Assembly (NCBI GenBank): GCA_040954595.2
Contig: CM082582.2
Coordinates: 11,838,415-11,902,414 of the forward strand
Source: Balanoglossus misakiensis
Taxonomy: Eukaryota > Animalia > Hemichordata
DNA: 64,000 nt
Direction of reading: 5' to 3'
Below the pieces are notes generated by a model. It made no database searches. It saw only the letters and a program-made list of their open reading frames with translations, and was not told the DNA's origin. How positions within the stretch are numbered: the stretch's first letter is position 1; the number at the start of each line of letters is the position of its first letter. Positions 1-64,000 of this stretch are shown here, piece by piece. Position numbers and translations under genes: made by a program.

Positions 1-476
1 ACAGCTTGCAACGCTTTTGGTTTCAAGCTAGCACAGTGCGCTCCGTGGACTGCTTGCGAAGTCTTGTGTCTAAGTAAAGTGTCGTCTGTCGTATAAATTC
101 GGCACCTGAGTTTGCAACGTGATTGTCGGCACAATCTGTTGGTGCAGATATTCTAATGATTCGTGATTATGCTAATCAGTATGCGCGTTCTTTGCATCTG
201 TAAGCAAGGAGACATTGACTTTTGCAGTGTTTGTTTCGGATAAGAAATCATTGATGAAATTGTGCTTTTCAAACATGCTTCGCACAATTGAAGATGATGA
301 CATTCTAGCTTGATCTCAAGAATAAACCATCTGTTGAAACCTGGCTGTATAGCAGAACTTTCGATAGTTACAAGATGATATAAAACATATTTTATGACAC
401 GCGCATTGAACACGCCCACTTTTTGGGGGAGTATCCAGCTTTATGTCTAACATGTCTGAACTAAAATGAAAACGTC

Positions 477-498
477 AACAACAACAACAACAACAACA
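477..498. repeat. short (CAA)n microsatellite
   Basis: caacaacaacaacaacaacaac run; it produces the poly-T in ORF 466..846. Confidence 0.85.
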
Positions 499-2388
499 TT
501 GCACTTTACAAATGCACAAAGCTACATGAAATCGAACCTAATCCCCAACCCATCCAAATTCCGTAGAAGTGGTACCACTTCTCATACAAGTCGAGGGCAC
601 GCCCGGTCATTTTTTGGGATGAAAAACAGAGTTTATATGAGTTCACAATACAATTTCTCGGCGATACACCAGAGTACGGATCGTCCACGAAGGAGGACCG
701 TGACGAATTGCACGTCGCTGTCAATTAATCAACCGCACGAGAAAGTGAGAATCGTGCAGAGACAATCATTCATGTTCCATGCCTGTGAGGTGAGTGCGGG
801 CATACACAGATCTTACACTAGTTTCACATCCGAAGAAAATTGTTAAAGGGATTTCTTTGTCTTGCTCTTTTCACCGACAAAAACCTACTTTTCTTGACAA
901 GCATATTACGATGACAAATAACAAATAAAAACTGTCACCCTAAATCAATAGTTTGTCGGCAATTGTGCCGTGAACCCGTGTGCCCTTTTTCGACAACAGC
1001 TCCCCCAACGATCAAATATCTTTATAATCAACAGGAACATTTTGTGACAACCTTCTTGTTCCTCCTGTTTAATGCTCTGTAAGATTTATTTAAAAGCTGT
1101 TACAAATTTTAACCAGTGTAAACTTTCAACCTGTCCGATTTCTAAAATGCAATTCCAGCAATAATTACAATGTTAAAACTATGTGCACAAATCCGATATC
1201 TCTAGCAAAGTGTTTCAGAACTAAAAATATTTCAGCATTCAATTACCATAGAAACCACAACGGCAAAATTCACAGTCGACTCATACCCTGTGTTCAACAA
1301 TAATTTCACTGGTCCAGACAAGGCAGCTCAACCCACTGTAACCATGGCGATGCATTAGTCGCAACACCATTCTTACAACGGCCGTCCTTGCCTTACAGTA
1401 CATTACAAAGGAATAATTTTTCATCATACCCGGTCAAAAATGATATTGTACTTTTGTTCGACAGACCCTGAATACAGACAATATCTTGTTTTGACATCAC
1501 CAATGACTAATGTTCTACTCCATGAGTGCCAGAAAAAATATCAAAAATCACGGTGTCATTGTACGCAACATCCAATGTACAGCAGTCAAGATGTGTATTA
1601 TTGAGTCAAAGCATTTCTTCTTTGCTGTACTCCCCCTAATTGGTCTGCAGATTCATCATGTTGTCATGGTTACTGCACCATGGCATTTTGTTAGGGTGAT
1701 TTTTCTGATGTGCAAATGTATTGATAGAAAGATTCAGAAAAGTTGGTGACAAAAAATTCAAGAATAATAGGTAGATTTTACCTTAATATCTTGGTCTAAT
1801 GTAGGTAATTATGCGCTACTGGGAATTCATTAATACTTAATGGCCTTCAGTGTAAATCAAAGTCCAGGAGAAAACTGTACAAAATGGGAAAAAAAGAAAC
1901 CAATTTCAAAAGTTTATAGATCATACTATTATCAGATCCATCAATAATATACACATACGACTTGGGTGTTTCTCAGGTACGCTACATTATTGATATTCAC
2001 ATGCATTTTATAGGTATATGAATTTTCTGATCAGAATGGATTACTTTTTTTCTTTTCTTTTTCAATAAACGCAAGTTTTATCAAAACTAAATCCAAATGA
2101 TTGGGTTTTCTGTCATTTTTTTTTACTTTGCCATTCACTGGGAATTGAAAATTGCCCTGAGGTATTCTGATTTTTTTTACTTTGTTGCTTAAACACTGCC
2201 TGAAGTGCATCAAGCTTAATGTTTAGTCAACAAGCAATGGATGGATGGAGGAACCTGAAAACTACTGTAGATTTTGAAGTTATAGAAGACTATGAAATAT
2301 TTGCTTCACTGAATTCACCACATCTCAGACTTTCTTGGTTACAGTTCACACTAAGTAAAAGCCGTGCAGCATATTATAACCATTATTT

Positions 2389-2603
2389 TTAACCCTTTCA
2401 CCCCTGGTTCCTTCTATAGAGGTCCAACTTTACCATAGAAAACAATGGATTTGGGTCAAACCATGGTGGGACCTCATTGTATTCCTGAGTGTAGTATACG
2501 CCAGCCCTATATGAGGGCAACAGGTGTGTGCTAGCATGCATGTGAACATGTGAAGAACTAACATTTGTTGTTCTTACTCTGAAAACAGGGGTGAAAGGGT
2601 TAA
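2389..2603. mobile_element. TTAA-flanked piggyBac-type MITE (longer composite copy)
   Basis: TTAA-CCCTTTCACCCCTG at the left end and CAGGGGTGAAAGGG-TTAA at the right end; the first ~80 bp match the copies at 10774 and 49496. Confidence 0.7.
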
Positions 2604-2646
2604 ACCCAGAGATTCCTACATACATACTTTTGATTCGCCACAGACT

Positions 2647-5600
2647 CTATTGGGGAACATACTCCCATAAAGAGAAGAAGCAATAGAGGAAGACACCCAG
2701 GGAGAGAATGATAACAAGGCCAATGTTGAGACAGATCTTGACTTCGCGCTTTTGCTTGAGAGAAGTGATTTGCAACAGGTGCTCGTAGTGTTCCTGAAGT
2801 TTCATCTTCTCCTTCTCGGTCGTGGCAAATCCACAGAACCAGTTGCAGCCTCTCTTCCAGATTGACGGTTTCTCTGGAAAAAGATTGTGAAACAGAAAGT
2901 GGAAGATATTAAGATCTGAGTGACACTGACATCTTCATCAGTTAATTGTTATATCCTCCACATTGTGAAATCAAACACACATAGTTGCTTTTCTCAGAAG
3001 CACAAAATTTCAACTTGACCTCAGGCTAGCCCACTCATCATTGTTGACATTGGCAACATTAGAATATCATAGGTTTACTTTATTTCACTTATTGATAAAA
3101 TTGTAATACCTTCTTCAACATGGACATGGTCCCCAACCACTGTGTAATCAGCTCCTTGTGCTTTCTTGATGCGAAGCGAGGTTTGGGCACTTTCATCAAT
3201 CTTGGACTTGGACGCGTCAGAAAACGCATCCTTTGGGAAGTCCTCTCCCTCATCAGGCGTTTGCGTGCTCATCTCCTTGACGATTTCATAAGGCTGAGTC
3301 TTCGCATCACCATGGGCACCATCCGCAGCACGAGCCCTCTCCACATCACTGTTCTCAATTTTCTCTCCAAACTCCCCATCCACCATGGGTACATTGGTCA
3401 TGTCTTTGTGGTGCCGTGTCCAGAATGTTGTGCGATGAATCTAACCAAGAGACAAGTCACTGTCAATGACATACATAGTACTTTGAGCATAGACTGTGTT
3501 AAAGGCACATGAGCTGCAACTTTGTGGACAATTATCTAAGTAAATTAGCTTAGGACATAGCAAAACTAAAACAAATTGCTGCCTTGTGGCCCAGCCAGTT
3601 GCTGTATTAGTTCAATTGCAAAATAAACTGTGAGCATGTAAACCATGTGTCTTTCCAGTGGTTTGGAGAGCCCATATCCTTACCTTCTCTGGCTCTGGAG
3701 GCGCAGTGAGCAAGGACACTATGATGGTCACCAAAGTGGTCAGCCAGAAGATCAGAATAGCAAAGTACATATAGTGAACCTTGGCCAGAAATGGTGGGCG
3801 GTTGTCTTCATCTCCGCATTTGTGAGGACCTCGGTAGACAAAGACAAGAATCAGCCGAGTGACACCAGCGACAAACCCGGCCATCAGTCCCCAGAATGCA
3901 CCCTGCAAATAATCATGGTACAGTCAGGTGACAATAGCTTGTCATCTAACGGAGCTAAAAAAAAGATTTATAATGCAAAGTTTATTGTGTTACACCAGTA
4001 CATAGAGTGAAAGCCAAGCCCTGCCAACAGACTGTTTCTTATCACAAGGAAAAAATAAAAAATCTGATGTCGAAAGAAACCAAAGGCAACCAACATGAAA
4101 ACTAGAGATTAACATAACAATTTTACCTTTTCATTACAGCGTTTCCACAGAATAGCGATCAGGAAGACTGCTGCCACTGGGGGCGCAAAATAGTCTGTAA
4201 TCTCCTGGATGTAAATGAAGACCTGACCTCCTTGGGTTTCCTTGACAACTGGCACCCAGGCAATACCGATCACCACCATAACGCACACAAAAACTCTAAG
4301 AGAAAATAAAACTGGTTTTAATTCTTCAGTACAATACATGTCTTACTATTTCTGCCATCATGAAACCCCTTTCCTCATTGCCTCTTTACTGCCTGTAAGT
4401 AGGTATCTCACCTGCCAACAATCATAAGTTCCCTGACTGACGCCTTCTTGCGAATTCTTCTCCAGATGTCAATGGTGAACAGAGTACTGGAGCTGTTGAA
4501 GATGGAATCCAAATCACTCATGAGGGCTGCAATCATTACGGCCATCATCAGACCTCGGGCACCTAACAAAGAATAAAAACATTTGTACCGTACTTTGAAT
4601 ATTGCTCACAAGTTTTGGTCAACACTTTCACAAGTTTTGAGCCAGAACACGCATTACTGGTCTTAGGACAACACTTACCATCAGGCATCAGAGAAAGTAC
4701 CAGTCTGGGGTAAGCAATATTGGTACATCCGGCCTCACTCTGGCAGATTTCGTAGCATCTCTCAGGGATTACACAGCCAACCTCATCTGAGAAATTGTAT
4801 CACAGTAAACAAAAAAACATTAACACTGATTGATAATGGATTAAAAATGGCACCTAAGTACAAAATGTATTAACCAGGGATGAGAATGCCACACACCCCT
4901 AATTTCCCAATCAAATTTATATTTTGTTTTAAATTTTATTTATTTCTTTCTATGGTAACCTACCTGGATGTAAAATACGACTGATCATTCCAGGCATAAC
5001 CATGATGAAGAGTGGAAGAATCTTGATGAAGCCTGCCATCAAAGTTGCTCCCTGGGCATGAGACAGACTTTTGGCAGCCAAGGCTCTCTGTACAATCACC
5101 TGAGGAAGAAAAATGAGGAGTCTCTCAAGAACAGGGCAATCAAGAATCAGTAATGATTTTATTACAAAGAGCACAGCTCAATTGAGGAGCAAGTTATATG
5201 AATATTTTCAAGGTCTCTTGTTTTTTGAACTGGAGAACTTTAACAAAATGCCCTGTGATTTAATTAGTATTAGAGCCATGACAAAACCACTGCAGGACAT
5301 TATCATCAAGGTCTGTTTCAATATTCAAAGTTCTGAAGAAAAAAAGCAATGCTTACTTGGTCGGCACACCAGTACCAGATGGAGCCAGGTGTTTGGCCAA
5401 ACAGAAAGCCTGGCCATGGCATGTCAGGATCTCTTGGTTCTCGCAGCATCTTGAAGGAAAATTCAGACGTCTCATGACAGGTTTCATTTGCTATGGTTTC
5501 GTTGGTCTCTGCCAATGGATACTTTCTGACCAAGCCATCATAGCCACCAATCTCATTAAATCCTTAAAAAAGAAGATTTATTTAGTGCAACAAGTGTGCC

Positions 5601-8600
5601 ACTGGTAGCTATTAAAGACATTGAAACTCTAATTGGTGTTATGAAAGACTTGGCAATCTTTTTCCATCCCAATTTCTCAAGAGAGGAGATTGATATTTAC
5701 CTAACCACATCAAAGCAATAGCTCCAAAGACCATCAGGAAGGCTTGAAGGGTGTCTGTGTAGATGACGGCCGCCAATCCTCCTGGAAAGATGATAAAAAA
5801 AAATTACACAATTTCAGAAGCCACTGCATCCTCAGTTTCCCAGAACATTTGGCAAATCACCAGGGCCATAATTCTCTGACTGTGGTGAAGACACACTGAT
5901 CAAAATCAGATGTAGGGATTCCTTTGCTTCATCATTGCCCTTGGATCCCAAGAGAGACGAGGACAGCAGAAATGAAAAATCATACAATGAGCATACAAGA
6001 CCAAACGCAAATCTACATCTGATTATCATGAGGCCATGCTCGGTTTTTGTCATTTTTAAGTCGATTGCTGCAAAAGAATAAGTTGCATGTATAGCGCATT
6101 CATATTATTATACTATATTAAAGTGCAAAAAACTGTTATGTATAAGTCATATGTGACTATCACACGACAAGTGTCTCTGACTCATGTGACTGCCATGTGA
6201 CGGGAGTCTCTTTATCGAAGGTGAGAGAAATATATTTAGACTGCAATACCTGTTATTGTCAAGAGAGCAACAAAAAGAATGAGAACAACAATTGAAACAT
6301 ATAAATCCCATCCAAGAGATTGCTGGATGAACAAGGCTCCTGTGTACAAATCTACCTGCGACAAGAGGAAAAAAAAGCATCAGTTTAGCAAAGACACAAA
6401 CGTAAAGTGGACATTTTACCCCTTATGCACCCAGCACTTAGTGCAACTCAATGGCTTTCAGTGGTATGGTGAAACCACACACAGAGAAATAGGAGTGATT
6501 AGGTTAATGACTAAATTCTGGGCTTACAACTATTGAAGTCGGCCAAATTTGTTTTCTGGAAGAAAAACTTCTCTTGGTTAATACCACAAAATACAACTGT
6601 ACTACAAAAAGTGCATCAAAAAGAGAAATCTGCAGATACATGTATCAGCACAAAGCGACTTACCGAAAGCTTGGTGAAAATGTACAGTATCAAAGATAGA
6701 AGAGCAAAATATACTCTTAATCTCTGTCCGCCAAAACGTTTGGATAGGTACTGTGGCATTGTGAAAATCTGTTGGAAAATGTGCACAGAGTTGTCATTAA
6801 CTGATTCAGTCATATGAATACAACGATGACAATCATCAAAATATGACCACATCACTTAAATACAAAGTATAAGGAACATACAGCCCCAATCACATTCTAT
6901 CATTATATGTTTTGAGTACTTACACCACAGGCTATGTAGACAGGCAGGAAAACCCATCCTAACAACTGAAGTAAGAGAATTGCATTGAATTCCCAGGCAC
7001 CAACACCAATGCCTCCAGCAGCGCCAGATCCAGCCAACCCGATGAAGTGTTCACTGCCAATGTTACTGACGAACAGTGACGCTCCAACCTGTACAAAATA
7101 TAGTGAATGAACATCTGGTTGAAAGAAATTGCTGCCATGCCAACCAATCAGTTTTGACACAGACTCTTTAAGATGTCACACATTCAAAGTAACTTGAAAT
7201 TCCAGCACAATTTTCACAGCATAGTCGAAATTCCACTTTTCCAGGAGTCATTCAGGTGCTTCAAACCACTTTGCAGTTGTAATGTTGCATAAGAAACTTA
7301 TAAGAAATAAGAAACTTATAGGAAACTTATAATTGTAGACTCACCATCCAGAATGGCATTGTTCTCCCAGCCAAAAAGTAACCGGTAACAGTACCTCTGT
7401 TAGACCGGCACATGGCCTGCAATGAAGAAAAAAAAAACATTTTCAACATTATCATCATAAAAGCAAATCATTTGGAGGTATGAATCAATTATCTTATAAA
7501 GTTGGAATTTTTAATTCTCCATCACTGATATCAATTGCTAACATTTTTAATATAATTTTTCCTTCCTCATCAAGCAAATATGAGTCACCTCAACATCACT
7601 ATAGTAACCTGCAATTCATCACATAAAAACATTTTAACACAGTTAGGGACCTTTACACTCTCAGTGTGAAGCAAGGCTTTTCAGATGCAAGTGGAAAAAA
7701 CAAACACATTATATTTGCTCAGAACAAACCCACATTTGTATGAACTGGCCATCCATGGGTCCATAAGTGACCTGCAGCCATCTTTCTAACAATTTCTGTG
7801 CTGGCAGGTATAAGCTGCATAGGTATATTTATGGCAGGGGAGGGGAAGACCTTACTATTGTTTCTGTTTATTGACACCTGACATACAGAGAGTAAACAAA
7901 GGATTTTATTACAGTGGCCTTGTATGGCCAAGGCTCAACATGTTTTTTTACAACTGGTTGCCCCATATACGTTTTGTACATATATGATATGGTGTTTATT
8001 TACAGCACATGACAGACATACCCTGAGAGGGATGACGGCAGCAGTTTTGTAACTTTATTTCAGTTTTTGAGTGATGGGCTCCCATTCCTGTGCAAATATG
8101 CATGGCCAAAAGTGAAGTGCCTAGAAACGCCCGATGTTATGAACAATGGGGACAGTGAGTGTTATCGGTTTCAATGAACCAAAGTCCAGACAATTTTAAG
8201 TGTCTGCAAGAAACGGTACTCGCTTTGTAGAAAACACAACTCCCTACTACTTCTACCAAAGGCAAACGATTCATTTCATTTCCAACTGACTTTAGCCTGA
8301 TAATAAAGTCAGTTGGAAATGAAATGAATCGTTTGCCTTTGACTTCTACTAGGCTAACACATCTCTCAGAACTAGAAGCACATGACGAACCACCTCCCCT
8401 TCTATAGATTAAAAGTTTAGGCTGGTGATGAACAGGTGTATTTGATGTAATAAAACCATGACATGCAGGATTCCATGGAAAAGTCTTAACTGTTCCCCTG
8501 CATTGCTTTGTTCATTTGTAAATGGCTTCACATATAGCGTCGTTGTAAGAGAAACTTCTAGACGAAAACAACACACGTCTAGTATGGCAGGCAGGAAGGG

Positions 8601-8714
8601 CAGCACGCACCTCTCTATCATATATTTGATACTTACAAACAATCCCACTGCTATCACTAAGACAAAATAGGCAACGACAACCCCAATGTCAGCTCCAGAT
8701 AGCCTTCTCTCCAT
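2647..8714 (-). CDS. SLC5A3: sodium/myo-inositol cotransporter (SLC5/SSS family, SMIT1-like), ~14 coding exons
   Basis: GT-AG exons approx. 8714-8637, 7416-7345, 7088-6924, 6768-6664, 6355-6250, 5781-5700, 5562-5358, 5099-4964, 4786-4679, 4563-4411, 4295-4127, 3903-3684, 3440-3110, 2873-2647. Motifs [63 protein letters not shown] and C-terminal [25 protein letters not shown] match SLC5A3 best (GQTP motif). Confidence 0.9.
8257..8341. mobile_element. 85-bp foldback MITE with 8-bp TSD (P/hAT-like) in SLC5A3 intron 1
   Basis: Perfect 38-bp inverted arms (8257-8294 and 8304-8341) starting CAAAGG, flanked by the direct repeat ACTTCTAC at 8249-8256 and 8342-8349. Confidence 0.85.
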
Positions 8715-10115
8715 CTTGACAATCTTATAGACTTTCAAATCCAGGAGAATGCAAGAAAATTGTGGAAATGTTCTGTACCGAGATGTCCAGTGCAGTCGCA
8801 GGGCGCTCAACTAGTTGACTGTGTGACCGATTAGTGAAAGCGTGCTCTATATATTAAAGTCTGAGGGCAATACGTTTTTAAAATATTGTTTAACGCACAG
8901 ACACTTGTAATATTTTGGCGTCGAAAGGATTACGGTCGCACATCACTCGAATATCAGTTACTTAACGATGCTTGACCAAAAGAGCAACGATTGTGACCGT
9001 AATCATATAGAAAGATAGCTATACCACCTATGGGGGAGGGGTGGAAATCGTTGATCGTAAAACTGGTCAGTTTCTTCAACCAGAGACTGAAGGAGGTCAC
9101 TCGATTTTGTTCGGTGCACATCAACTGTCACTGACCCAATAGATAAAAGTAAAACAGGGGACCCTTGACAGGAAGTATTTAAGATTATGTAGAAAGGGAT
9201 ATGGTAAATAAAGCAATGCAAGATAACTATAATAACTGATTTTCCTGTTGTTTCCATAACTAGGCTCTTGAAAGTAGATGTGGGATGGCATGATTCTAAT
9301 GTTCTATTGGTAGATGGTGCTCAATTGATCAGTTGTGTGCCTTTTTTAAGGAAAATCCCATGAGTATACAATTGCTCATTTGGATATAAATAGAATTCTT
9401 TCTTGACAAAGAATTAGTTTTTCTCAATAGACTGGCTGAAGAAAGACACCCTCTCCTAAAGTTCAGTAGTGAAGAACTGTAGGCCAGGTAGCCAATGGAA
9501 TATTTAAGTGCTATTCAGTAGTTCCTTGAAAGAACAGGCATCACAAAACAAGTGCATGCAAAGGTCAGCAAAACCCTGCAGGCAAAAGCTCACCCCCCCC
9601 CCCCCCCCACAAATATATTTAAATTACTCCAAATTTGAAGAAAGTCCAAGTGAAAGTGAAGATGTGGCACAGTAAAGCATTTAAAACTTTAATTACTTTC
9701 TTTATAACTTTCTATACAGGCAGCAACACAGGACCAAAGTGGTTGATTGAGTTAAAAGCAGATGAAATTGGTCAGGCGATTATCAACATTGACAAGTGCA
9801 TAATCAGTTTCCAGACTTGCAAGGCACCAACAGCTAAGAATACAAATCACTCACTCAAGACAGGCACATATGAAACAAGGTTTTTTTATTTCTCATCTAT
9901 AAATAAAACTCAAGTAGAATGGAAAACAACTGCTGACAAACAGCCACTGGACATTTCAGACCAAAAGGATCTTCAAGTTTCCCATTTCACACCTGTCAAT
10001 AGAAAAAGAAGAACTATTAGTAATACTACATGTATACAAAAAATAGCAAAAAACCATTAATTCAAAAATTATCCCTGGTGAATTATTTCAATACGTTACG
10101 TTTTATTCTTGTACA

Positions 10116-10182
10116 ATGTCTCAGACAAACCAATCAACACTGAAGATTCTGCCTGGGGCGGTAAAGTTCATCATCATTGACT
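10116..10182 (-). ncRNA. SNORD31: box C/D snoRNA, SNORD31/U31-like (copy 1)
   Basis: Box C ATGATGA (10177-10171); guide TACCGCCCCAG complementary to 28S CUGGGGCGGUA; D' CAGA; box D CTGA (10124-10121); flanking stem. Confidence 0.88.
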
Positions 10183-10402
10183 TGTACTTGTGTCTACTAA
10201 GAAGTATATAAAGACCTACCTCTTTCATTCAGATCACATCTCAGAAAGCATTTCATTACACAGAACTCAAGGCTACAGAGGTCCAATGCTCATCATCCAC
10301 AGCAAGTCCCTGGAAAGAAAGAATAACACAGTCTGAATTATCAAAATCATAAACACTCTCCATGGTACAAGTAAAACAGACCTGGCTTGTGTAGTCAGTA
10401 AA

Positions 10403-10471
10403 GTTTCTCAGTCTAAAAACCAATCAACATGATTTAAGTCTGCCTGGGGCGGTATTAGATCATCATTGAAG
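10403..10471 (-). ncRNA. SNORD31: box C/D snoRNA, SNORD31/U31-like (copy 2)
   Basis: ATGATGATCTAATACCGCCCCAGGCAGA...GTTGATTGG...CTGA, with a GTAAAG/CTTTAC flanking stem. Confidence 0.88.
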
Positions 10472-10773
10472 CTTTACATTCTGAAGGCACCAGTGACCTG
10501 TAGTGACACATGGATTCAACAACAAGTACTGGATTGTAGTTTATGACAAAATGAAACAAGCCATAATTCTCCACAAGATGATTTTGTTCATTACCTAACA
10601 AACTGGATAACGAGAAGGCCACAAAGCTCCAACTATAACAGCCCACAGATACTTCCACTGCTGACATTAATTTGACCTGCTCTCGAGCTGACCTTCACTT
10701 CTGAGGAACTGCTGATGAAAGACAGAACAAGTAACAATATGTTAAAGAGCATCACACATTTTTGTTTTGCTTT

Positions 10774-10858
10774 TTAACCCTTTCACCACCATGGTTCAGT
10801 CCAAACCCACTGTTTTCTAGGGTAAGTTGGACCTCTATAGAGGGAACTAGGGGTGAAA
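10774..10858. mobile_element. piggyBac-type TTAA MITE copy
   Basis: TTAACCCTTTCACCACCATGG...CTAGGGGTGAAA; same family as the copies at 2389 and 49496, in the opposite orientation. Confidence 0.75.
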
Positions 10859-10872
10859 TGCCCAGTGGAAAT

Positions 10873-10958
10873 GTCACATTCAGAAATCACAAATCTTCAA
10901 CCTCTCCTAATGGAGAGGAGTCAGAACAGGTCTGAGAATATATTCATCATTCTGTGAC
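10873..10958 (-). ncRNA. SNORD25: box C/D snoRNA, SNORD25/U25-like
   Basis: Stem GTCACA/TGTGAC; box C ATGATGA; guide CAGACCTGTT before D' CTGA, complementary to 18S AACAGGUCUG; box D CTGA. Confidence 0.88.
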
Positions 10959-11213
10959 ACTGCCTGGGTCAAAGGTCACCAAATGGTCAAAGGCCAATAA
11001 GATCAGCAAGAACTGCCATGGGGAATAAATCCAGCATTGTGGAACCAAACAAAGTTGGACAACTAAAACTTTTAAATCGAATCCTTACCTCCTGTGTAGG
11101 ATTTTGATCTTCTAAACGTTCAACCTGCAGATAAAATAACACGGAGTATGATTATTGGGCACTCTTTCTCTGTATCACAATCTATAATGGATTCTGAACA
11201 CCATTTCCTGTAC

Positions 11214-11290
11214 AAGCTCAGGTATAGACATTTGTAATCACAAAAGCAAAAGCTAGATCATACGAACGAGACATTGTCTCATCACTGCTT
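11214..11290 (-). ncRNA. SNORD30: box C/D snoRNA, SNORD30/U30-like
   Basis: Box C GTGATGA; guide GTCTCGTTCGT before D' ATGA, complementary to 18S ACGAACGAGAC; box D CTGA; AAGC/GCTT stem. Confidence 0.75.
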
Positions 11291-11551
11291 ATACTCCAAG
11301 TCATTCTCTGCTATACATCAAATCCAAACATAATTCTGGCAAGGCCAATTCTTTTAGGAATAACTTTCAAGGTTACCATGACTACCTGCAGCGAGCATTC
11401 TTCCTAGCCAAGATGCCAATTCTGTACAGATGCCTTTAATGACCTGAAAGTACATAAAAACAAGAAACCATCTAATACTTGCATTAGCATTCACCTAAAC
11501 GATAGATATTTACAAAACCACCATACTACATATACAAGCATTATACTCTTT

Positions 11552-11630
11552 GAGGTCTCAGACTAGATACATAGGTCAACAAACAAAGTTCAGATATATG
11601 CTTGTCAGTATTAGATCATCACTGTACCTC
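11552..11630 (-). ncRNA. SNORD27: box C/D snoRNA, SNORD27/U27-like (copy 1)
   Basis: Box C GTGATGA; guide GACAAGCATAT before D' CTGA, complementary to the 18S 5' region AUAUGCUUGUC; box D CTGA; GAGGT/ACCTC stem. Confidence 0.88.
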
Positions 11631-11804
11631 TTTCCACAAGCAGAAAATTACCCAGTTGTGAAATAAAAATTACCTTTTATTTATTTCATCAAATCCACAC
11701 TTCCATCTGTACCCTGGAGGATAAGAAAACAAACTTTATGTGAGCCAGGATTTTCATGTCACCTGTATAGATTAGTATATTTGTTAGAGATGCCACTCAG
11801 TTAA

Positions 11805-12943
11805 AGTGGAACGTTGTGATCCGTTTTTGAGCCAATTCTGCGAAATGCGATTAAAAAGTACTATGAAAAACGTTGGTTTCATTCACTTTCACTTACGCAT
11901 AACAGAGCTACAGCCAGCCAAAAACTGCGCGAACCCGGAAGTGAGTGACGTCAGCAACTGTTGTCCGCTGCCGACGCGTTGGAGCGAGCTTATGCTTATA
12001 CACGCCTGCACTCACGCGACCGACGACGTTAGCATGGCAACATATTCTCGGGTAGTAGGCTACAATTTTGAACCAGAGATTCCCTTCTACGACCAAGCGA
12101 CTGAATTTTACAGAGGACAAAAGTTCATGCAGTTCTGATCTCCGATGTGTCCCGTTTGTCAAGGCTTACACTTGGTGTGGTTTCATCAGTGAAACCATAG
12201 ACCCTAGAGTCTATGGTGAAACAGACAATGATACCCTCCCTCGTTGTCTCTCCCTCGTTGTCACCTTTTCGAACCACTTTTCTTACAAAAATACTTAGTC
12301 ACCTTTTATGGAGTTGAAAAGAACGCAGGTGCATCGTCCTGCTCTCCAGGTTTAGTACGTCCGTAGTATAATGGAAGCCAATACTATAGTTATTGTATGC
12401 ATGTTTCGTCTCTTGAAATGTATTAAAACTGCCCTTTTTAGTTGCTTTCATTTGATAACTATGCGATCGTCAATAAATGGAAATTAAACCCAAATACGTG
12501 TACCAAAAAACGTGCAGGAAGGATTTAAAACGGTACGTTTATTATTATCAGCGGCAGTTAGAACAACTTTGTATAGGCCTTACGGTTTGTTCATAAACGT
12601 CGACATGCATGGCATCATGGACATTGCAGGGTCTATGTCTGCACGCATCGACAAATACAATACACGAAGAGCATTGCCTTTGAAAGAAACTTATCCCCGT
12701 CGATTTTCCGAATATGTTTTTAAAATCATGAACTTGACATTTCGCCATGTCAGATCCGCGCAAAATGTGTCTGTTTATTGGAAATGACACGTCGAACGTG
12801 TAAGTTGCTGACGTCACTGTAGTATTTTCAACGCGCGTCTTCTGCTTGCGCAGGAAGTGAAAGTGAATTAACCCATCGGAACGTTGCCGTTTTTGACACC
12901 CGGTTTGTACTTTGAAGCCCAAAATTGAGGGTGTCGTTCCTCT
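11805..12943. mobile_element. non-autonomous DNA transposon with TTAA TSD and AG...CT termini (Kolobok-like), 1139 bp
   Basis: TTAA at 11801-11804 and 12944-12947; imperfect TIRs AGTGGAACG / AGAGGAACG; boundaries independently fixed by the interrupted snoRNA; no transposase ORF. Confidence 0.8.
12196..12215. mobile_element. 20-bp mini inverted-repeat insertion or footprint with 7-bp TSD
   Basis: GTGAAAC-[CATAGAC cctaga GTCTATG]-GTGAAAC. Confidence 0.55.
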
Positions 12944-13518
12944 TTAAGTATTAAGCGTTGGAACGAAGAGTTTTCTTCATCATTCATTTGAACTCAAAGC
13001 GAGCTAGGATTATCTTGTCATCATTGTGGCAGATGATCATGAAGAATTTAGTGTGACCTCTGTGACCTTTCATCAATATGTGTGGAATGCCAAGAAATTT
13101 GATATGGGAAGATTCTGTAATAAATTAGGTAGCGACTGATGTGGTTTCCACAAATGGCATTTCAGATATTTCAACAGTGCAAAGTACGCTTGGCCAAAAA
13201 AAATACTTGGTCTTGGAGAATCAGCCATACAAAGCACATCATGAAACTGTATAACAGAAGATTTTCCTTGAATGGCCATTACTGTACAAACAAGTGGTAA
13301 CCTTACCCTCTGTGACACTCCCAAGGTAGTAAGCCATAAAACTCAGGGTCTGGGTCCAGGTCTCCACCCCATGATGACAAGTCATTGACCCTGTAAAATC
13401 AAAATGTCAATTGTTTTCCCATTAAATACGTTCACACTGCATTGAAAATGTACGAATAGTTCCAGACACATTAAGTACACAAAACCTTTCCCAGGAACTT
13501 TGGCCCGTCCTTTTTTTG

Positions 13519-13597
13519 ACTGGTCTCAGATCAAATAATCATTTCAACATAACATGTTCAGATATATGCTTGTCAATGTTGATCATCCTCGACCAGT
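13519..13597 (-). ncRNA. SNORD27: box C/D snoRNA, SNORD27/U27-like (copy 2, variant box C AGGATGA)
   Basis: 7-bp stem ACTGGTC/GACCAGT; TGACAAGCATATATCTGAAC identical to copy 1; box D CTGA. Confidence 0.82.
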
Positions 13598-13838
13598 GAA
13601 CTAGTAATCTTATACATTTATTTCTTTTATGTGATCTATGAATTGATGTAACAGATTTACATGCAAGTAATATGGGAACAGCTGCAAGTAATGTAGCATT
13701 TCACAAACACTTACCTTTACATATTTGGTGCAGAGTGATATTTAATCCTCGCCCTAAAATAAAACCATAGATACATACAATTACCTGATGATTGAATTTG
13801 CATTTTATTGTTGATGTAGACATGGCATATTCTAGGGG

Positions 13839-13936
13839 TGCCACTCAGATAATTCTTTAGCGTTGGAACGAAGAATTTTCTTCACCGTTCATTTGAACTC
13901 GAAGCGAGCTAGGATTATATGGTCATCATTGTGGCA
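13839..13936 (-). ncRNA. SNORD29: box C/D snoRNA, SNORD29/U29-like (intact copy)
   Basis: Stem TGCCAC/GTGGCA; box C ATGATGA; guide CCTAGCTCGC pairs (with G:U) with 28S GUGAGCUGGG in the same register as U29; box D CTGA. Confidence 0.8.
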
Positions 13937-16900
13937 TAAAGTATTTTGCATGACTATCATTGATCGTCAACCGGCAGATACATGTCCTTACATATGGTGG
14001 TGGACGTCACGTGGGGTCATGCACACACGTGGTAAAGGCTGAAGCATTTGTAGAGCCTCGACATCGCGCGCGCGAGGTTCCCCACATTTCGCAATTCCAG
14101 GGTTACAAAATCCCCTCATTTGGCAAACTATAATACATAAAGTGACCAGTTGATATCCACATTAGATATTTTGTCGGCTCCATTGACAAAGTCTCTCTGG
14201 AAAGCAAACCTAGGCCGCGCTGACCAAAAGCTATCAGCCCGTGCAACTCAAGTGATGCTACGGGTTCCATTCACGATTGAATGCATGCCACCAGCACTAC
14301 CTTGAATGTAGAACTTGAAATTTTCATGTGAAAAAGCGACAAAGCAGCGGTCATATCTCTCATACATTGTACTAACCATTTCATGACGCTAAAAATGTTC
14401 TCAAACCGGAATATATCTTCTGGAAGCAGACGACCACACCACTTACATGTTTACACACCCTCCACATGGCTGGAAATGGCTGTAGTCTCGATTACCCAGA
14501 CGCCTTTGCTTCTTCCGCTGCTGGTGCGCTGATCACTGCGCATAGAACTGACGCCCTCTAACGTAACAGACCTGGGTCATGTCCTGGGTTGAGATGATGA
14601 TGTTTTACTTGCCAAGTTGCTCGCTTGAATAAAGAAATATATAAATAGACGCCTTTATGTTTAGCAACGTTGGTATTTATTCCATGTATGTATGCAGAGA
14701 CAAGTAAGTAACAAGAGAACATCGGATACAGTCTATTGGTGTGTTCTGAACTTGAAACAGAAGACGCTCTAACTTTACATTTTGGGAGTTTGAAGATGAG
14801 ATGAAGATGGATGAATAGGAATGGGTTTTTTTTTCACATAACGCGACGTGTTTAGCGCCCTCTAGAGAACTGTCGACAAATAAACGTCAAGTCGGTCGGT
14901 GATGACAAGTTTTCCAACTGGCCGTAGAAAAAAAAACACAGACATTTTCAGTGATTTTTTAATGGATTTCATAGTGCATGTAGATAGGTAGGCCTCAAAC
15001 AACAAAATCAAAGAATTCTCTCCAATTTCCTGATTTCACTAGGAACCAATCTCGTTTCTTTTCAGAGAGTGTGGTTTTATTTTATTAATCTTCCGGCAAT
15101 ATGTTTTTCAATTAGGCCAGTGTAATTGAATAAAAACACGGTCATTTAGGAAAACTCGAGCACAAATCTGACCTGTATTAATGCTCCAGGAATTACAACA
15201 ACTCATTCTATGAGAATGGCCACAATCCGGTCTATAATTACTGTTTATCTATAACGCAACATCGTTTTCACAATTCGGAATCTCGATTTCATTTTCCCTG
15301 ATTAATGATTTCTGTCACCTGATTATATGCACAATCATAAATCCACTCATTCATTTGCAACGCAGAGTAATTTATGCCGTTAGGCTAACGAACGGAATTG
15401 ATAGAATTATACGAGGAAGCAGTTGACAATAACGGGAAAATAATGGGGAAAGTGAATAAAAGCTGGATCGTTGACAGTTGCATCCATACGTGCTCGGCAG
15501 ACAGCAGTGCGTGGCAATCTAGTCGACATCTCGACTTCATAAAGGAAAGCGGCGATTTCTCAGTCTGTCTTATCTAACTGAATGCTAATTTATTGAAGAT
15601 TTACTCAATGTGCTTTTGCATTTTACACGATGAAATCCGACTGTGATTGTACTAAAGACGGCGAATCGCGAATTATAACCACAGCCGACGGAGGTAGCCT
15701 GCTTTTTCATGCCTTTATGCCTTCAGCGCTGGGACTTCTCCGCTAGTGCCCGGAAGAACTCAAGAAATGCGAGACCTCTGTGATTGATTGGGGTCTCGGC
15801 GTTGTGTATTTTAATAATTAAAGTGTCTCTATTATTAAGAATTTATTGAGTAGGCTGACAAAAGGGTTTGATCTTTCCAACGGGGGCTAGTCATATGCAA
15901 CGTTCGCGGTGATTTCGAAGCACGCCCGGGGGCCAGCTACTCCAGAACGCAGTGGGGCTCAATTGAAGGGTGGAGACTTGACAGGGCTAACAAGGGGGTC
16001 ACGTATATACTTACAAACCTACTACGGCAATCTCACACCAGGGGCAAATATAATTTCCGTTACCATAGAAACGTCGGTATTTTCAATCTGCGTGAATGAA
16101 CATATTGTGTGATCATTTTCGTGGCTTTAGCCCCAGAATACTTGTTTCTCCCCCCCCCCTTCTCTCTCTCTCTCTCTCCCCTCGGATGTTTCTGGCTTAT
16201 TTAAGCACGTGACCACGTCGCCTTTCTTGCGAGGTGTGATTCATCTTGGAGGAAACGTCATGAATATTAATACATCAAGACGCTTTCCCTCTCATCTATT
16301 TGGCATTCATGTATGATGATGCTTAAATCGGCGCGCACTCCTGTCGGCTCGTGTGAACGCCATCGGAAAGCCCCTCGTTTTTGTTTAAAACGTCTGGAAT
16401 ACTGATAAATTTCTATGGTGATACGCTGAGACGTGGCCTTGAATTGATGTACGCAAGTCTCGTGGGGATACACCCCCCATTCTTGTCAAGTGAAATAATC
16501 CAGTGGTAATACTTAAACTGCCTAACGCAGGGCATGTTGAAATTGAAAGAAAGTGCTCTTGAAAGTGTCGATAGAGTGGCCGATAAGGACGGACAACGAA
16601 TCTTTGTTTGACACCAATTCCGACTTGCGCTTCGCTTCGTATCGGTCTTGTAAGTAACGACGTTGTTATCGCAAAGCGCTCTTGAGCGCAGAAGAAACAG
16701 TCCCGGGCGATAAACGATAAAACGCGCCAGATGATGCGTGAAGGAGTAAAATGAAAAGTGTTCTTTTGGCGTTTTGTCCGCTTTACGTCGGTGACCGTAA
16801 AAGACAACGATGACTGTTGCACTAACTAAGGACCCCAGGGAAATCTCTGCTCATTGCAAAATAACTCCTAGAAGTCAATTTAGCGTGGACGATTTTCTTC

Positions 16901-18770
16901 TATCGTTGCACATTGAGATTTCCCTCATTTTGTCGACTAAAGTGCGTTTCAAATGTAGCGTCGGCGATGAGATGAATTTGTAGGAATGTGACGAGGTTTA
17001 GCTGCGTTTTCGCATCTGGCAAATGTTTGCAGTAAGTTAGATATCAAGCGCCTTTCTATTTGGCCATTTTGACGCTTTACAAAGTAATGAGGTTTATGGA
17101 ATAAAATTATAACGCGAAAATCACAAGTTACAGTTGCTAACTTTAAGAAGCAATCGTGGTCGTATCATAAGCAAAGGTTTGTGTCAGAGGGACTGTGGTC
17201 CAGAGCATATGGTGGGTGCAGGGTGTAGGGCTAATGAACTCGACCTTCAAAGTCCCGGATCACATGTGCACGCACTACTGCCCGATCCGCGGTGCATCGG
17301 AATGCAATAAACAGCAACATGTTATGTACATTGAGTATGCAAACTTATTATCACTCATTCAGTCGTGATTAACTCCACCGAGAATTGACAAAGAATGGGG
17401 TTTCCATCTACCCGTCTTTACGCTTCACCGAGTTTCTGCACCAAGGTACATATTGAGTGGCCCGTTCTCTCCGAACAATGGCGACAGCAACATCGGAGAT
17501 AGCATTATAGCCGTCGCCTTTCAAATTGTACAATGCCATCGTATGCCTTATCGGCCTTGTTTCCCCTCGGCGTTTCGCTAGATCAACGCCATGAATTTTG
17601 CCATTGGAAATGAAAAGATTTCTAAAAAGCGGCGAGTGGTCGGGTTTCGGTCGAAATGGTTGCAGCCGTCCAATCAAGGCGATAATGGCTCATAGAATAA
17701 ACAAGCGCACAATAGGCGAGTTGGAAATTAGGGTATTAAAGAAAAAAACTCCTCCCAAAGGTCGTCTGGTTTTGAATACCCATCAATGGAGACCTAAAAA
17801 CCACGAGTAATCTCTTTTTTGATCACCGCGTTGTTTTCGCGTGCTTTTATATTTGGACTGAATTCAGTTTGACACTGTTGTTGCCGTGTGTTGCTTTTGT
17901 GGTACAGACTTGAAATGCGTCCATGTTTTTCGCCGACGTGACCGTTGCGTAATTTTGCGGCCGGTGGCGGTGCGTCTGAGCTCGTTATTCGATCATCCGG
18001 TAATGACTTTCGTCATCTATCATCTCTGTCACTTCCATTAACACATTACCATGCTTTGGTAATTTCCGGCAACTTTAAATTACCAGGAGTCCGTATCAAA
18101 AACGGCGTCGTCCACCCCTGCAGTGATAATGAAATGGTCCCGTCCCAGCTCACTCAAACCATTTTCTCTCTCTTTTTTTAACAGTGTGTGGTGTATGCAT
18201 ACACAATGCAGCTACAGAGCCAATCAGCAAGAGTAGTCCCCCTATCGTGTTTCGTGGTGGGCTGGTCTCCGTATACGCTTGCGTGCCTGTAGTGTTAAAG
18301 TCTGTGAGTGGGAAGCTTGATCCGAGTTGTGAGCGGCTAATTCCAGCATTGTCACTGGTACTGAGACGGTGTGAGTGTACGTAGTGGTACCGCTAAGCCT
18401 GGGACTCACACATGCCACAGGACGCATGGAGGACATACACAACTGTGCTGAGCTACCAAAGTATCCCACACTCGTACTGACGGCAAACATATTCGAGATG
18501 CTATGAAATAGACAAATGCAGGATATTGCTTTATTGGTCGTATAACCGGCAGTTTCCACCTCAAAACCGCCGCGCATAGCTCTGACTTTGGCGTGTACAC
18601 ATCAATGTCACAACTGACGTCGTGTGAAAACTGCCTTGTGTTCAATGTACAGAAAGAGACATCGAGAAAGCCATTCTCCGACGCCGCAGAGGCAGCGTGA
18701 ATCTTCTTCTTCTTCTTCAAGATACGTGATTGCGCGATCAGTGCTGAGAGACAGCAATCGGACGAGCAAC

Positions 18771-21700
18771 ATGCTCTCAACGTTGACGCTAGTCTTGCTA
18801 TTCAGCCAGCTCTGTCTAGGTGAGTAAAAAGCAATCAATTATGCCACAGCCATTCATCACAGCAAAGCACCAGAGTAACTACATGTTACAACTTCTTTCT
18901 CGTAGCATTGTACAGGTCTAGGAAATCAACAACAACAATGACCTCAGCCGCCCGCTATGTTTAAGAAATAGCGGCGATTAAACACACAAAGTCATGCGAA
19001 GTACAATTTTGTTCTATTTGCCCTGTTTACGTGTGTCAACAACACTTACAGAAGACATACCGCATAGACAGTTTAACGTGCCGTCGAAATAATGGGGTAT
19101 CGCTCTAATTAACAATTGCAGGGATTTAGTCGCAGCTATTGTACATCTTCAAATCTCCCAGTCAACAGTCCAGTGGTGTTAGTTATTTGTCACTAATCAA
19201 ATCGATACCCTCTTTGTACCTTCTTTCCGTCTGGATGACGAATTTCCTCTCTCTCCCTCTCCCCCTCTCAACTGTGACTCTGCCCTCCACCCCTCCCACT
19301 ATCTTATCTGTCTGCCTATCTGCCTGTCCTTCGTCTGTCCATCTATTGCATTCCTCCCCTGCCCTCCCCGTCTCCCCTCACCCCCTCTCTTTCTCTCTCA
19401 GGCGATGCAGCAACTGTCAGTGTATCCCCCATCTCACAGTGCAGGCGCATGTTAATGGAAGTGGAAGGCAACTTTGGAGTAACTGCGCCACAACCGCCGG
19501 AAATCTACGGAGAGTGGGTCTCCACCAGGTGAGGCAACACTTGCTATTTCCACAATTTCTGCCTGCAATGATCTTCGTATGTGCCTGTATATAGCCGTGA
19601 TGGCCACTGACAGTCAGTGTAGCTGTGTAGGTCACTGACAGTCAGTCTCACAGCATGTCAAGTTTGATATAGTCTTTTACTGCTGAACAGTCTACAGGCA
19701 AACATCAGGTACGTTCAGGATCAGTTGTTGACGCGCTGTATGCCCTGCCTGTATTTCTTTCTACCAAAGCGTGATATGCATTCGTAAACACATGTTAAGG
19801 TGCACTTAAGTGGGATATGGCATGTTCAGATCTGGTTTCACTTCACAAGAGGGCATATTGTGCGGATAAGCTGGCATTGTGATTTATCTGACAAAACTTT
19901 GAGCCTTAGAAGGCCTAGGGAAAGATTGTCTGGTTGCTTTGAGTGGCAGCTAAGGCCGGCGAACAAACAAGAGCCAGCTCAGACTCTGGAGGCAAACCCG
20001 ATTCAAGGAATAAGATTCCCCTTCCATATGCACAAACGCTTGCACGCATATACTCTGGAGGCCGAGTGAAATTAAACTCATTCCGGAGTAGAGTCACGCC
20101 TGCCCGCGTCTCTACTCGGGTATCTGCCGAGATATGGCGCTGTAGACAACGATACTGAGTCTTGCTGAACCAGCACAGGAAACCCACGCTTCAGAAGTGA
20201 TGTGAAGTTTGTGGAAGAAAGTACCGACAGATGCGCGTACAAGTCAAAATGTGACAGTTGTCTCTCCTCGCGAGTACGATCGCATAAAGTGGACCCCTTC
20301 TTATTGCAGATGACACCGAATGCTTGACCCATAGCAAGCAGCTTGCATTGCAAGCCACGGGCTAGGCTAATCTTGTAATAACTTTATGCACCATGGACAA
20401 AGGATACAAACGGGGGAAACTTTAGCGCAGGTAACGAGAAAAGACAGCCTTTGACAGCCGTAATTTGAGAAAGAAATTTGAAAGGGACACTACTTAAGGA
20501 GGAAGCAGTGTACAGCCTCAGCATCCTGGAGGTCACACAGAAGAAATCCCTCACCAGGGGCATTTTTTTCGAGCGTCTTTCCAAATCACTGTCCGAAATC
20601 ACCGAACGACATCCTGATTTAATTAAATTGATTGTTTGCGTTCACACGGTCTTATCTCTATGTGTAACATCACGTAATACCAGGTTCTGGGAGCGGTTCA
20701 TTCGTTCACAGGACTATACATCATCAAGATCATCTCGATCTGCAAACACTGGCCAAAAGTTGTTGGCGGGAAGGAAATTTTGGTCGCCAGTTGTTACAAT
20801 ATGTATGATTGAACAAAAATCGTGACGTGGCTCGTCGGAAACGCAGAGTATGGTATTCCTTGAGCAGTGTCTCGAGGCGATATGCTTTTAGTGGAGTAAA
20901 AACCAATATTCAAGATGCCTGCTCTATAAAATATACAAAGAAGCTGAGTAGGCCAATTTATCAAAATATGTGTTCGCTCTGAAATTGAATTACAAGACGC
21001 GGCGGCTACTTTAATATCATCCGGACAGGGATGGGTTTAGAAGGAGTACTAGAAGATATACTTCACGGTATTTTTGAGCCACAGGCAGAAAAACTGGAAT
21101 AGTTATCGCGGATCATTTTTTTCGCCCCATGCTATTTGGCTATAAGTGACCAAAAAGTTGCAGCGTGGTCTGACGTATATTGAGACGAACAATGACCCTC
21201 CGAGCCGCACTGAGAACATACCACTCAAAATAGACTTCTTCATCGACAGCTGCGGAGTTTTTCAGTGCTTCCGAATGTGTGCGAGCCATGAGGGAGGATG
21301 AAAGATAACACATCTAGAAGCCGACCACACTTTTGAGCGAGCATTACGCAGCTTCAGTATCATTTCGAGACGCAGCAGGGAAGGCCCTCGATGCCAGATT
21401 CAAATTATTACCGCCACAGTGCGCTGAGTAAATACTTCGTGCCAATAATAGGGCGGCCCATTGTGAGTTGCGGACTGTTCCGTGTGAAAATGTAGAGTGC
21501 AGTTTTCATAAGCTGTGGACTCTTTTACTGTAAGGGTGGCCGAGAGCGTTGGATATTTTAGTGTATGTTTAGTCAACTGTCTTGTTTTGCTAAGGATTTT
21601 GTTTTGGTACTTTAATTATTGTCGAGAATGACCATACCAATACTAGCCCCCTAGCATCCTTATTTTCCTATCTGACCTGAGCTGATATGATCTGGTTTTA

Positions 21701-24700
21701 GAATTTGTCGTAAGCACTACGTACAATGGTTGGTTGGTTGGTTGGTTTAAATTGAAGACCTGCATGTGGGACAGAATTCAAATCTCACCGGCGACTGAAG
21801 GCGCTACTGGTGTTACGCTAAATTCCAATCTCATCACCGGGGAAATAAGCGTACACTCGTGACGTGATTGGTCGAAAGATTTCATTACAGAATCTCACAG
21901 TTCGCCACAGCCCAAACGCCGCTAAACGAACACCAGAAAATGAACTGCTGAAGCGCGACCCAGTTCACTTCATGGTCGACGACACATTCGTTTAAACAAA
22001 GTTCCGACCGCCACTGAGTATCATTTTCGAGCGTTTTGCTTGTGTAAATAACGACACGGATGAGAAATTACTGAAAATATTATTCTTTGCGTGGACTCAT
22101 TTCGAGCGATAATCACTGCTCTAAAAATACCCTAGAGTGGGAAGCATTTGAATCATATTGCGGTCAATGTAGCTACGCAGGGGCGTCATCAGTCAGCAAG
22201 GCATGACCACTGCATGGTTATACAACCTGTGGGTTATACCTGTTCGCTTCCTGTCGCACCAGAGAAAGTTCTAACCTCGTACATGATGTTATGGTGTTCG
22301 AACGGTCATGGAGGAAAGGACAAAACCCAAGCCACCTAAAAGCCTTTGAGTTTCATTATTCATACATGCAGCTGTTTATCAATCACCTTTTCCCTTACTT
22401 CTTTCCTGGTGCCGTCCCTGTCTCAAGGGGGTGACGATTGAGGGGAGGGCGCTTGCAACAATCATCACTTCCTTTCCTTTCAAAGTACAACAAAATGCAG
22501 AGGTTGTCAACGTAGGAATCTGAGCTGGAGTATTCTAGCATGCCCTAGGTTATAATGTGTCACTCCTCGCGTAATATGCATTTGCTGGGCATTTCTTTGA
22601 AGCCAATGTTGAGCTCACCAAAGGACGCTTGCATGGTTGTAAAAACCTGACACAGCACACCGGCCCGCAGGCAGGACTCGACCTGGCTCTGCCCACGTGC
22701 ACAATGGAGAAGAGTGGCCAGCTCACATACTAGGAATCAAATCAACCCTGTTACATAGTCATTGTCTAGAGCATGTAGTGATCTGAGAGTGGTGTGGATT
22801 TTTCACGGTGTCAATCTTTCAGTTCCGAGCAAAACATCGGATGCCAGCCATGAACGGACTGATGAACAGTCTCTGGGAAAAATGAAATAAGATCGCTCGA
22901 GGGGAAGTTTTTTTACACAAACAGATCTCAAATCAATCCAGGATGTGTATTTTGTTTTCCTGACCGTCAATCTCGAAGGGAGAAGAAAAATATTGCCGAA
23001 AGCTACGCATTGTGTTGCCGGGACAGGTCACATTTCCAGCTGTGGAGTTTGATCTTGCTTGGCAAACGCAGCCACACACAGAAAAATAGGCGAAGGGGGA
23101 ATCATGAGTGTGTGCGTAGAATGACTCACTCGTTAGCGTTAATGCCCGGCGTAGATCTTCAAGCTCTCCGCCAGCTTAGCATACTGGAAATCCAAAATCT
23201 AGCCCCAAATCCCGTGTGTGAAGAGCTACCATCTGACAGACGAAAGCATTTTTAGGATCCCCGCCTCTGACAAGGCAAGATTCATTGTCCCATTAAAAAA
23301 AGTGGTGCTTGCTGAAGGAATGCAGTTGACAGATGAAAACCCATTTCACCCTTGCCCCGTACAGCGATGAATAATTTGTAGCAATTCGCACATGGTCGAA
23401 GTACCCGACACACCGTAATCCTCCGATTGAGTCTTCCCCTAAGATTAATGGTTTGTTTAAAGTGCTAATTCATTTACTCACTTAAAGAATGTACTAATCC
23501 GCCAAAACCTTTTGAATTCTACGAAATAATCGACTGGCGGTGGTGTGGCTTCTGAGTGGCTCAATTTAACACATTACAAAACACTGACTATACCTAGTTT
23601 ATAATTATCGAAGGTGACTTTTGTCAGAGATCCCTGTTGTCATCGTCATTTGTTCCGACTCGACGGTCGGGGCACATATTTCATCGCCGATGTTGTGTCG
23701 TGGTGGTGTATATTATGATAGCCCGAACGCATCAATGTGGTAGCACAGGGTGTTCTCGAGCCTTCGGGCATCTGCATGGTTGCCTCACTGGCAAATGGCA
23801 AATAAAAGACGCGCCTTGCTTCCACGCTGTCTGCAACAGCAGCGTTTTAGATAAAGCAAATTTACCTGGGTCAACTCTTCCCCGAGTTCACCCATTAAAA
23901 ACTTCCGAATCGGCAACTTTGGAGTCACTCATGTCACGTGATCAGGCAGCGTCTTCAAGGCACAAGACCCTCGCAACTGATGTCAGAATTTGCATAGCGC
24001 GATTTCCAAGGAATATTCCATAAATATGCAATACCCAAAGAGAGTAACTCGAACTGACATATTGAATTACATACTACCCATATATATTGACTGTGAAATG
24101 AAAGCCTGGATCTTAGTTCATGGCCACCTGTTCTATATGATATTAATTTCAAAATTATCATGGTCGACATGTAACTGGAGTTGAATGAGCAGTTTCCAAA
24201 GTATACCAAAGTATAGTTATGATGGATGTCGACCGTTATCGTGTTTGTATTAAAATGACGTCATCGCTTCTTTCCTTTCGCAGGTGCGAGGTAAGACCCG
24301 GACCGGAGTTCCTGACGCGAAAATACAAATTCCACGCCGACTCGACGTTCACCGCTTATCAGTTCTACTACACCGATAACCAGTGCACCATCCCTGCCTA
24401 CTCACTGAAATTACGCGGCAGCATCGAGATTGGGGAATCCTCTTGGATCATAAGAGGAGGCACCAAGTCTGCCTATGAGCTCGACAGGGTTCTCATTACG
24501 TCACACCGGGCTGACATCACTGAGTATCTCATCGTGAAAGTGAACGCCACTTGCCCGGGTTACATCTCGCCGAACGAGAGATGGCTCACCAACATGCGGT
24601 ATCATTTATTCAGCTGGTACGAGGACAAGGATTGTTTGGAGGCGCTCTCTTTTGCGATGCACGAGCTCCAACTTGTACGTGTGGAGGCACACGAGAAGTT

Positions 24701-27700
24701 CGACCCCAAGTCTCGTAAGATGGCGACGCGAGAGGAGCTGTTCGTCGGCGACGTCCATACCGACAGGAACAAACGACAGCATTATCGACCGACGACTTAC
24801 CAGACTCCCTTAACCAACATGATGGGACAGGTGAGTAATTGCAGCGGTCCATTTGCGCATGTTTGAGGTCAACTCGGGTCAACTCGGAAAAAAGTTCTAT
24901 ATCTTTGTCGGCTTCACGGGCAAAACGTTTAAAATACCAAAAGTTAGAAGTACTACCCTTTAAGCTTATAGCCAAGTAAACTGATTTGATGCGAGCCGAG
25001 ATGTCTTTTTAGAAGCAGCTGCGTATTCCAAAGCACTAACCCTTGTACAGGCAAGCAGTGTTTGTAATTCTGCCTTACAGCTAGATCATTCAAACCAGAA
25101 ACAAGACTGTACGCAACCACTTCACGGGGAATCAACAAATATAGCTCCGCCGTCAGCAGTCAGGAATCTTCAATTTCAAAAAAGAAATTATCCAGTTTCT
25201 CACATGTGGTTTTTCCGCCGAAGCGAACAGATGGCGCGTTATTACTTTTGGATCTGTGGGGATTTCTCTAATTGGATACGTTTGCTGCGATTAAATCTTT
25301 TTGCGGGATGAGAATGAAACAGAAAACCAATATGGTAAAGTTTAACTTCTGCAAATTTCCTTTATGTCTGGGGAGTCACGGCCATTTGTTGAAATTGGAT
25401 TACGTCACATCACGTGACGTCATGTCTGTGGAGGTTTTCCCAAGCGTGTCTAACATTGATGCCCGCGTGTCCATTTTGTTTCTAAATGGAGAAATTTCAA
25501 ACCAAAAACTATCAGGCGCTTTTTTAAATTAACGCTGGGCGTTTTACAGCGTTTTACCTTTAAACAGTTTGTCGAGCTGCTTACGTTTGAAGACGTATGC
25601 ACATCCAATTATTACATTCGCCGACAGCGTTTAAACTCTAAAGAAATTCTCGGGAACCGGTTTTTTATATTCGGACGTACAGCCTTCAATTCAAAAGCTG
25701 TCTCTGGATTTTCAACGGTCCAAGAAGACACAAAAGCGTCCCTCCTCCATGATACATTAAGAAGCCATTTAAGAAACCATAATATTTACCCAGGAGTTGC
25801 AAAAATCGATATTGTTTTTACACTTAGCGGTGTGTTCCATTATTTTCGAGGTGAGGGTAAACACGGTAAGTGGCTTGCGGGTGGGATTACATTTTAAGAT
25901 TCACTTGTTTCTCGTCAGTCAACACCACTGTAATCCGGACCATTAATTCATTGTCAAACATATTTGCGGGCATTACTTTTTTTTCGGGTAAATTGTATTT
26001 ATCGACCCTGCTCGTGAAAAAAATGGAGCATTGTTGAGAGGGGAGTGCAGTACCTAGCGACCGGGATCGTAAATTTGAGATTCGGTAAATGAGGCGTTTT
26101 ATCACCGGAATGGACCGCTGGAGGTCTATTAAGCGAGGATAGGGTGAAGTCGTACGACAAATGGCACGGGGGCGTAAACATTGCAACTTGAACTCGAACT
26201 TAATACGCCCAGAACGCCACGTTGTGAAGCGCGGTTTCATATTTCAAAGGGAGGATAATCTGGCGTTGAACAAGAACGCAAAAGTTGCATTTTTTGTAAC
26301 TGCTTGAGAATACCAGACAGGGACCGGACCGTCACTATCGGTCGCCACATTGTTGGTTGGCGCGATATCGCTGTCTTGCAGACATGACTCCAAATATATC
26401 ACCATGCTCGCCCTGTCAAAGAATCATGTTTTGTCCGCCGAGTGTACACTGCAAAATAAAGAGACGGAATCCGACCCAGCTTTCCTTTGTGCTGCTCTCG
26501 CTTGACAGACACACACCAAACAATTTCGTTTAATTCTACCCTCTTCTCCCGTCCCTTTTGATCAAAAGTCATTCATAACAGCACGTCTTCTCGCTTGAAC
26601 ACACACGAAGAGTCGGTAGAAAAGCCAGCAATACTTTGCAGCGCGTCTCATGGGAAGCCCCTCTCTTGCACGAGTGTGCCACACATTTAATTAAACTTCT
26701 CTCCCGTGTTGGGGGTTGGGAGACTCCAAAAGCCTGCATACTAGACAAAAGTCTGATGAGGCTTGCCGAAGTAAAACTCTGGCATTATTCGAGGTCCATT
26801 CAAAGGAACGGATTAGAGAGCGAGTTGAGTGTTTTGCCAACGGAGGTGCACATTTTTGACCCTTGACCTCTTCGTAAGTTGGCCTCCACAATATCTGGTT
26901 ACCTGCTCTCTCTTGAACTGACGTTAAAATCAGTCGAGTAGTTTCAACTTCATTTCCAATGCTAATAGCGATGAGAGCAAAGTCGATTATTATTTTAAAG
27001 CGAAACGATGGATTCACTTGCGCATTAAGGTGCCCTGTTAGTCTGGAATATAGGCAATTATTCATTGTAAAATAGCTTGTGGATGCAACATTCAATTAAT
27101 GAAGCATATTAACCGGAGGTATGGAAGTTTTCGATCGTGATCGCCCATAAAACACCTCTCACATGCAACAGGTATGCACTAGCACAAACGCTCTCCAAGT
27201 CGGACTCCCTCACGATCTGATATAGTCGACGGAGGACGAACGACAATAATTTCCTAATTCTGAAAAATAATGGGCCGTTAAACACCTCCATATATTAAAC
27301 AATCGGTCGGCGGTTAATTACACACACTTTGGATTTACTTCGTTAGAAATACTATAAAATACTTCTCTTATCACATACAGCACACAGGTGTGTGAGCGCT
27401 GTGCCAATAAGATCACGTCACAATGTGATTACATTCAAATTGGGTAATCATTCTACTGGGGAGTGTGCGCTATTATGGCATCATGCTGCTTTTGGTAAAT
27501 GCCGTTAGTTTTCGTCACCCTCCCGAGAGATGAGCCTTGTTCTTTTCAAATATCAGAGTGATTAGTTTTGTTGGGGTTTTCTCCCATCGGCAGGTGTTGG
27601 TACCCTTTTTATAAAATGACGCGCTTCTTTGAGAAAAGAAAAATGCGGCCGGCCACAAGAATTCCCAGATGTGCCGTCTGCGCGTGTAATATTCTATGTA

Positions 27701-29216
27701 GTATGGACAGCCTTGTCGGATTGGCTTGCCTGCTTGGCAGCCACGGACGCGTTCCATATTCCTCGCATATTGACAAAACCGGGAGAGGACATCGGTATTA
27801 TCATCACCACTTGCGCCCACACCACACCATTCCCATATCACTTTCTCCCATGTGTATATTTCACGTTATAGTGTAGTTAATATCACGTGTCACGTTTCGT
27901 TTACCCTGACGCGACCCGCTCTGCTCACTCACGGCGTTCCGGCATAGTGTTCATTTGATTCGCGGCGGGGAACTCTTAGCTTGGTTGCAGATTGTGATTG
28001 GGTTGCAAGGCGATACACTATCACCCAGTCATTGTTACATATTTTGTTATTGGACGCATGACATGCTGTTGCGCACAAAGTGCAGAGTTTCAGGCAGAAT
28101 GCCTTTAAGAGACCATATGTACAAATTCCAGCCACTAACTGACGATCGTGTTGATGTTTCCCTATACATTCCCCTTACCACTGTCTCTCGTTTTCAAGAG
28201 TCACGTTATACATCTTATAAAATCAACCCAAGAATATACATGAGTCAGCCATCTGCATTTTAGTTCATAAATATGTAGATCGAAATTATTGGGGTAATAT
28301 CTGCCATATTACATAATGCTCAGTGTCATAAAATTCAGTGTCAGGAGGGCCGACTTTGACGATTCATCTTCTATTTTTATTTTCAATTAAAGAAAGCAAT
28401 CTATCGATTTTGCGAGTTCCCCTTTCCAGTTGATCACGTCAAAGTTTGGATCTCCAAATGATATTAGCAACGGGCCTCGCGCGGTTATATAACATCGCAG
28501 CTGTAACCTTCAAAATTCCTATCTGCATATTCATTGATTCAAATGTAATTCCACCTTCAAAATTAAAGATGGCGGTTTCAACAGTTTTCCGAGCTCCCTT
28601 GGTTACTGTTACCCTCGGTATATCCCGGATGTTGGAAGATGCAGTTATCTCGTTCCATTGCAGCCTCATTCCATAGACCCATTGTTGCATGGCCCACAAC
28701 GGAATGGCACGGAATATTGGTTGGCGCGTTGTGTGTTCCCCCATCATTTCTCCGTTCTCCTCGGGGAAATAGAAAATGATCTCACTCGGAGCGGCACCAT
28801 GCCAAGAATGAACGCCGCACTCGACATCACATCACACCTGTCGTAGACAAGCAGTCGTCTACTCCAGTGACGACAACTCGAGTATTTTTTCCTCTCTCCC
28901 TCTCTCTTTTAATCGACAGAAATTAAAGTTTAATGTTCAGTCATCAGTTTTCGCTCCGCGGGGAGTTCGGATATTATATCATGATGGCATTTTGAAATAT
29001 TTGCTGTGTGTGAGAGCCATAGCAATGATGTGTGCGGAATCAATACGAATCAGTATTCAAGACATTGTGACCGATTACATCGCTTTAATGAATTACTTTC
29101 TTGGCATCGGCTTTTTCTCAGAGCAGTAAATCAGAAAGTATAGACACGAGGGGGGTCGCCTACAACTGTCCATCGCAGTGCCACACTGGTTACAATCATC
29201 ATCATCATCATCATCC

Positions 29217-29279
<63 letters not shown>

Positions 29280-32200
29280 ACATCAACAGCTACTTCCATC
29301 ATCCTCCTTGTCATAAAATTTGTGAAATTGAACATGAAGTACTGTCACATTGACAAATGCATCCATCAGACGTCCCTAAGGAAACGAATATTTACGGGTG
29401 TGCGATGCCCACTTTATGAGTCCACCCACTCTATTATGTAGATTTTTTAGCATTCTGATGATAGTTCATTTTGCGGGGAAATTGGCGGAAAGGGGAGATA
29501 ATTGAAACTGTATTTCAACCTGGTCGATATGGACGGCAGTATTTCGTCATCAGATGTTTTATATCGACTGCTCTGGAGTCAAGTGTTTTGCATTAGCTCG
29601 TGCCTGATCAATTTGTCAAGCTCGCAAAGTTATGGCAGAAACGAGCCACGGTTGGCAACGTTATTACATGTCGGTTATTGCAAAATACAGAGACGGCAAA
29701 TCGCGCCCACGACAGGTAGATAAAAATGTAGTGTTTAAGCCGCAGTAGTCTGGGAAGTCTGAATCGCTGGCAATCACTCAAGCTGCTTCAATGGCAATCA
29801 TTCTTGCTTCAGGTGAATTTTGACATCATTAGGAAACGCACTGTGATTGTTGCATGTAAATTCATTATGCTCTCAAGCTGCACGGTGAATAGAGTCAGGC
29901 GGCCCCGCACAAGCCCCAATCCCAGCAATTACCGTGTCGTCAATTGTCCAATTTACCGCGTTCTCACAATACACAGCCGAGCATGCAGCGATCTGCAGTT
30001 TTCGCATCGGCTAACTTAATTTGTCGGCGGGAGCAACCAGTCGAATTGCAACTGCCTGGCCATTTAACCGCGCTCTAATCCCACCGTCGTTTTATCGAAG
30101 TTTCTGGGTTCCGGAGTAAAGTACACCGGCTTTGGCTGAAAAATTGGTGAGATTGATCACCGAGCAGACATCATTTGCCATCACGTGAAAGTTCAGGTCA
30201 CGTGAACGCTGGCGTTAGTTATGATTGACAGCACGAAAGGTCGGCCTTGCAACGGACCCCGACGGATTCCGGAGGGCCTTGGGTTTATCGATGGCAATTA
30301 CGCGTAAAGTGTTTGGAAAATGTGTCATGTTTTTAAAAATTTAGATTTGAATACCGAAATTAAGAACAGCTGCTTGGTAAAACAAACTCTGTCATGGTGA
30401 TAGCAATACAGTAATAAATCATGACCCTCAGTCGACACAATTTGCTCGTTGTTATGGCAAGAAAAACTATCATCTGTGCGATTGACAGAGCCTAGACCAT
30501 TGGCGGTGGCAAGAAGTTATATTCGAAAAGCAGATCATAGAAATAATCGCATTCAAGGTGCTGGTGCTTGCAAGTGGTCTCGTCTACGAGCCGTGATAAT
30601 TATCATCGATCGACATTGTCATTCAAACGTCAGGAACTCGAATTATACCGAGGTGATAATTTGAACTGGCCAGGACCATTTAATTAAAATCAAAAGGCCA
30701 CAGTGGTGAATGATCTCGAGCCTTCAGTGACTACACGCTGCTTGACAACCCTCAATTAACAAGAAAAAAGTAATTATTGACGGATTTATCTTGATTAGTT
30801 AGTTCGATTAGTTCATGCCCACAGAATCATATCGCGTAACTTTTCAGTTTACATTGGTGATTAAGATGAAATTGTCCACCTTTACTATTAGTGTTGCTGC
30901 AGAGTATGTTTGTCTCGACAACGCAGATATACACATGCACTGCCATGAGTATAGCATCCCCTGGCGACTAGACTATCAACGCTCCTAATGAAATGCTATT
31001 CATTTTAAACGCTTTTCCATTTGTGCGAAGTGGCGTTCAGTATCAGCGTGGCCGTTGCTAAGCCGTGGGACCTATCTTGAACATGTGCTCTCTATATCAT
31101 TCGACCGCGGGCTACTGCTGTCTTGTAGGTCTAATCCGTGACCTTTAACCCTATGTCGTTCTCGCATGCTAACTCAAGTTGAGCCAAACAGTTAATTTAT
31201 AGACTACAATCTCATCAACCAAGCATCTTTTATTCATTTTCCAAAGACGCAATTTTGTTTGTCTGATGTAAAGACAATTGCCGTTAGCTGTCGTTACCAC
31301 CAGCAAAAATATGCGCAACATCGCGGAGAATTTCTTGCAAGTCGACCGATAAAGTGAGTTGAAACTCTGTCTCGTCCTCCACAACCCTTAAATCAAACTG
31401 ATTTATGAGAAGGGTATTTATTGGAACACTTCTGTTTTATTTCAGTTTTATTTCCTCTCCTTCTCACGAACCCCTTCGGTCCTTACAGAGCAGATGCATT
31501 TTTAGTGGCGTGTCTTGGCCCTTGGCGAAGTACCTTCGCCTGTCGGGAGCTCAGATTTACATTAAATCGCAATGCTAAAATACTTAGCCTACAAACGGCC
31601 CATCTTTCTTAAATGCCACGCGTTGCATTAAGTTGTCGTAGAAGCTGTAATTGTAATGGGACCGCGGGAGTTAGCTAATTCAATTCACTTCAAACCGTGT
31701 GACGTGACGATTTCTGTTGTCCTCGTGTCGATGAAGACAATCTGTTCGGTTCATATCGTTCAGTTACATATTATGTGAGTTGTGCTAGTTTCAGTTCAAC
31801 TCCACGCACGCACGTGCGTTCGTTAGTTTCAAAGTTTTCTGAGTGGATATCAGAAAGTTGTGGTTGTAAATACGTTAGAGATTTGACTTCGTCTTTGATT
31901 AGGCAAAACACCATCCTGACACTCATCTTAGGGCCATCAATCAGACTGAACTCGCAAAGAGATGGACGGGGCAATTATGAAACTCTTGTTGTAGAGTAAA
32001 CCGAGGTCTTTCTCGACATTAAGTGGTTTATCTAGTGTAATGAGCATCGCAAGTTTGATGTTCTTGGCCCGCAAACGACGCCGGTCGGATCTCGTCACAA
32101 AAGATCCGCGCAGACATCGCATTGAAAACGTTGATTACCAGTCCAACTAAACACATCCTTGAGAGACTTCTGTTTTCTGTTTCCAACAAAGGAGTTTGCC

Positions 32201-34174
32201 TTGCAGAATATATACAGCTTGTGTTCGGTAGATTGGATTGCTTTGATCGCAACATTAGTTTCAAATAATGGAGAGACTTTGCGTTTTCAAGTAAAATGAT
32301 CGGTGGTGTAATCCGAGAAGAGGAAAGCTTATTTGCTTCATCAATTGTTCTCAAGGTTCGCCTGGGATAATTTATTCTCGATTTTGTTCCGGTCTCCTCA
32401 CCACACTCACAAAAAGCTCTTTGGGGTGTTGATGTTGTATTATGATGGATAACGATGACACACGTGAAATACCTTGTAGGTTCCTGCATGGTGGTATATA
32501 ATATTCCGATATATTCATTTTGTATTGATAGCGACTGTTTTGCATTCTCGGCCATAATAACCGAATCTCCCGAAAGATTTATATCCCCGATAATCTTGTC
32601 ACTGGCGCTGTTATTTACTGAGTCGCCCAAGCATATCAATCCAACCTCTGTTATTCATGGCGCGGGTGACGACCTTGTCAGCAGTCTTATTTTTCGGAGT
32701 TTTGTCTGTATGAGTGATGTGTGTGCAGTTTTCCAGCTTGCAATTCTTGCCAGGGGGTGAGCGGCGCTAAATGGAACAGACTCATTCCTGAATGACGTAA
32801 GATTGAGCACGGGTTTACAGGTGTCAAACGATTCCGGAGCTGACACCCTGCGAAATGGTTCTTTCGACGATTTCTGACGTATGCGATGTTTGTGCCCCCA
32901 TTAACCTTTTCATAGATACCGTTTATCTATTGACATTTCGCAATCCCCAGATTTCACGTACATCTTCGCGAGAAGTCGACAGGCCAACGATAAATATACC
33001 AACGTCCCTAATCGCAAATCATTCCTGATGCCGTGAATGGTTGTATATGGAAATCGGCCTTGCTGTCGTAAAAATAGTAATTTCGTTCGCTGCGTACAGT
33101 GCGTTGACCTCTTTGGGGATCTTTTACATTTGTAATGACTATTTTACGAGAAACCGTTGTATGCAGTGTGCTATAATTTTTATGCGATGATATTCGCCCA
33201 TCCGAGGGTCTTTCAGGTAATTAAAATATGTAGGACGTGGAAATAGATACCGCTTGTGTAATTTTGAAGGTCGTATACATGGAAACGTGCAGACGACATA
33301 AAACTGCATTTTCCCCACCAGTTATATGTAGGCCTATCTAATCTGAAAGTGAATTCAACTGTGTTCTCAACTGTGTTCTCACATATATCACTGTCTGTTT
33401 TTGCATTCACAGGAAAATTGCAGTCTTTGTCAAACAATCCACCTTGCTGATGACGTCAGTCCCCCGGTCCTTCCTTCATTACCGGAATATCCCGTGATCC
33501 TCGACGGAGAGTGGGTGAGCACCAGGTGCGAAGTGCGCCCTGAAGTATTCTTCCTCGTGAGGCACCTTATCTTCCATGGCAACTATACATGGGAGGGCTA
33601 TTATCACCACTACTCCGACCCCTTCTGCAGGAACCCCACCTTCTCGTTGTATGTCAAGGGATACCATTCGGAGGGGGTGAAATCCGAAATTGTGAAAGGG
33701 GGCGCCGAGTACGACTTCATCATCACAGAGATGCGAGTAACCACGAAGGACACCAGTACGACAAACTTATTGAACGTCTTCGAAGGCGACGCCTGCGGCC
33801 GCAGGGGCCGATGGGAGATGGGTGTCGAGCAGGATGTGACGCAAACGTACGGCTGCGCGGCACTGGGCATACGGCTGCCGCACACGGAATACGAGCTCAT
33901 GAAAATGGAGTACGACGCCAAACTGGACACAGTGCTCCTGTTCAACGGCCAACGCCCTAGTGACGGGGACAACCCAACCACGCCCACAAAACGAGCCACC
34001 TCGTACCAAACACCTCTGGTGCAATGCGGTGGAGCGAACATCTTCTCGCGAGACGACCGGACGAGGCCGTCAAACGTGAATGATTCAGCGAACATTGCTA
34101 TGCAAACCTCGCCGTCGAGGCAGTTAGTTGTCATGGGGACCATTCTACTTTGCTACCTTTTCCTCTGGTGTTAG
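18771..34174 (+). CDS. APCDD1: APCDD1 family Wnt inhibitor, 4 exons, 494 aa
   Basis: Exons 18771-18819 (signal peptide), 19402-19528, 24284-24830 and 33413-34174 join in frame (1485 nt). Two APCDD1 repeats, each with GEWVSTRCEVRP and ending R(P/A)T(T/S)YQTPL; hydrophobic C-terminus. Confidence 0.93.
29194..29285. repeat. (ATC)n microsatellite in APCDD1 intron 3
   Basis: About 29 near-perfect ATC units; these explain the poly-H, poly-S and poly-D ORFs. Confidence 0.95.
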
Positions 34175-37100
34175 TAGTGCGACGTACGACGCCACATGCA
34201 TGAACTCATGCGCGAGTACTCCTTCATGAAGCTTTCATTTCAGTGAATATTACAGTAACTCGAAAAGCTTCACAAGAACTGAAGGACACCCCGGCATTTT
34301 GGTTCTCATAATATGGACTGTTAGTTCAGTGTTTAAAGCTGGGTTTTCATAACTTGACTGGATAGATTTTGTGTTTTATTTTATTTTATTTCAAACGTTC
34401 AAAGTTTAACCAATATGTCGGATCACGAAAAGGACTGTAACCATGGTAGCGCCGACATTAGTGTAGACCCTGACATCAGGTGCTCTTTGATTTTGATTTT
34501 GACTTGTATATTTTGTTTTTCGAACAGTGGCGCGTTTCTGAACACGTTACATGACCATTTTTTTTCTAGGCTAGTTTTACAAGTGTCAGTTGCAATTTGG
34601 CACAGCGAGAATTGGCGGAATACGTCATCCTTTGTCAGAAGCTATAATTTTGCTTCGACGACCTCTCAAAAATGTTGAGTCTTCCGTGAGACTGTGTGTA
34701 ATGTAGATATATAGTTGGCATGGCGACTTCTCGAGCCAGTTTGCTGGCCGTTTCTTATCTTCGAGTCGAGCTCGGGTTAAACCGGGACTCTTCACGACGA
34801 CCGTGATGGAGAGTCGATGTGACAGCAATTGGCACTCGAGTGGGTGCCATCCCATCATGTGTAAACTAGACCCGGAGTGTCGAGCTGCGTTTGCCGCCTG
34901 ATTGACTTCCGACAAACAGAGACACGGCGATCGAATGGACGGTAACTCGATTAGCCATCAAGCGTCAATTATCGTAGACAATGCGGAGACAAGAACACCT
35001 GCAAGCGGTGTCTGTATTCATGAACTTCAATTACTGAACACGGTTCCGAATATTATTTTAGACTTCATATCCTGTAGACACGGGTGATTCATCAAAGACC
35101 CTGACCAGCCAGTGACGGAGAGAATTTAAGTGCCACAATCATTTTTGTAGTAGATGTTCGTTTTCTGGGTTTGTTTTACCCGCATTATGTTCAGCAGAGG
35201 AAGCTTGGGGTTTGTACAATTATTCAGATAGAAATCAGGAGAGAACTTTGCTGTAGGGGATTGGTGGCATACATTATGCACACCCGTATTTTGTAGCTGT
35301 AGTTAAAGGCTGCAACCAGTATTGAGAACCAGAGACGTGTATGATTGTTTTCGGATATGGTTCTCTCTTTACTCCAGTGCCTATTTTATTTTCGTGGACA
35401 TGACACAATAAACGTTTTGTTACATTTGCTATTTCATCCAGCTTGTCGTCTTTGTAGTATATGTTCTTCTTGCAGTCCATCGTTCAAGTTGTCATCAGTT
35501 TCCAGATATACACCGATCATTTGGTTTGAATGTCTTCGTTGTCTGAAGTTCAAAGCTTCATCGATGGCAAACTCGTTGATTTGCAAAATTCCTCTGACAT
35601 AATTTCTTATATGTCGTTTTATTGCCGACATATTTTCTGTGACCTTTGATCAGATCGGGTCAATCATATGGACCAGATGATATCAGAAATTTCCTGCGAG
35701 AGCAAAATTGTTCATTATGCGCCGCTTTCTTCCCTAATTGTACGTAGTAATTGAAACATTCCGACACGAGCGGAGCATTTGATGCTGTGTATTTTAACCG
35801 CACTGCCGTGTGCGGTCGAAAAATTACAATTAAGTGGAATAATACGGCCGGCGTTTTAATTTATAGGTTTCTAGTCGGACTTTGGTGCAATGAATCATGG
35901 TGCGAGCATTAAGTATTTCTTGTCGGGGAACCTTGCACTGCCCTGTCAGATCACCGTGAGCTGTGTGATCGATGCCGCCGGCGATTTCTCCAAGCCCCGG
36001 GAACAGCGGCTTTCACGCCCGTTCCTCGATGTGAGAGTTCATCGCGGAGAGCGCGGGCAAGTCCTGGCGTGAGCGATACCCCTCGAGACATAACGCTATC
36101 GAGGGTGACGCTATAAAAATTCAGTTAAAAGCGATGTCTTAGGAGAGACTGGGGAAAGTACTTGTAAAACGCCCCGAGGCCGTACTCGGTGCAATTGCGC
36201 GGCAGAGAGTGAGAGATGACAGAGAACCGCAGAGCGTGGTTCAGAAGTCATTTTTAGAGTGTTTCGCGGAGGCAATGGCCGGCGGGCAGGCAGAATTTAC
36301 ACCTGAAAAATAACAAGGCACAGTGCACGGGGTCTGAAAACGCACACGTCCGATGCGTGGTTATTACTTGGCCGTAAAGTCTCGCTCAATGAACGGATGG
36401 ATTCCAAAAGAACAGACTAAGCCGGGTGCTCAGTGCCACTCGAGGAACTGAAGTGCCAATTTCAGTAATTCACTTAAGGTTTCCACGGCCCCGGCTACGG
36501 TGACGCCGCTGAATCGAAATCCGTTTGGACAGAAACTTGGAAACTTCAATTAAAGTTAAACCCCCCTTGCACGCATTGTTTGGTTTGGGGGCACCTCACA
36601 AAGGGCTCAGGTAAAAAGCTATCTAAGTAAAACATGCCATTGTTTGCTCACTGGAATTCCTGACCATTAAATACAAAAACATTTCTTTGGCGTGGCTGGT
36701 TGAAGACAGGCCCCTTTCACGTTTAAGAGTGCCAATTATTGCGAGAGTACATTTAGAGCGACTGAAAACTATTTCAAGCAAACGCTCACCTCGTCACGTT
36801 ATTGGCCGAAGATGGAAGACATTAAACGTTTAGTGTATTTTGGAATGCATATCTCTCGTCAGCTTTTTAGCGTCATTGTTATAGACCTCTAAATCTCACT
36901 TATTGTATTTATAGTTTACAGCGTCTATAAACTCTCTCGTTTTATTTTACTTCATTCATTTCTCGATTTTACGGTCTCTCGTTCTGGCAGCTGTTGCGAT
37001 GTCCCTGAAAGAATGTTTTGCCCATATAAAGATGGAACTTTCTTTTCTCATACAAGCCTGTTGAAATCGGCAATATATATTCATCTTTGTTAGTGCATTG

Positions 37101-38414
37101 ACGCAGGCGTGATTGCACCCCCCCCCCCCCCACACACACACGCGCAAATTTACAGGTAATCTTGGACACGACAAATACAGTACATTGTATCGCCAGGAAG
37201 CAATTAAAACACCTCTTCCGTCACATTTGATCGAAGGCGTGAAATTGCGAGTTGTCAGTGAAAGCAAACACTCGGTTCGTTTATCTCTCATGTGATTACT
37301 TATGATGTAACAATATTGATCTAATTCAATTAACGTCAATCCTGTTAATTAGGTTTGGTCAACAAGTTTAACGGTCCTCCGCAATTTATTAGTGTGCACC
37401 ACCATCTATAATCCATTAACTTGTGATAACAGAGATTGGCGCTGTGAACTCGGGTGGCTGCTGTTGTGAATGAATGGCTAAACTTGAGCTACGGAATTAT
37501 GGACTGTTGTTCGATATCATGTATTGTGAGTCTTTGATCCACGTCTGTAAACCGCTTCATTACAACACGTCACAATACCGATATTTGGTTAGCGTACTAA
37601 GGACCCCCTTTCTTCACAATCATCGGGGCGAAACCCCAAACGTCCGAATGCGATCACTCTTGTTGGCGACCAGTATAGACAACGGGAGAAAACGAGCTTC
37701 TGCTCAGGGAGAGAATTTGGACCACACACACGGTTATACGCCAGACCATGTTGACATGAGTGCGGGAGCTTCGGTGGCCAATATTTTGACTCGAATTGTG
37801 AAACTTTAGAGACGTACCACCCGACACAACTCGTTGAATTTTGTATTTTCGCTCGACAAAGACAGTGAACACTTTTTTTCTCTCGAAACACAAAGGGGGA
37901 ACCTATCGCAAGATCTCACTGCGACTGCCCGTGTTTACACAACTAATTCTCGGTCACCCAATACCAATGTTTGCTTTGGTTTTCTCTTGCCGTTTGAATA
38001 GACTCCGTCTTGCGTGCATGTGAAAATGAAGAATTCGGCGCATTATCCAAATTACCCAGGTGAATCCAAGGGAAACCAACATTCCAACCGCTTTCATGTT
38101 TCTACTTAATCCCTTTGCAAAAAATAACGCACTTCAGACGTCTTGAAGACACAACGCGACCAACCAAAACATCGTGGACGGTGATGTGTCTGTCTTGAAG
38201 TAATCGGAAGTCCCTATTGTTCCGAGTCGGACCCGTGCAACAATGACGACAGCTAAAATTACATCGTCCTGTGAGATTTACTTGTTCAAAAATATTGTTC
38301 CAACAGATTAAAATTTCAACTGTAAAGGAAAAAATCCTGCAGGTGTAAATCCGAACAGTACACACGACAATTTGTAGCGGTATGGTTGTCTGGCATTTCT
38401 CCCGGCACAGCCAA

Positions 38415-38438
38415 CCCCCCCCCCCCCCCCCCCCCCCC
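38415..38438. repeat. poly-C tract
   Basis: About 24 consecutive C; shorter runs also at ~9593-9608 and ~37117-37131. Confidence 0.85.
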
Positions 38439-38520
38439 AACGCATGCATCCAACAACTCTCGTTTTATTGACAACTCTGTCACTTGGAGGCGCTGTGACA
38501 TTGCTATATCTCCTCATATT

Positions 38521-39641
38521 CTACTTCTTGTCGAATTTCCTTTTGACTTCTTCCGGAACAACAATGTTCATCGGTAAAATAATGACGTCATCTTTCCCTA
38601 AGGCGTCTAGTTCAAGGTTGGGACATATATATTCCTTCTCTCCCCGCGCGCCGCTTTCAAACTTCGTGAACCCGTCTCCTTGGAAAAGTTCAAAGAGTTT
38701 TAACTCGCAGTACAAGAATAGCCTCGTCTGCCAGGCTTTGGGTTCCTTTAATGAGATGTATTTCTCGTAGCTCATGAATTTTTCGTCCGGCGGGTCTTTG
38801 ATTCCCTCGATGAATTTCATCCCGGCGTGCTTTTCATAGAACTCAACACTGTGCCTTCTTATTTCGGGCAGATGTTTCATCAGTGACTTCTCCGCCTTTG
38901 GGTAGTACGCCTTGACGAACTCCAGCACACCGTCCCAAGTTGCCGGAACTACTTTAACACTGCGCGGACGGAACACCACCAACCAGAATGAACGATGGTC
39001 TACGCACACCTAGTTGATAAAGGAATTTATAATTACATCACAGGGAAAATATAACCACTTCCATAGACAACATGTTTCATAGCAAAATTTGTGAATTAAA
39101 AACAGTGTGAATGTACCCATAACATCTAAGACAGTGAAATTAAATCCGATTGAAAATGTATGCTTTTACAGTATTTAGTGTTGACTGACATGACACCTTC
39201 ACTAGAGAATACAATGCTACTATTACATAACATTACATTAGGCCCATGGAGGATACAATACGTGTACATTACATGGAGAACCCTCTCGGTCTACAAGATA
39301 TACCTCCACAAATGACATTAAATTTTATAGTCCACACGCTAGCTTACCTTCAAGTGGATGTACTCAGGCAGATAACCTAACTGAACCAACATGTCGTATG
39401 GTTTCCTTGACAACAGCGTGCCGGTAACGGTTTCCGGTCCAAACACGAAGGCCGTCTTGCGTCCAGGGAAGAGAGATAGCTTTTCTGGTTGGTGCAAATC
39501 GTCGGACGTTGTGCAGATGCGACCGAACACGGCGTCGGCGAGTTTAATGTTTGCTGACTCATTTGGCTTCCGAGCACCAGAGTTATCCCGGTCGATTGTC
39601 AATGACTTCCTCAAGCGTTCGGCCAGGTCCTCCAGAGACAT
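38521..39641 (-). CDS. uncharacterised two-exon protein, ~260 aa
   Basis: Exon 39641-39348 (MSLEDLAERL...YIHLK, donor GTAAG) joins exon 39009-38521 (VCVDH...FDKK*) at phase 0. Coding-like composition; family not recognised. Confidence 0.78.
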
Positions 39642-40253
39642 GTTACCTAAACCCGTTCCGTTGCTACGCTCATGAAGAGCAGAGCGCACCCAGCGGTAGA
39701 ATACCTGTGATCTGCTTGCTGTAAGTCCTATACCAGACTAGGGTAATAGTCCCGCGGACTCGCCAGGCCAGTCGGAGGCTACCAGCAATAATTGTAGCAG
39801 TAGGTCGCTATGTTCGCCTACTGACTAGGGGGTCGCGGAAATAGTCAAAAAGCGAAATAGCGACAGTTATTGTAGCTAGCCTGCAGAAGCCTGCGCCCAA
39901 TCGAATGGCAAATGCATCTCACACAACGCTTGGGGGTTGCATTTGTAACAACCGATTCAACCTTATCATATAATTATATCCTAATAACTGTTTCAAGCTG
40001 TACAATAAAATAGAATAAGTTATGTTTTCATAATAAATCCTCAAGCAGGAACTGTTTGTCAACCAATTTTTGAGCGACCCAGCGTACTGTGTATAACGTT
40101 AAATGGCCCTGACCTGATTTGAAAGGTCGACCTTTGCAGTGCAGAGCACGACCTATCGGTGGTGTGGGATGTAACGGTGGCAATGTGTTATTAAAGATAT
40201 AAGGGAAAGTAAGTTGCTTTCGCACCAGGGTCTATAGTTGAAGCGAACAATCC

Positions 40254-42058
40254 ATGATGTCGGCCAATGCAAAGACAGATCTACAGCTAGTACAAAGAGA
40301 CCGTTATGATGAACTTGTGGATATTCTGAAGGACCAACTACCAGGATCGGTAAAAGTAAGATTTTTTCTTAGAATTGTTCTCAGAAAGAAGGACTTCTAA
40401 TCCAGAATCTATCACTGCAGGTTACCTTGGCCCACTATTTGCCTGCGGAAATGTGAGAAATAAAATGGCGTTCCAGATTGACATAAAATGCCAGAATTGG
40501 CTAGAATATTTCTGTCTACAAGCTTCTGTGTTTGTAAATATGTATTAAGATAAAATATATTAAGTTTCTGTGCAATTCCTCACCTTGGTTTCACCGAATC
40601 CAGGTTATCGGTCATCTGTGCGCCAGTCTGAGAAGTGACAAGTGGGTAATGTCTGTGTACGTCGATTCTTGGCCAAAACCGTCAGTTGTGCTTGTCCGAG
40701 ACGATACAGTCGAAGGTATGACGGTAAGTGGGCTATTGGTTATTTAGCATTGCCAAGCGGGAATTGTCTGGAAAGAGTAAAAAAATACAACCTCTCAACC
40801 ATGTGTCATATCATCAGGGATGTTTTACTCATGTTTTTGTGTGTGCATATTGCTTCTTCTGCTAAACATATGCCACGTGTGCTAATAATTTACTATAAAT
40901 ACCCCGAATAAACGTACATATGTGCTGGGTGAACCACGGTCTTGAGGGGCCGTGGGTGAACCGACATATTACCTGCAGATTGAGAAATGTGCAACACAAC
41001 ATGCTATGATAATTTTCCAATGTCAGTTATAATCAAATAACGGTATTTACTTCTATTTGACAGTATGGAAATATGAATGTTCTCTTCCATGCCGTTGATG
41101 CGGAAGCACTGAGGCAGATATTAGCAACAACAGAAGTGTTAGACTGGAAAAATACAATATCATTTAAAGGCGAGTATCTGCGTCAATTTTTCGCACGTTC
41201 AGAAACATACGCCCGAGTTCGTGTTTTTTGATATCTGAACGTCGGTATCCAAAACGGAAGTTAACAAAATTCTATATCCAACAGGAATCGAAGCCTCCCA
41301 TCTTGAAGTCCTGAATGAAATAAAACCCACGGACTCTGTATTGACAGAGGAAATAAGAGCAGATGTTTACATATGTGAAAATGGTGAAAAGTTGTACGGA
41401 CGGTTAGTCAGAATCGAATGTTGATTTTCTCCTAGTTGAAAAAGGATTATTCGAACATTCATGATGAGAATGGCATATGGTCTGACCAGGCATTCGCAGA
41501 ATGAGAAGGGAAAAATGTTATCTGATCTTCACTTTACCGTCTTGTATTTTTTTTCGTTTTAACAAGAAGTTTGATCATTAGATGATCCACTTCTTTCGTA
41601 TTCTCACAAAATGTACGATTAACATTTCTACTTTTTACAGGGCATTGCCTGACGAATACCGGCTTTCCAAACTGAGCAAGAATGACCTTAACACCGTTAT
41701 GGGGTTGTGGAAATTTGGAAGTGACAGACTCCGAGAGCGATTCTCCCTTCAAATCGACACACATTTCACTGCAGGTATTTACAGCACGCAAACGGGAGAA
41801 CTGCTATCGTGGGCATTTCACCAATACTACGGCTCCGTCGGAGTGGTCAACACGGCCGAATCTCACCGACGGAAAGGTTTTGCTAAAATTGTTATATCCG
41901 AAGTGGCAAGAAGCGTCTTGGATTCTGAAGAAATCGCCTGGGCTAACGTGCACGACGTGAAGTCAAAGCACGTGTCCGAGAACATGTTGGGGTCAGTGGG
42001 ATTCAAACCGGCTAACATGCAACAGGTGTGGGCGGTGTATAATCCGGCAAAGTTGTAG
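40254..42058 (+). CDS. GNAT-family glycine N-acyltransferase-like protein (FR47-like C-terminal domain), paralog A, 287 aa
   Basis: Exons 40254-40355, 40604-40723, 41064-41169, 41285-41402, 41641-42058 in frame; motifs LPGSVKV, YVDSWP, ELLSWA and the acetyl-CoA motif HRRKGFA. Confidence 0.87.
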
Positions 42059-42671
42059 AGAACAATGACTTTCTGATGTAGTTTTTGGAACACAGTTTTG
42101 TAAATGTTCAGTGCCTTACCGCACTCCCTGAGGGTGTTGTTGAGCAATAAAGTTTAAACTATTATAAGGTGAAGCTAATATAATGACTGAATGGTATGCA
42201 CAACAACTGAACAAGGCTTATATCGGTGGATACAGTATTCAAAACGATCTGAACCCGGAAGGGATTGGTTTGCGCACATGTCCCTTCACACATGTTCATT
42301 TGATATCGTACAACTTGTGAAATTAACAACAAAACACGTGCGTCAATTCATATATGGTAACGTTTGAATCTAATCCCCGATTTGTCAATTTACTAGTATA
42401 TTTGCTTTCGAAGGGTGAAAGACCAACAACAGCCACGATAAATCTGCATTTAAATATTGAAATATTGACCCCTGTTAATATAAAATCAGGTCCATCAAAA
42501 GGGGTGGGTGTGTTGGAGCAGAAACTCTCCGGACTTTTCCCTTTTCGTGGCGGACGTAAAGCCTGATTTGGTGATTGTTGGGAGTTATTAAGGCTTATGG
42601 GGTATGTTTAATTTATAGCAGCGTTACCTTACTATGCTGTGACGTACCTTAGGCATAGCTCCCTGGTCCTT

Positions 42672-42762
42672 AGCCTGGTATCCATACCCCAGTGTGTCTT
42701 TCTGGTATCCTACCCAGTGTGTTTTAGATAGACTCACACACCTTGGGTATGGATACCAGGCT
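42672..42762. mobile_element. 91-bp MITE with 10-bp TSD
   Basis: TIR AGCCTGGTATCCATACCC / GGGTATGGATACCAGGCT; direct repeat CCTGGTCCTT at 42662-42671 and 42763-42772. Confidence 0.82.
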
Positions 42763-43103
42763 CCTGGTCCTTAGCTAGGATTTGTGAGTGCTTGTCGGCA
42801 GGCGCAGGCATTCACGCCTTGTTTAGTTCCACGTGAATTCAGTATGTCATAAACGCCACACCACCAGTAGCAGGGCCCCGAATTGGCGACGTCGCCGGAG
42901 AGCCGAAGGTCGAGCTTGTGATACGGAAACAACCTTGCACAGATAAGCTTGTAAGCGAAGCACCGGCACATGCGGCTGTCGAGCCTGGATCTCGACCGTG
43001 GGTTGAAATTGGTCATGAAGTTCGCATGTTCTTTTTCTACTTCAGGCTGTATCGCAGGGCTATCGCATATTCCTACTCCAGCATCTGTGGGTTCAGAAAA
43101 CGA

Positions 43104-44835
43104 ATGATGTCACTGTCGGCGCACGCAAGCAGCGATCCATTGCAACCTGTCCAAAAAGAGCAATATGCAAATCTCGCCCAGGTGTTACGCAGTCAGCTGC
43201 CAGGATCTTTAAAGGTTTGTTCCTCGACGAGACGAGATGAGAGTGAAACTTTGGTTCGTGTGTGTCTGGCCGCTTTTCCGTCCGGGTTTATACATCCACG
43301 AAGATTGGTGTCTTAGTAAATCCTTGATTTGGAACTTTTACGAGCTCTAAATTTATTTTCGAGGAGTTTCTGAAAAGTCAAGTACATGTAACGTGGTTTG
43401 TAGGGCTATAAGCTTATACAATTTTCATCATACACCTGATGCGGCTGCCCAATGAATATTTCATTATAATACAGGTTATTGGTCATCTAAACTCCCATCT
43501 GAAAAGTGACAAGTGGTTTATATCGACCTACGTTGATTCATGGCCTGAACCGTCAGTTGTGCTTGTTGTTGATTACACAGTTGAAGGTTTATCGGTAAGT
43601 TGTCAGCATTTCTCTACTATGCATACTACAGTAAGTAAAATGTGCAATGTACCATACTCACTCATGTTCCGAAATTGCGACCACCTCGTCAGAAATCGAC
43701 CATGCGACATTTCCCTCAAACAAAGTGCACAGAGTCATAAACTCATCTACGTCTCTTTTGCAGTCGGGAGATAAGAATGTTGTGATCCATGCTGTTGATA
43801 ACGAGAAATTGAGAAACGTATTGCAAAAGACACAGGTGTTAAACTGGAAGAAGTCAATGACTTTTAAAGGCGAGTTTAAATGCATTAAATTTGTTGCATT
43901 GCCACGCCAACCTTTCTCTCTGGAAGCAAATGTTCACCACACTAATTGGTCCTGAATTTTATGATACGTCATCTCAAAAAGACATGAAAACAATGCTTCA
44001 AAAATTAGTTTTCTGCAGGGAAAACCTGTTTAATATATTTTCACCAATCCTCTCCTCCAGGAATCGAAGGCTCTCTTCTTCAAATTCTGGAAGAAATCAA
44101 ACCCCGGGACTCAGTATTAAAAGAAGAAATCAGAGCAGATGTCCATATGTATGACAATGGTGAAGCGTTATACAAAGGGTTAGCGAAAGTTTATTTCCAT
44201 TTAAAGGATGCGGATACCTGTAATTAACACATGCCTATATATGGTTACAAAGTCGATCTTCTAATACAGCAGGCCTATAGACTATACATTTGTTTATCAG
44301 TGATTAGATGGTGATTGGTCTCTGAGAAAATGTGCTGAAGTAGGCCTATAGGCCTATAACTTTTATTTCCAATGCTGCTTGGTAGCTACAGATCAACTGT
44401 AACATCTCTGTTGTTTACAGGACATTAAACGATGAATACCGAATTTCAAAGCTGACTGGCAACGACATTGATACAGTCATGAAAATCTGGAAATTTGGCA
44501 GCGACAGACTTCGAGAACGATTCTTGCTCCAAACGGAAACACACTTCACTGCCGGGATATTCAGTGCGGAGACGGGTGAATTACTGTCCTGGGCGATCCA
44601 ACAGCACTTTGGCGCAATCGGAGCGGTCCATACTGTTGAATCTCACAGACGGAAAGGTTTTGCTAAAATTGTCATGTCCTACGTGGCACAGAATGTTTTG
44701 AACTCTGGTCAAATCGTTTGGGCACACGTTGAGGACGTGAAGTCAAAACACGTGTCCGAAAACATGATGAGGTCACTGGGATTCAAACCGGCAAACATAC
44801 AACATGTTTGGGTAGTATATATGCCGACAGCTTAA
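43104..44835 (+). CDS. GNAT/GLYAT-like protein, paralog B, 289 aa (possible upstream in-frame ATG at 43026)
   Basis: Exons 43104-43214, 43475-43594, 43764-43869, 44061-44178, 44421-44835; same internal exon sizes and high identity with paralog A; HRRKGFA. Confidence 0.87.
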
Positions 44836-45295
44836 AACTCAAATTAACCAGGATCTATTTTTGCTTGACACTATCAAAGTGAAATAAAAGATCAGTAGTT
44901 TCCCTTTAGTGCACGTGCACGGATGTTTTTATTCAACTCACCGAAGTGCGGAAAGTTTACCATGTTACTTTTGAAACCAATATAGATACCACCTTACATT
45001 GGTTCAATGTTTGGAAGGAAAAGAAACAATGCCGTATAAACTGTCTGTACAATAATACACACGACCAAAGACTCTGGCTAAGTGGTAGCCACCATGTAAC
45101 AGCACTGCAAATACCCTTATCGGGTCAGACCGCCCTGACCTTGACCTATGACCTCGCTACTTCCAGTCCAGAGAACACGCATTGCCTCGCCAGGACGTCT
45201 TCCATGATACACACAGGCGGTTACTACCATTTACTGGTAAAATGTGGACGGTACAAACGTGGCATTGATAACCTGAGTAAGCGAAATTGACGACC

Positions 45296-47062
45296 ATGTC
45301 TGTTGTTGCTGAAAATGAGGATGGCGCAGTTCGCGTGGATGACATTTTGTTACCCGTCACACGGGATGATTTGGGGAGACTGATAGACTCTTTGAAACCA
45401 CAAGCACCTCACTCGCTAAAGGTAATCAGAGTTCATCCAGCCTTAAAGGGTGGCAAAACGTGTCTATGGATCCATTTGTCGATGCAGAGTAATATAGGGG
45501 GATGCTCCCCCGGCCCCCTCTGGTGGACAGGTCTGGCGCCCTCAATGGTTGGGCTTTGTATAGCTGGAAAAAATTAAATATTGTGCGTATTTAGTTTTGT
45601 TTTACCGCTTTCCCTTCAAGTGCTGGGTTTCCTTTTAGACTGCCAAGAATATCGTGTGGCTTTTAACAAGTGAATACATATATGATGGCTACCCTATTTC
45701 AGGTTATTGACATCATTTTTGCCAATACACTGTCATCCGAGTGGAAAACTATGGTGTATGTGGATCATCTGCCTCGCCCTAGTGTTGTTGTATGTATGAA
45801 CAGCCGCAATGATGGACCATATGTAAGTCAATGGCAAAACATTTTTCCAATAGGATTCCTATAGGAAAGCTGTAAAATGCTTTAGGAAATCAGAATAGGA
45901 CATAAAGGACATATGCCATCATATACGATTATTACCGGAAATTTCTTCTGCTCTACTATCCTTGCCAGTTTTTGTTTTCATAGCTATAAATGTGCGGGCT
46001 TTTTTTTTAATTTCCATGAAGACTCCTGTTGGAGATATTGATGTGTTCGTCCATGCCACTTCTCCATGTGCTCTCAAACAAGTTTTGACAGAATCCAAGG
46101 TGATTGATTGGACCAAAACTATGGTATTCGAAGGTAAGTTTGTATACATGTAAACGCATGTATGTCTTTAATATGTGAATTCTAATGCTGATGGAAGAAC
46201 TCTACCCAACTGACAATTGACACAGTTCATTTCTTGTATTTTGAAGGTCTAGAGTCAACTTTACAGTCTGTTCTGGAGGAAGCTGTTCCTGCGTCGGCTT
46301 CATTGAAGTTTGACGTTTTTAATGCAGTTGATGTGTATGTACACACAGACGAAACAAAGTTACAGCGGTGAGTATCATCACAATGCTTATATCAAAGACA
46401 CGCAGTCAATTTTAAATCATGCCTGTATCAGACAAGAGAGCAGTGTTTATGGCAGTAGCCCATTTTCGGGCAGTATTAGCGCCCTCTATAGATAATATAT
46501 GACATTTATTTTCATATATATTCTTTCAATACATGTATGCAAAGTAAAAGTTTGCTGCAACTTCTGTTCTACTTTATATTGAAAGTTAATTTGTGATGGC
46601 AATTAACATGCATTTCTCTAAACACCTTCCTCCAGCTCGGTGCCTGAAGGCTTGTCTTTGAACCCACTGAGAAAAGAAGACGCCGAAACTGTCATGCGAA
46701 ATTGGAAGTTTGGGCGTGATTGGATGCTGCCAGAAATGCGTCACACAATCGAGAAGAATTCGAGCAGCGGTCTGTTCAGTGGAGACGGAGAGCTGATATC
46801 CTGGGCACTGCACAACTTCATCGGAGGCATCGGGTTTGTCCACACCTTGGAGAAATACCGCGGACAGGGGTACGCTAAACTGGTGATTGCTGATGCAACA
46901 CGGAGGGTTTTGGAGCAAGGAATCACACCCTGGGCTCACGTGGAAGATGTCCCAGGGAGGGAGAGGTCTGAAAGGATGTTAGAAGCAGTCGGGTATGCAC
47001 CTTCTGGTGTGAGACAGGTTTTTGGATTCTACGCCCCGGCTGGGAAAGAAATCACTTTCTGA
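45296..47062 (+). CDS. GNAT/GLYAT-like protein, paralog C (more divergent), 301 aa
   Basis: Exons 45296-45421, 45703-45822, 46022-46133, 46247-46367, 46636-47062; ELISWA and HTLEKYRGQGYA; same intron phases as A and B. Confidence 0.87.
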
Positions 47063-49495
47063 CTGACAAGGCACGTTTTCTATCAGGTGTATGTTCATTT
47101 GAATTTTATCATTCTCAGTCTAATACTGAAATCAGTAAAGCGGCAAGTACATGCATTGCCATAACAAACATCTCTGGTGTGTTGGAATCATTTCTACTTT
47201 TCTCACATCTCTTACTCTCAAATACTCTGACACAATACACAGTACCAACAACAATTTTCTTTTGAAGTTTTTGGTTTTATTTTCAAATTGCAACGAATTC
47301 AACACAAACAAACAAAATGAACAATGTTGCATTGTTTTTGTCATGTCCTACAAGTCTTTCTTGCCAGGGCCAATACTTTGAAAACATGGAGTCGACATAG
47401 ATTACATTATTGGTCACTGCAGTATATAACTGAAGCAGAACAATCATAAGGGTTCCAACAAATGAAAAAAGAACACCCATTTGTCACAAATATGCTAAAA
47501 ATAAACGCCCAATCACAAAGCAGAGTCAATATGCGGCACCTTGTGAGGCCTTGCCTCATAGGTTACAGTGTTCATGCACCTGTTGACAAAGGAACTGACC
47601 ATTTGCCATTCAACCATGGCATGTTACCTTGTAAAGGGGCAACTTTTGAAGGAAGATTATTGTTCGAAACTGTATTTTATAATCAGGTAAGCTGCATAAC
47701 ACTAATTTTGTTAATTTTAACATTGAACTTTGACGTAATCTGAGAGTCAGGTATGTAAATATTTTTTTAATGTCTTAAGGCTATGCAAGAAAGCTGCTGG
47801 TAAGATATGGAACGTATTGGCCACATGAAGTAACCTGTCGAACACAAACACTAACATTGGCAAGCTGGTGGATTAATGATTTCAAAGAATTGATCTAATT
47901 GTTTTACAGTGACATTCTTTGCAGACCATGTTCTCTTCTTTTACAAGATGTACTGATGATTCAAGGTTTGGATTTGCCTGGCATACATTGCTTTGACAGA
48001 GTTGTCACTGAGGTCACAAAGCATGATGGGTAATGAAGAGGGGGCCTTTATTATACAATTTCATACACAAACCATTCCATATTTTAGCAAATTTGATAAG
48101 AAAATAAACACGATTCATATATTAATCACCACTGGTGTAAGCATAGCCCTGGCGCAGTGCTGCCAAACAAAATATACACTGACAATTCTTTCTATTTGAT
48201 ACAAAATAACAAAACTACTTGTGTCAACAAGCAACATTCAAAGTAATGCCAGTTCCCAAACTTCTGAATTGCTCTTCGCAAATCTAGCCAGGCATTTTCA
48301 GGCTGCAAAGGACACAGCATTGAAGGGTATGCACAGCCTAAAACACTTGTCAAGATACTAAACTACATCAGTTGCACTAATAGAACTGTTCAACAAATAA
48401 CCATGAAAAGATACAAAAAGGAAATGTCTTGTATAATAAACTCTATATACCTTATTTCTTTGTACGTTGTATTGAAGGTTAAATCTTGTACAGTATTTTG
48501 CGAAAATCCATCTCCCCAAGCACCAATAACATCCAAAATCACTCAACTGAACAATTTCACATTTCTATTTGCCCAAGAATCACCTGACCTGACTTGTACC
48601 CAAATTGGAATTACATCTCGAAGGCGTAGTGTAAAATATTGCAAGACCATGGATTAGTTTCAGGCATTGCATTTTCAAGCAGGTTACAATAAATCAGATG
48701 GCACTTCAGAAATTATAAATTACATTGTATATCGCAATACAATCATGATACATGTACGGTGGATTTCTCATAGTGACGTTTGGTGTATTTCAAGCAGTAT
48801 TTTCCACGATATCTGACATTGATACCAGTGTGTGCATCAAATGTTTTTTTTTCAAAACAATGTACTCCTTGAGATTTGACAGACAATGGACTTGTAGCAG
48901 CTATGGTAAAATGTGCATGGTTTGTGTAGTTTCTGTACTATGAATGTGCCTAATGTAACCTACTGTTATGGTAACGTAATGATTTTAATCAAAGTGAAAA
49001 TAGAGTTTTCAAGCCCTTTATGCCTTGTTGTTCTGTGCCATTTGTGTATATTCATGTAGTGTGACTTCTGGTATATCTTTAGAAATAGAAAATATGACTG
49101 ACAATAATTAAAAAAATGGATGCCGGAATTAGAACAAGGACCATTCATTGTACACTACTGTATTGTTCACATCAGACCAGGATGATGGGTGCTGTCACAT
49201 CCTCTGCCTGTTTCAACATGCACTGCGATAAAAAGTGCAGACAACCACACAACTGCCATACATTGAACTATATATGAACTGTCCCGGTACGGGAAAAACT
49301 TGTGGCTATGGATGATTGAATGTTTAGTTTCCTAAAACTGTTTTTGTATGGCTATATCTTTTCTGTGCTATCAAAGCAAAATAAGACTGAATGGTGAAGG
49401 ACTATGTACTCAAAAATACCACTATATTAGAACATATGGTGTAATGACAAGTTAATTAATAAACAAGACAACCTATTCTATGCTTCTCTGTTTCA

Positions 49496-49578
49496 TTAAC
49501 CCTTTCACCCCAAGTTCCCTCTTTAGAGGCCCAACCTTGCCATGGGTTTGGACTGAACCATGGTGGTGAAAGGGTTAA
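49496..49578. mobile_element. complete piggyBac-type TTAA MITE (~75 bp core)
   Basis: TTAA-CCCTTTCACC...GGTGAAAGGG-TTAA; a partial further copy lies at ~56727-56767. Confidence 0.8.
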
Positions 49579-49716
49579 AGGTCATGCTTACAGCATGCAA
49601 ATGCATTTGTTATTTGAATGATATACATGTATTATATATTACCCAGTGATAGTGCTTGAGGAGATGTGTGGTATGACGTTGGACTATTATGGAAAATGCA
49701 GAGAGAGGGGGTAAAC

Positions 49717-50112
49717 TTAGGCTTCCGACTTTATCACATTGTCTTCTCTTGTATGAACAGCATACTCATGATCCTTGAGAGGGGCACCATTCTGTACACA
49801 ACAACGAGGTTCACTGTTCATGGCAGTGCAGAAGTTTCCCGAGCCACTGGTGTCCGGCATATGGCCGGCATGGCACAAGAACAGATCCTTAAGGACACTC
49901 AGCTCCTTGGAGAGCAGTTTGACTTTGACTTCCAGCTGCTCATTCTCAGCCTTGAGTTCATTCACTCTCTGCAGAGTTTCCTGGGTTCTCTGTTTCGTCT
50001 TCGTGCGACTCTTTCTCACAGCGATGTTGTTGCGTTCCCTGCGTTTCTTGTACTCGTCGCTCTTCTTGTCGCTATGGTACTTCTTATTGGCCTTTGAGCT
50101 ATCTGGCGCCAT
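49717..50112 (-). CDS. CEBPG: CCAAT/enhancer-binding protein gamma, 131 aa
   Basis: Short bZIP protein with no activation domain: SDEYKKRRERNNIAVRKSR...VNELKAENEQLEVKVKLLSKELSVLKDLFLCHA. Acceptor at ~50218 and a probable non-coding first exon ending at 50894. Confidence 0.92.
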   Translation of the reverse strand: MAPDSSKANKKYHSDKKSDEYKKRRERNNIAVRKSRTKTKQRTQETLQRVNELKAENEQLEVKVKLLSKELSVLKDLFLCHAGHMPDTSGSGNFCTAMNSEPRCCVQNGAPLKDHEYAVHTREDNVIKSEA

Positions 50113-50893
50113 TAGCACAGGAATATGTTCTCCCGACCAGCTGCAAAATGGGTGTGTGGATAATTTCCTTGTCTCAAGATGTTCGCTTCCTTTTGGGCTG
50201 CTACAAGTAGTTGTATCCTAGGATCATAAACAGAGATCATAGTTATAGAGAAATATTGAGATTGATTACTTTCACCACTTTCTTCCACATAATTTTAACA
50301 ATCGAAAGGAGACTACTACAAGAATAAAGTTGTTGTGTGCAAAACACACCTCTCCTAACACCCACATATGCAAAGTAGGTCATATCAGACTGTACAGTGT
50401 ACAAAAGTCAAAACTAAGCGTATGATCGGCCTCTGAAAAGTGTAGAATGATACAATATCAGCAATCGATGCACCAAGTAATGGGCAGAATTACAAAGCGT
50501 TACATAACCGTTGGTCCTTGCATCACAAACTGCGGCAACAGCCGAAATGTGTGTACTGTCATATCAGTTGTATTTATGATGACGTATACTAGTATATCGA
50601 TGTCGCCATTCTGGTCAACATTTTCGAGTTGATCTTGGCACTATCGCAGGGACTTAGCTTTCCTCTAGTTTGGCCGATAATTTAGGCTAAAGGTCTTTTG
50701 GTGTTGTATAATTTCCAACCGCCAAAATAATTGCTGCGACAGACGCTAGACATTGCATAACGAGCAGCGTGTGCGCATGTTGTTCTTTGGAGACGACAAG
50801 CTACAAGCACACTACAATGTACAACGGCCGTGCATTGCAAAGGTGTGACCCACTTCTCAACCAATCGACACATCAAAATCTACAAAACCTCAC

Positions 50894-51700
50894 CTTTTCT
50901 ATGGTTTGTCCGATTGAGGATATATTCTTAACAAGAATGTAGTACGTCCCCTTCGTAATTTCGGCCTGTAAGTGCAAATTTACGCTACGCGTTGTTGCAA
51001 AAGATGTCTGTGTTCAGACGCTGTAGTAAATGATGATGTAATTTGAGGTTCGTGTTGCTGGAAGCCTGGCCAATCAGAGAAGGCGATATGAATGTTCGTG
51101 AATGTGTTCATCGACAGTAAACGTTACAGTGATTGGCTACTATTTTCAGGTATGATACTTGTATATCGCTTTTCGCTTACATTTTTCTCTGAATTTTATA
51201 GTCACTTTCTTATACTTATGATATTGGTTATACATATAGTTAGTCTTCATCCAGGTAGCATCCATAAGACAAATAAATGTAACACGTGTGTAAAGTAGAT
51301 TGCGCAATCACAAGAAAGCCTGTCTCAGCATGTCAAATTTTCAACCAATGAAACAATTTCTTGATGACATCAGTTACTATTTTTGTAAGACCTATTTCAC
51401 ACATTTAGTGACCTTTTATATTCATACGCGAAAAAAAGAACCTTGCGTGAACATCTACTTGTGGTTCTGTCGTCAGTTTCGCACAAAATTGTATATAATA
51501 ATTGTCCTTTCACGTAAATGGTACGAAGGAATGTCGCGTTTCTGAAAATTAGTGACAGCCGCAGCGACATATTCCCCCAAATTGTTGCGCATTGATATAA
51601 CATCCCTTGCGAAGGGGCTAATCTACGTAAGAACCACGTTTGCCATGACGTTCGCACTTTGTCACATTGAAACAGCTGGATAAGACCTGCGACACATCAC
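50894..51700. promoter_or_regulatory. bidirectional promoter between CEBPG and the C/EBP gene
   Basis: Divergent genes; perfect C/EBP palindrome GATTGCGCAATC at 51298-51309; C/EBP-ATF composite TGATGTAAT at 51034-51042; CCAAT boxes at ~51070, ~51132 (reverse) and ~51346. Confidence 0.65.
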
Positions 51701-51863
51701 CCGACGAAAAAGCGTCGGAATTTACGGCAAAAGTGACCGTAAATACACTGAACTCGTTAGATTTGTGCTACCCAACCGCCAAGATAAGTACCTTCAGCGA
51801 TCTCGGTCTGGATTTCAGTGAAATCACGGCTCTCGACGGATATATCAACGAGGAAACTCCACC

Positions 51864-51914
51864 ATGCCAGCTGAACGTAAAAGCGATGGATTCACCGGCG
51901 TTTTACGATTCTGA
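51864..51914 (+). other. out-of-frame uORF (MPAERKSDGFTGVLRF*) overlapping the C/EBP start codon
   Basis: ACCATGCCAG at 51861, 22 nt upstream of the main ATG at 51886; stop TGA at 51912-51914. Confidence 0.65.
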
Positions 51915-52689
51915 GGTGGATGTCACCAAGACGAAGGAGAAAAATCCTGTCTTCTTATTCGACGGACCTCTTCTGGCAGAGTACGGCGAGTTGTACCAAA
52001 ACGAAGGTTCAATCGATCTCAACGCCTATTTAGATCCAGGGGCTGCAGTATCAACGGAAAAGAGCGACGATCTGTTCAGAGAGCTCGGATTGCTGCCCAC
52101 GTCGTCGTCAGTCGCCGGGCCGTCGCAGAGTGAAGTTGCACTACCTGATCTGATTAAAGTGAACGACACCAAACCACAATCGACCACTGCAAACACCGAA
52201 TACATGCCTCAGATTGGTGGATTTGGAAGATCCGAATCTGACGAGTCGGAAAACCGACTGAAGATCGTCGTGAAGATCGAAAAGGACGAGGCCGCCGACG
52301 ACAGCTGCAGCCATAACTGTCCGAAGACCGACTTGGAAACAGACGTGAATTCAGCTAAGCAGACAACCTCAGCTAGTTCCGGAACCCGTAACCAGTTCAA
52401 GTCTCCTCCCGCAGGAAAAGTGCTCATCAAGGGGAAACGAGCGATCGACAAGGACAGCGACGAATACAAGCAGCGTCGTCAGCGAAACAACGTAGCTGTC
52501 CGGAAGTCGAGAGAGAAGACAAAACTGAAGCAACAAGAGACACAGAGCAAGGTTTCTGAACTGCAAGAAGAGAACGACCGGCTGCAGAAGAAAGTAGAGC
52601 TCTTGACCAAGGAGTTAACTGTGCTTAAGACTCTTTTTACTAATGTTGGTGTTGCAGCACCTGTATTCAACGGAGCCGATACGATGTAA
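51886..52689 (+). CDS. CEBP: intronless C/EBP alpha/beta/delta-type bZIP transcription factor, 267 aa
   Basis: Starts MDSPAFYD (compare MESADFYE); activation-domain motif NEGSIDLNAYLD; bZIP DKDSDEYKQRRQRNNVAVRKSREK...ENDRLQKKVELLTKELTVLKTLF; the reading frame stays open upstream to 51667. Confidence 0.92.
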   Translation: MDSPAFYDSEVDVTKTKEKNPVFLFDGPLLAEYGELYQNEGSIDLNAYLDPGAAVSTEKSDDLFRELGLLPTSSSVAGPSQSEVALPDLIKVNDTKPQSTTANTEYMPQIGGFGRSESDESENRLKIVVKIEKDEAADDSCSHNCPKTDLETDVNSAKQTTSASSGTRNQFKSPPAGKVLIKGKRAIDKDSDEYKQRRQRNNVAVRKSREKTKLKQQETQSKVSELQEENDRLQKKVELLTKELTVLKTLFTNVGVAAPVFNGADTM

Positions 52690-54374
52690 TTTCTGTCTAA
52701 CTCGAGCACATTGTAAATTTACCAACTTTCGTCCATCTGCTTGTGCTTTCGGGTTCAAGTCGACCCATTTTAAATGTAGTGATCAGTTCGCACACCTATT
52801 TATATGTTATTCATTGTGTGTCATTTCATACAGATATATATCCAGAGTAGTATACAAATATCTTGTCTTTTATAAATCTAGTGACTATAGGTTAGGGTAA
52901 TGTAATTTAAAACAGTACGCACACTGACTTGTTAACATTGTCAAATGATCATTAAATTATACTGGCAACTATCAATGCCAGAGTGTACACTGTACATCAC
53001 CTTGTGGTCTCTGTTTTCCCCAACATACATTGGTGTGTTTTATAGCACCACACTCAAAAATCAGTCATTTGGTACTGGCAATGTAACAGTACTTGTCAGT
53101 TAAAAAGCACAAAAATGGTGACAAAATGCTCGCTCATCCCTCCATAACCAAGCTTGACACAATGACGGTGCAAAGTCCAATGTCACTAAGCAAGTTGTGC
53201 CCAGATTGTCCAATAAGACATTCTGATAACCACTTGCTGTGACACCCACACTGTGGATTTTTAATGGTCCTTTGTTGGCTTCCATATGACCTCCACCCAG
53301 AAAGTGTATCACATCACATTCCATACACCGGTGGCCTTGAGTCAGCAATTCACAGTTGACTTCCATTGTCCATGCATGCCTGGCTATAAGTTAGAATATT
53401 CTGACATGACCACCAAAATATCTTATACGAGCTTATTGACAAATATATCTGTGCCCAGTGGTGACGATTTTCTTGAACTGAACATAATTAGAAAACATTT
53501 GATCAATGAAAAGACCCAACATTAAATACTTGCCACAGGAGACCACTTAAGTTCTTTTATCAGGATATCATTTTCAAATCATTTCAACTAACTCATAGAT
53601 AGGAACGACCCTGGCTGTATTTTTCCATTGGTGTTCTAGAAAGTTCCTTCAGGGTCATTACAGTATACCAGTGGAGCTACCATGGTTTACTGTAATATTC
53701 CATAGGTTTTCTAGAAAGTTCTTTAATTAAAGGTCATAGAAGCCCCACCCCATGTAACAATGCACATGGCTACAAAAAAATTGAAAATTTTAGTTACCAG
53801 ATCAGGTGATTGACAAGGAACACTATGTCCTAAAATGAAAGATGGTCCGGAAATATTAAAACACCCACTCAGAGAGGGTCAATGCCCTTTCATTGTACTC
53901 TGTAACCTATGACCCTATTTTCATTTTGTCACCATTCAGCCAACCAATATGGCATTTATATTACATGCCATGCCATGCCAATTCTGTGAAAAGGTGAACT
54001 CATTGGCAAGAAAAGTCCTTTAATTGTGTGATCATTTTAAGCTTAGTAATGGTCATATGATGGTGTACTGTGGGAGGGAATTCCCCTCTTAAATATGCTG
54101 ATGTAGTGGTACCTATTGATATGCAAATGACAAGCATGAGGATAGCTTGCTTGGGTGTTGCATCATTTATCCACTGTAGATACATGGTTGCTATGGTAAC
54201 ATGACGCAAACTGTAGAAAACATTGCGAGGACACAATACAGAAGCACTAGTGAAATAAAACCGTCCAATATCTGCAATATCTTGAATTTCATGTGCCATC
54301 CACCATTCAAGTGTTCAATCTCAGAATATAAAACTGAATATCTTGTAAATATATGGTCTGCATCCCATAAGGAA

Positions 54375-57300
54375 TCAGTCATGGTTTATATTTATTTCCT
54401 CCAAGGCCACAGTATCTTTTGATGACTGCACTACATAGCAGTTGATTGGTCCAATGTCTACTCCCAGGATGCATTGCATGTCGTACCCATCGTCAGACTG
54501 CTCAGACACAGGCAGGATTTTCTCAATAGTGTTTTGTAAGAGCTGTCGGAGAAAAGAAAACTATTTTGAGAAAATGGACTCGGCAGATTGGTTGTAGTGG
54601 GCAGAAACAGATGGAAGATCTCCTACCTGAACTTTGATGGACAGGTTTTGTGACTCCTCCTCATCCTTGGACTTGACAAAGATTTCCAAATTCATGCGGA
54701 TGACCGGGGTTGTCACATCTCTGTCACACTTAGAGCAGTGCAGTTCAGTCACACTGAAACACAAGAAAGATACACACTGAATATATCTTGAACTCCACAA
54801 ACAATATATCACAGCATACACCACACAAATGCTCACACACAAAATAAATTACAAGTCTCAGTGAATATGCTTTGACAGGATAATGGCATCATAGATGGAA
54901 CAAGTGTTTATACAGAACACTGGTGTCCTGTAAATTGTACTGTTGCACCGTGAAAACAACTACAACTTACTCCTCTTCACCACCTTGAAGTCTGTCGTTA
55001 CCACAAACATCACACACCGGCCATGAAAATGCTGTTGTCTCATCTATGCCATCAACAACACCTGCAGATCGAACAAAGCTTCAGTCAGTGTGAAGACATG
55101 AATATTTACAGAAAGCTATTTATACTCAAAGCATATTTTAACCTTTCACAATGAACAGATGAGTGCTGTAGCTCCTCCATGAAACACAGATCGTACCTGT
55201 TATCTGCACCAAGCTATGTTGTCTACTGCCACCTTGGAGTTTGGGTAAAGTGACCAGGGACGGTCGTCCAAGACTTCTCACCAGGTCTTCATGAACTTGC
55301 TTAACACCTAAAACAGCCTGGTTCTCATTCCCACACGTTACTTTGGATATCATAGTGCAAGAATCAGCATAGGTTTGATAGTGTTCATCTGAATAAAAGA
55401 GTTTGAATGATTCATCAGCATTAGATGGGGAAAAATCTATCCAGTCGAACAAAAGGGATCATAATGAACAAGGCAAAAATTACACATGCTTTACCTTGAA
55501 GTTTCTCAATGCACAAGTCTTGAAAGAAGACCATCTCTCCTGGACACAAAGATTTCCTGACTACTTCCAACAAGCAGCAGGAACTTCTAACATGGACATA
55601 AACGACACTGGGTGATGGACTGCTTGATTTACCATGATCGGCAGTCTGTAAGGAGCTATCGGTGATATATACATGGTGACCTCTAACCTCTGCTTGTTCC
55701 AAGTCATCATTTGCAGGATCCGATTCTTGGAACTCAGTTCTTGTATAGATGATTCTTCCGTACACACTTATCCTTGCAGATTTGAACTGGAGCTGGGAAG
55801 ACAGAAGAGCACAGATCAATCATCTGTTACATCTCTGTTACATGATTCCCAACCTATCTTCAATATCGGCCCAGCCACACATCAATGAAAACAAAATGCC
55901 TACCTTGTGGAGATGTTGGAGATCGGCCACGTGAGGGTCTTTGTAAATATGGGATTTGCATTGAGTAGCCTTGAGTTTATCATTACCGCCGGTAGTTGTG
56001 ACCGTGTAACAAAAACTTGGCGGTGGAGACATGTTGCTGCTTGTACCCTAGTTTACAAAAAACAGAACAAAGACAGGGTCAGATCTGTAGATAGTAGTAA
56101 GTACTCTTCCTTCAATAGTTCAGTTTGTAGAGCTACAAACCTAAGGTTGGGTTCTAATTGCATCATTCGTAACTATTGACCAGCATTCAGCTGTAACTAA
56201 CCTGTATTTCCACACCAGGTTGATGTGAAGCATTGCCAATGTCATCAACTTTTAGTGGCCACAGGGAATCGATCAATGAGAACAACGCAGGAGATCTGTC
56301 ATGAAAATTTGAAGGATTGGAAATAGTTTAGTCGACAGAAATAAATGAGTACAGCAAAGAAATTACACTACTTTCCAACTTCACTGAATCATACATCTTT
56401 AAGAAAGTAACCATCACCTCATTCTATTTGCCCGTTGTACAACTCTGAGTCCTGAGAAGACGTATTCTCTGCCCTGTCCACATGTCAAACATTCAAGCCA
56501 GTTCTCCTCAGTACTTGTCACCTGTGGGAGTTGTAATTCACAGAAATTTTTGTGGCTGTCCTGAAGCAGTAAGATCCACTGATGCTGTTGTCTTGGTGTG
56601 GTTTGCGGTGATGGTAACTGTCCTCGTACTGGCCTAGTCAAACTACATGGAAAGTTAGGGATACAGAATAAACACATGGAAAAATAATTAAGGAATGGCT
56701 TGAAAATGACAGGTTGGTTTTTAAAGTAAAGTTGGACCTCTAAAGAGGCAACTGGGGTGAAAGGTTTGAAGTTCTCCTCACCTCGATTTTCCTGAGACCC
56801 TCCTGCAGTATATCCTCTGTACAGTGGCCTTGACCATGAGACCCGAGGCAGAATGACCACCATGTTCCCCAATGGTTTCAAGGAATGATTCAGATATCGC
56901 TTTCTTCGGTTCTGTCAGGGGAAATATCTGAGTTTCCACGGTTTCTATAAACTTGCTGCTGCTGAATAATCGTGACGGTTGTAATTTCTGTGAAACAAAA
57001 GAATCATTAATTTAGTAATACTGTTCCTGAACAGGCCCAAAGGAATTACATGTACTAAATTGTATATAATGGCCACTTTTTAGACAGCATTCTTCTAGCA
57101 ACACTAGACATAGACACCAGACCTTTTTCGGTGAGATCACAGTGAGTGAAGACTGCTGCTGGTCTTCAGCTGGATGTAGAGATGCTGTCAATTGTGAGCT
57201 GCCATCGCTGTCTCCGATACTCCCATCACCAATGGCTTGACAGTAGTATGTACACAGTAAGATGGGTTCTGTGTGATGTGGTAGAGTTAGTTTCTGCCTG

Positions 57301-59467
57301 TTACGGAGGAAGTCAGAGCGAGACAGATAGTTGAGAATCTATTGGGTGTTTTCCATGAAGAGTTGTATAGTACTATCCAACTACCAACTGAGTAAGAATA
57401 CAAAGGATTTCTGCTACATACCAGGGTGGGTAAATCTTAATCACAGAACCAACACCCAATCCAAGCTGATCACTGGTGCTGTGTGTAAATAATGCCCAGA
57501 TGGTTTTTGGTGTTGTGTCACACTGATTGGCAGTGTCCGATATCACTTCACATCTGGCAACCCTCGTTTGACACTGTACATCCAGTGACAGCACCCTCAC
57601 TGTCAGTGCTGAGCCGGTACTGTTGCCTGTGTTGTGAAAATTACAGGAAAAATATATTCTCATCTGTACATAGCCTTACTCACTAGCTAACCAACAGACA
57701 ACCTGTATTTTACTAAATTCACACCCACAGCAACATACAAGGCAACCCATTTTTACTGATTTTCAACCCACATACCTTTCTTGTTGCTGGCTTGATGATG
57801 AGACCAAAATGCCATGGAGGATTTCTCCCTCGACAGGATTCTTTGCAGCTGCTCTGCCAAACCACCCCTGATTTGAATCACAGAGAGCAAATGTCAGTTG
57901 TTTGTACCAAGCATGGTAGAAAGTAGAAAACCTACCAAAATCTGCAAAACAAGATTAGATTGTACCTCATATATTTCTTTTTCTTTCTGGTGGAGTCAAC
58001 TTGCGCAGGTGTCGTTGCATCTGGTGGCTTCTTCTCCGGTGTTTGCCATTGGACAGATTTCAACCAATCGCTGCCTTTCTTGTGACTTCCAGCATCACAC
58101 TCTTCAGCGTCGCCCTTTCCAGAGAAGACGGACGATGACCCTGAACTTATACTTGGCACAGACACATCAATGGACAGATCTTCCTGTGACCTTGATGAGT
58201 CTGTTACATCCCGTGAGGAGGTGCCATAACTTGATATCTGTGTGGAAAACAAGCACACACAATGAAATTGCTAAATACAGTATTGATCAATGGTCATGGA
58301 GATTATCTGCCACCAGGTACCTATGGTTTATTTCAGCTTGTATGTTGAAAACTTTTGTGATAAACAAAGAGTACCTGAAAAATCTTTGTTCGCATTTACT
58401 GAGCTAAAGAACTCCTGGATGGTCATTGCACTACTCACTTGGGATGCAGGACTAGTTTTTGAGCTCGATGACATCATCATCTTTGGGACCCGCAGCCTTG
58501 TCTGTGATGGGGGCGAGGGAGGTATCATATCATCTTCCGAGTCACTGCCACTTTCACTCCAATCAATCTCTACATCCACGTTCTCTTCCCGTAAAATAGC
58601 TTGGTGTCCAGTGTCTTTTGGTGTGGATACTCTCTCTACAAGATGTTGATATCAAATATTAAGACACAATTAGTTTTTTCTTGTTAAACTTGTAAGAATA
58701 GTACTGAGCTACTTCCAAGGGCCATCAAGATTAATCCTAACAGTAGCGTTAATACCAACTTTTCTTTTCTGTGGATCCTGACTTGGATTTCTTGGTGCAT
58801 GTTTTGTTTGGTGTGGTTTTCTCCAAGCCTTTCTCAATAGTGCTGTTCAGATCATCAAAACCATCAGCACATCTATCCCAGGAACTCTTCATGCCCTGCC
58901 CATCCGAGCCTCTCTTTTTCTTGGCTGAGTTGCTACTTTGCTGACTCAACGGCTGGATGAAAAATAATACACACACAATGAAGATACAAACTGTTGTCAT
59001 GTACACATGTTTATTAGAAGATAACAGTGAGTTCTTATACAGATTACTTTCAATGTTTGAGAGACACTGTGGATATGTCAAATATGGCTAAATCTTATTA
59101 TTGAGATGTCTTTGACAACTGCCTAAAGACAAAGTGAAATTATTGAAGTGACGTAGAGGGCGCAAAACGGAGTGCGTCCGCGCGCGCACAAGTCCTATCG
59201 CGCACATTCACATCGACATTCAACAACTAACCATGCCTCGCTCGTCTCCTGACCTCAAGGCCAACTACATGTATTACTAAATGCATGTGCTATGGTTATG
59301 TAAATTACGCCAGTGCGGTGGGAATCGGTGATCTGTTCTGTCAGCTTTTGGGCATTTCTGCGAACTTGCGAATGACCTAAAACTAAAAGTAACACGTCGA
59401 AAAAACTTCTCACCGGTGCTCTCTTCTTTTGCAAGGCGAATCCTTCATCCCGCCTTCCCCAGTCCAT
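54375..59467 (-). CDS. SPIDR: DNA repair-scaffolding protein SPIDR (KIAA0146), multi-exon
   Basis: First exon 59467-59414; motifs WDRCADGF, IDWSES, SDWLKS, GSVIKIYPPW, CSKC; last exon 54542-54375 LLQNTIEKIL...GYDMQCILGVDIGPINCYV...LEEI matches the SPIDR C-terminus. Internal boundaries not all resolved. Confidence 0.8.
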
Positions 59468-59984
59468 TTTCCGGAACGTGAACTGGGTTGCTGAATATTT
59501 CGATTCTTTGCGAAATTACGTACGTGACAGAGACATTGTCAATACTGAGTGGAATGGCACAACCATGTACCACTTCGAACTTCGCTCGCAAGAGTGGGCG
59601 CCATGTTTTTATTGACATGACCACTTAGGTCATTGAAATGTCAAGATCATACATGTTTTCGGTTTATATTCCAGGCATGTATATCATATAATGAAAGACA
59701 TAAATGTGCACTTACACTGACACAGTATTTCGTAAATAAACACATTTCTCTAAAAGTTGGATTAAAATATTTTTGGTTTATGACAAGTGAGTTGGGTAGT
59801 CTCGCTTTTCGCCATTCAGACACATGCGCAGTTAGAGCAAGTCAAGTCATGTTAAAATTCGAGAAAGCAGACTGTTTATGCACTGAATACGCTGTTTAAT
59901 CACCGAAAAAGTGTAAATTCAACGAGCTTTATCAACTTGGATACCTCATAGTGCTGCCCCACCGTACTGTAGATCTGGTGTGAA

Positions 59985-62900
59985 ATGGAGCCCTCATCGA
60001 GCTCATCCATGAGTACGGATGAAGCCACGCAGCTTCTGAAAGACATGTTGAACGTGGGGAAATCTTTCGGTTTGTCCACAGGTACTGGTCAAACTGCTGC
60101 GCATTTATGAAATTCTAATCTTGTGCTTTCCAAGAATTCTGTAATGGACACCTTATTACATTATGATACCGCTGCTGTGTCTTTTGAACTTTCTTGCGAC
60201 TTATAAACTTGGCAGACGTGAGAGGGCCAGAATAAGAGAAGGTACATCGAAAATGTCACTTTCATGCGAGCACATGCATGCTTGGTAGACTCTGTCATAG
60301 ATAGATTGTTTTGTTTTTAATGATTTGGCCAGCCGCCAGACGGACTGGCCCGAGCCATGTCAATCGCATGACGCAGTATGTATTCACATAATCTCATGCA
60401 TGAAGCAGGGCTGTGTGATCTGGATTTCACAAAATAATTTAGATGTTAATTAAAATTATTTGTCATTGTAAATTTCATATACAGATTCCAGTCTCCACAG
60501 CACGACTGACGCCATGCAGAATCATGGACCTACTGGTGATAGGTGAGATCATATATGAACATATAAGCGGTGTTTGCAAGAGGGTAACCGTTGTGTAGAT
60601 AAGGTCAAAGTCCCTAGAATATTATAAAGCGACCTGAAAAAAAGATTGCAAACTTCACAGCTAATGTCCCTGTAAACAACAATTGTCTTTCAGGTCAGGC
60701 ATATCCACAATGAACAGTACATCTTCAGAACTGATGCCAAGGAATGGCAGTGGTGAGGCAAGCGAGTTGCCGATGTCTCTTGGCACTGGAGGAAGAAGCG
60801 CAGGAGAAATCACAACAAGACAACAAATGTAAGTCAGTTTATCATCTGGTGATTTCACAGATGTCCAGTAGTACTATTTATTGTTGACATTTCAGGTAAT
60901 ATTTTCTTACCTGTACTTCCCCCTGTCACTTATACAGATTGCTGCAAGGTAATGATCGTACAGGAAGTGTTCCAATCTATGCCAAAGATGTAACAATCGT
61001 CGAGAGTGAAGCATCCTCTGTCGCCAATTCTACTGCAGGAAGCAATAAGGTAGGATCTTGGTTTTTTTTCTCAGCAAGGAATCATTTTGTTTAGACATTG
61101 AAAGGACCTCCATGATCTTTGCCAATCTGCCTGTGTCTGATACAGTTTTTTTTCTTCTCACAGGTGAAGATATCTCCTGTTACCAATTATGACTGGGAGC
61201 AGAAGTACTATACTGGTAACCTGGTAGCTGTCAACAACACATATGTGGCCTATGCATTGAAAGGTAGATACCAGTAGCTGTAACGGTGGGACTTATGTCT
61301 GTATTCAAAGAAAATTCCATACGTTGTCTTCTGTAAGATGTCATAGGACACCAGAGACACTTCTGCTATCCATAATTTGACTGCCTTGACACACCAAGAG
61401 GAACTCCTGTAAAATGACTGTTTTTGATTTGTTGTTGTATCTAGGTCGTGATGGGTACGTCGTCCGAGTGATCAACTTCAAGTCTTCAGCCAGGGTTCTT
61501 GTCAAGGGATTTGCTGGCGTGGTAGTTGACCTAGCCTTTGGCCACCTCAATTCGAACACACTGGCCTGCATTGATGAACAAGGCAACCTGTTTGTTGGCG
61601 ATTTGACTGAAGACAGCGATGGCAAGATAGTGTATCTTTTGATTGACCATATGGTGTATATTTGCATTTGAGTTGTGTATTTGAGTTTAATTGATTCAAG
61701 TCTATTGTTGTTCAAGTTCACTGTAATCCCCCCTTTTCATGTAAAGCAGTAACAGAAAACATGCATCCAGGTCTTGTCAGCTTGTGATACTGTAAAATGT
61801 GACCCTTGACCTCCACAATCAGTCATGAATTTAGAGTCATCGTGATGAGGCCAGAAAACACCCCATTCAGCGAGCATCACCGAGTTATATGGTGTCCATA
61901 TATCCCAGAAGACGTCAGCGACTCCGGGTCAAGTAATACATCCAGTGCAGACGATGATGTCAGACTCTTAGCCATCACTCACGACAAACGGGTAATTCTT
62001 GTACTTTCAAACCTCTGGTAACATTTTGTCTTGTGATTTAGTATGGATTTTATCATAAGTTAGTTTTAACTGGAAAGACATTCTTTGTTGTAAAGAAAAT
62101 AAGCTGAGAAGAATGTGCAAAACTTTCCTCTTTTCTCTCACAAAGGCTGAAGTTTTGGATCTTGATGTCATAGTTGGTAACCATGGCAATAATGCCGTCA
62201 GGATAAATGAAATCACGGAAGGAGTGATCACAATAGATGGACATGAACAGGTAATCTCATTTTGTAAAATTTAAAGTCGTTTTATGATTTTGGGTTGCTC
62301 GAAGCTCCATTAGCTTTTACTTTTTTGACCCTGTGTAAACACCTCTGGTTCGCAGACATACAAACATTCATGAATACTTAGACCTTTGTTACACCTGTAC
62401 CCTACAGCCAATCAGCCAGGCTGCCCTGTCGCCAGATGGTGCAGTGTTGGCCACTGCGAGCTTAGATGGCACAGTCAAATTTTGGCAAGTGTACCTTGAG
62501 AGCAGTGATCCACCCAGACGACTCCATCAGTGGACTCCCCACAACGGCCGACCGGTATCATGTCTACTTTTCTGTGACAACCACAAGTTCCAAGACCCCA
62601 AGTAAGTAAATAATAAAAACAATCTCTGAATATAATCATTTCCTGTAAATAAGCCCTACATATCTGTATGTGTAAGCATGTATTACTTTGAATTGAATGT
62701 TCTCGATAATTCTCTCTTGTCTACAGTTTACCATTTTGGAGATTTCTGTTGACTGGTGCTGATTTCAACAAAGAAATCAAGGTCTGGTGCACCGTGTCCT
62801 GGACCTGTCTGCAAACGTTACAGTTTTTGAGTCCAAGTCATTTACTTCCCGATCCCTGTATGAAAGCTTCATTGGATCTGTCCGCTGGCTATCTTGTCAT

Positions 62901-64000
62901 GTCAGATATCAAGAGAAAGGTAACATTACATTCTCATAGCAGAATTACGCTCATAGGTTTTAGCCAAAATAAACCTCAAGTCAAAACAAGTCATTATTTG
63001 CTACAAAGGTTGTGATGTAGACATTGGTTTGATTTCATGTCAGGTGCTGTATGTTCTAGAAGTTTTCCAAGACATCGAAAAGGGATACGCCCATGTATCT
63101 TCGATCTCAGAGTTTCTGCTGACTGTGCCTATGCTGAGTTTTGCAATCCTGGATGCAGCTAGGAAGAAATTCAAACACAGCATGGCAGACGATGTGGATG
63201 GAGACGTCGAACAGGAAGAGGAAGAAGCAGGTGAGAGATCATGGTGAATTCGGAAAAATTTGTCCAGTTGGGAGGGTGGACTGTGGACACAAATGAGATT
63301 GTATATTCTGTGATACTGTTAAACCTGATGAGTTGAATTTTATCTTGTATTTGCCTGCAGCTGATGTTGATAGGTCGGTAGAGAAAGATCAACTTGGAGA
63401 CAGTACCAGTGGAATTGATGTTGTCATCAAAATGTACTGTGTTCATACCAAGTAAGTCTTATCAGATTTTGTCTCTTGCTTTCTTTCTTGTAACTGTATT
63501 TCTTATCCATGTGTACATGTACATGTGCTAAACACATAGTGTGCTTTGACCCTGTAGGGCTCTGCAAGCACTGCAGATACGCTTCAAACCACAGTCTTCA
63601 GTCATGTCCCTCCAAGAGCAAGTGGCTGCATCTGTCAGCACCATGTCACAGGATGAGATTGGTGAGTTAAAGTGTTCACTTCCTTGAAAGTTTTTTCAGC
63701 AGTTGACATTTATGGAAGAGTATTTCAGAATTGCATCTTCATCCATCAGGTCTCCGAGATCAGCTATCAGATCTGGATCAGTCAACAGATGTTGAGGGAT
63801 CCCAGGTGGATCTACAAGCATCTGCAAACGAAGAGGAGGGAGAAGATGAAGAAGACCATGCTCCGACTCCAACCCCCGGGACGTCCATGACCAGCTCCTT
63901 CACGTCAGATACGGCGCGGTCGCCACACCACCAGCCATTGCTGCTTCCCCCTGGAGCGTTCACGAGCGTCACGCCGAAGCAGTCGCCACAGATGTTGCGA
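59985..64000 (+). CDS. EDC4: enhancer of mRNA-decapping protein 4 (Ge-1), N-terminal WD40 region, partial
   Basis: Exons encode GSNKVKISPVTNYDWEQKYYTGNLVAV, LVKGFAGVVVDLAFGH, RVIWCPYIPE, ALSPDGAVLATASLDGTVKFWQ, PFWRFLLTGADFNKEIKVWCTVSWTCLQT, SDIKRKVLYVLE. Confidence 0.93.
61632..61822 (+). other. U12-type (minor spliceosome) GT-AG intron in EDC4
   Basis: 5' site GTATCTTTT; branch-like CCCTTGAC at 61803-61810, about 13 nt from the CAG; no U-rich polypyrimidine tract; reading frame joins as DGKIV-HEFRV. Confidence 0.75.

What the first reader, a model, noticed from the sequence alone, without database searches (positions are those of the whole stretch)
11791..13031. snoRNA split by a 1.1-kb transposon but retaining box C, box D and terminal stem
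Seen: the SNORD29-like copy runs TGCCAC-boxC-guide-D'...CCAACGCTTAATAC[TTAA + 1139-bp element]TTAA-CTGA-GTGGCA on the minus strand. Deleting the insert leaves exactly 10 nt between CGCT and box D, the same spacing as the intact copy at 13839-13936. Box D still sits about 80 nt upstream of the 3' splice site. Known: intronic C/D snoRNAs are defined by exonucleolytic trimming to the C/D kink-turn. Inference: the locus is either a recent pseudogene buffered by its duplicate, or it produces a ~1.24-kb stable RNA capped by a single C/D motif and carrying transposon sequence, with the short TIRs possibly helping bring the ends together. Precise TTAA excision would regenerate a functional snoRNA.
Basis: partly seen in the sequence, partly recalled or inferred. 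Interest (0 to 1): 0.85.

Follow-up and report, generated by a model that had tools for sequence, protein, structure and literature searches.

The report
Transposon splits a duplicated snoRNA
A 1.1-kb high-copy DNA transposon sits inside one of two copies of a small RNA that likely guides ribosomal RNA methylation; one contig from a sequenced sample shows the same site without the insert, so this is likely a recent, ordinary insertion that probably disables a spare copy, and a giant 1.24-kb snoRNA remains possible but untested.

Summary
A 1139-nt element (11805-12943) with TTAA on both sides interrupts a C/D snoRNA just before box D. Removing it in silico gives 98 nt, the paralog's length, with 10 mismatches. 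The snoRNA resembles snR71/U29: its D' guide and a second element pair with neighbouring stretches of eukaryotic LSU rRNA. It lies in a spliced, multi-snoRNA host gene. The insert is a young, high-copy element whose other copies share both ends. Its AG...CT termini fit Kolobok, not piggyBac, so precise excision is unsupported. One contig in one run joins across the insert (skip 1143 = 1139+4; short side only 30 letters), so the sample is probably heterozygous. The claim that the TIRs bring the ends together got no support: shuffled inserts close the stem in 27 of 31 folds. No data test the long RNA. Verdict: a recent insertion allele, most likely null and buffered by the paralog and the empty allele. 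A stable 1.24-kb C/D RNA is about 20% likely.

The parts
12948..13031 (-). 5' part of the split C/D snoRNA (copy b): stem strand, box C, D' guide, D' box, C'-like box, accessory rRNA-pairing element
   Evidence: 90% identical to the paralog over 87 nt; guide and accessory element pair with LSU rRNA
12944..12947 (.). TTAA target site duplication, snoRNA-5' side
   Evidence: sequence; other copies run on into unrelated flanks behind 12947
11805..12943 (.). 1139-nt DNA transposon with Kolobok-type ends (AG...CT, 9-nt TIRs with 8 of 9 matches), high copy, no transposase gene detected
   Evidence: no transposase match
11871..11894 (.). subterminal inverted repeat arm (24 nt, 88%), partner at 12855-12878
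11944..11959 (.). subterminal inverted repeat arm (16 nt, 100%), partner at 12803-12818
11801..11804 (.). TTAA target site duplication directly before box D
   Evidence: sequence; other copies run on into unrelated flanks before 11801
11791..11800 (-). 3' part of the split snoRNA: box D (CTGA) and 3' stem strand
   Evidence: matches paralog 13839-13848
13839..13936 (-). intact paralog (copy a), snR71/U29-like, in the first mapped intron of the host gene
   Evidence: Rfam snR71 25.5 bits, E 0.029; terminal stem predicted at P about 0.9 in its whole intron
11714..13306 (-). host-gene intron (1593 nt with the insert, 450 nt without) that holds the split snoRNA
   Evidence: GT/AG in sequence; spliced joint skipping 1593 nt in an X5 contig
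13522..13594 (-). SNORD27-like snoRNA, copy a (partner in the duplicated block)
   Evidence: Rfam SNORD27 43.5 bits, E 3.6e-5
11554..11628 (-). SNORD27-like snoRNA, copy b
   Evidence: Rfam SNORD27 33 bits, E 0.013
10116..10184 (-). SNORD31-like snoRNA; a second copy at 10411-10473, further C/D candidates at 10878-10954 and 11210-11294
   Evidence: Rfam E-value scan; all below gathering scores

Best explanation
A young, high-copy, likely non-autonomous Kolobok-type DNA transposon sits at the TTAA directly before box D of one of two duplicated snR71/U29-like snoRNAs; the insertion is likely polymorphic and probably makes this allele a null that the paralog and the empty allele would cover. Shown: the element, its TTAA-flanked ends shared by other copies, the spliced host gene, and the pairing of the guide with environmental LSU rRNA sequences. 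Supported by one contig plus a matching contig start: an empty-site allele in the sample. Inferred: a transposase encoded elsewhere moved the element in trans to a TTAA without seeking small-RNA genes. Inferred: box C and box D, now 1.2 kb apart across transposon RNA, rarely form the kink-turn, so the debranched intron is degraded. Methylation of the target adenosine would continue from copy a on both haplotypes and from copy b on the empty haplotype, so selection against the allele would be weak.
For: Multi-copy: X1 depth is 1,539-15,428 in element bins against 27-63 in flank bins. One 410-nt contig inside the element has depth 3427 and one differing letter, against 20-36 for single-copy contigs (the tool warns depth is no copy number, so order of magnitude only). 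Boundaries: loose unrelated flanks before 11801 and behind 12947 in X1 (3 and 3 contigs) and X5 (1 and 1). Empty site: X1 contig of 247 nt, depth 27.5, covers 11589-11805 without differences and then joins to 12949, skipping 1143; the next contig starts exactly at 12949. Filled junction in the same sample: X2 contig 11693-11821. Kolobok is defined by TTAA TSDs with RR...YY termini, unlike piggyBac (PMC9587614), and full-length Xenopus copies all begin with AG (PMC6004289). The intact paralog has the same guide. Loss of a single modification-guide snoRNA is rarely detrimental (PMC7277114). The element carries 2 AATAAA and 5 donor-like motifs on the transcribed strand. The long box C/D RNAs named in the paper I read are 330-420 nt (PMC4041459), a third of this length.
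Against: Nothing measures the RNA of the filled allele, so 'null' is inferred. Every snoRNA element is intact: boxes C, D', C' and D, the guide, the accessory element, the stem and the 83-nt spacing. A single C/D core supports processing and stability of an enlarged composite RNA (PMC4041459). The empty-site joint is one contig in one of the three runs of that sample, with 30 letters on its short side (the tool asks for 31) and one letter different next to TTAA. The filled-junction contig reaches only 17 letters into the element. No transposase remnant was confirmed, so 'Kolobok' rests on the ends alone. The runs may be the window's own source, so they are not independent individuals.
Confidence: 0.72

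Rival explanations
1. The filled allele yields a stable ~1.24-kb intronic RNA closed by a single C/D kink-turn with the transposon looped out; it may still guide methylation, because the D' guide, the C'/D' motif and the accessory element all lie 5' of the insert.
For: The insert falls in the most variable part of the snoRNA, the 10-nt spacer (4 differences between paralogs; 2 allelic differences in the paralog's spacer), and leaves all motifs intact. Folded alone, the 1241-nt segment forms the stem at P 0.96-0.99, with the TIRs and subterminal repeats closing the insert. Intronic C/D scaRNAs of 330-420 nt exist, and a C/D core stabilised a composite RNA (PMC4041459). Flagellate telomerase RNA binds Nop58 and Snu13 (PMC4993307).
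Against: The fold result is not specific: 27 of 31 shuffled inserts and 20 of 28 shuffles keeping the TIRs also close the stem. With 30 nt of real flank the stem has P about 0. In a local fold the TIR end pairs with the 3' stem strand. Described long intronic snoRNA-ended RNAs need two snoRNAs in one intron (PMC5054931). The length is about three times the longest precedent I read.
Confidence: 0.2
2. The main effect is on the host transcript: the insert reduces or reroutes splicing or ends transcription early on the filled haplotype, lowering the downstream snoRNAs as well.
For: The only host-gene contig laid in the RNA-like run X5 carries the non-window letters at the listed sites, while the DNA runs keep both alleles at most of them. 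The element has polyadenylation-like and donor-like motifs on the transcribed strand.
Against: It is one contig, and contig assembly keeps the commoner path and drops the other, so it cannot show allele levels. Phase between those letters and the empty site is inferred. The other haplotype also differs at a splice donor, which could explain a bias without the insert.
Confidence: 0.12
3. The element targets small-RNA genes (Dada-like) or is a piggyBac-type element that excises precisely and restores the snoRNA.
For: It sits in a snoRNA; only 2 of the window's other 286 TTAA sites fall in the 8 snoRNA bodies counted, the pre-insertion site included. The empty allele has exactly the restored length.
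Against: Flanks of other copies are unrelated to each other and to this locus, and one copy adjoins a dispersed repeat. Dada makes 6-7 bp TSDs (PMC3706591 abstract). The termini are AG...CT. An ancestral never-filled allele explains the empty site more simply.
Confidence: 0.04

Closest known systems
Non-autonomous Kolobok elements, e.g. Xenopus T2-MITE (PMC6004289, passages; PMC9587614, passages and Background)
   Same: TTAA target duplication, AG...CT (RR...YY) termini, short imperfect TIRs, high copy number, no transposase detected
   Different: Terminus is AG[A/T]GG rather than the AGGRR motif of T2-MITE; 1.1 kb long; the autonomous partner was not found; no sequence comparison with a transposon library was possible
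snR71 / SNORD29 (U29) box C/D guide snoRNAs
   Same: D' guide pairs with the conserved LSU stretch, placing an A opposite the fifth nucleotide before D'; the UCCAAC accessory element aligns with the Rfam snR71 consensus; snR71 is listed among snoRNAs with extra base-pairing (PMC3116282, passages)
   Different: Below the Rfam gathering score; 98 nt against 65 nt for human SNORD29 (PMC11351223); duplicated here, one copy interrupted
U22 host gene UHG/SNHG1 (PMC7277114 and PMC11351223, passages)
   Same: Compact spliced host gene with short exons and one C/D snoRNA per intron, including SNORD27-, 29- and 31-like members
   Different: Order and copy number differ (29-27-29-27, two further candidates, 31-31); no U22, U26 or U28 match appeared; orthology not tested
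sno-lncRNAs (PMC5054931, passages)
   Same: Would be a long non-polyadenylated intronic RNA protected by snoRNP proteins
   Different: sno-lncRNAs have a complete snoRNA at each end; here one C/D motif would have to close both ends
Long intronic box C/D scaRNAs, 330-420 nt (PMC4041459, passages)
   Same: One terminal C/D core enclosing long internal hairpins
   Different: Conserved and functional; a third of the length; not a fresh transposon insert
Dada transposons (PMC3706591, abstract)
   Same: DNA transposon inside a multicopy small-RNA gene
   Different: Dada is target-specific, autonomous, with 6-7 bp TSDs; this element has a TTAA TSD and unrelated flanks

Membership tests
Kolobok superfamily | 4-bp TTAA target site duplication | tested here: met
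   TTAA on both sides; other copies also include TTAA at both ends; empty-site joint skips element plus 4
Kolobok superfamily | 5'-RR ... YY-3' termini with short TIRs | tested here: met
   AG...CT, 8 of 9 TIR matches; definition from PMC9587614
Kolobok superfamily | DDD/E transposase with C/DxxH signature (or KolX) in the element or an autonomous partner | tested here: inconclusive
   No long ORF. Two short ORF starts look like THAP and KolX N-termini (recalled), but Pfam, the atlas and phmmer gave no support. No genome was held to look for a partner.
piggyBac superfamily | TTAA TSD with termini other than RR...YY (CC...GG, recalled) | tested here: not met
   termini are AG...CT
piggyBac superfamily | precise excision | not testable with these tools
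   an empty allele of exact length cannot be told from a never-filled allele
Dada transposons | specific targeting of small-RNA genes with 6-7 bp TSD | tested here: not met
   4-bp TSD; unrelated flanks of other copies
Box C/D guide snoRNA, snR71/SNORD29 type | boxes C, D', C', D and terminal stem | tested here: met
   present in the paralog and in the two halves of copy b
Box C/D guide snoRNA, snR71/SNORD29 type | antisense element to the LSU rRNA target obeying the D'+5 rule | tested here: met
   77 of 108 metagenome loci match the two-element pattern with the same 23-nt gap. Of 20 loci scanned, 13 of 15 with that gap are LSU rRNA (12 best eukaryal, 1 best bacterial) and 0 of 5 with other gaps. 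The organism's own 28S was not available.
Box C/D guide snoRNA, snR71/SNORD29 type | Rfam family score at gathering threshold | tested here: not met
   25.5 bits against 60 for snR71
Box C/D guide snoRNA, snR71/SNORD29 type | stable RNA bound by Snu13, fibrillarin and Nop56/58 | not testable with these tools
   only contigs were available, no raw or small-RNA reads
sno-lncRNA | two complete snoRNAs in one intron | tested here: not met
   intron 13306-11714 holds one, split snoRNA

The most novel reading that the evidence does not exclude
The filled allele makes a stable 1.24-kb 'giant snoRNA': one C/D kink-turn clamps both ends of an RNA that is 92% transposon, and the intact D' guide still methylates 28S rRNA. 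A heterozygote would then carry matched 98-nt and 1241-nt versions of one snoRNA, showing that a transposon jump can create a long nucleolar RNA in a single step.
Probability: 0.2. Interest if true: 0.7.

Novelty: new member of a known kind. Interest (0 to 1): 0.3.

Why it matters
As most likely read, it matters little: a fresh transposon insertion survives in a redundant snoRNA copy, a normal step by which snoRNA duplicates decay. Its value is as a natural, allele-matched test of how far apart boxes C and D can be. The long C/D RNAs I read of are 330-420 nt, and longer intronic ones use two snoRNAs. A stable 1.24-kb product would triple that range and give a one-step route from a transposon to a long nucleolar RNA. 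One Northern blot would decide it.

Tried and rejected
No whole genome was held, so there is no genome-wide copy count or partner search. Rfam at gathering score found nothing in 64 kb. No RNA holder was listed on record. X5 behaves as RNA (spliced joints) but has no contig over the 5' part of the snoRNA or across this locus's element junctions, and its end-bearing element contigs come from other loci; this is no evidence on the long RNA either way. Folding as support for TIR help was rejected by the shuffle controls (real energy -342.5 against -329.3 +/- 9.9). Folding as evidence against the long RNA is also weak, because the version with the element removed loses its stem with flanks too, and proteins are not modelled. 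The idea that the element is a deletion derivative with THAP-transposase and KolX starts (recalled resemblance) got no match in Pfam or the atlas. The single phmmer hit (E 1.2e-4) is a repeat in an NB-ARC protein and was rejected. The element is not a nested intron on the transcribed strand: its ends are AG...CT. Organism B runs X3/X4 hold only the element and another dispersed repeat at depth 2-6 and no flank; I read this as trace DNA, not transfer. A window position at 52154 resembling the element end lies inside a bZIP reading frame and was dismissed. Three look-ups of earlier findings returned nothing. Literature searches for a transposon-interrupted snoRNA or a long single-core C/D RNA listed no such case by title or abstract start (0 papers). 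The library lacks most subscription papers and I read no supplements, so this does not show absence from print.

Full report
Observation. On the minus strand a C/D snoRNA begins at 13031, runs through box C, guide, D' and a second conserved element, and is interrupted at TTAA (12944-12947) by 1139 nt, followed by TTAA (11801-11804), box D and the closing stem strand (to 11791). Removing the element and one TTAA gives 98 nt, colinear with the 98-nt paralog at 13839-13936 with 10 mismatches. No second copy of the element lies in the window.

The snoRNA. No Rfam family reaches its gathering score. The best weak match of the paralog is snR71 (25.5 bits, E 0.029), and the alignment shows two shared elements: the D' guide and a UCCAAC stretch. 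I tested the target with a pattern complementary to both elements. Of 108 metagenome loci returned, 77 have the same 23-nt gap. I scanned 20 of the 108 with Rfam: 13 of 15 with that gap are LSU rRNA (12 best eukaryal, 1 best bacterial) and 0 of 5 with other gaps. The guide places an adenosine opposite the fifth nucleotide before D'. That snR71 and SNORD29 share this target is recalled. snR71 is listed among snoRNAs with extra pairing near the site (PMC3116282, passages). Both pairing elements lie 5' of the insert; the insert falls in the variable spacer before box D. The organism's own 28S was not available.

The host gene. Weak Rfam matches mark SNORD27-like (two), SNORD31-like (two) and two further C/D candidates on the same strand between 10116 and 13594. 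This recalls UHG/SNHG1, which holds U22 and U25-U31 (PMC7277114 and PMC11351223, passages). Run X5, not on record as RNA, has a 429-nt contig joining four exons; two of its three joints have CT..AC ends, one skipping 1593 nt, exactly intron 13306-11714. The host gene is therefore spliced on the minus strand. Box D ends 83 nt before the 3' splice site, near the ~70 nt described as critical (PMC5054931, passages); the insert cannot change that distance. The X5 contig carries the non-window letters, so splicing of the filled intron itself is not shown.

The element. Five runs were listed: three of one sample (X1, X2, X5) and two of another organism. I laid X1-X4 on 9800-14700 and X5, X1, X2 on 11350-13800. 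In X1, depth over the element is 1,539-15,428 against 27-63 over the flanks. A 410-nt internal contig has depth 3427 and one differing letter, so the family is young and on the order of a hundred copies (rough; depth is not a copy number). Contigs run on into unrelated flanks before 11801 and behind 12947 in X1 (3 and 3) and X5 (1 and 1), which confirms both boundaries with TTAA. The termini are AG...CT with 8 of 9 matching bases, plus subterminal inverted repeats. Kolobok is defined by TTAA duplications with RR...YY termini, unlike piggyBac (PMC9587614, Background). Full-length Xenopus Kolobok copies start with AG, and T2-MITEs are their presumed non-autonomous partners (PMC6004289, passages). 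No transposase remnant was confirmed, so the label rests on the ends.

The empty site. X1 has a 247-nt contig (depth 27.5) matching 11589-11805 without differences and then 30 letters from 12949: a skip of 1143 = 1139 + 4, with one letter next to TTAA differing from the window. The next contig starts exactly at 12949, as expected where two alleles merge. X2 has a contig running from 11693 through TTAA and 17 letters into the element. The sample is thus probably heterozygous. The limits: one contig in one of three runs, a short side one letter under the tool's 31-letter rule, contigs that may mix haplotypes, and a sample that may be the window's own source.

Would a long RNA form? Folded alone, the 1241-nt segment closes its stem at P 0.96-0.99, but so do 27 of 31 shuffled inserts and 20 of 28 shuffles that keep the TIRs. 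In the whole intron the stem has P 0.0, and in a local fold the TIR end pairs with the 3' stem strand. The version with the element removed also loses the stem once 15-30 nt of flank are added, while the paralog keeps it at about 1.0. Folding therefore neither supports TIR help nor excludes the long RNA; it hints that copy b may be the weaker copy anyway, since stable terminal stems go with expression (PMC10234308, passages). Precedents cut both ways. A single C/D core supports 330-420-nt scaRNAs and a composite RNA (PMC4041459, passages), and flagellate telomerase RNA binds C/D proteins (PMC4993307, passages). The long intronic snoRNA-ended RNAs described need two snoRNAs. The element carries two AATAAA and five donor-like motifs on the transcribed strand. 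No data here test the RNA.

Mechanism and odds. Most likely (0.72), a Kolobok-type element inserted recently at a TTAA, the allele gives little or no stable snoRNA, and the paralog and the empty allele cover the loss; loss of one guide snoRNA is rarely detrimental. Rivals: a stable 1.24-kb single-core RNA (0.2), a main effect on the host transcript (0.12, which can coexist with the null), and targeting or precise excision (0.04). Dada elements target small-RNA genes but make 6-7 bp duplications (PMC3706591, abstract).

Novelty. The parts are known kinds. Searches listed no transposon-interrupted snoRNA of this form, judged from titles and abstract starts; the library is partial and no supplements were read. 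Three look-ups of earlier findings were empty. Verdict: a real feature, a new member of a known kind, interest 0.3. The remaining value is the cheap allele-matched test of a giant C/D RNA (probability 0.2, interest 0.7 if true).

Noticed in passing
window 13713-13714 (minus-strand donor after exon 13753-13715): The other allele in X1, X2 and X5 changes the GT donor to GA, and the X5 spliced contig runs on to about 13650 and beyond before joining 13393: an allele-specific exon extension in the host gene.
   Followed up: partly
window 13032-13061: Sequence just upstream of copy b is predicted to out-compete its terminal stem even with the element removed, while the paralog keeps its stem; copy b may have been the weaker copy before the insertion.
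   Followed up: partly
window 10773-10858; related copies at 2389-2469, 49496-49579, 56714-56770: A short dispersed repeat with very high depth sits next to the candidate snoRNA at 10878-10954. One copy of the TTAA element elsewhere in the genome lies 11 letters from a piece of this repeat.
   Followed up: no
window 12599-12743 and 12190-12228: Some element copies replace 145 nt by 18 other letters (X1 and X2), and a 24-nt palindrome at 12194-12217 has loose ends around it, suggesting subfamilies and a nested short repeat.
   Followed up: no
window 12748-12680 (-) and 12034-12135 (+): Two convergent short ORF starts inside the element resemble THAP and KolX N-termini (recalled); four kinds of search gave no support.
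   Followed up: yes
runs X3/X4, window 11801-12840: Runs filed under another organism hold a 1052-nt near-identical copy of the element and the dispersed repeat at depth 2-6 but none of the flanks; probably trace DNA, horizontal transfer not excluded.
   Followed up: partly
window 8257-8341: An 85-nt near-perfect palindrome, apparently intronic in the downstream multi-exon gene (which looks like a sodium/solute symporter; label recalled); its Rfam miRNA matches are below gathering scores.
   Followed up: no
window 18802-18860 (-): An isolated C/D-like motif pair with a short stem, about 4 kb upstream of the host gene's first mapped exon.
   Followed up: no
window 49717-50217 (-) and 51649-52689 (+): Two divergent bZIP-like reading frames (C/EBP-like, recalled); the second has Pfam bZIP_2 at E 8e-16.
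   Followed up: partly
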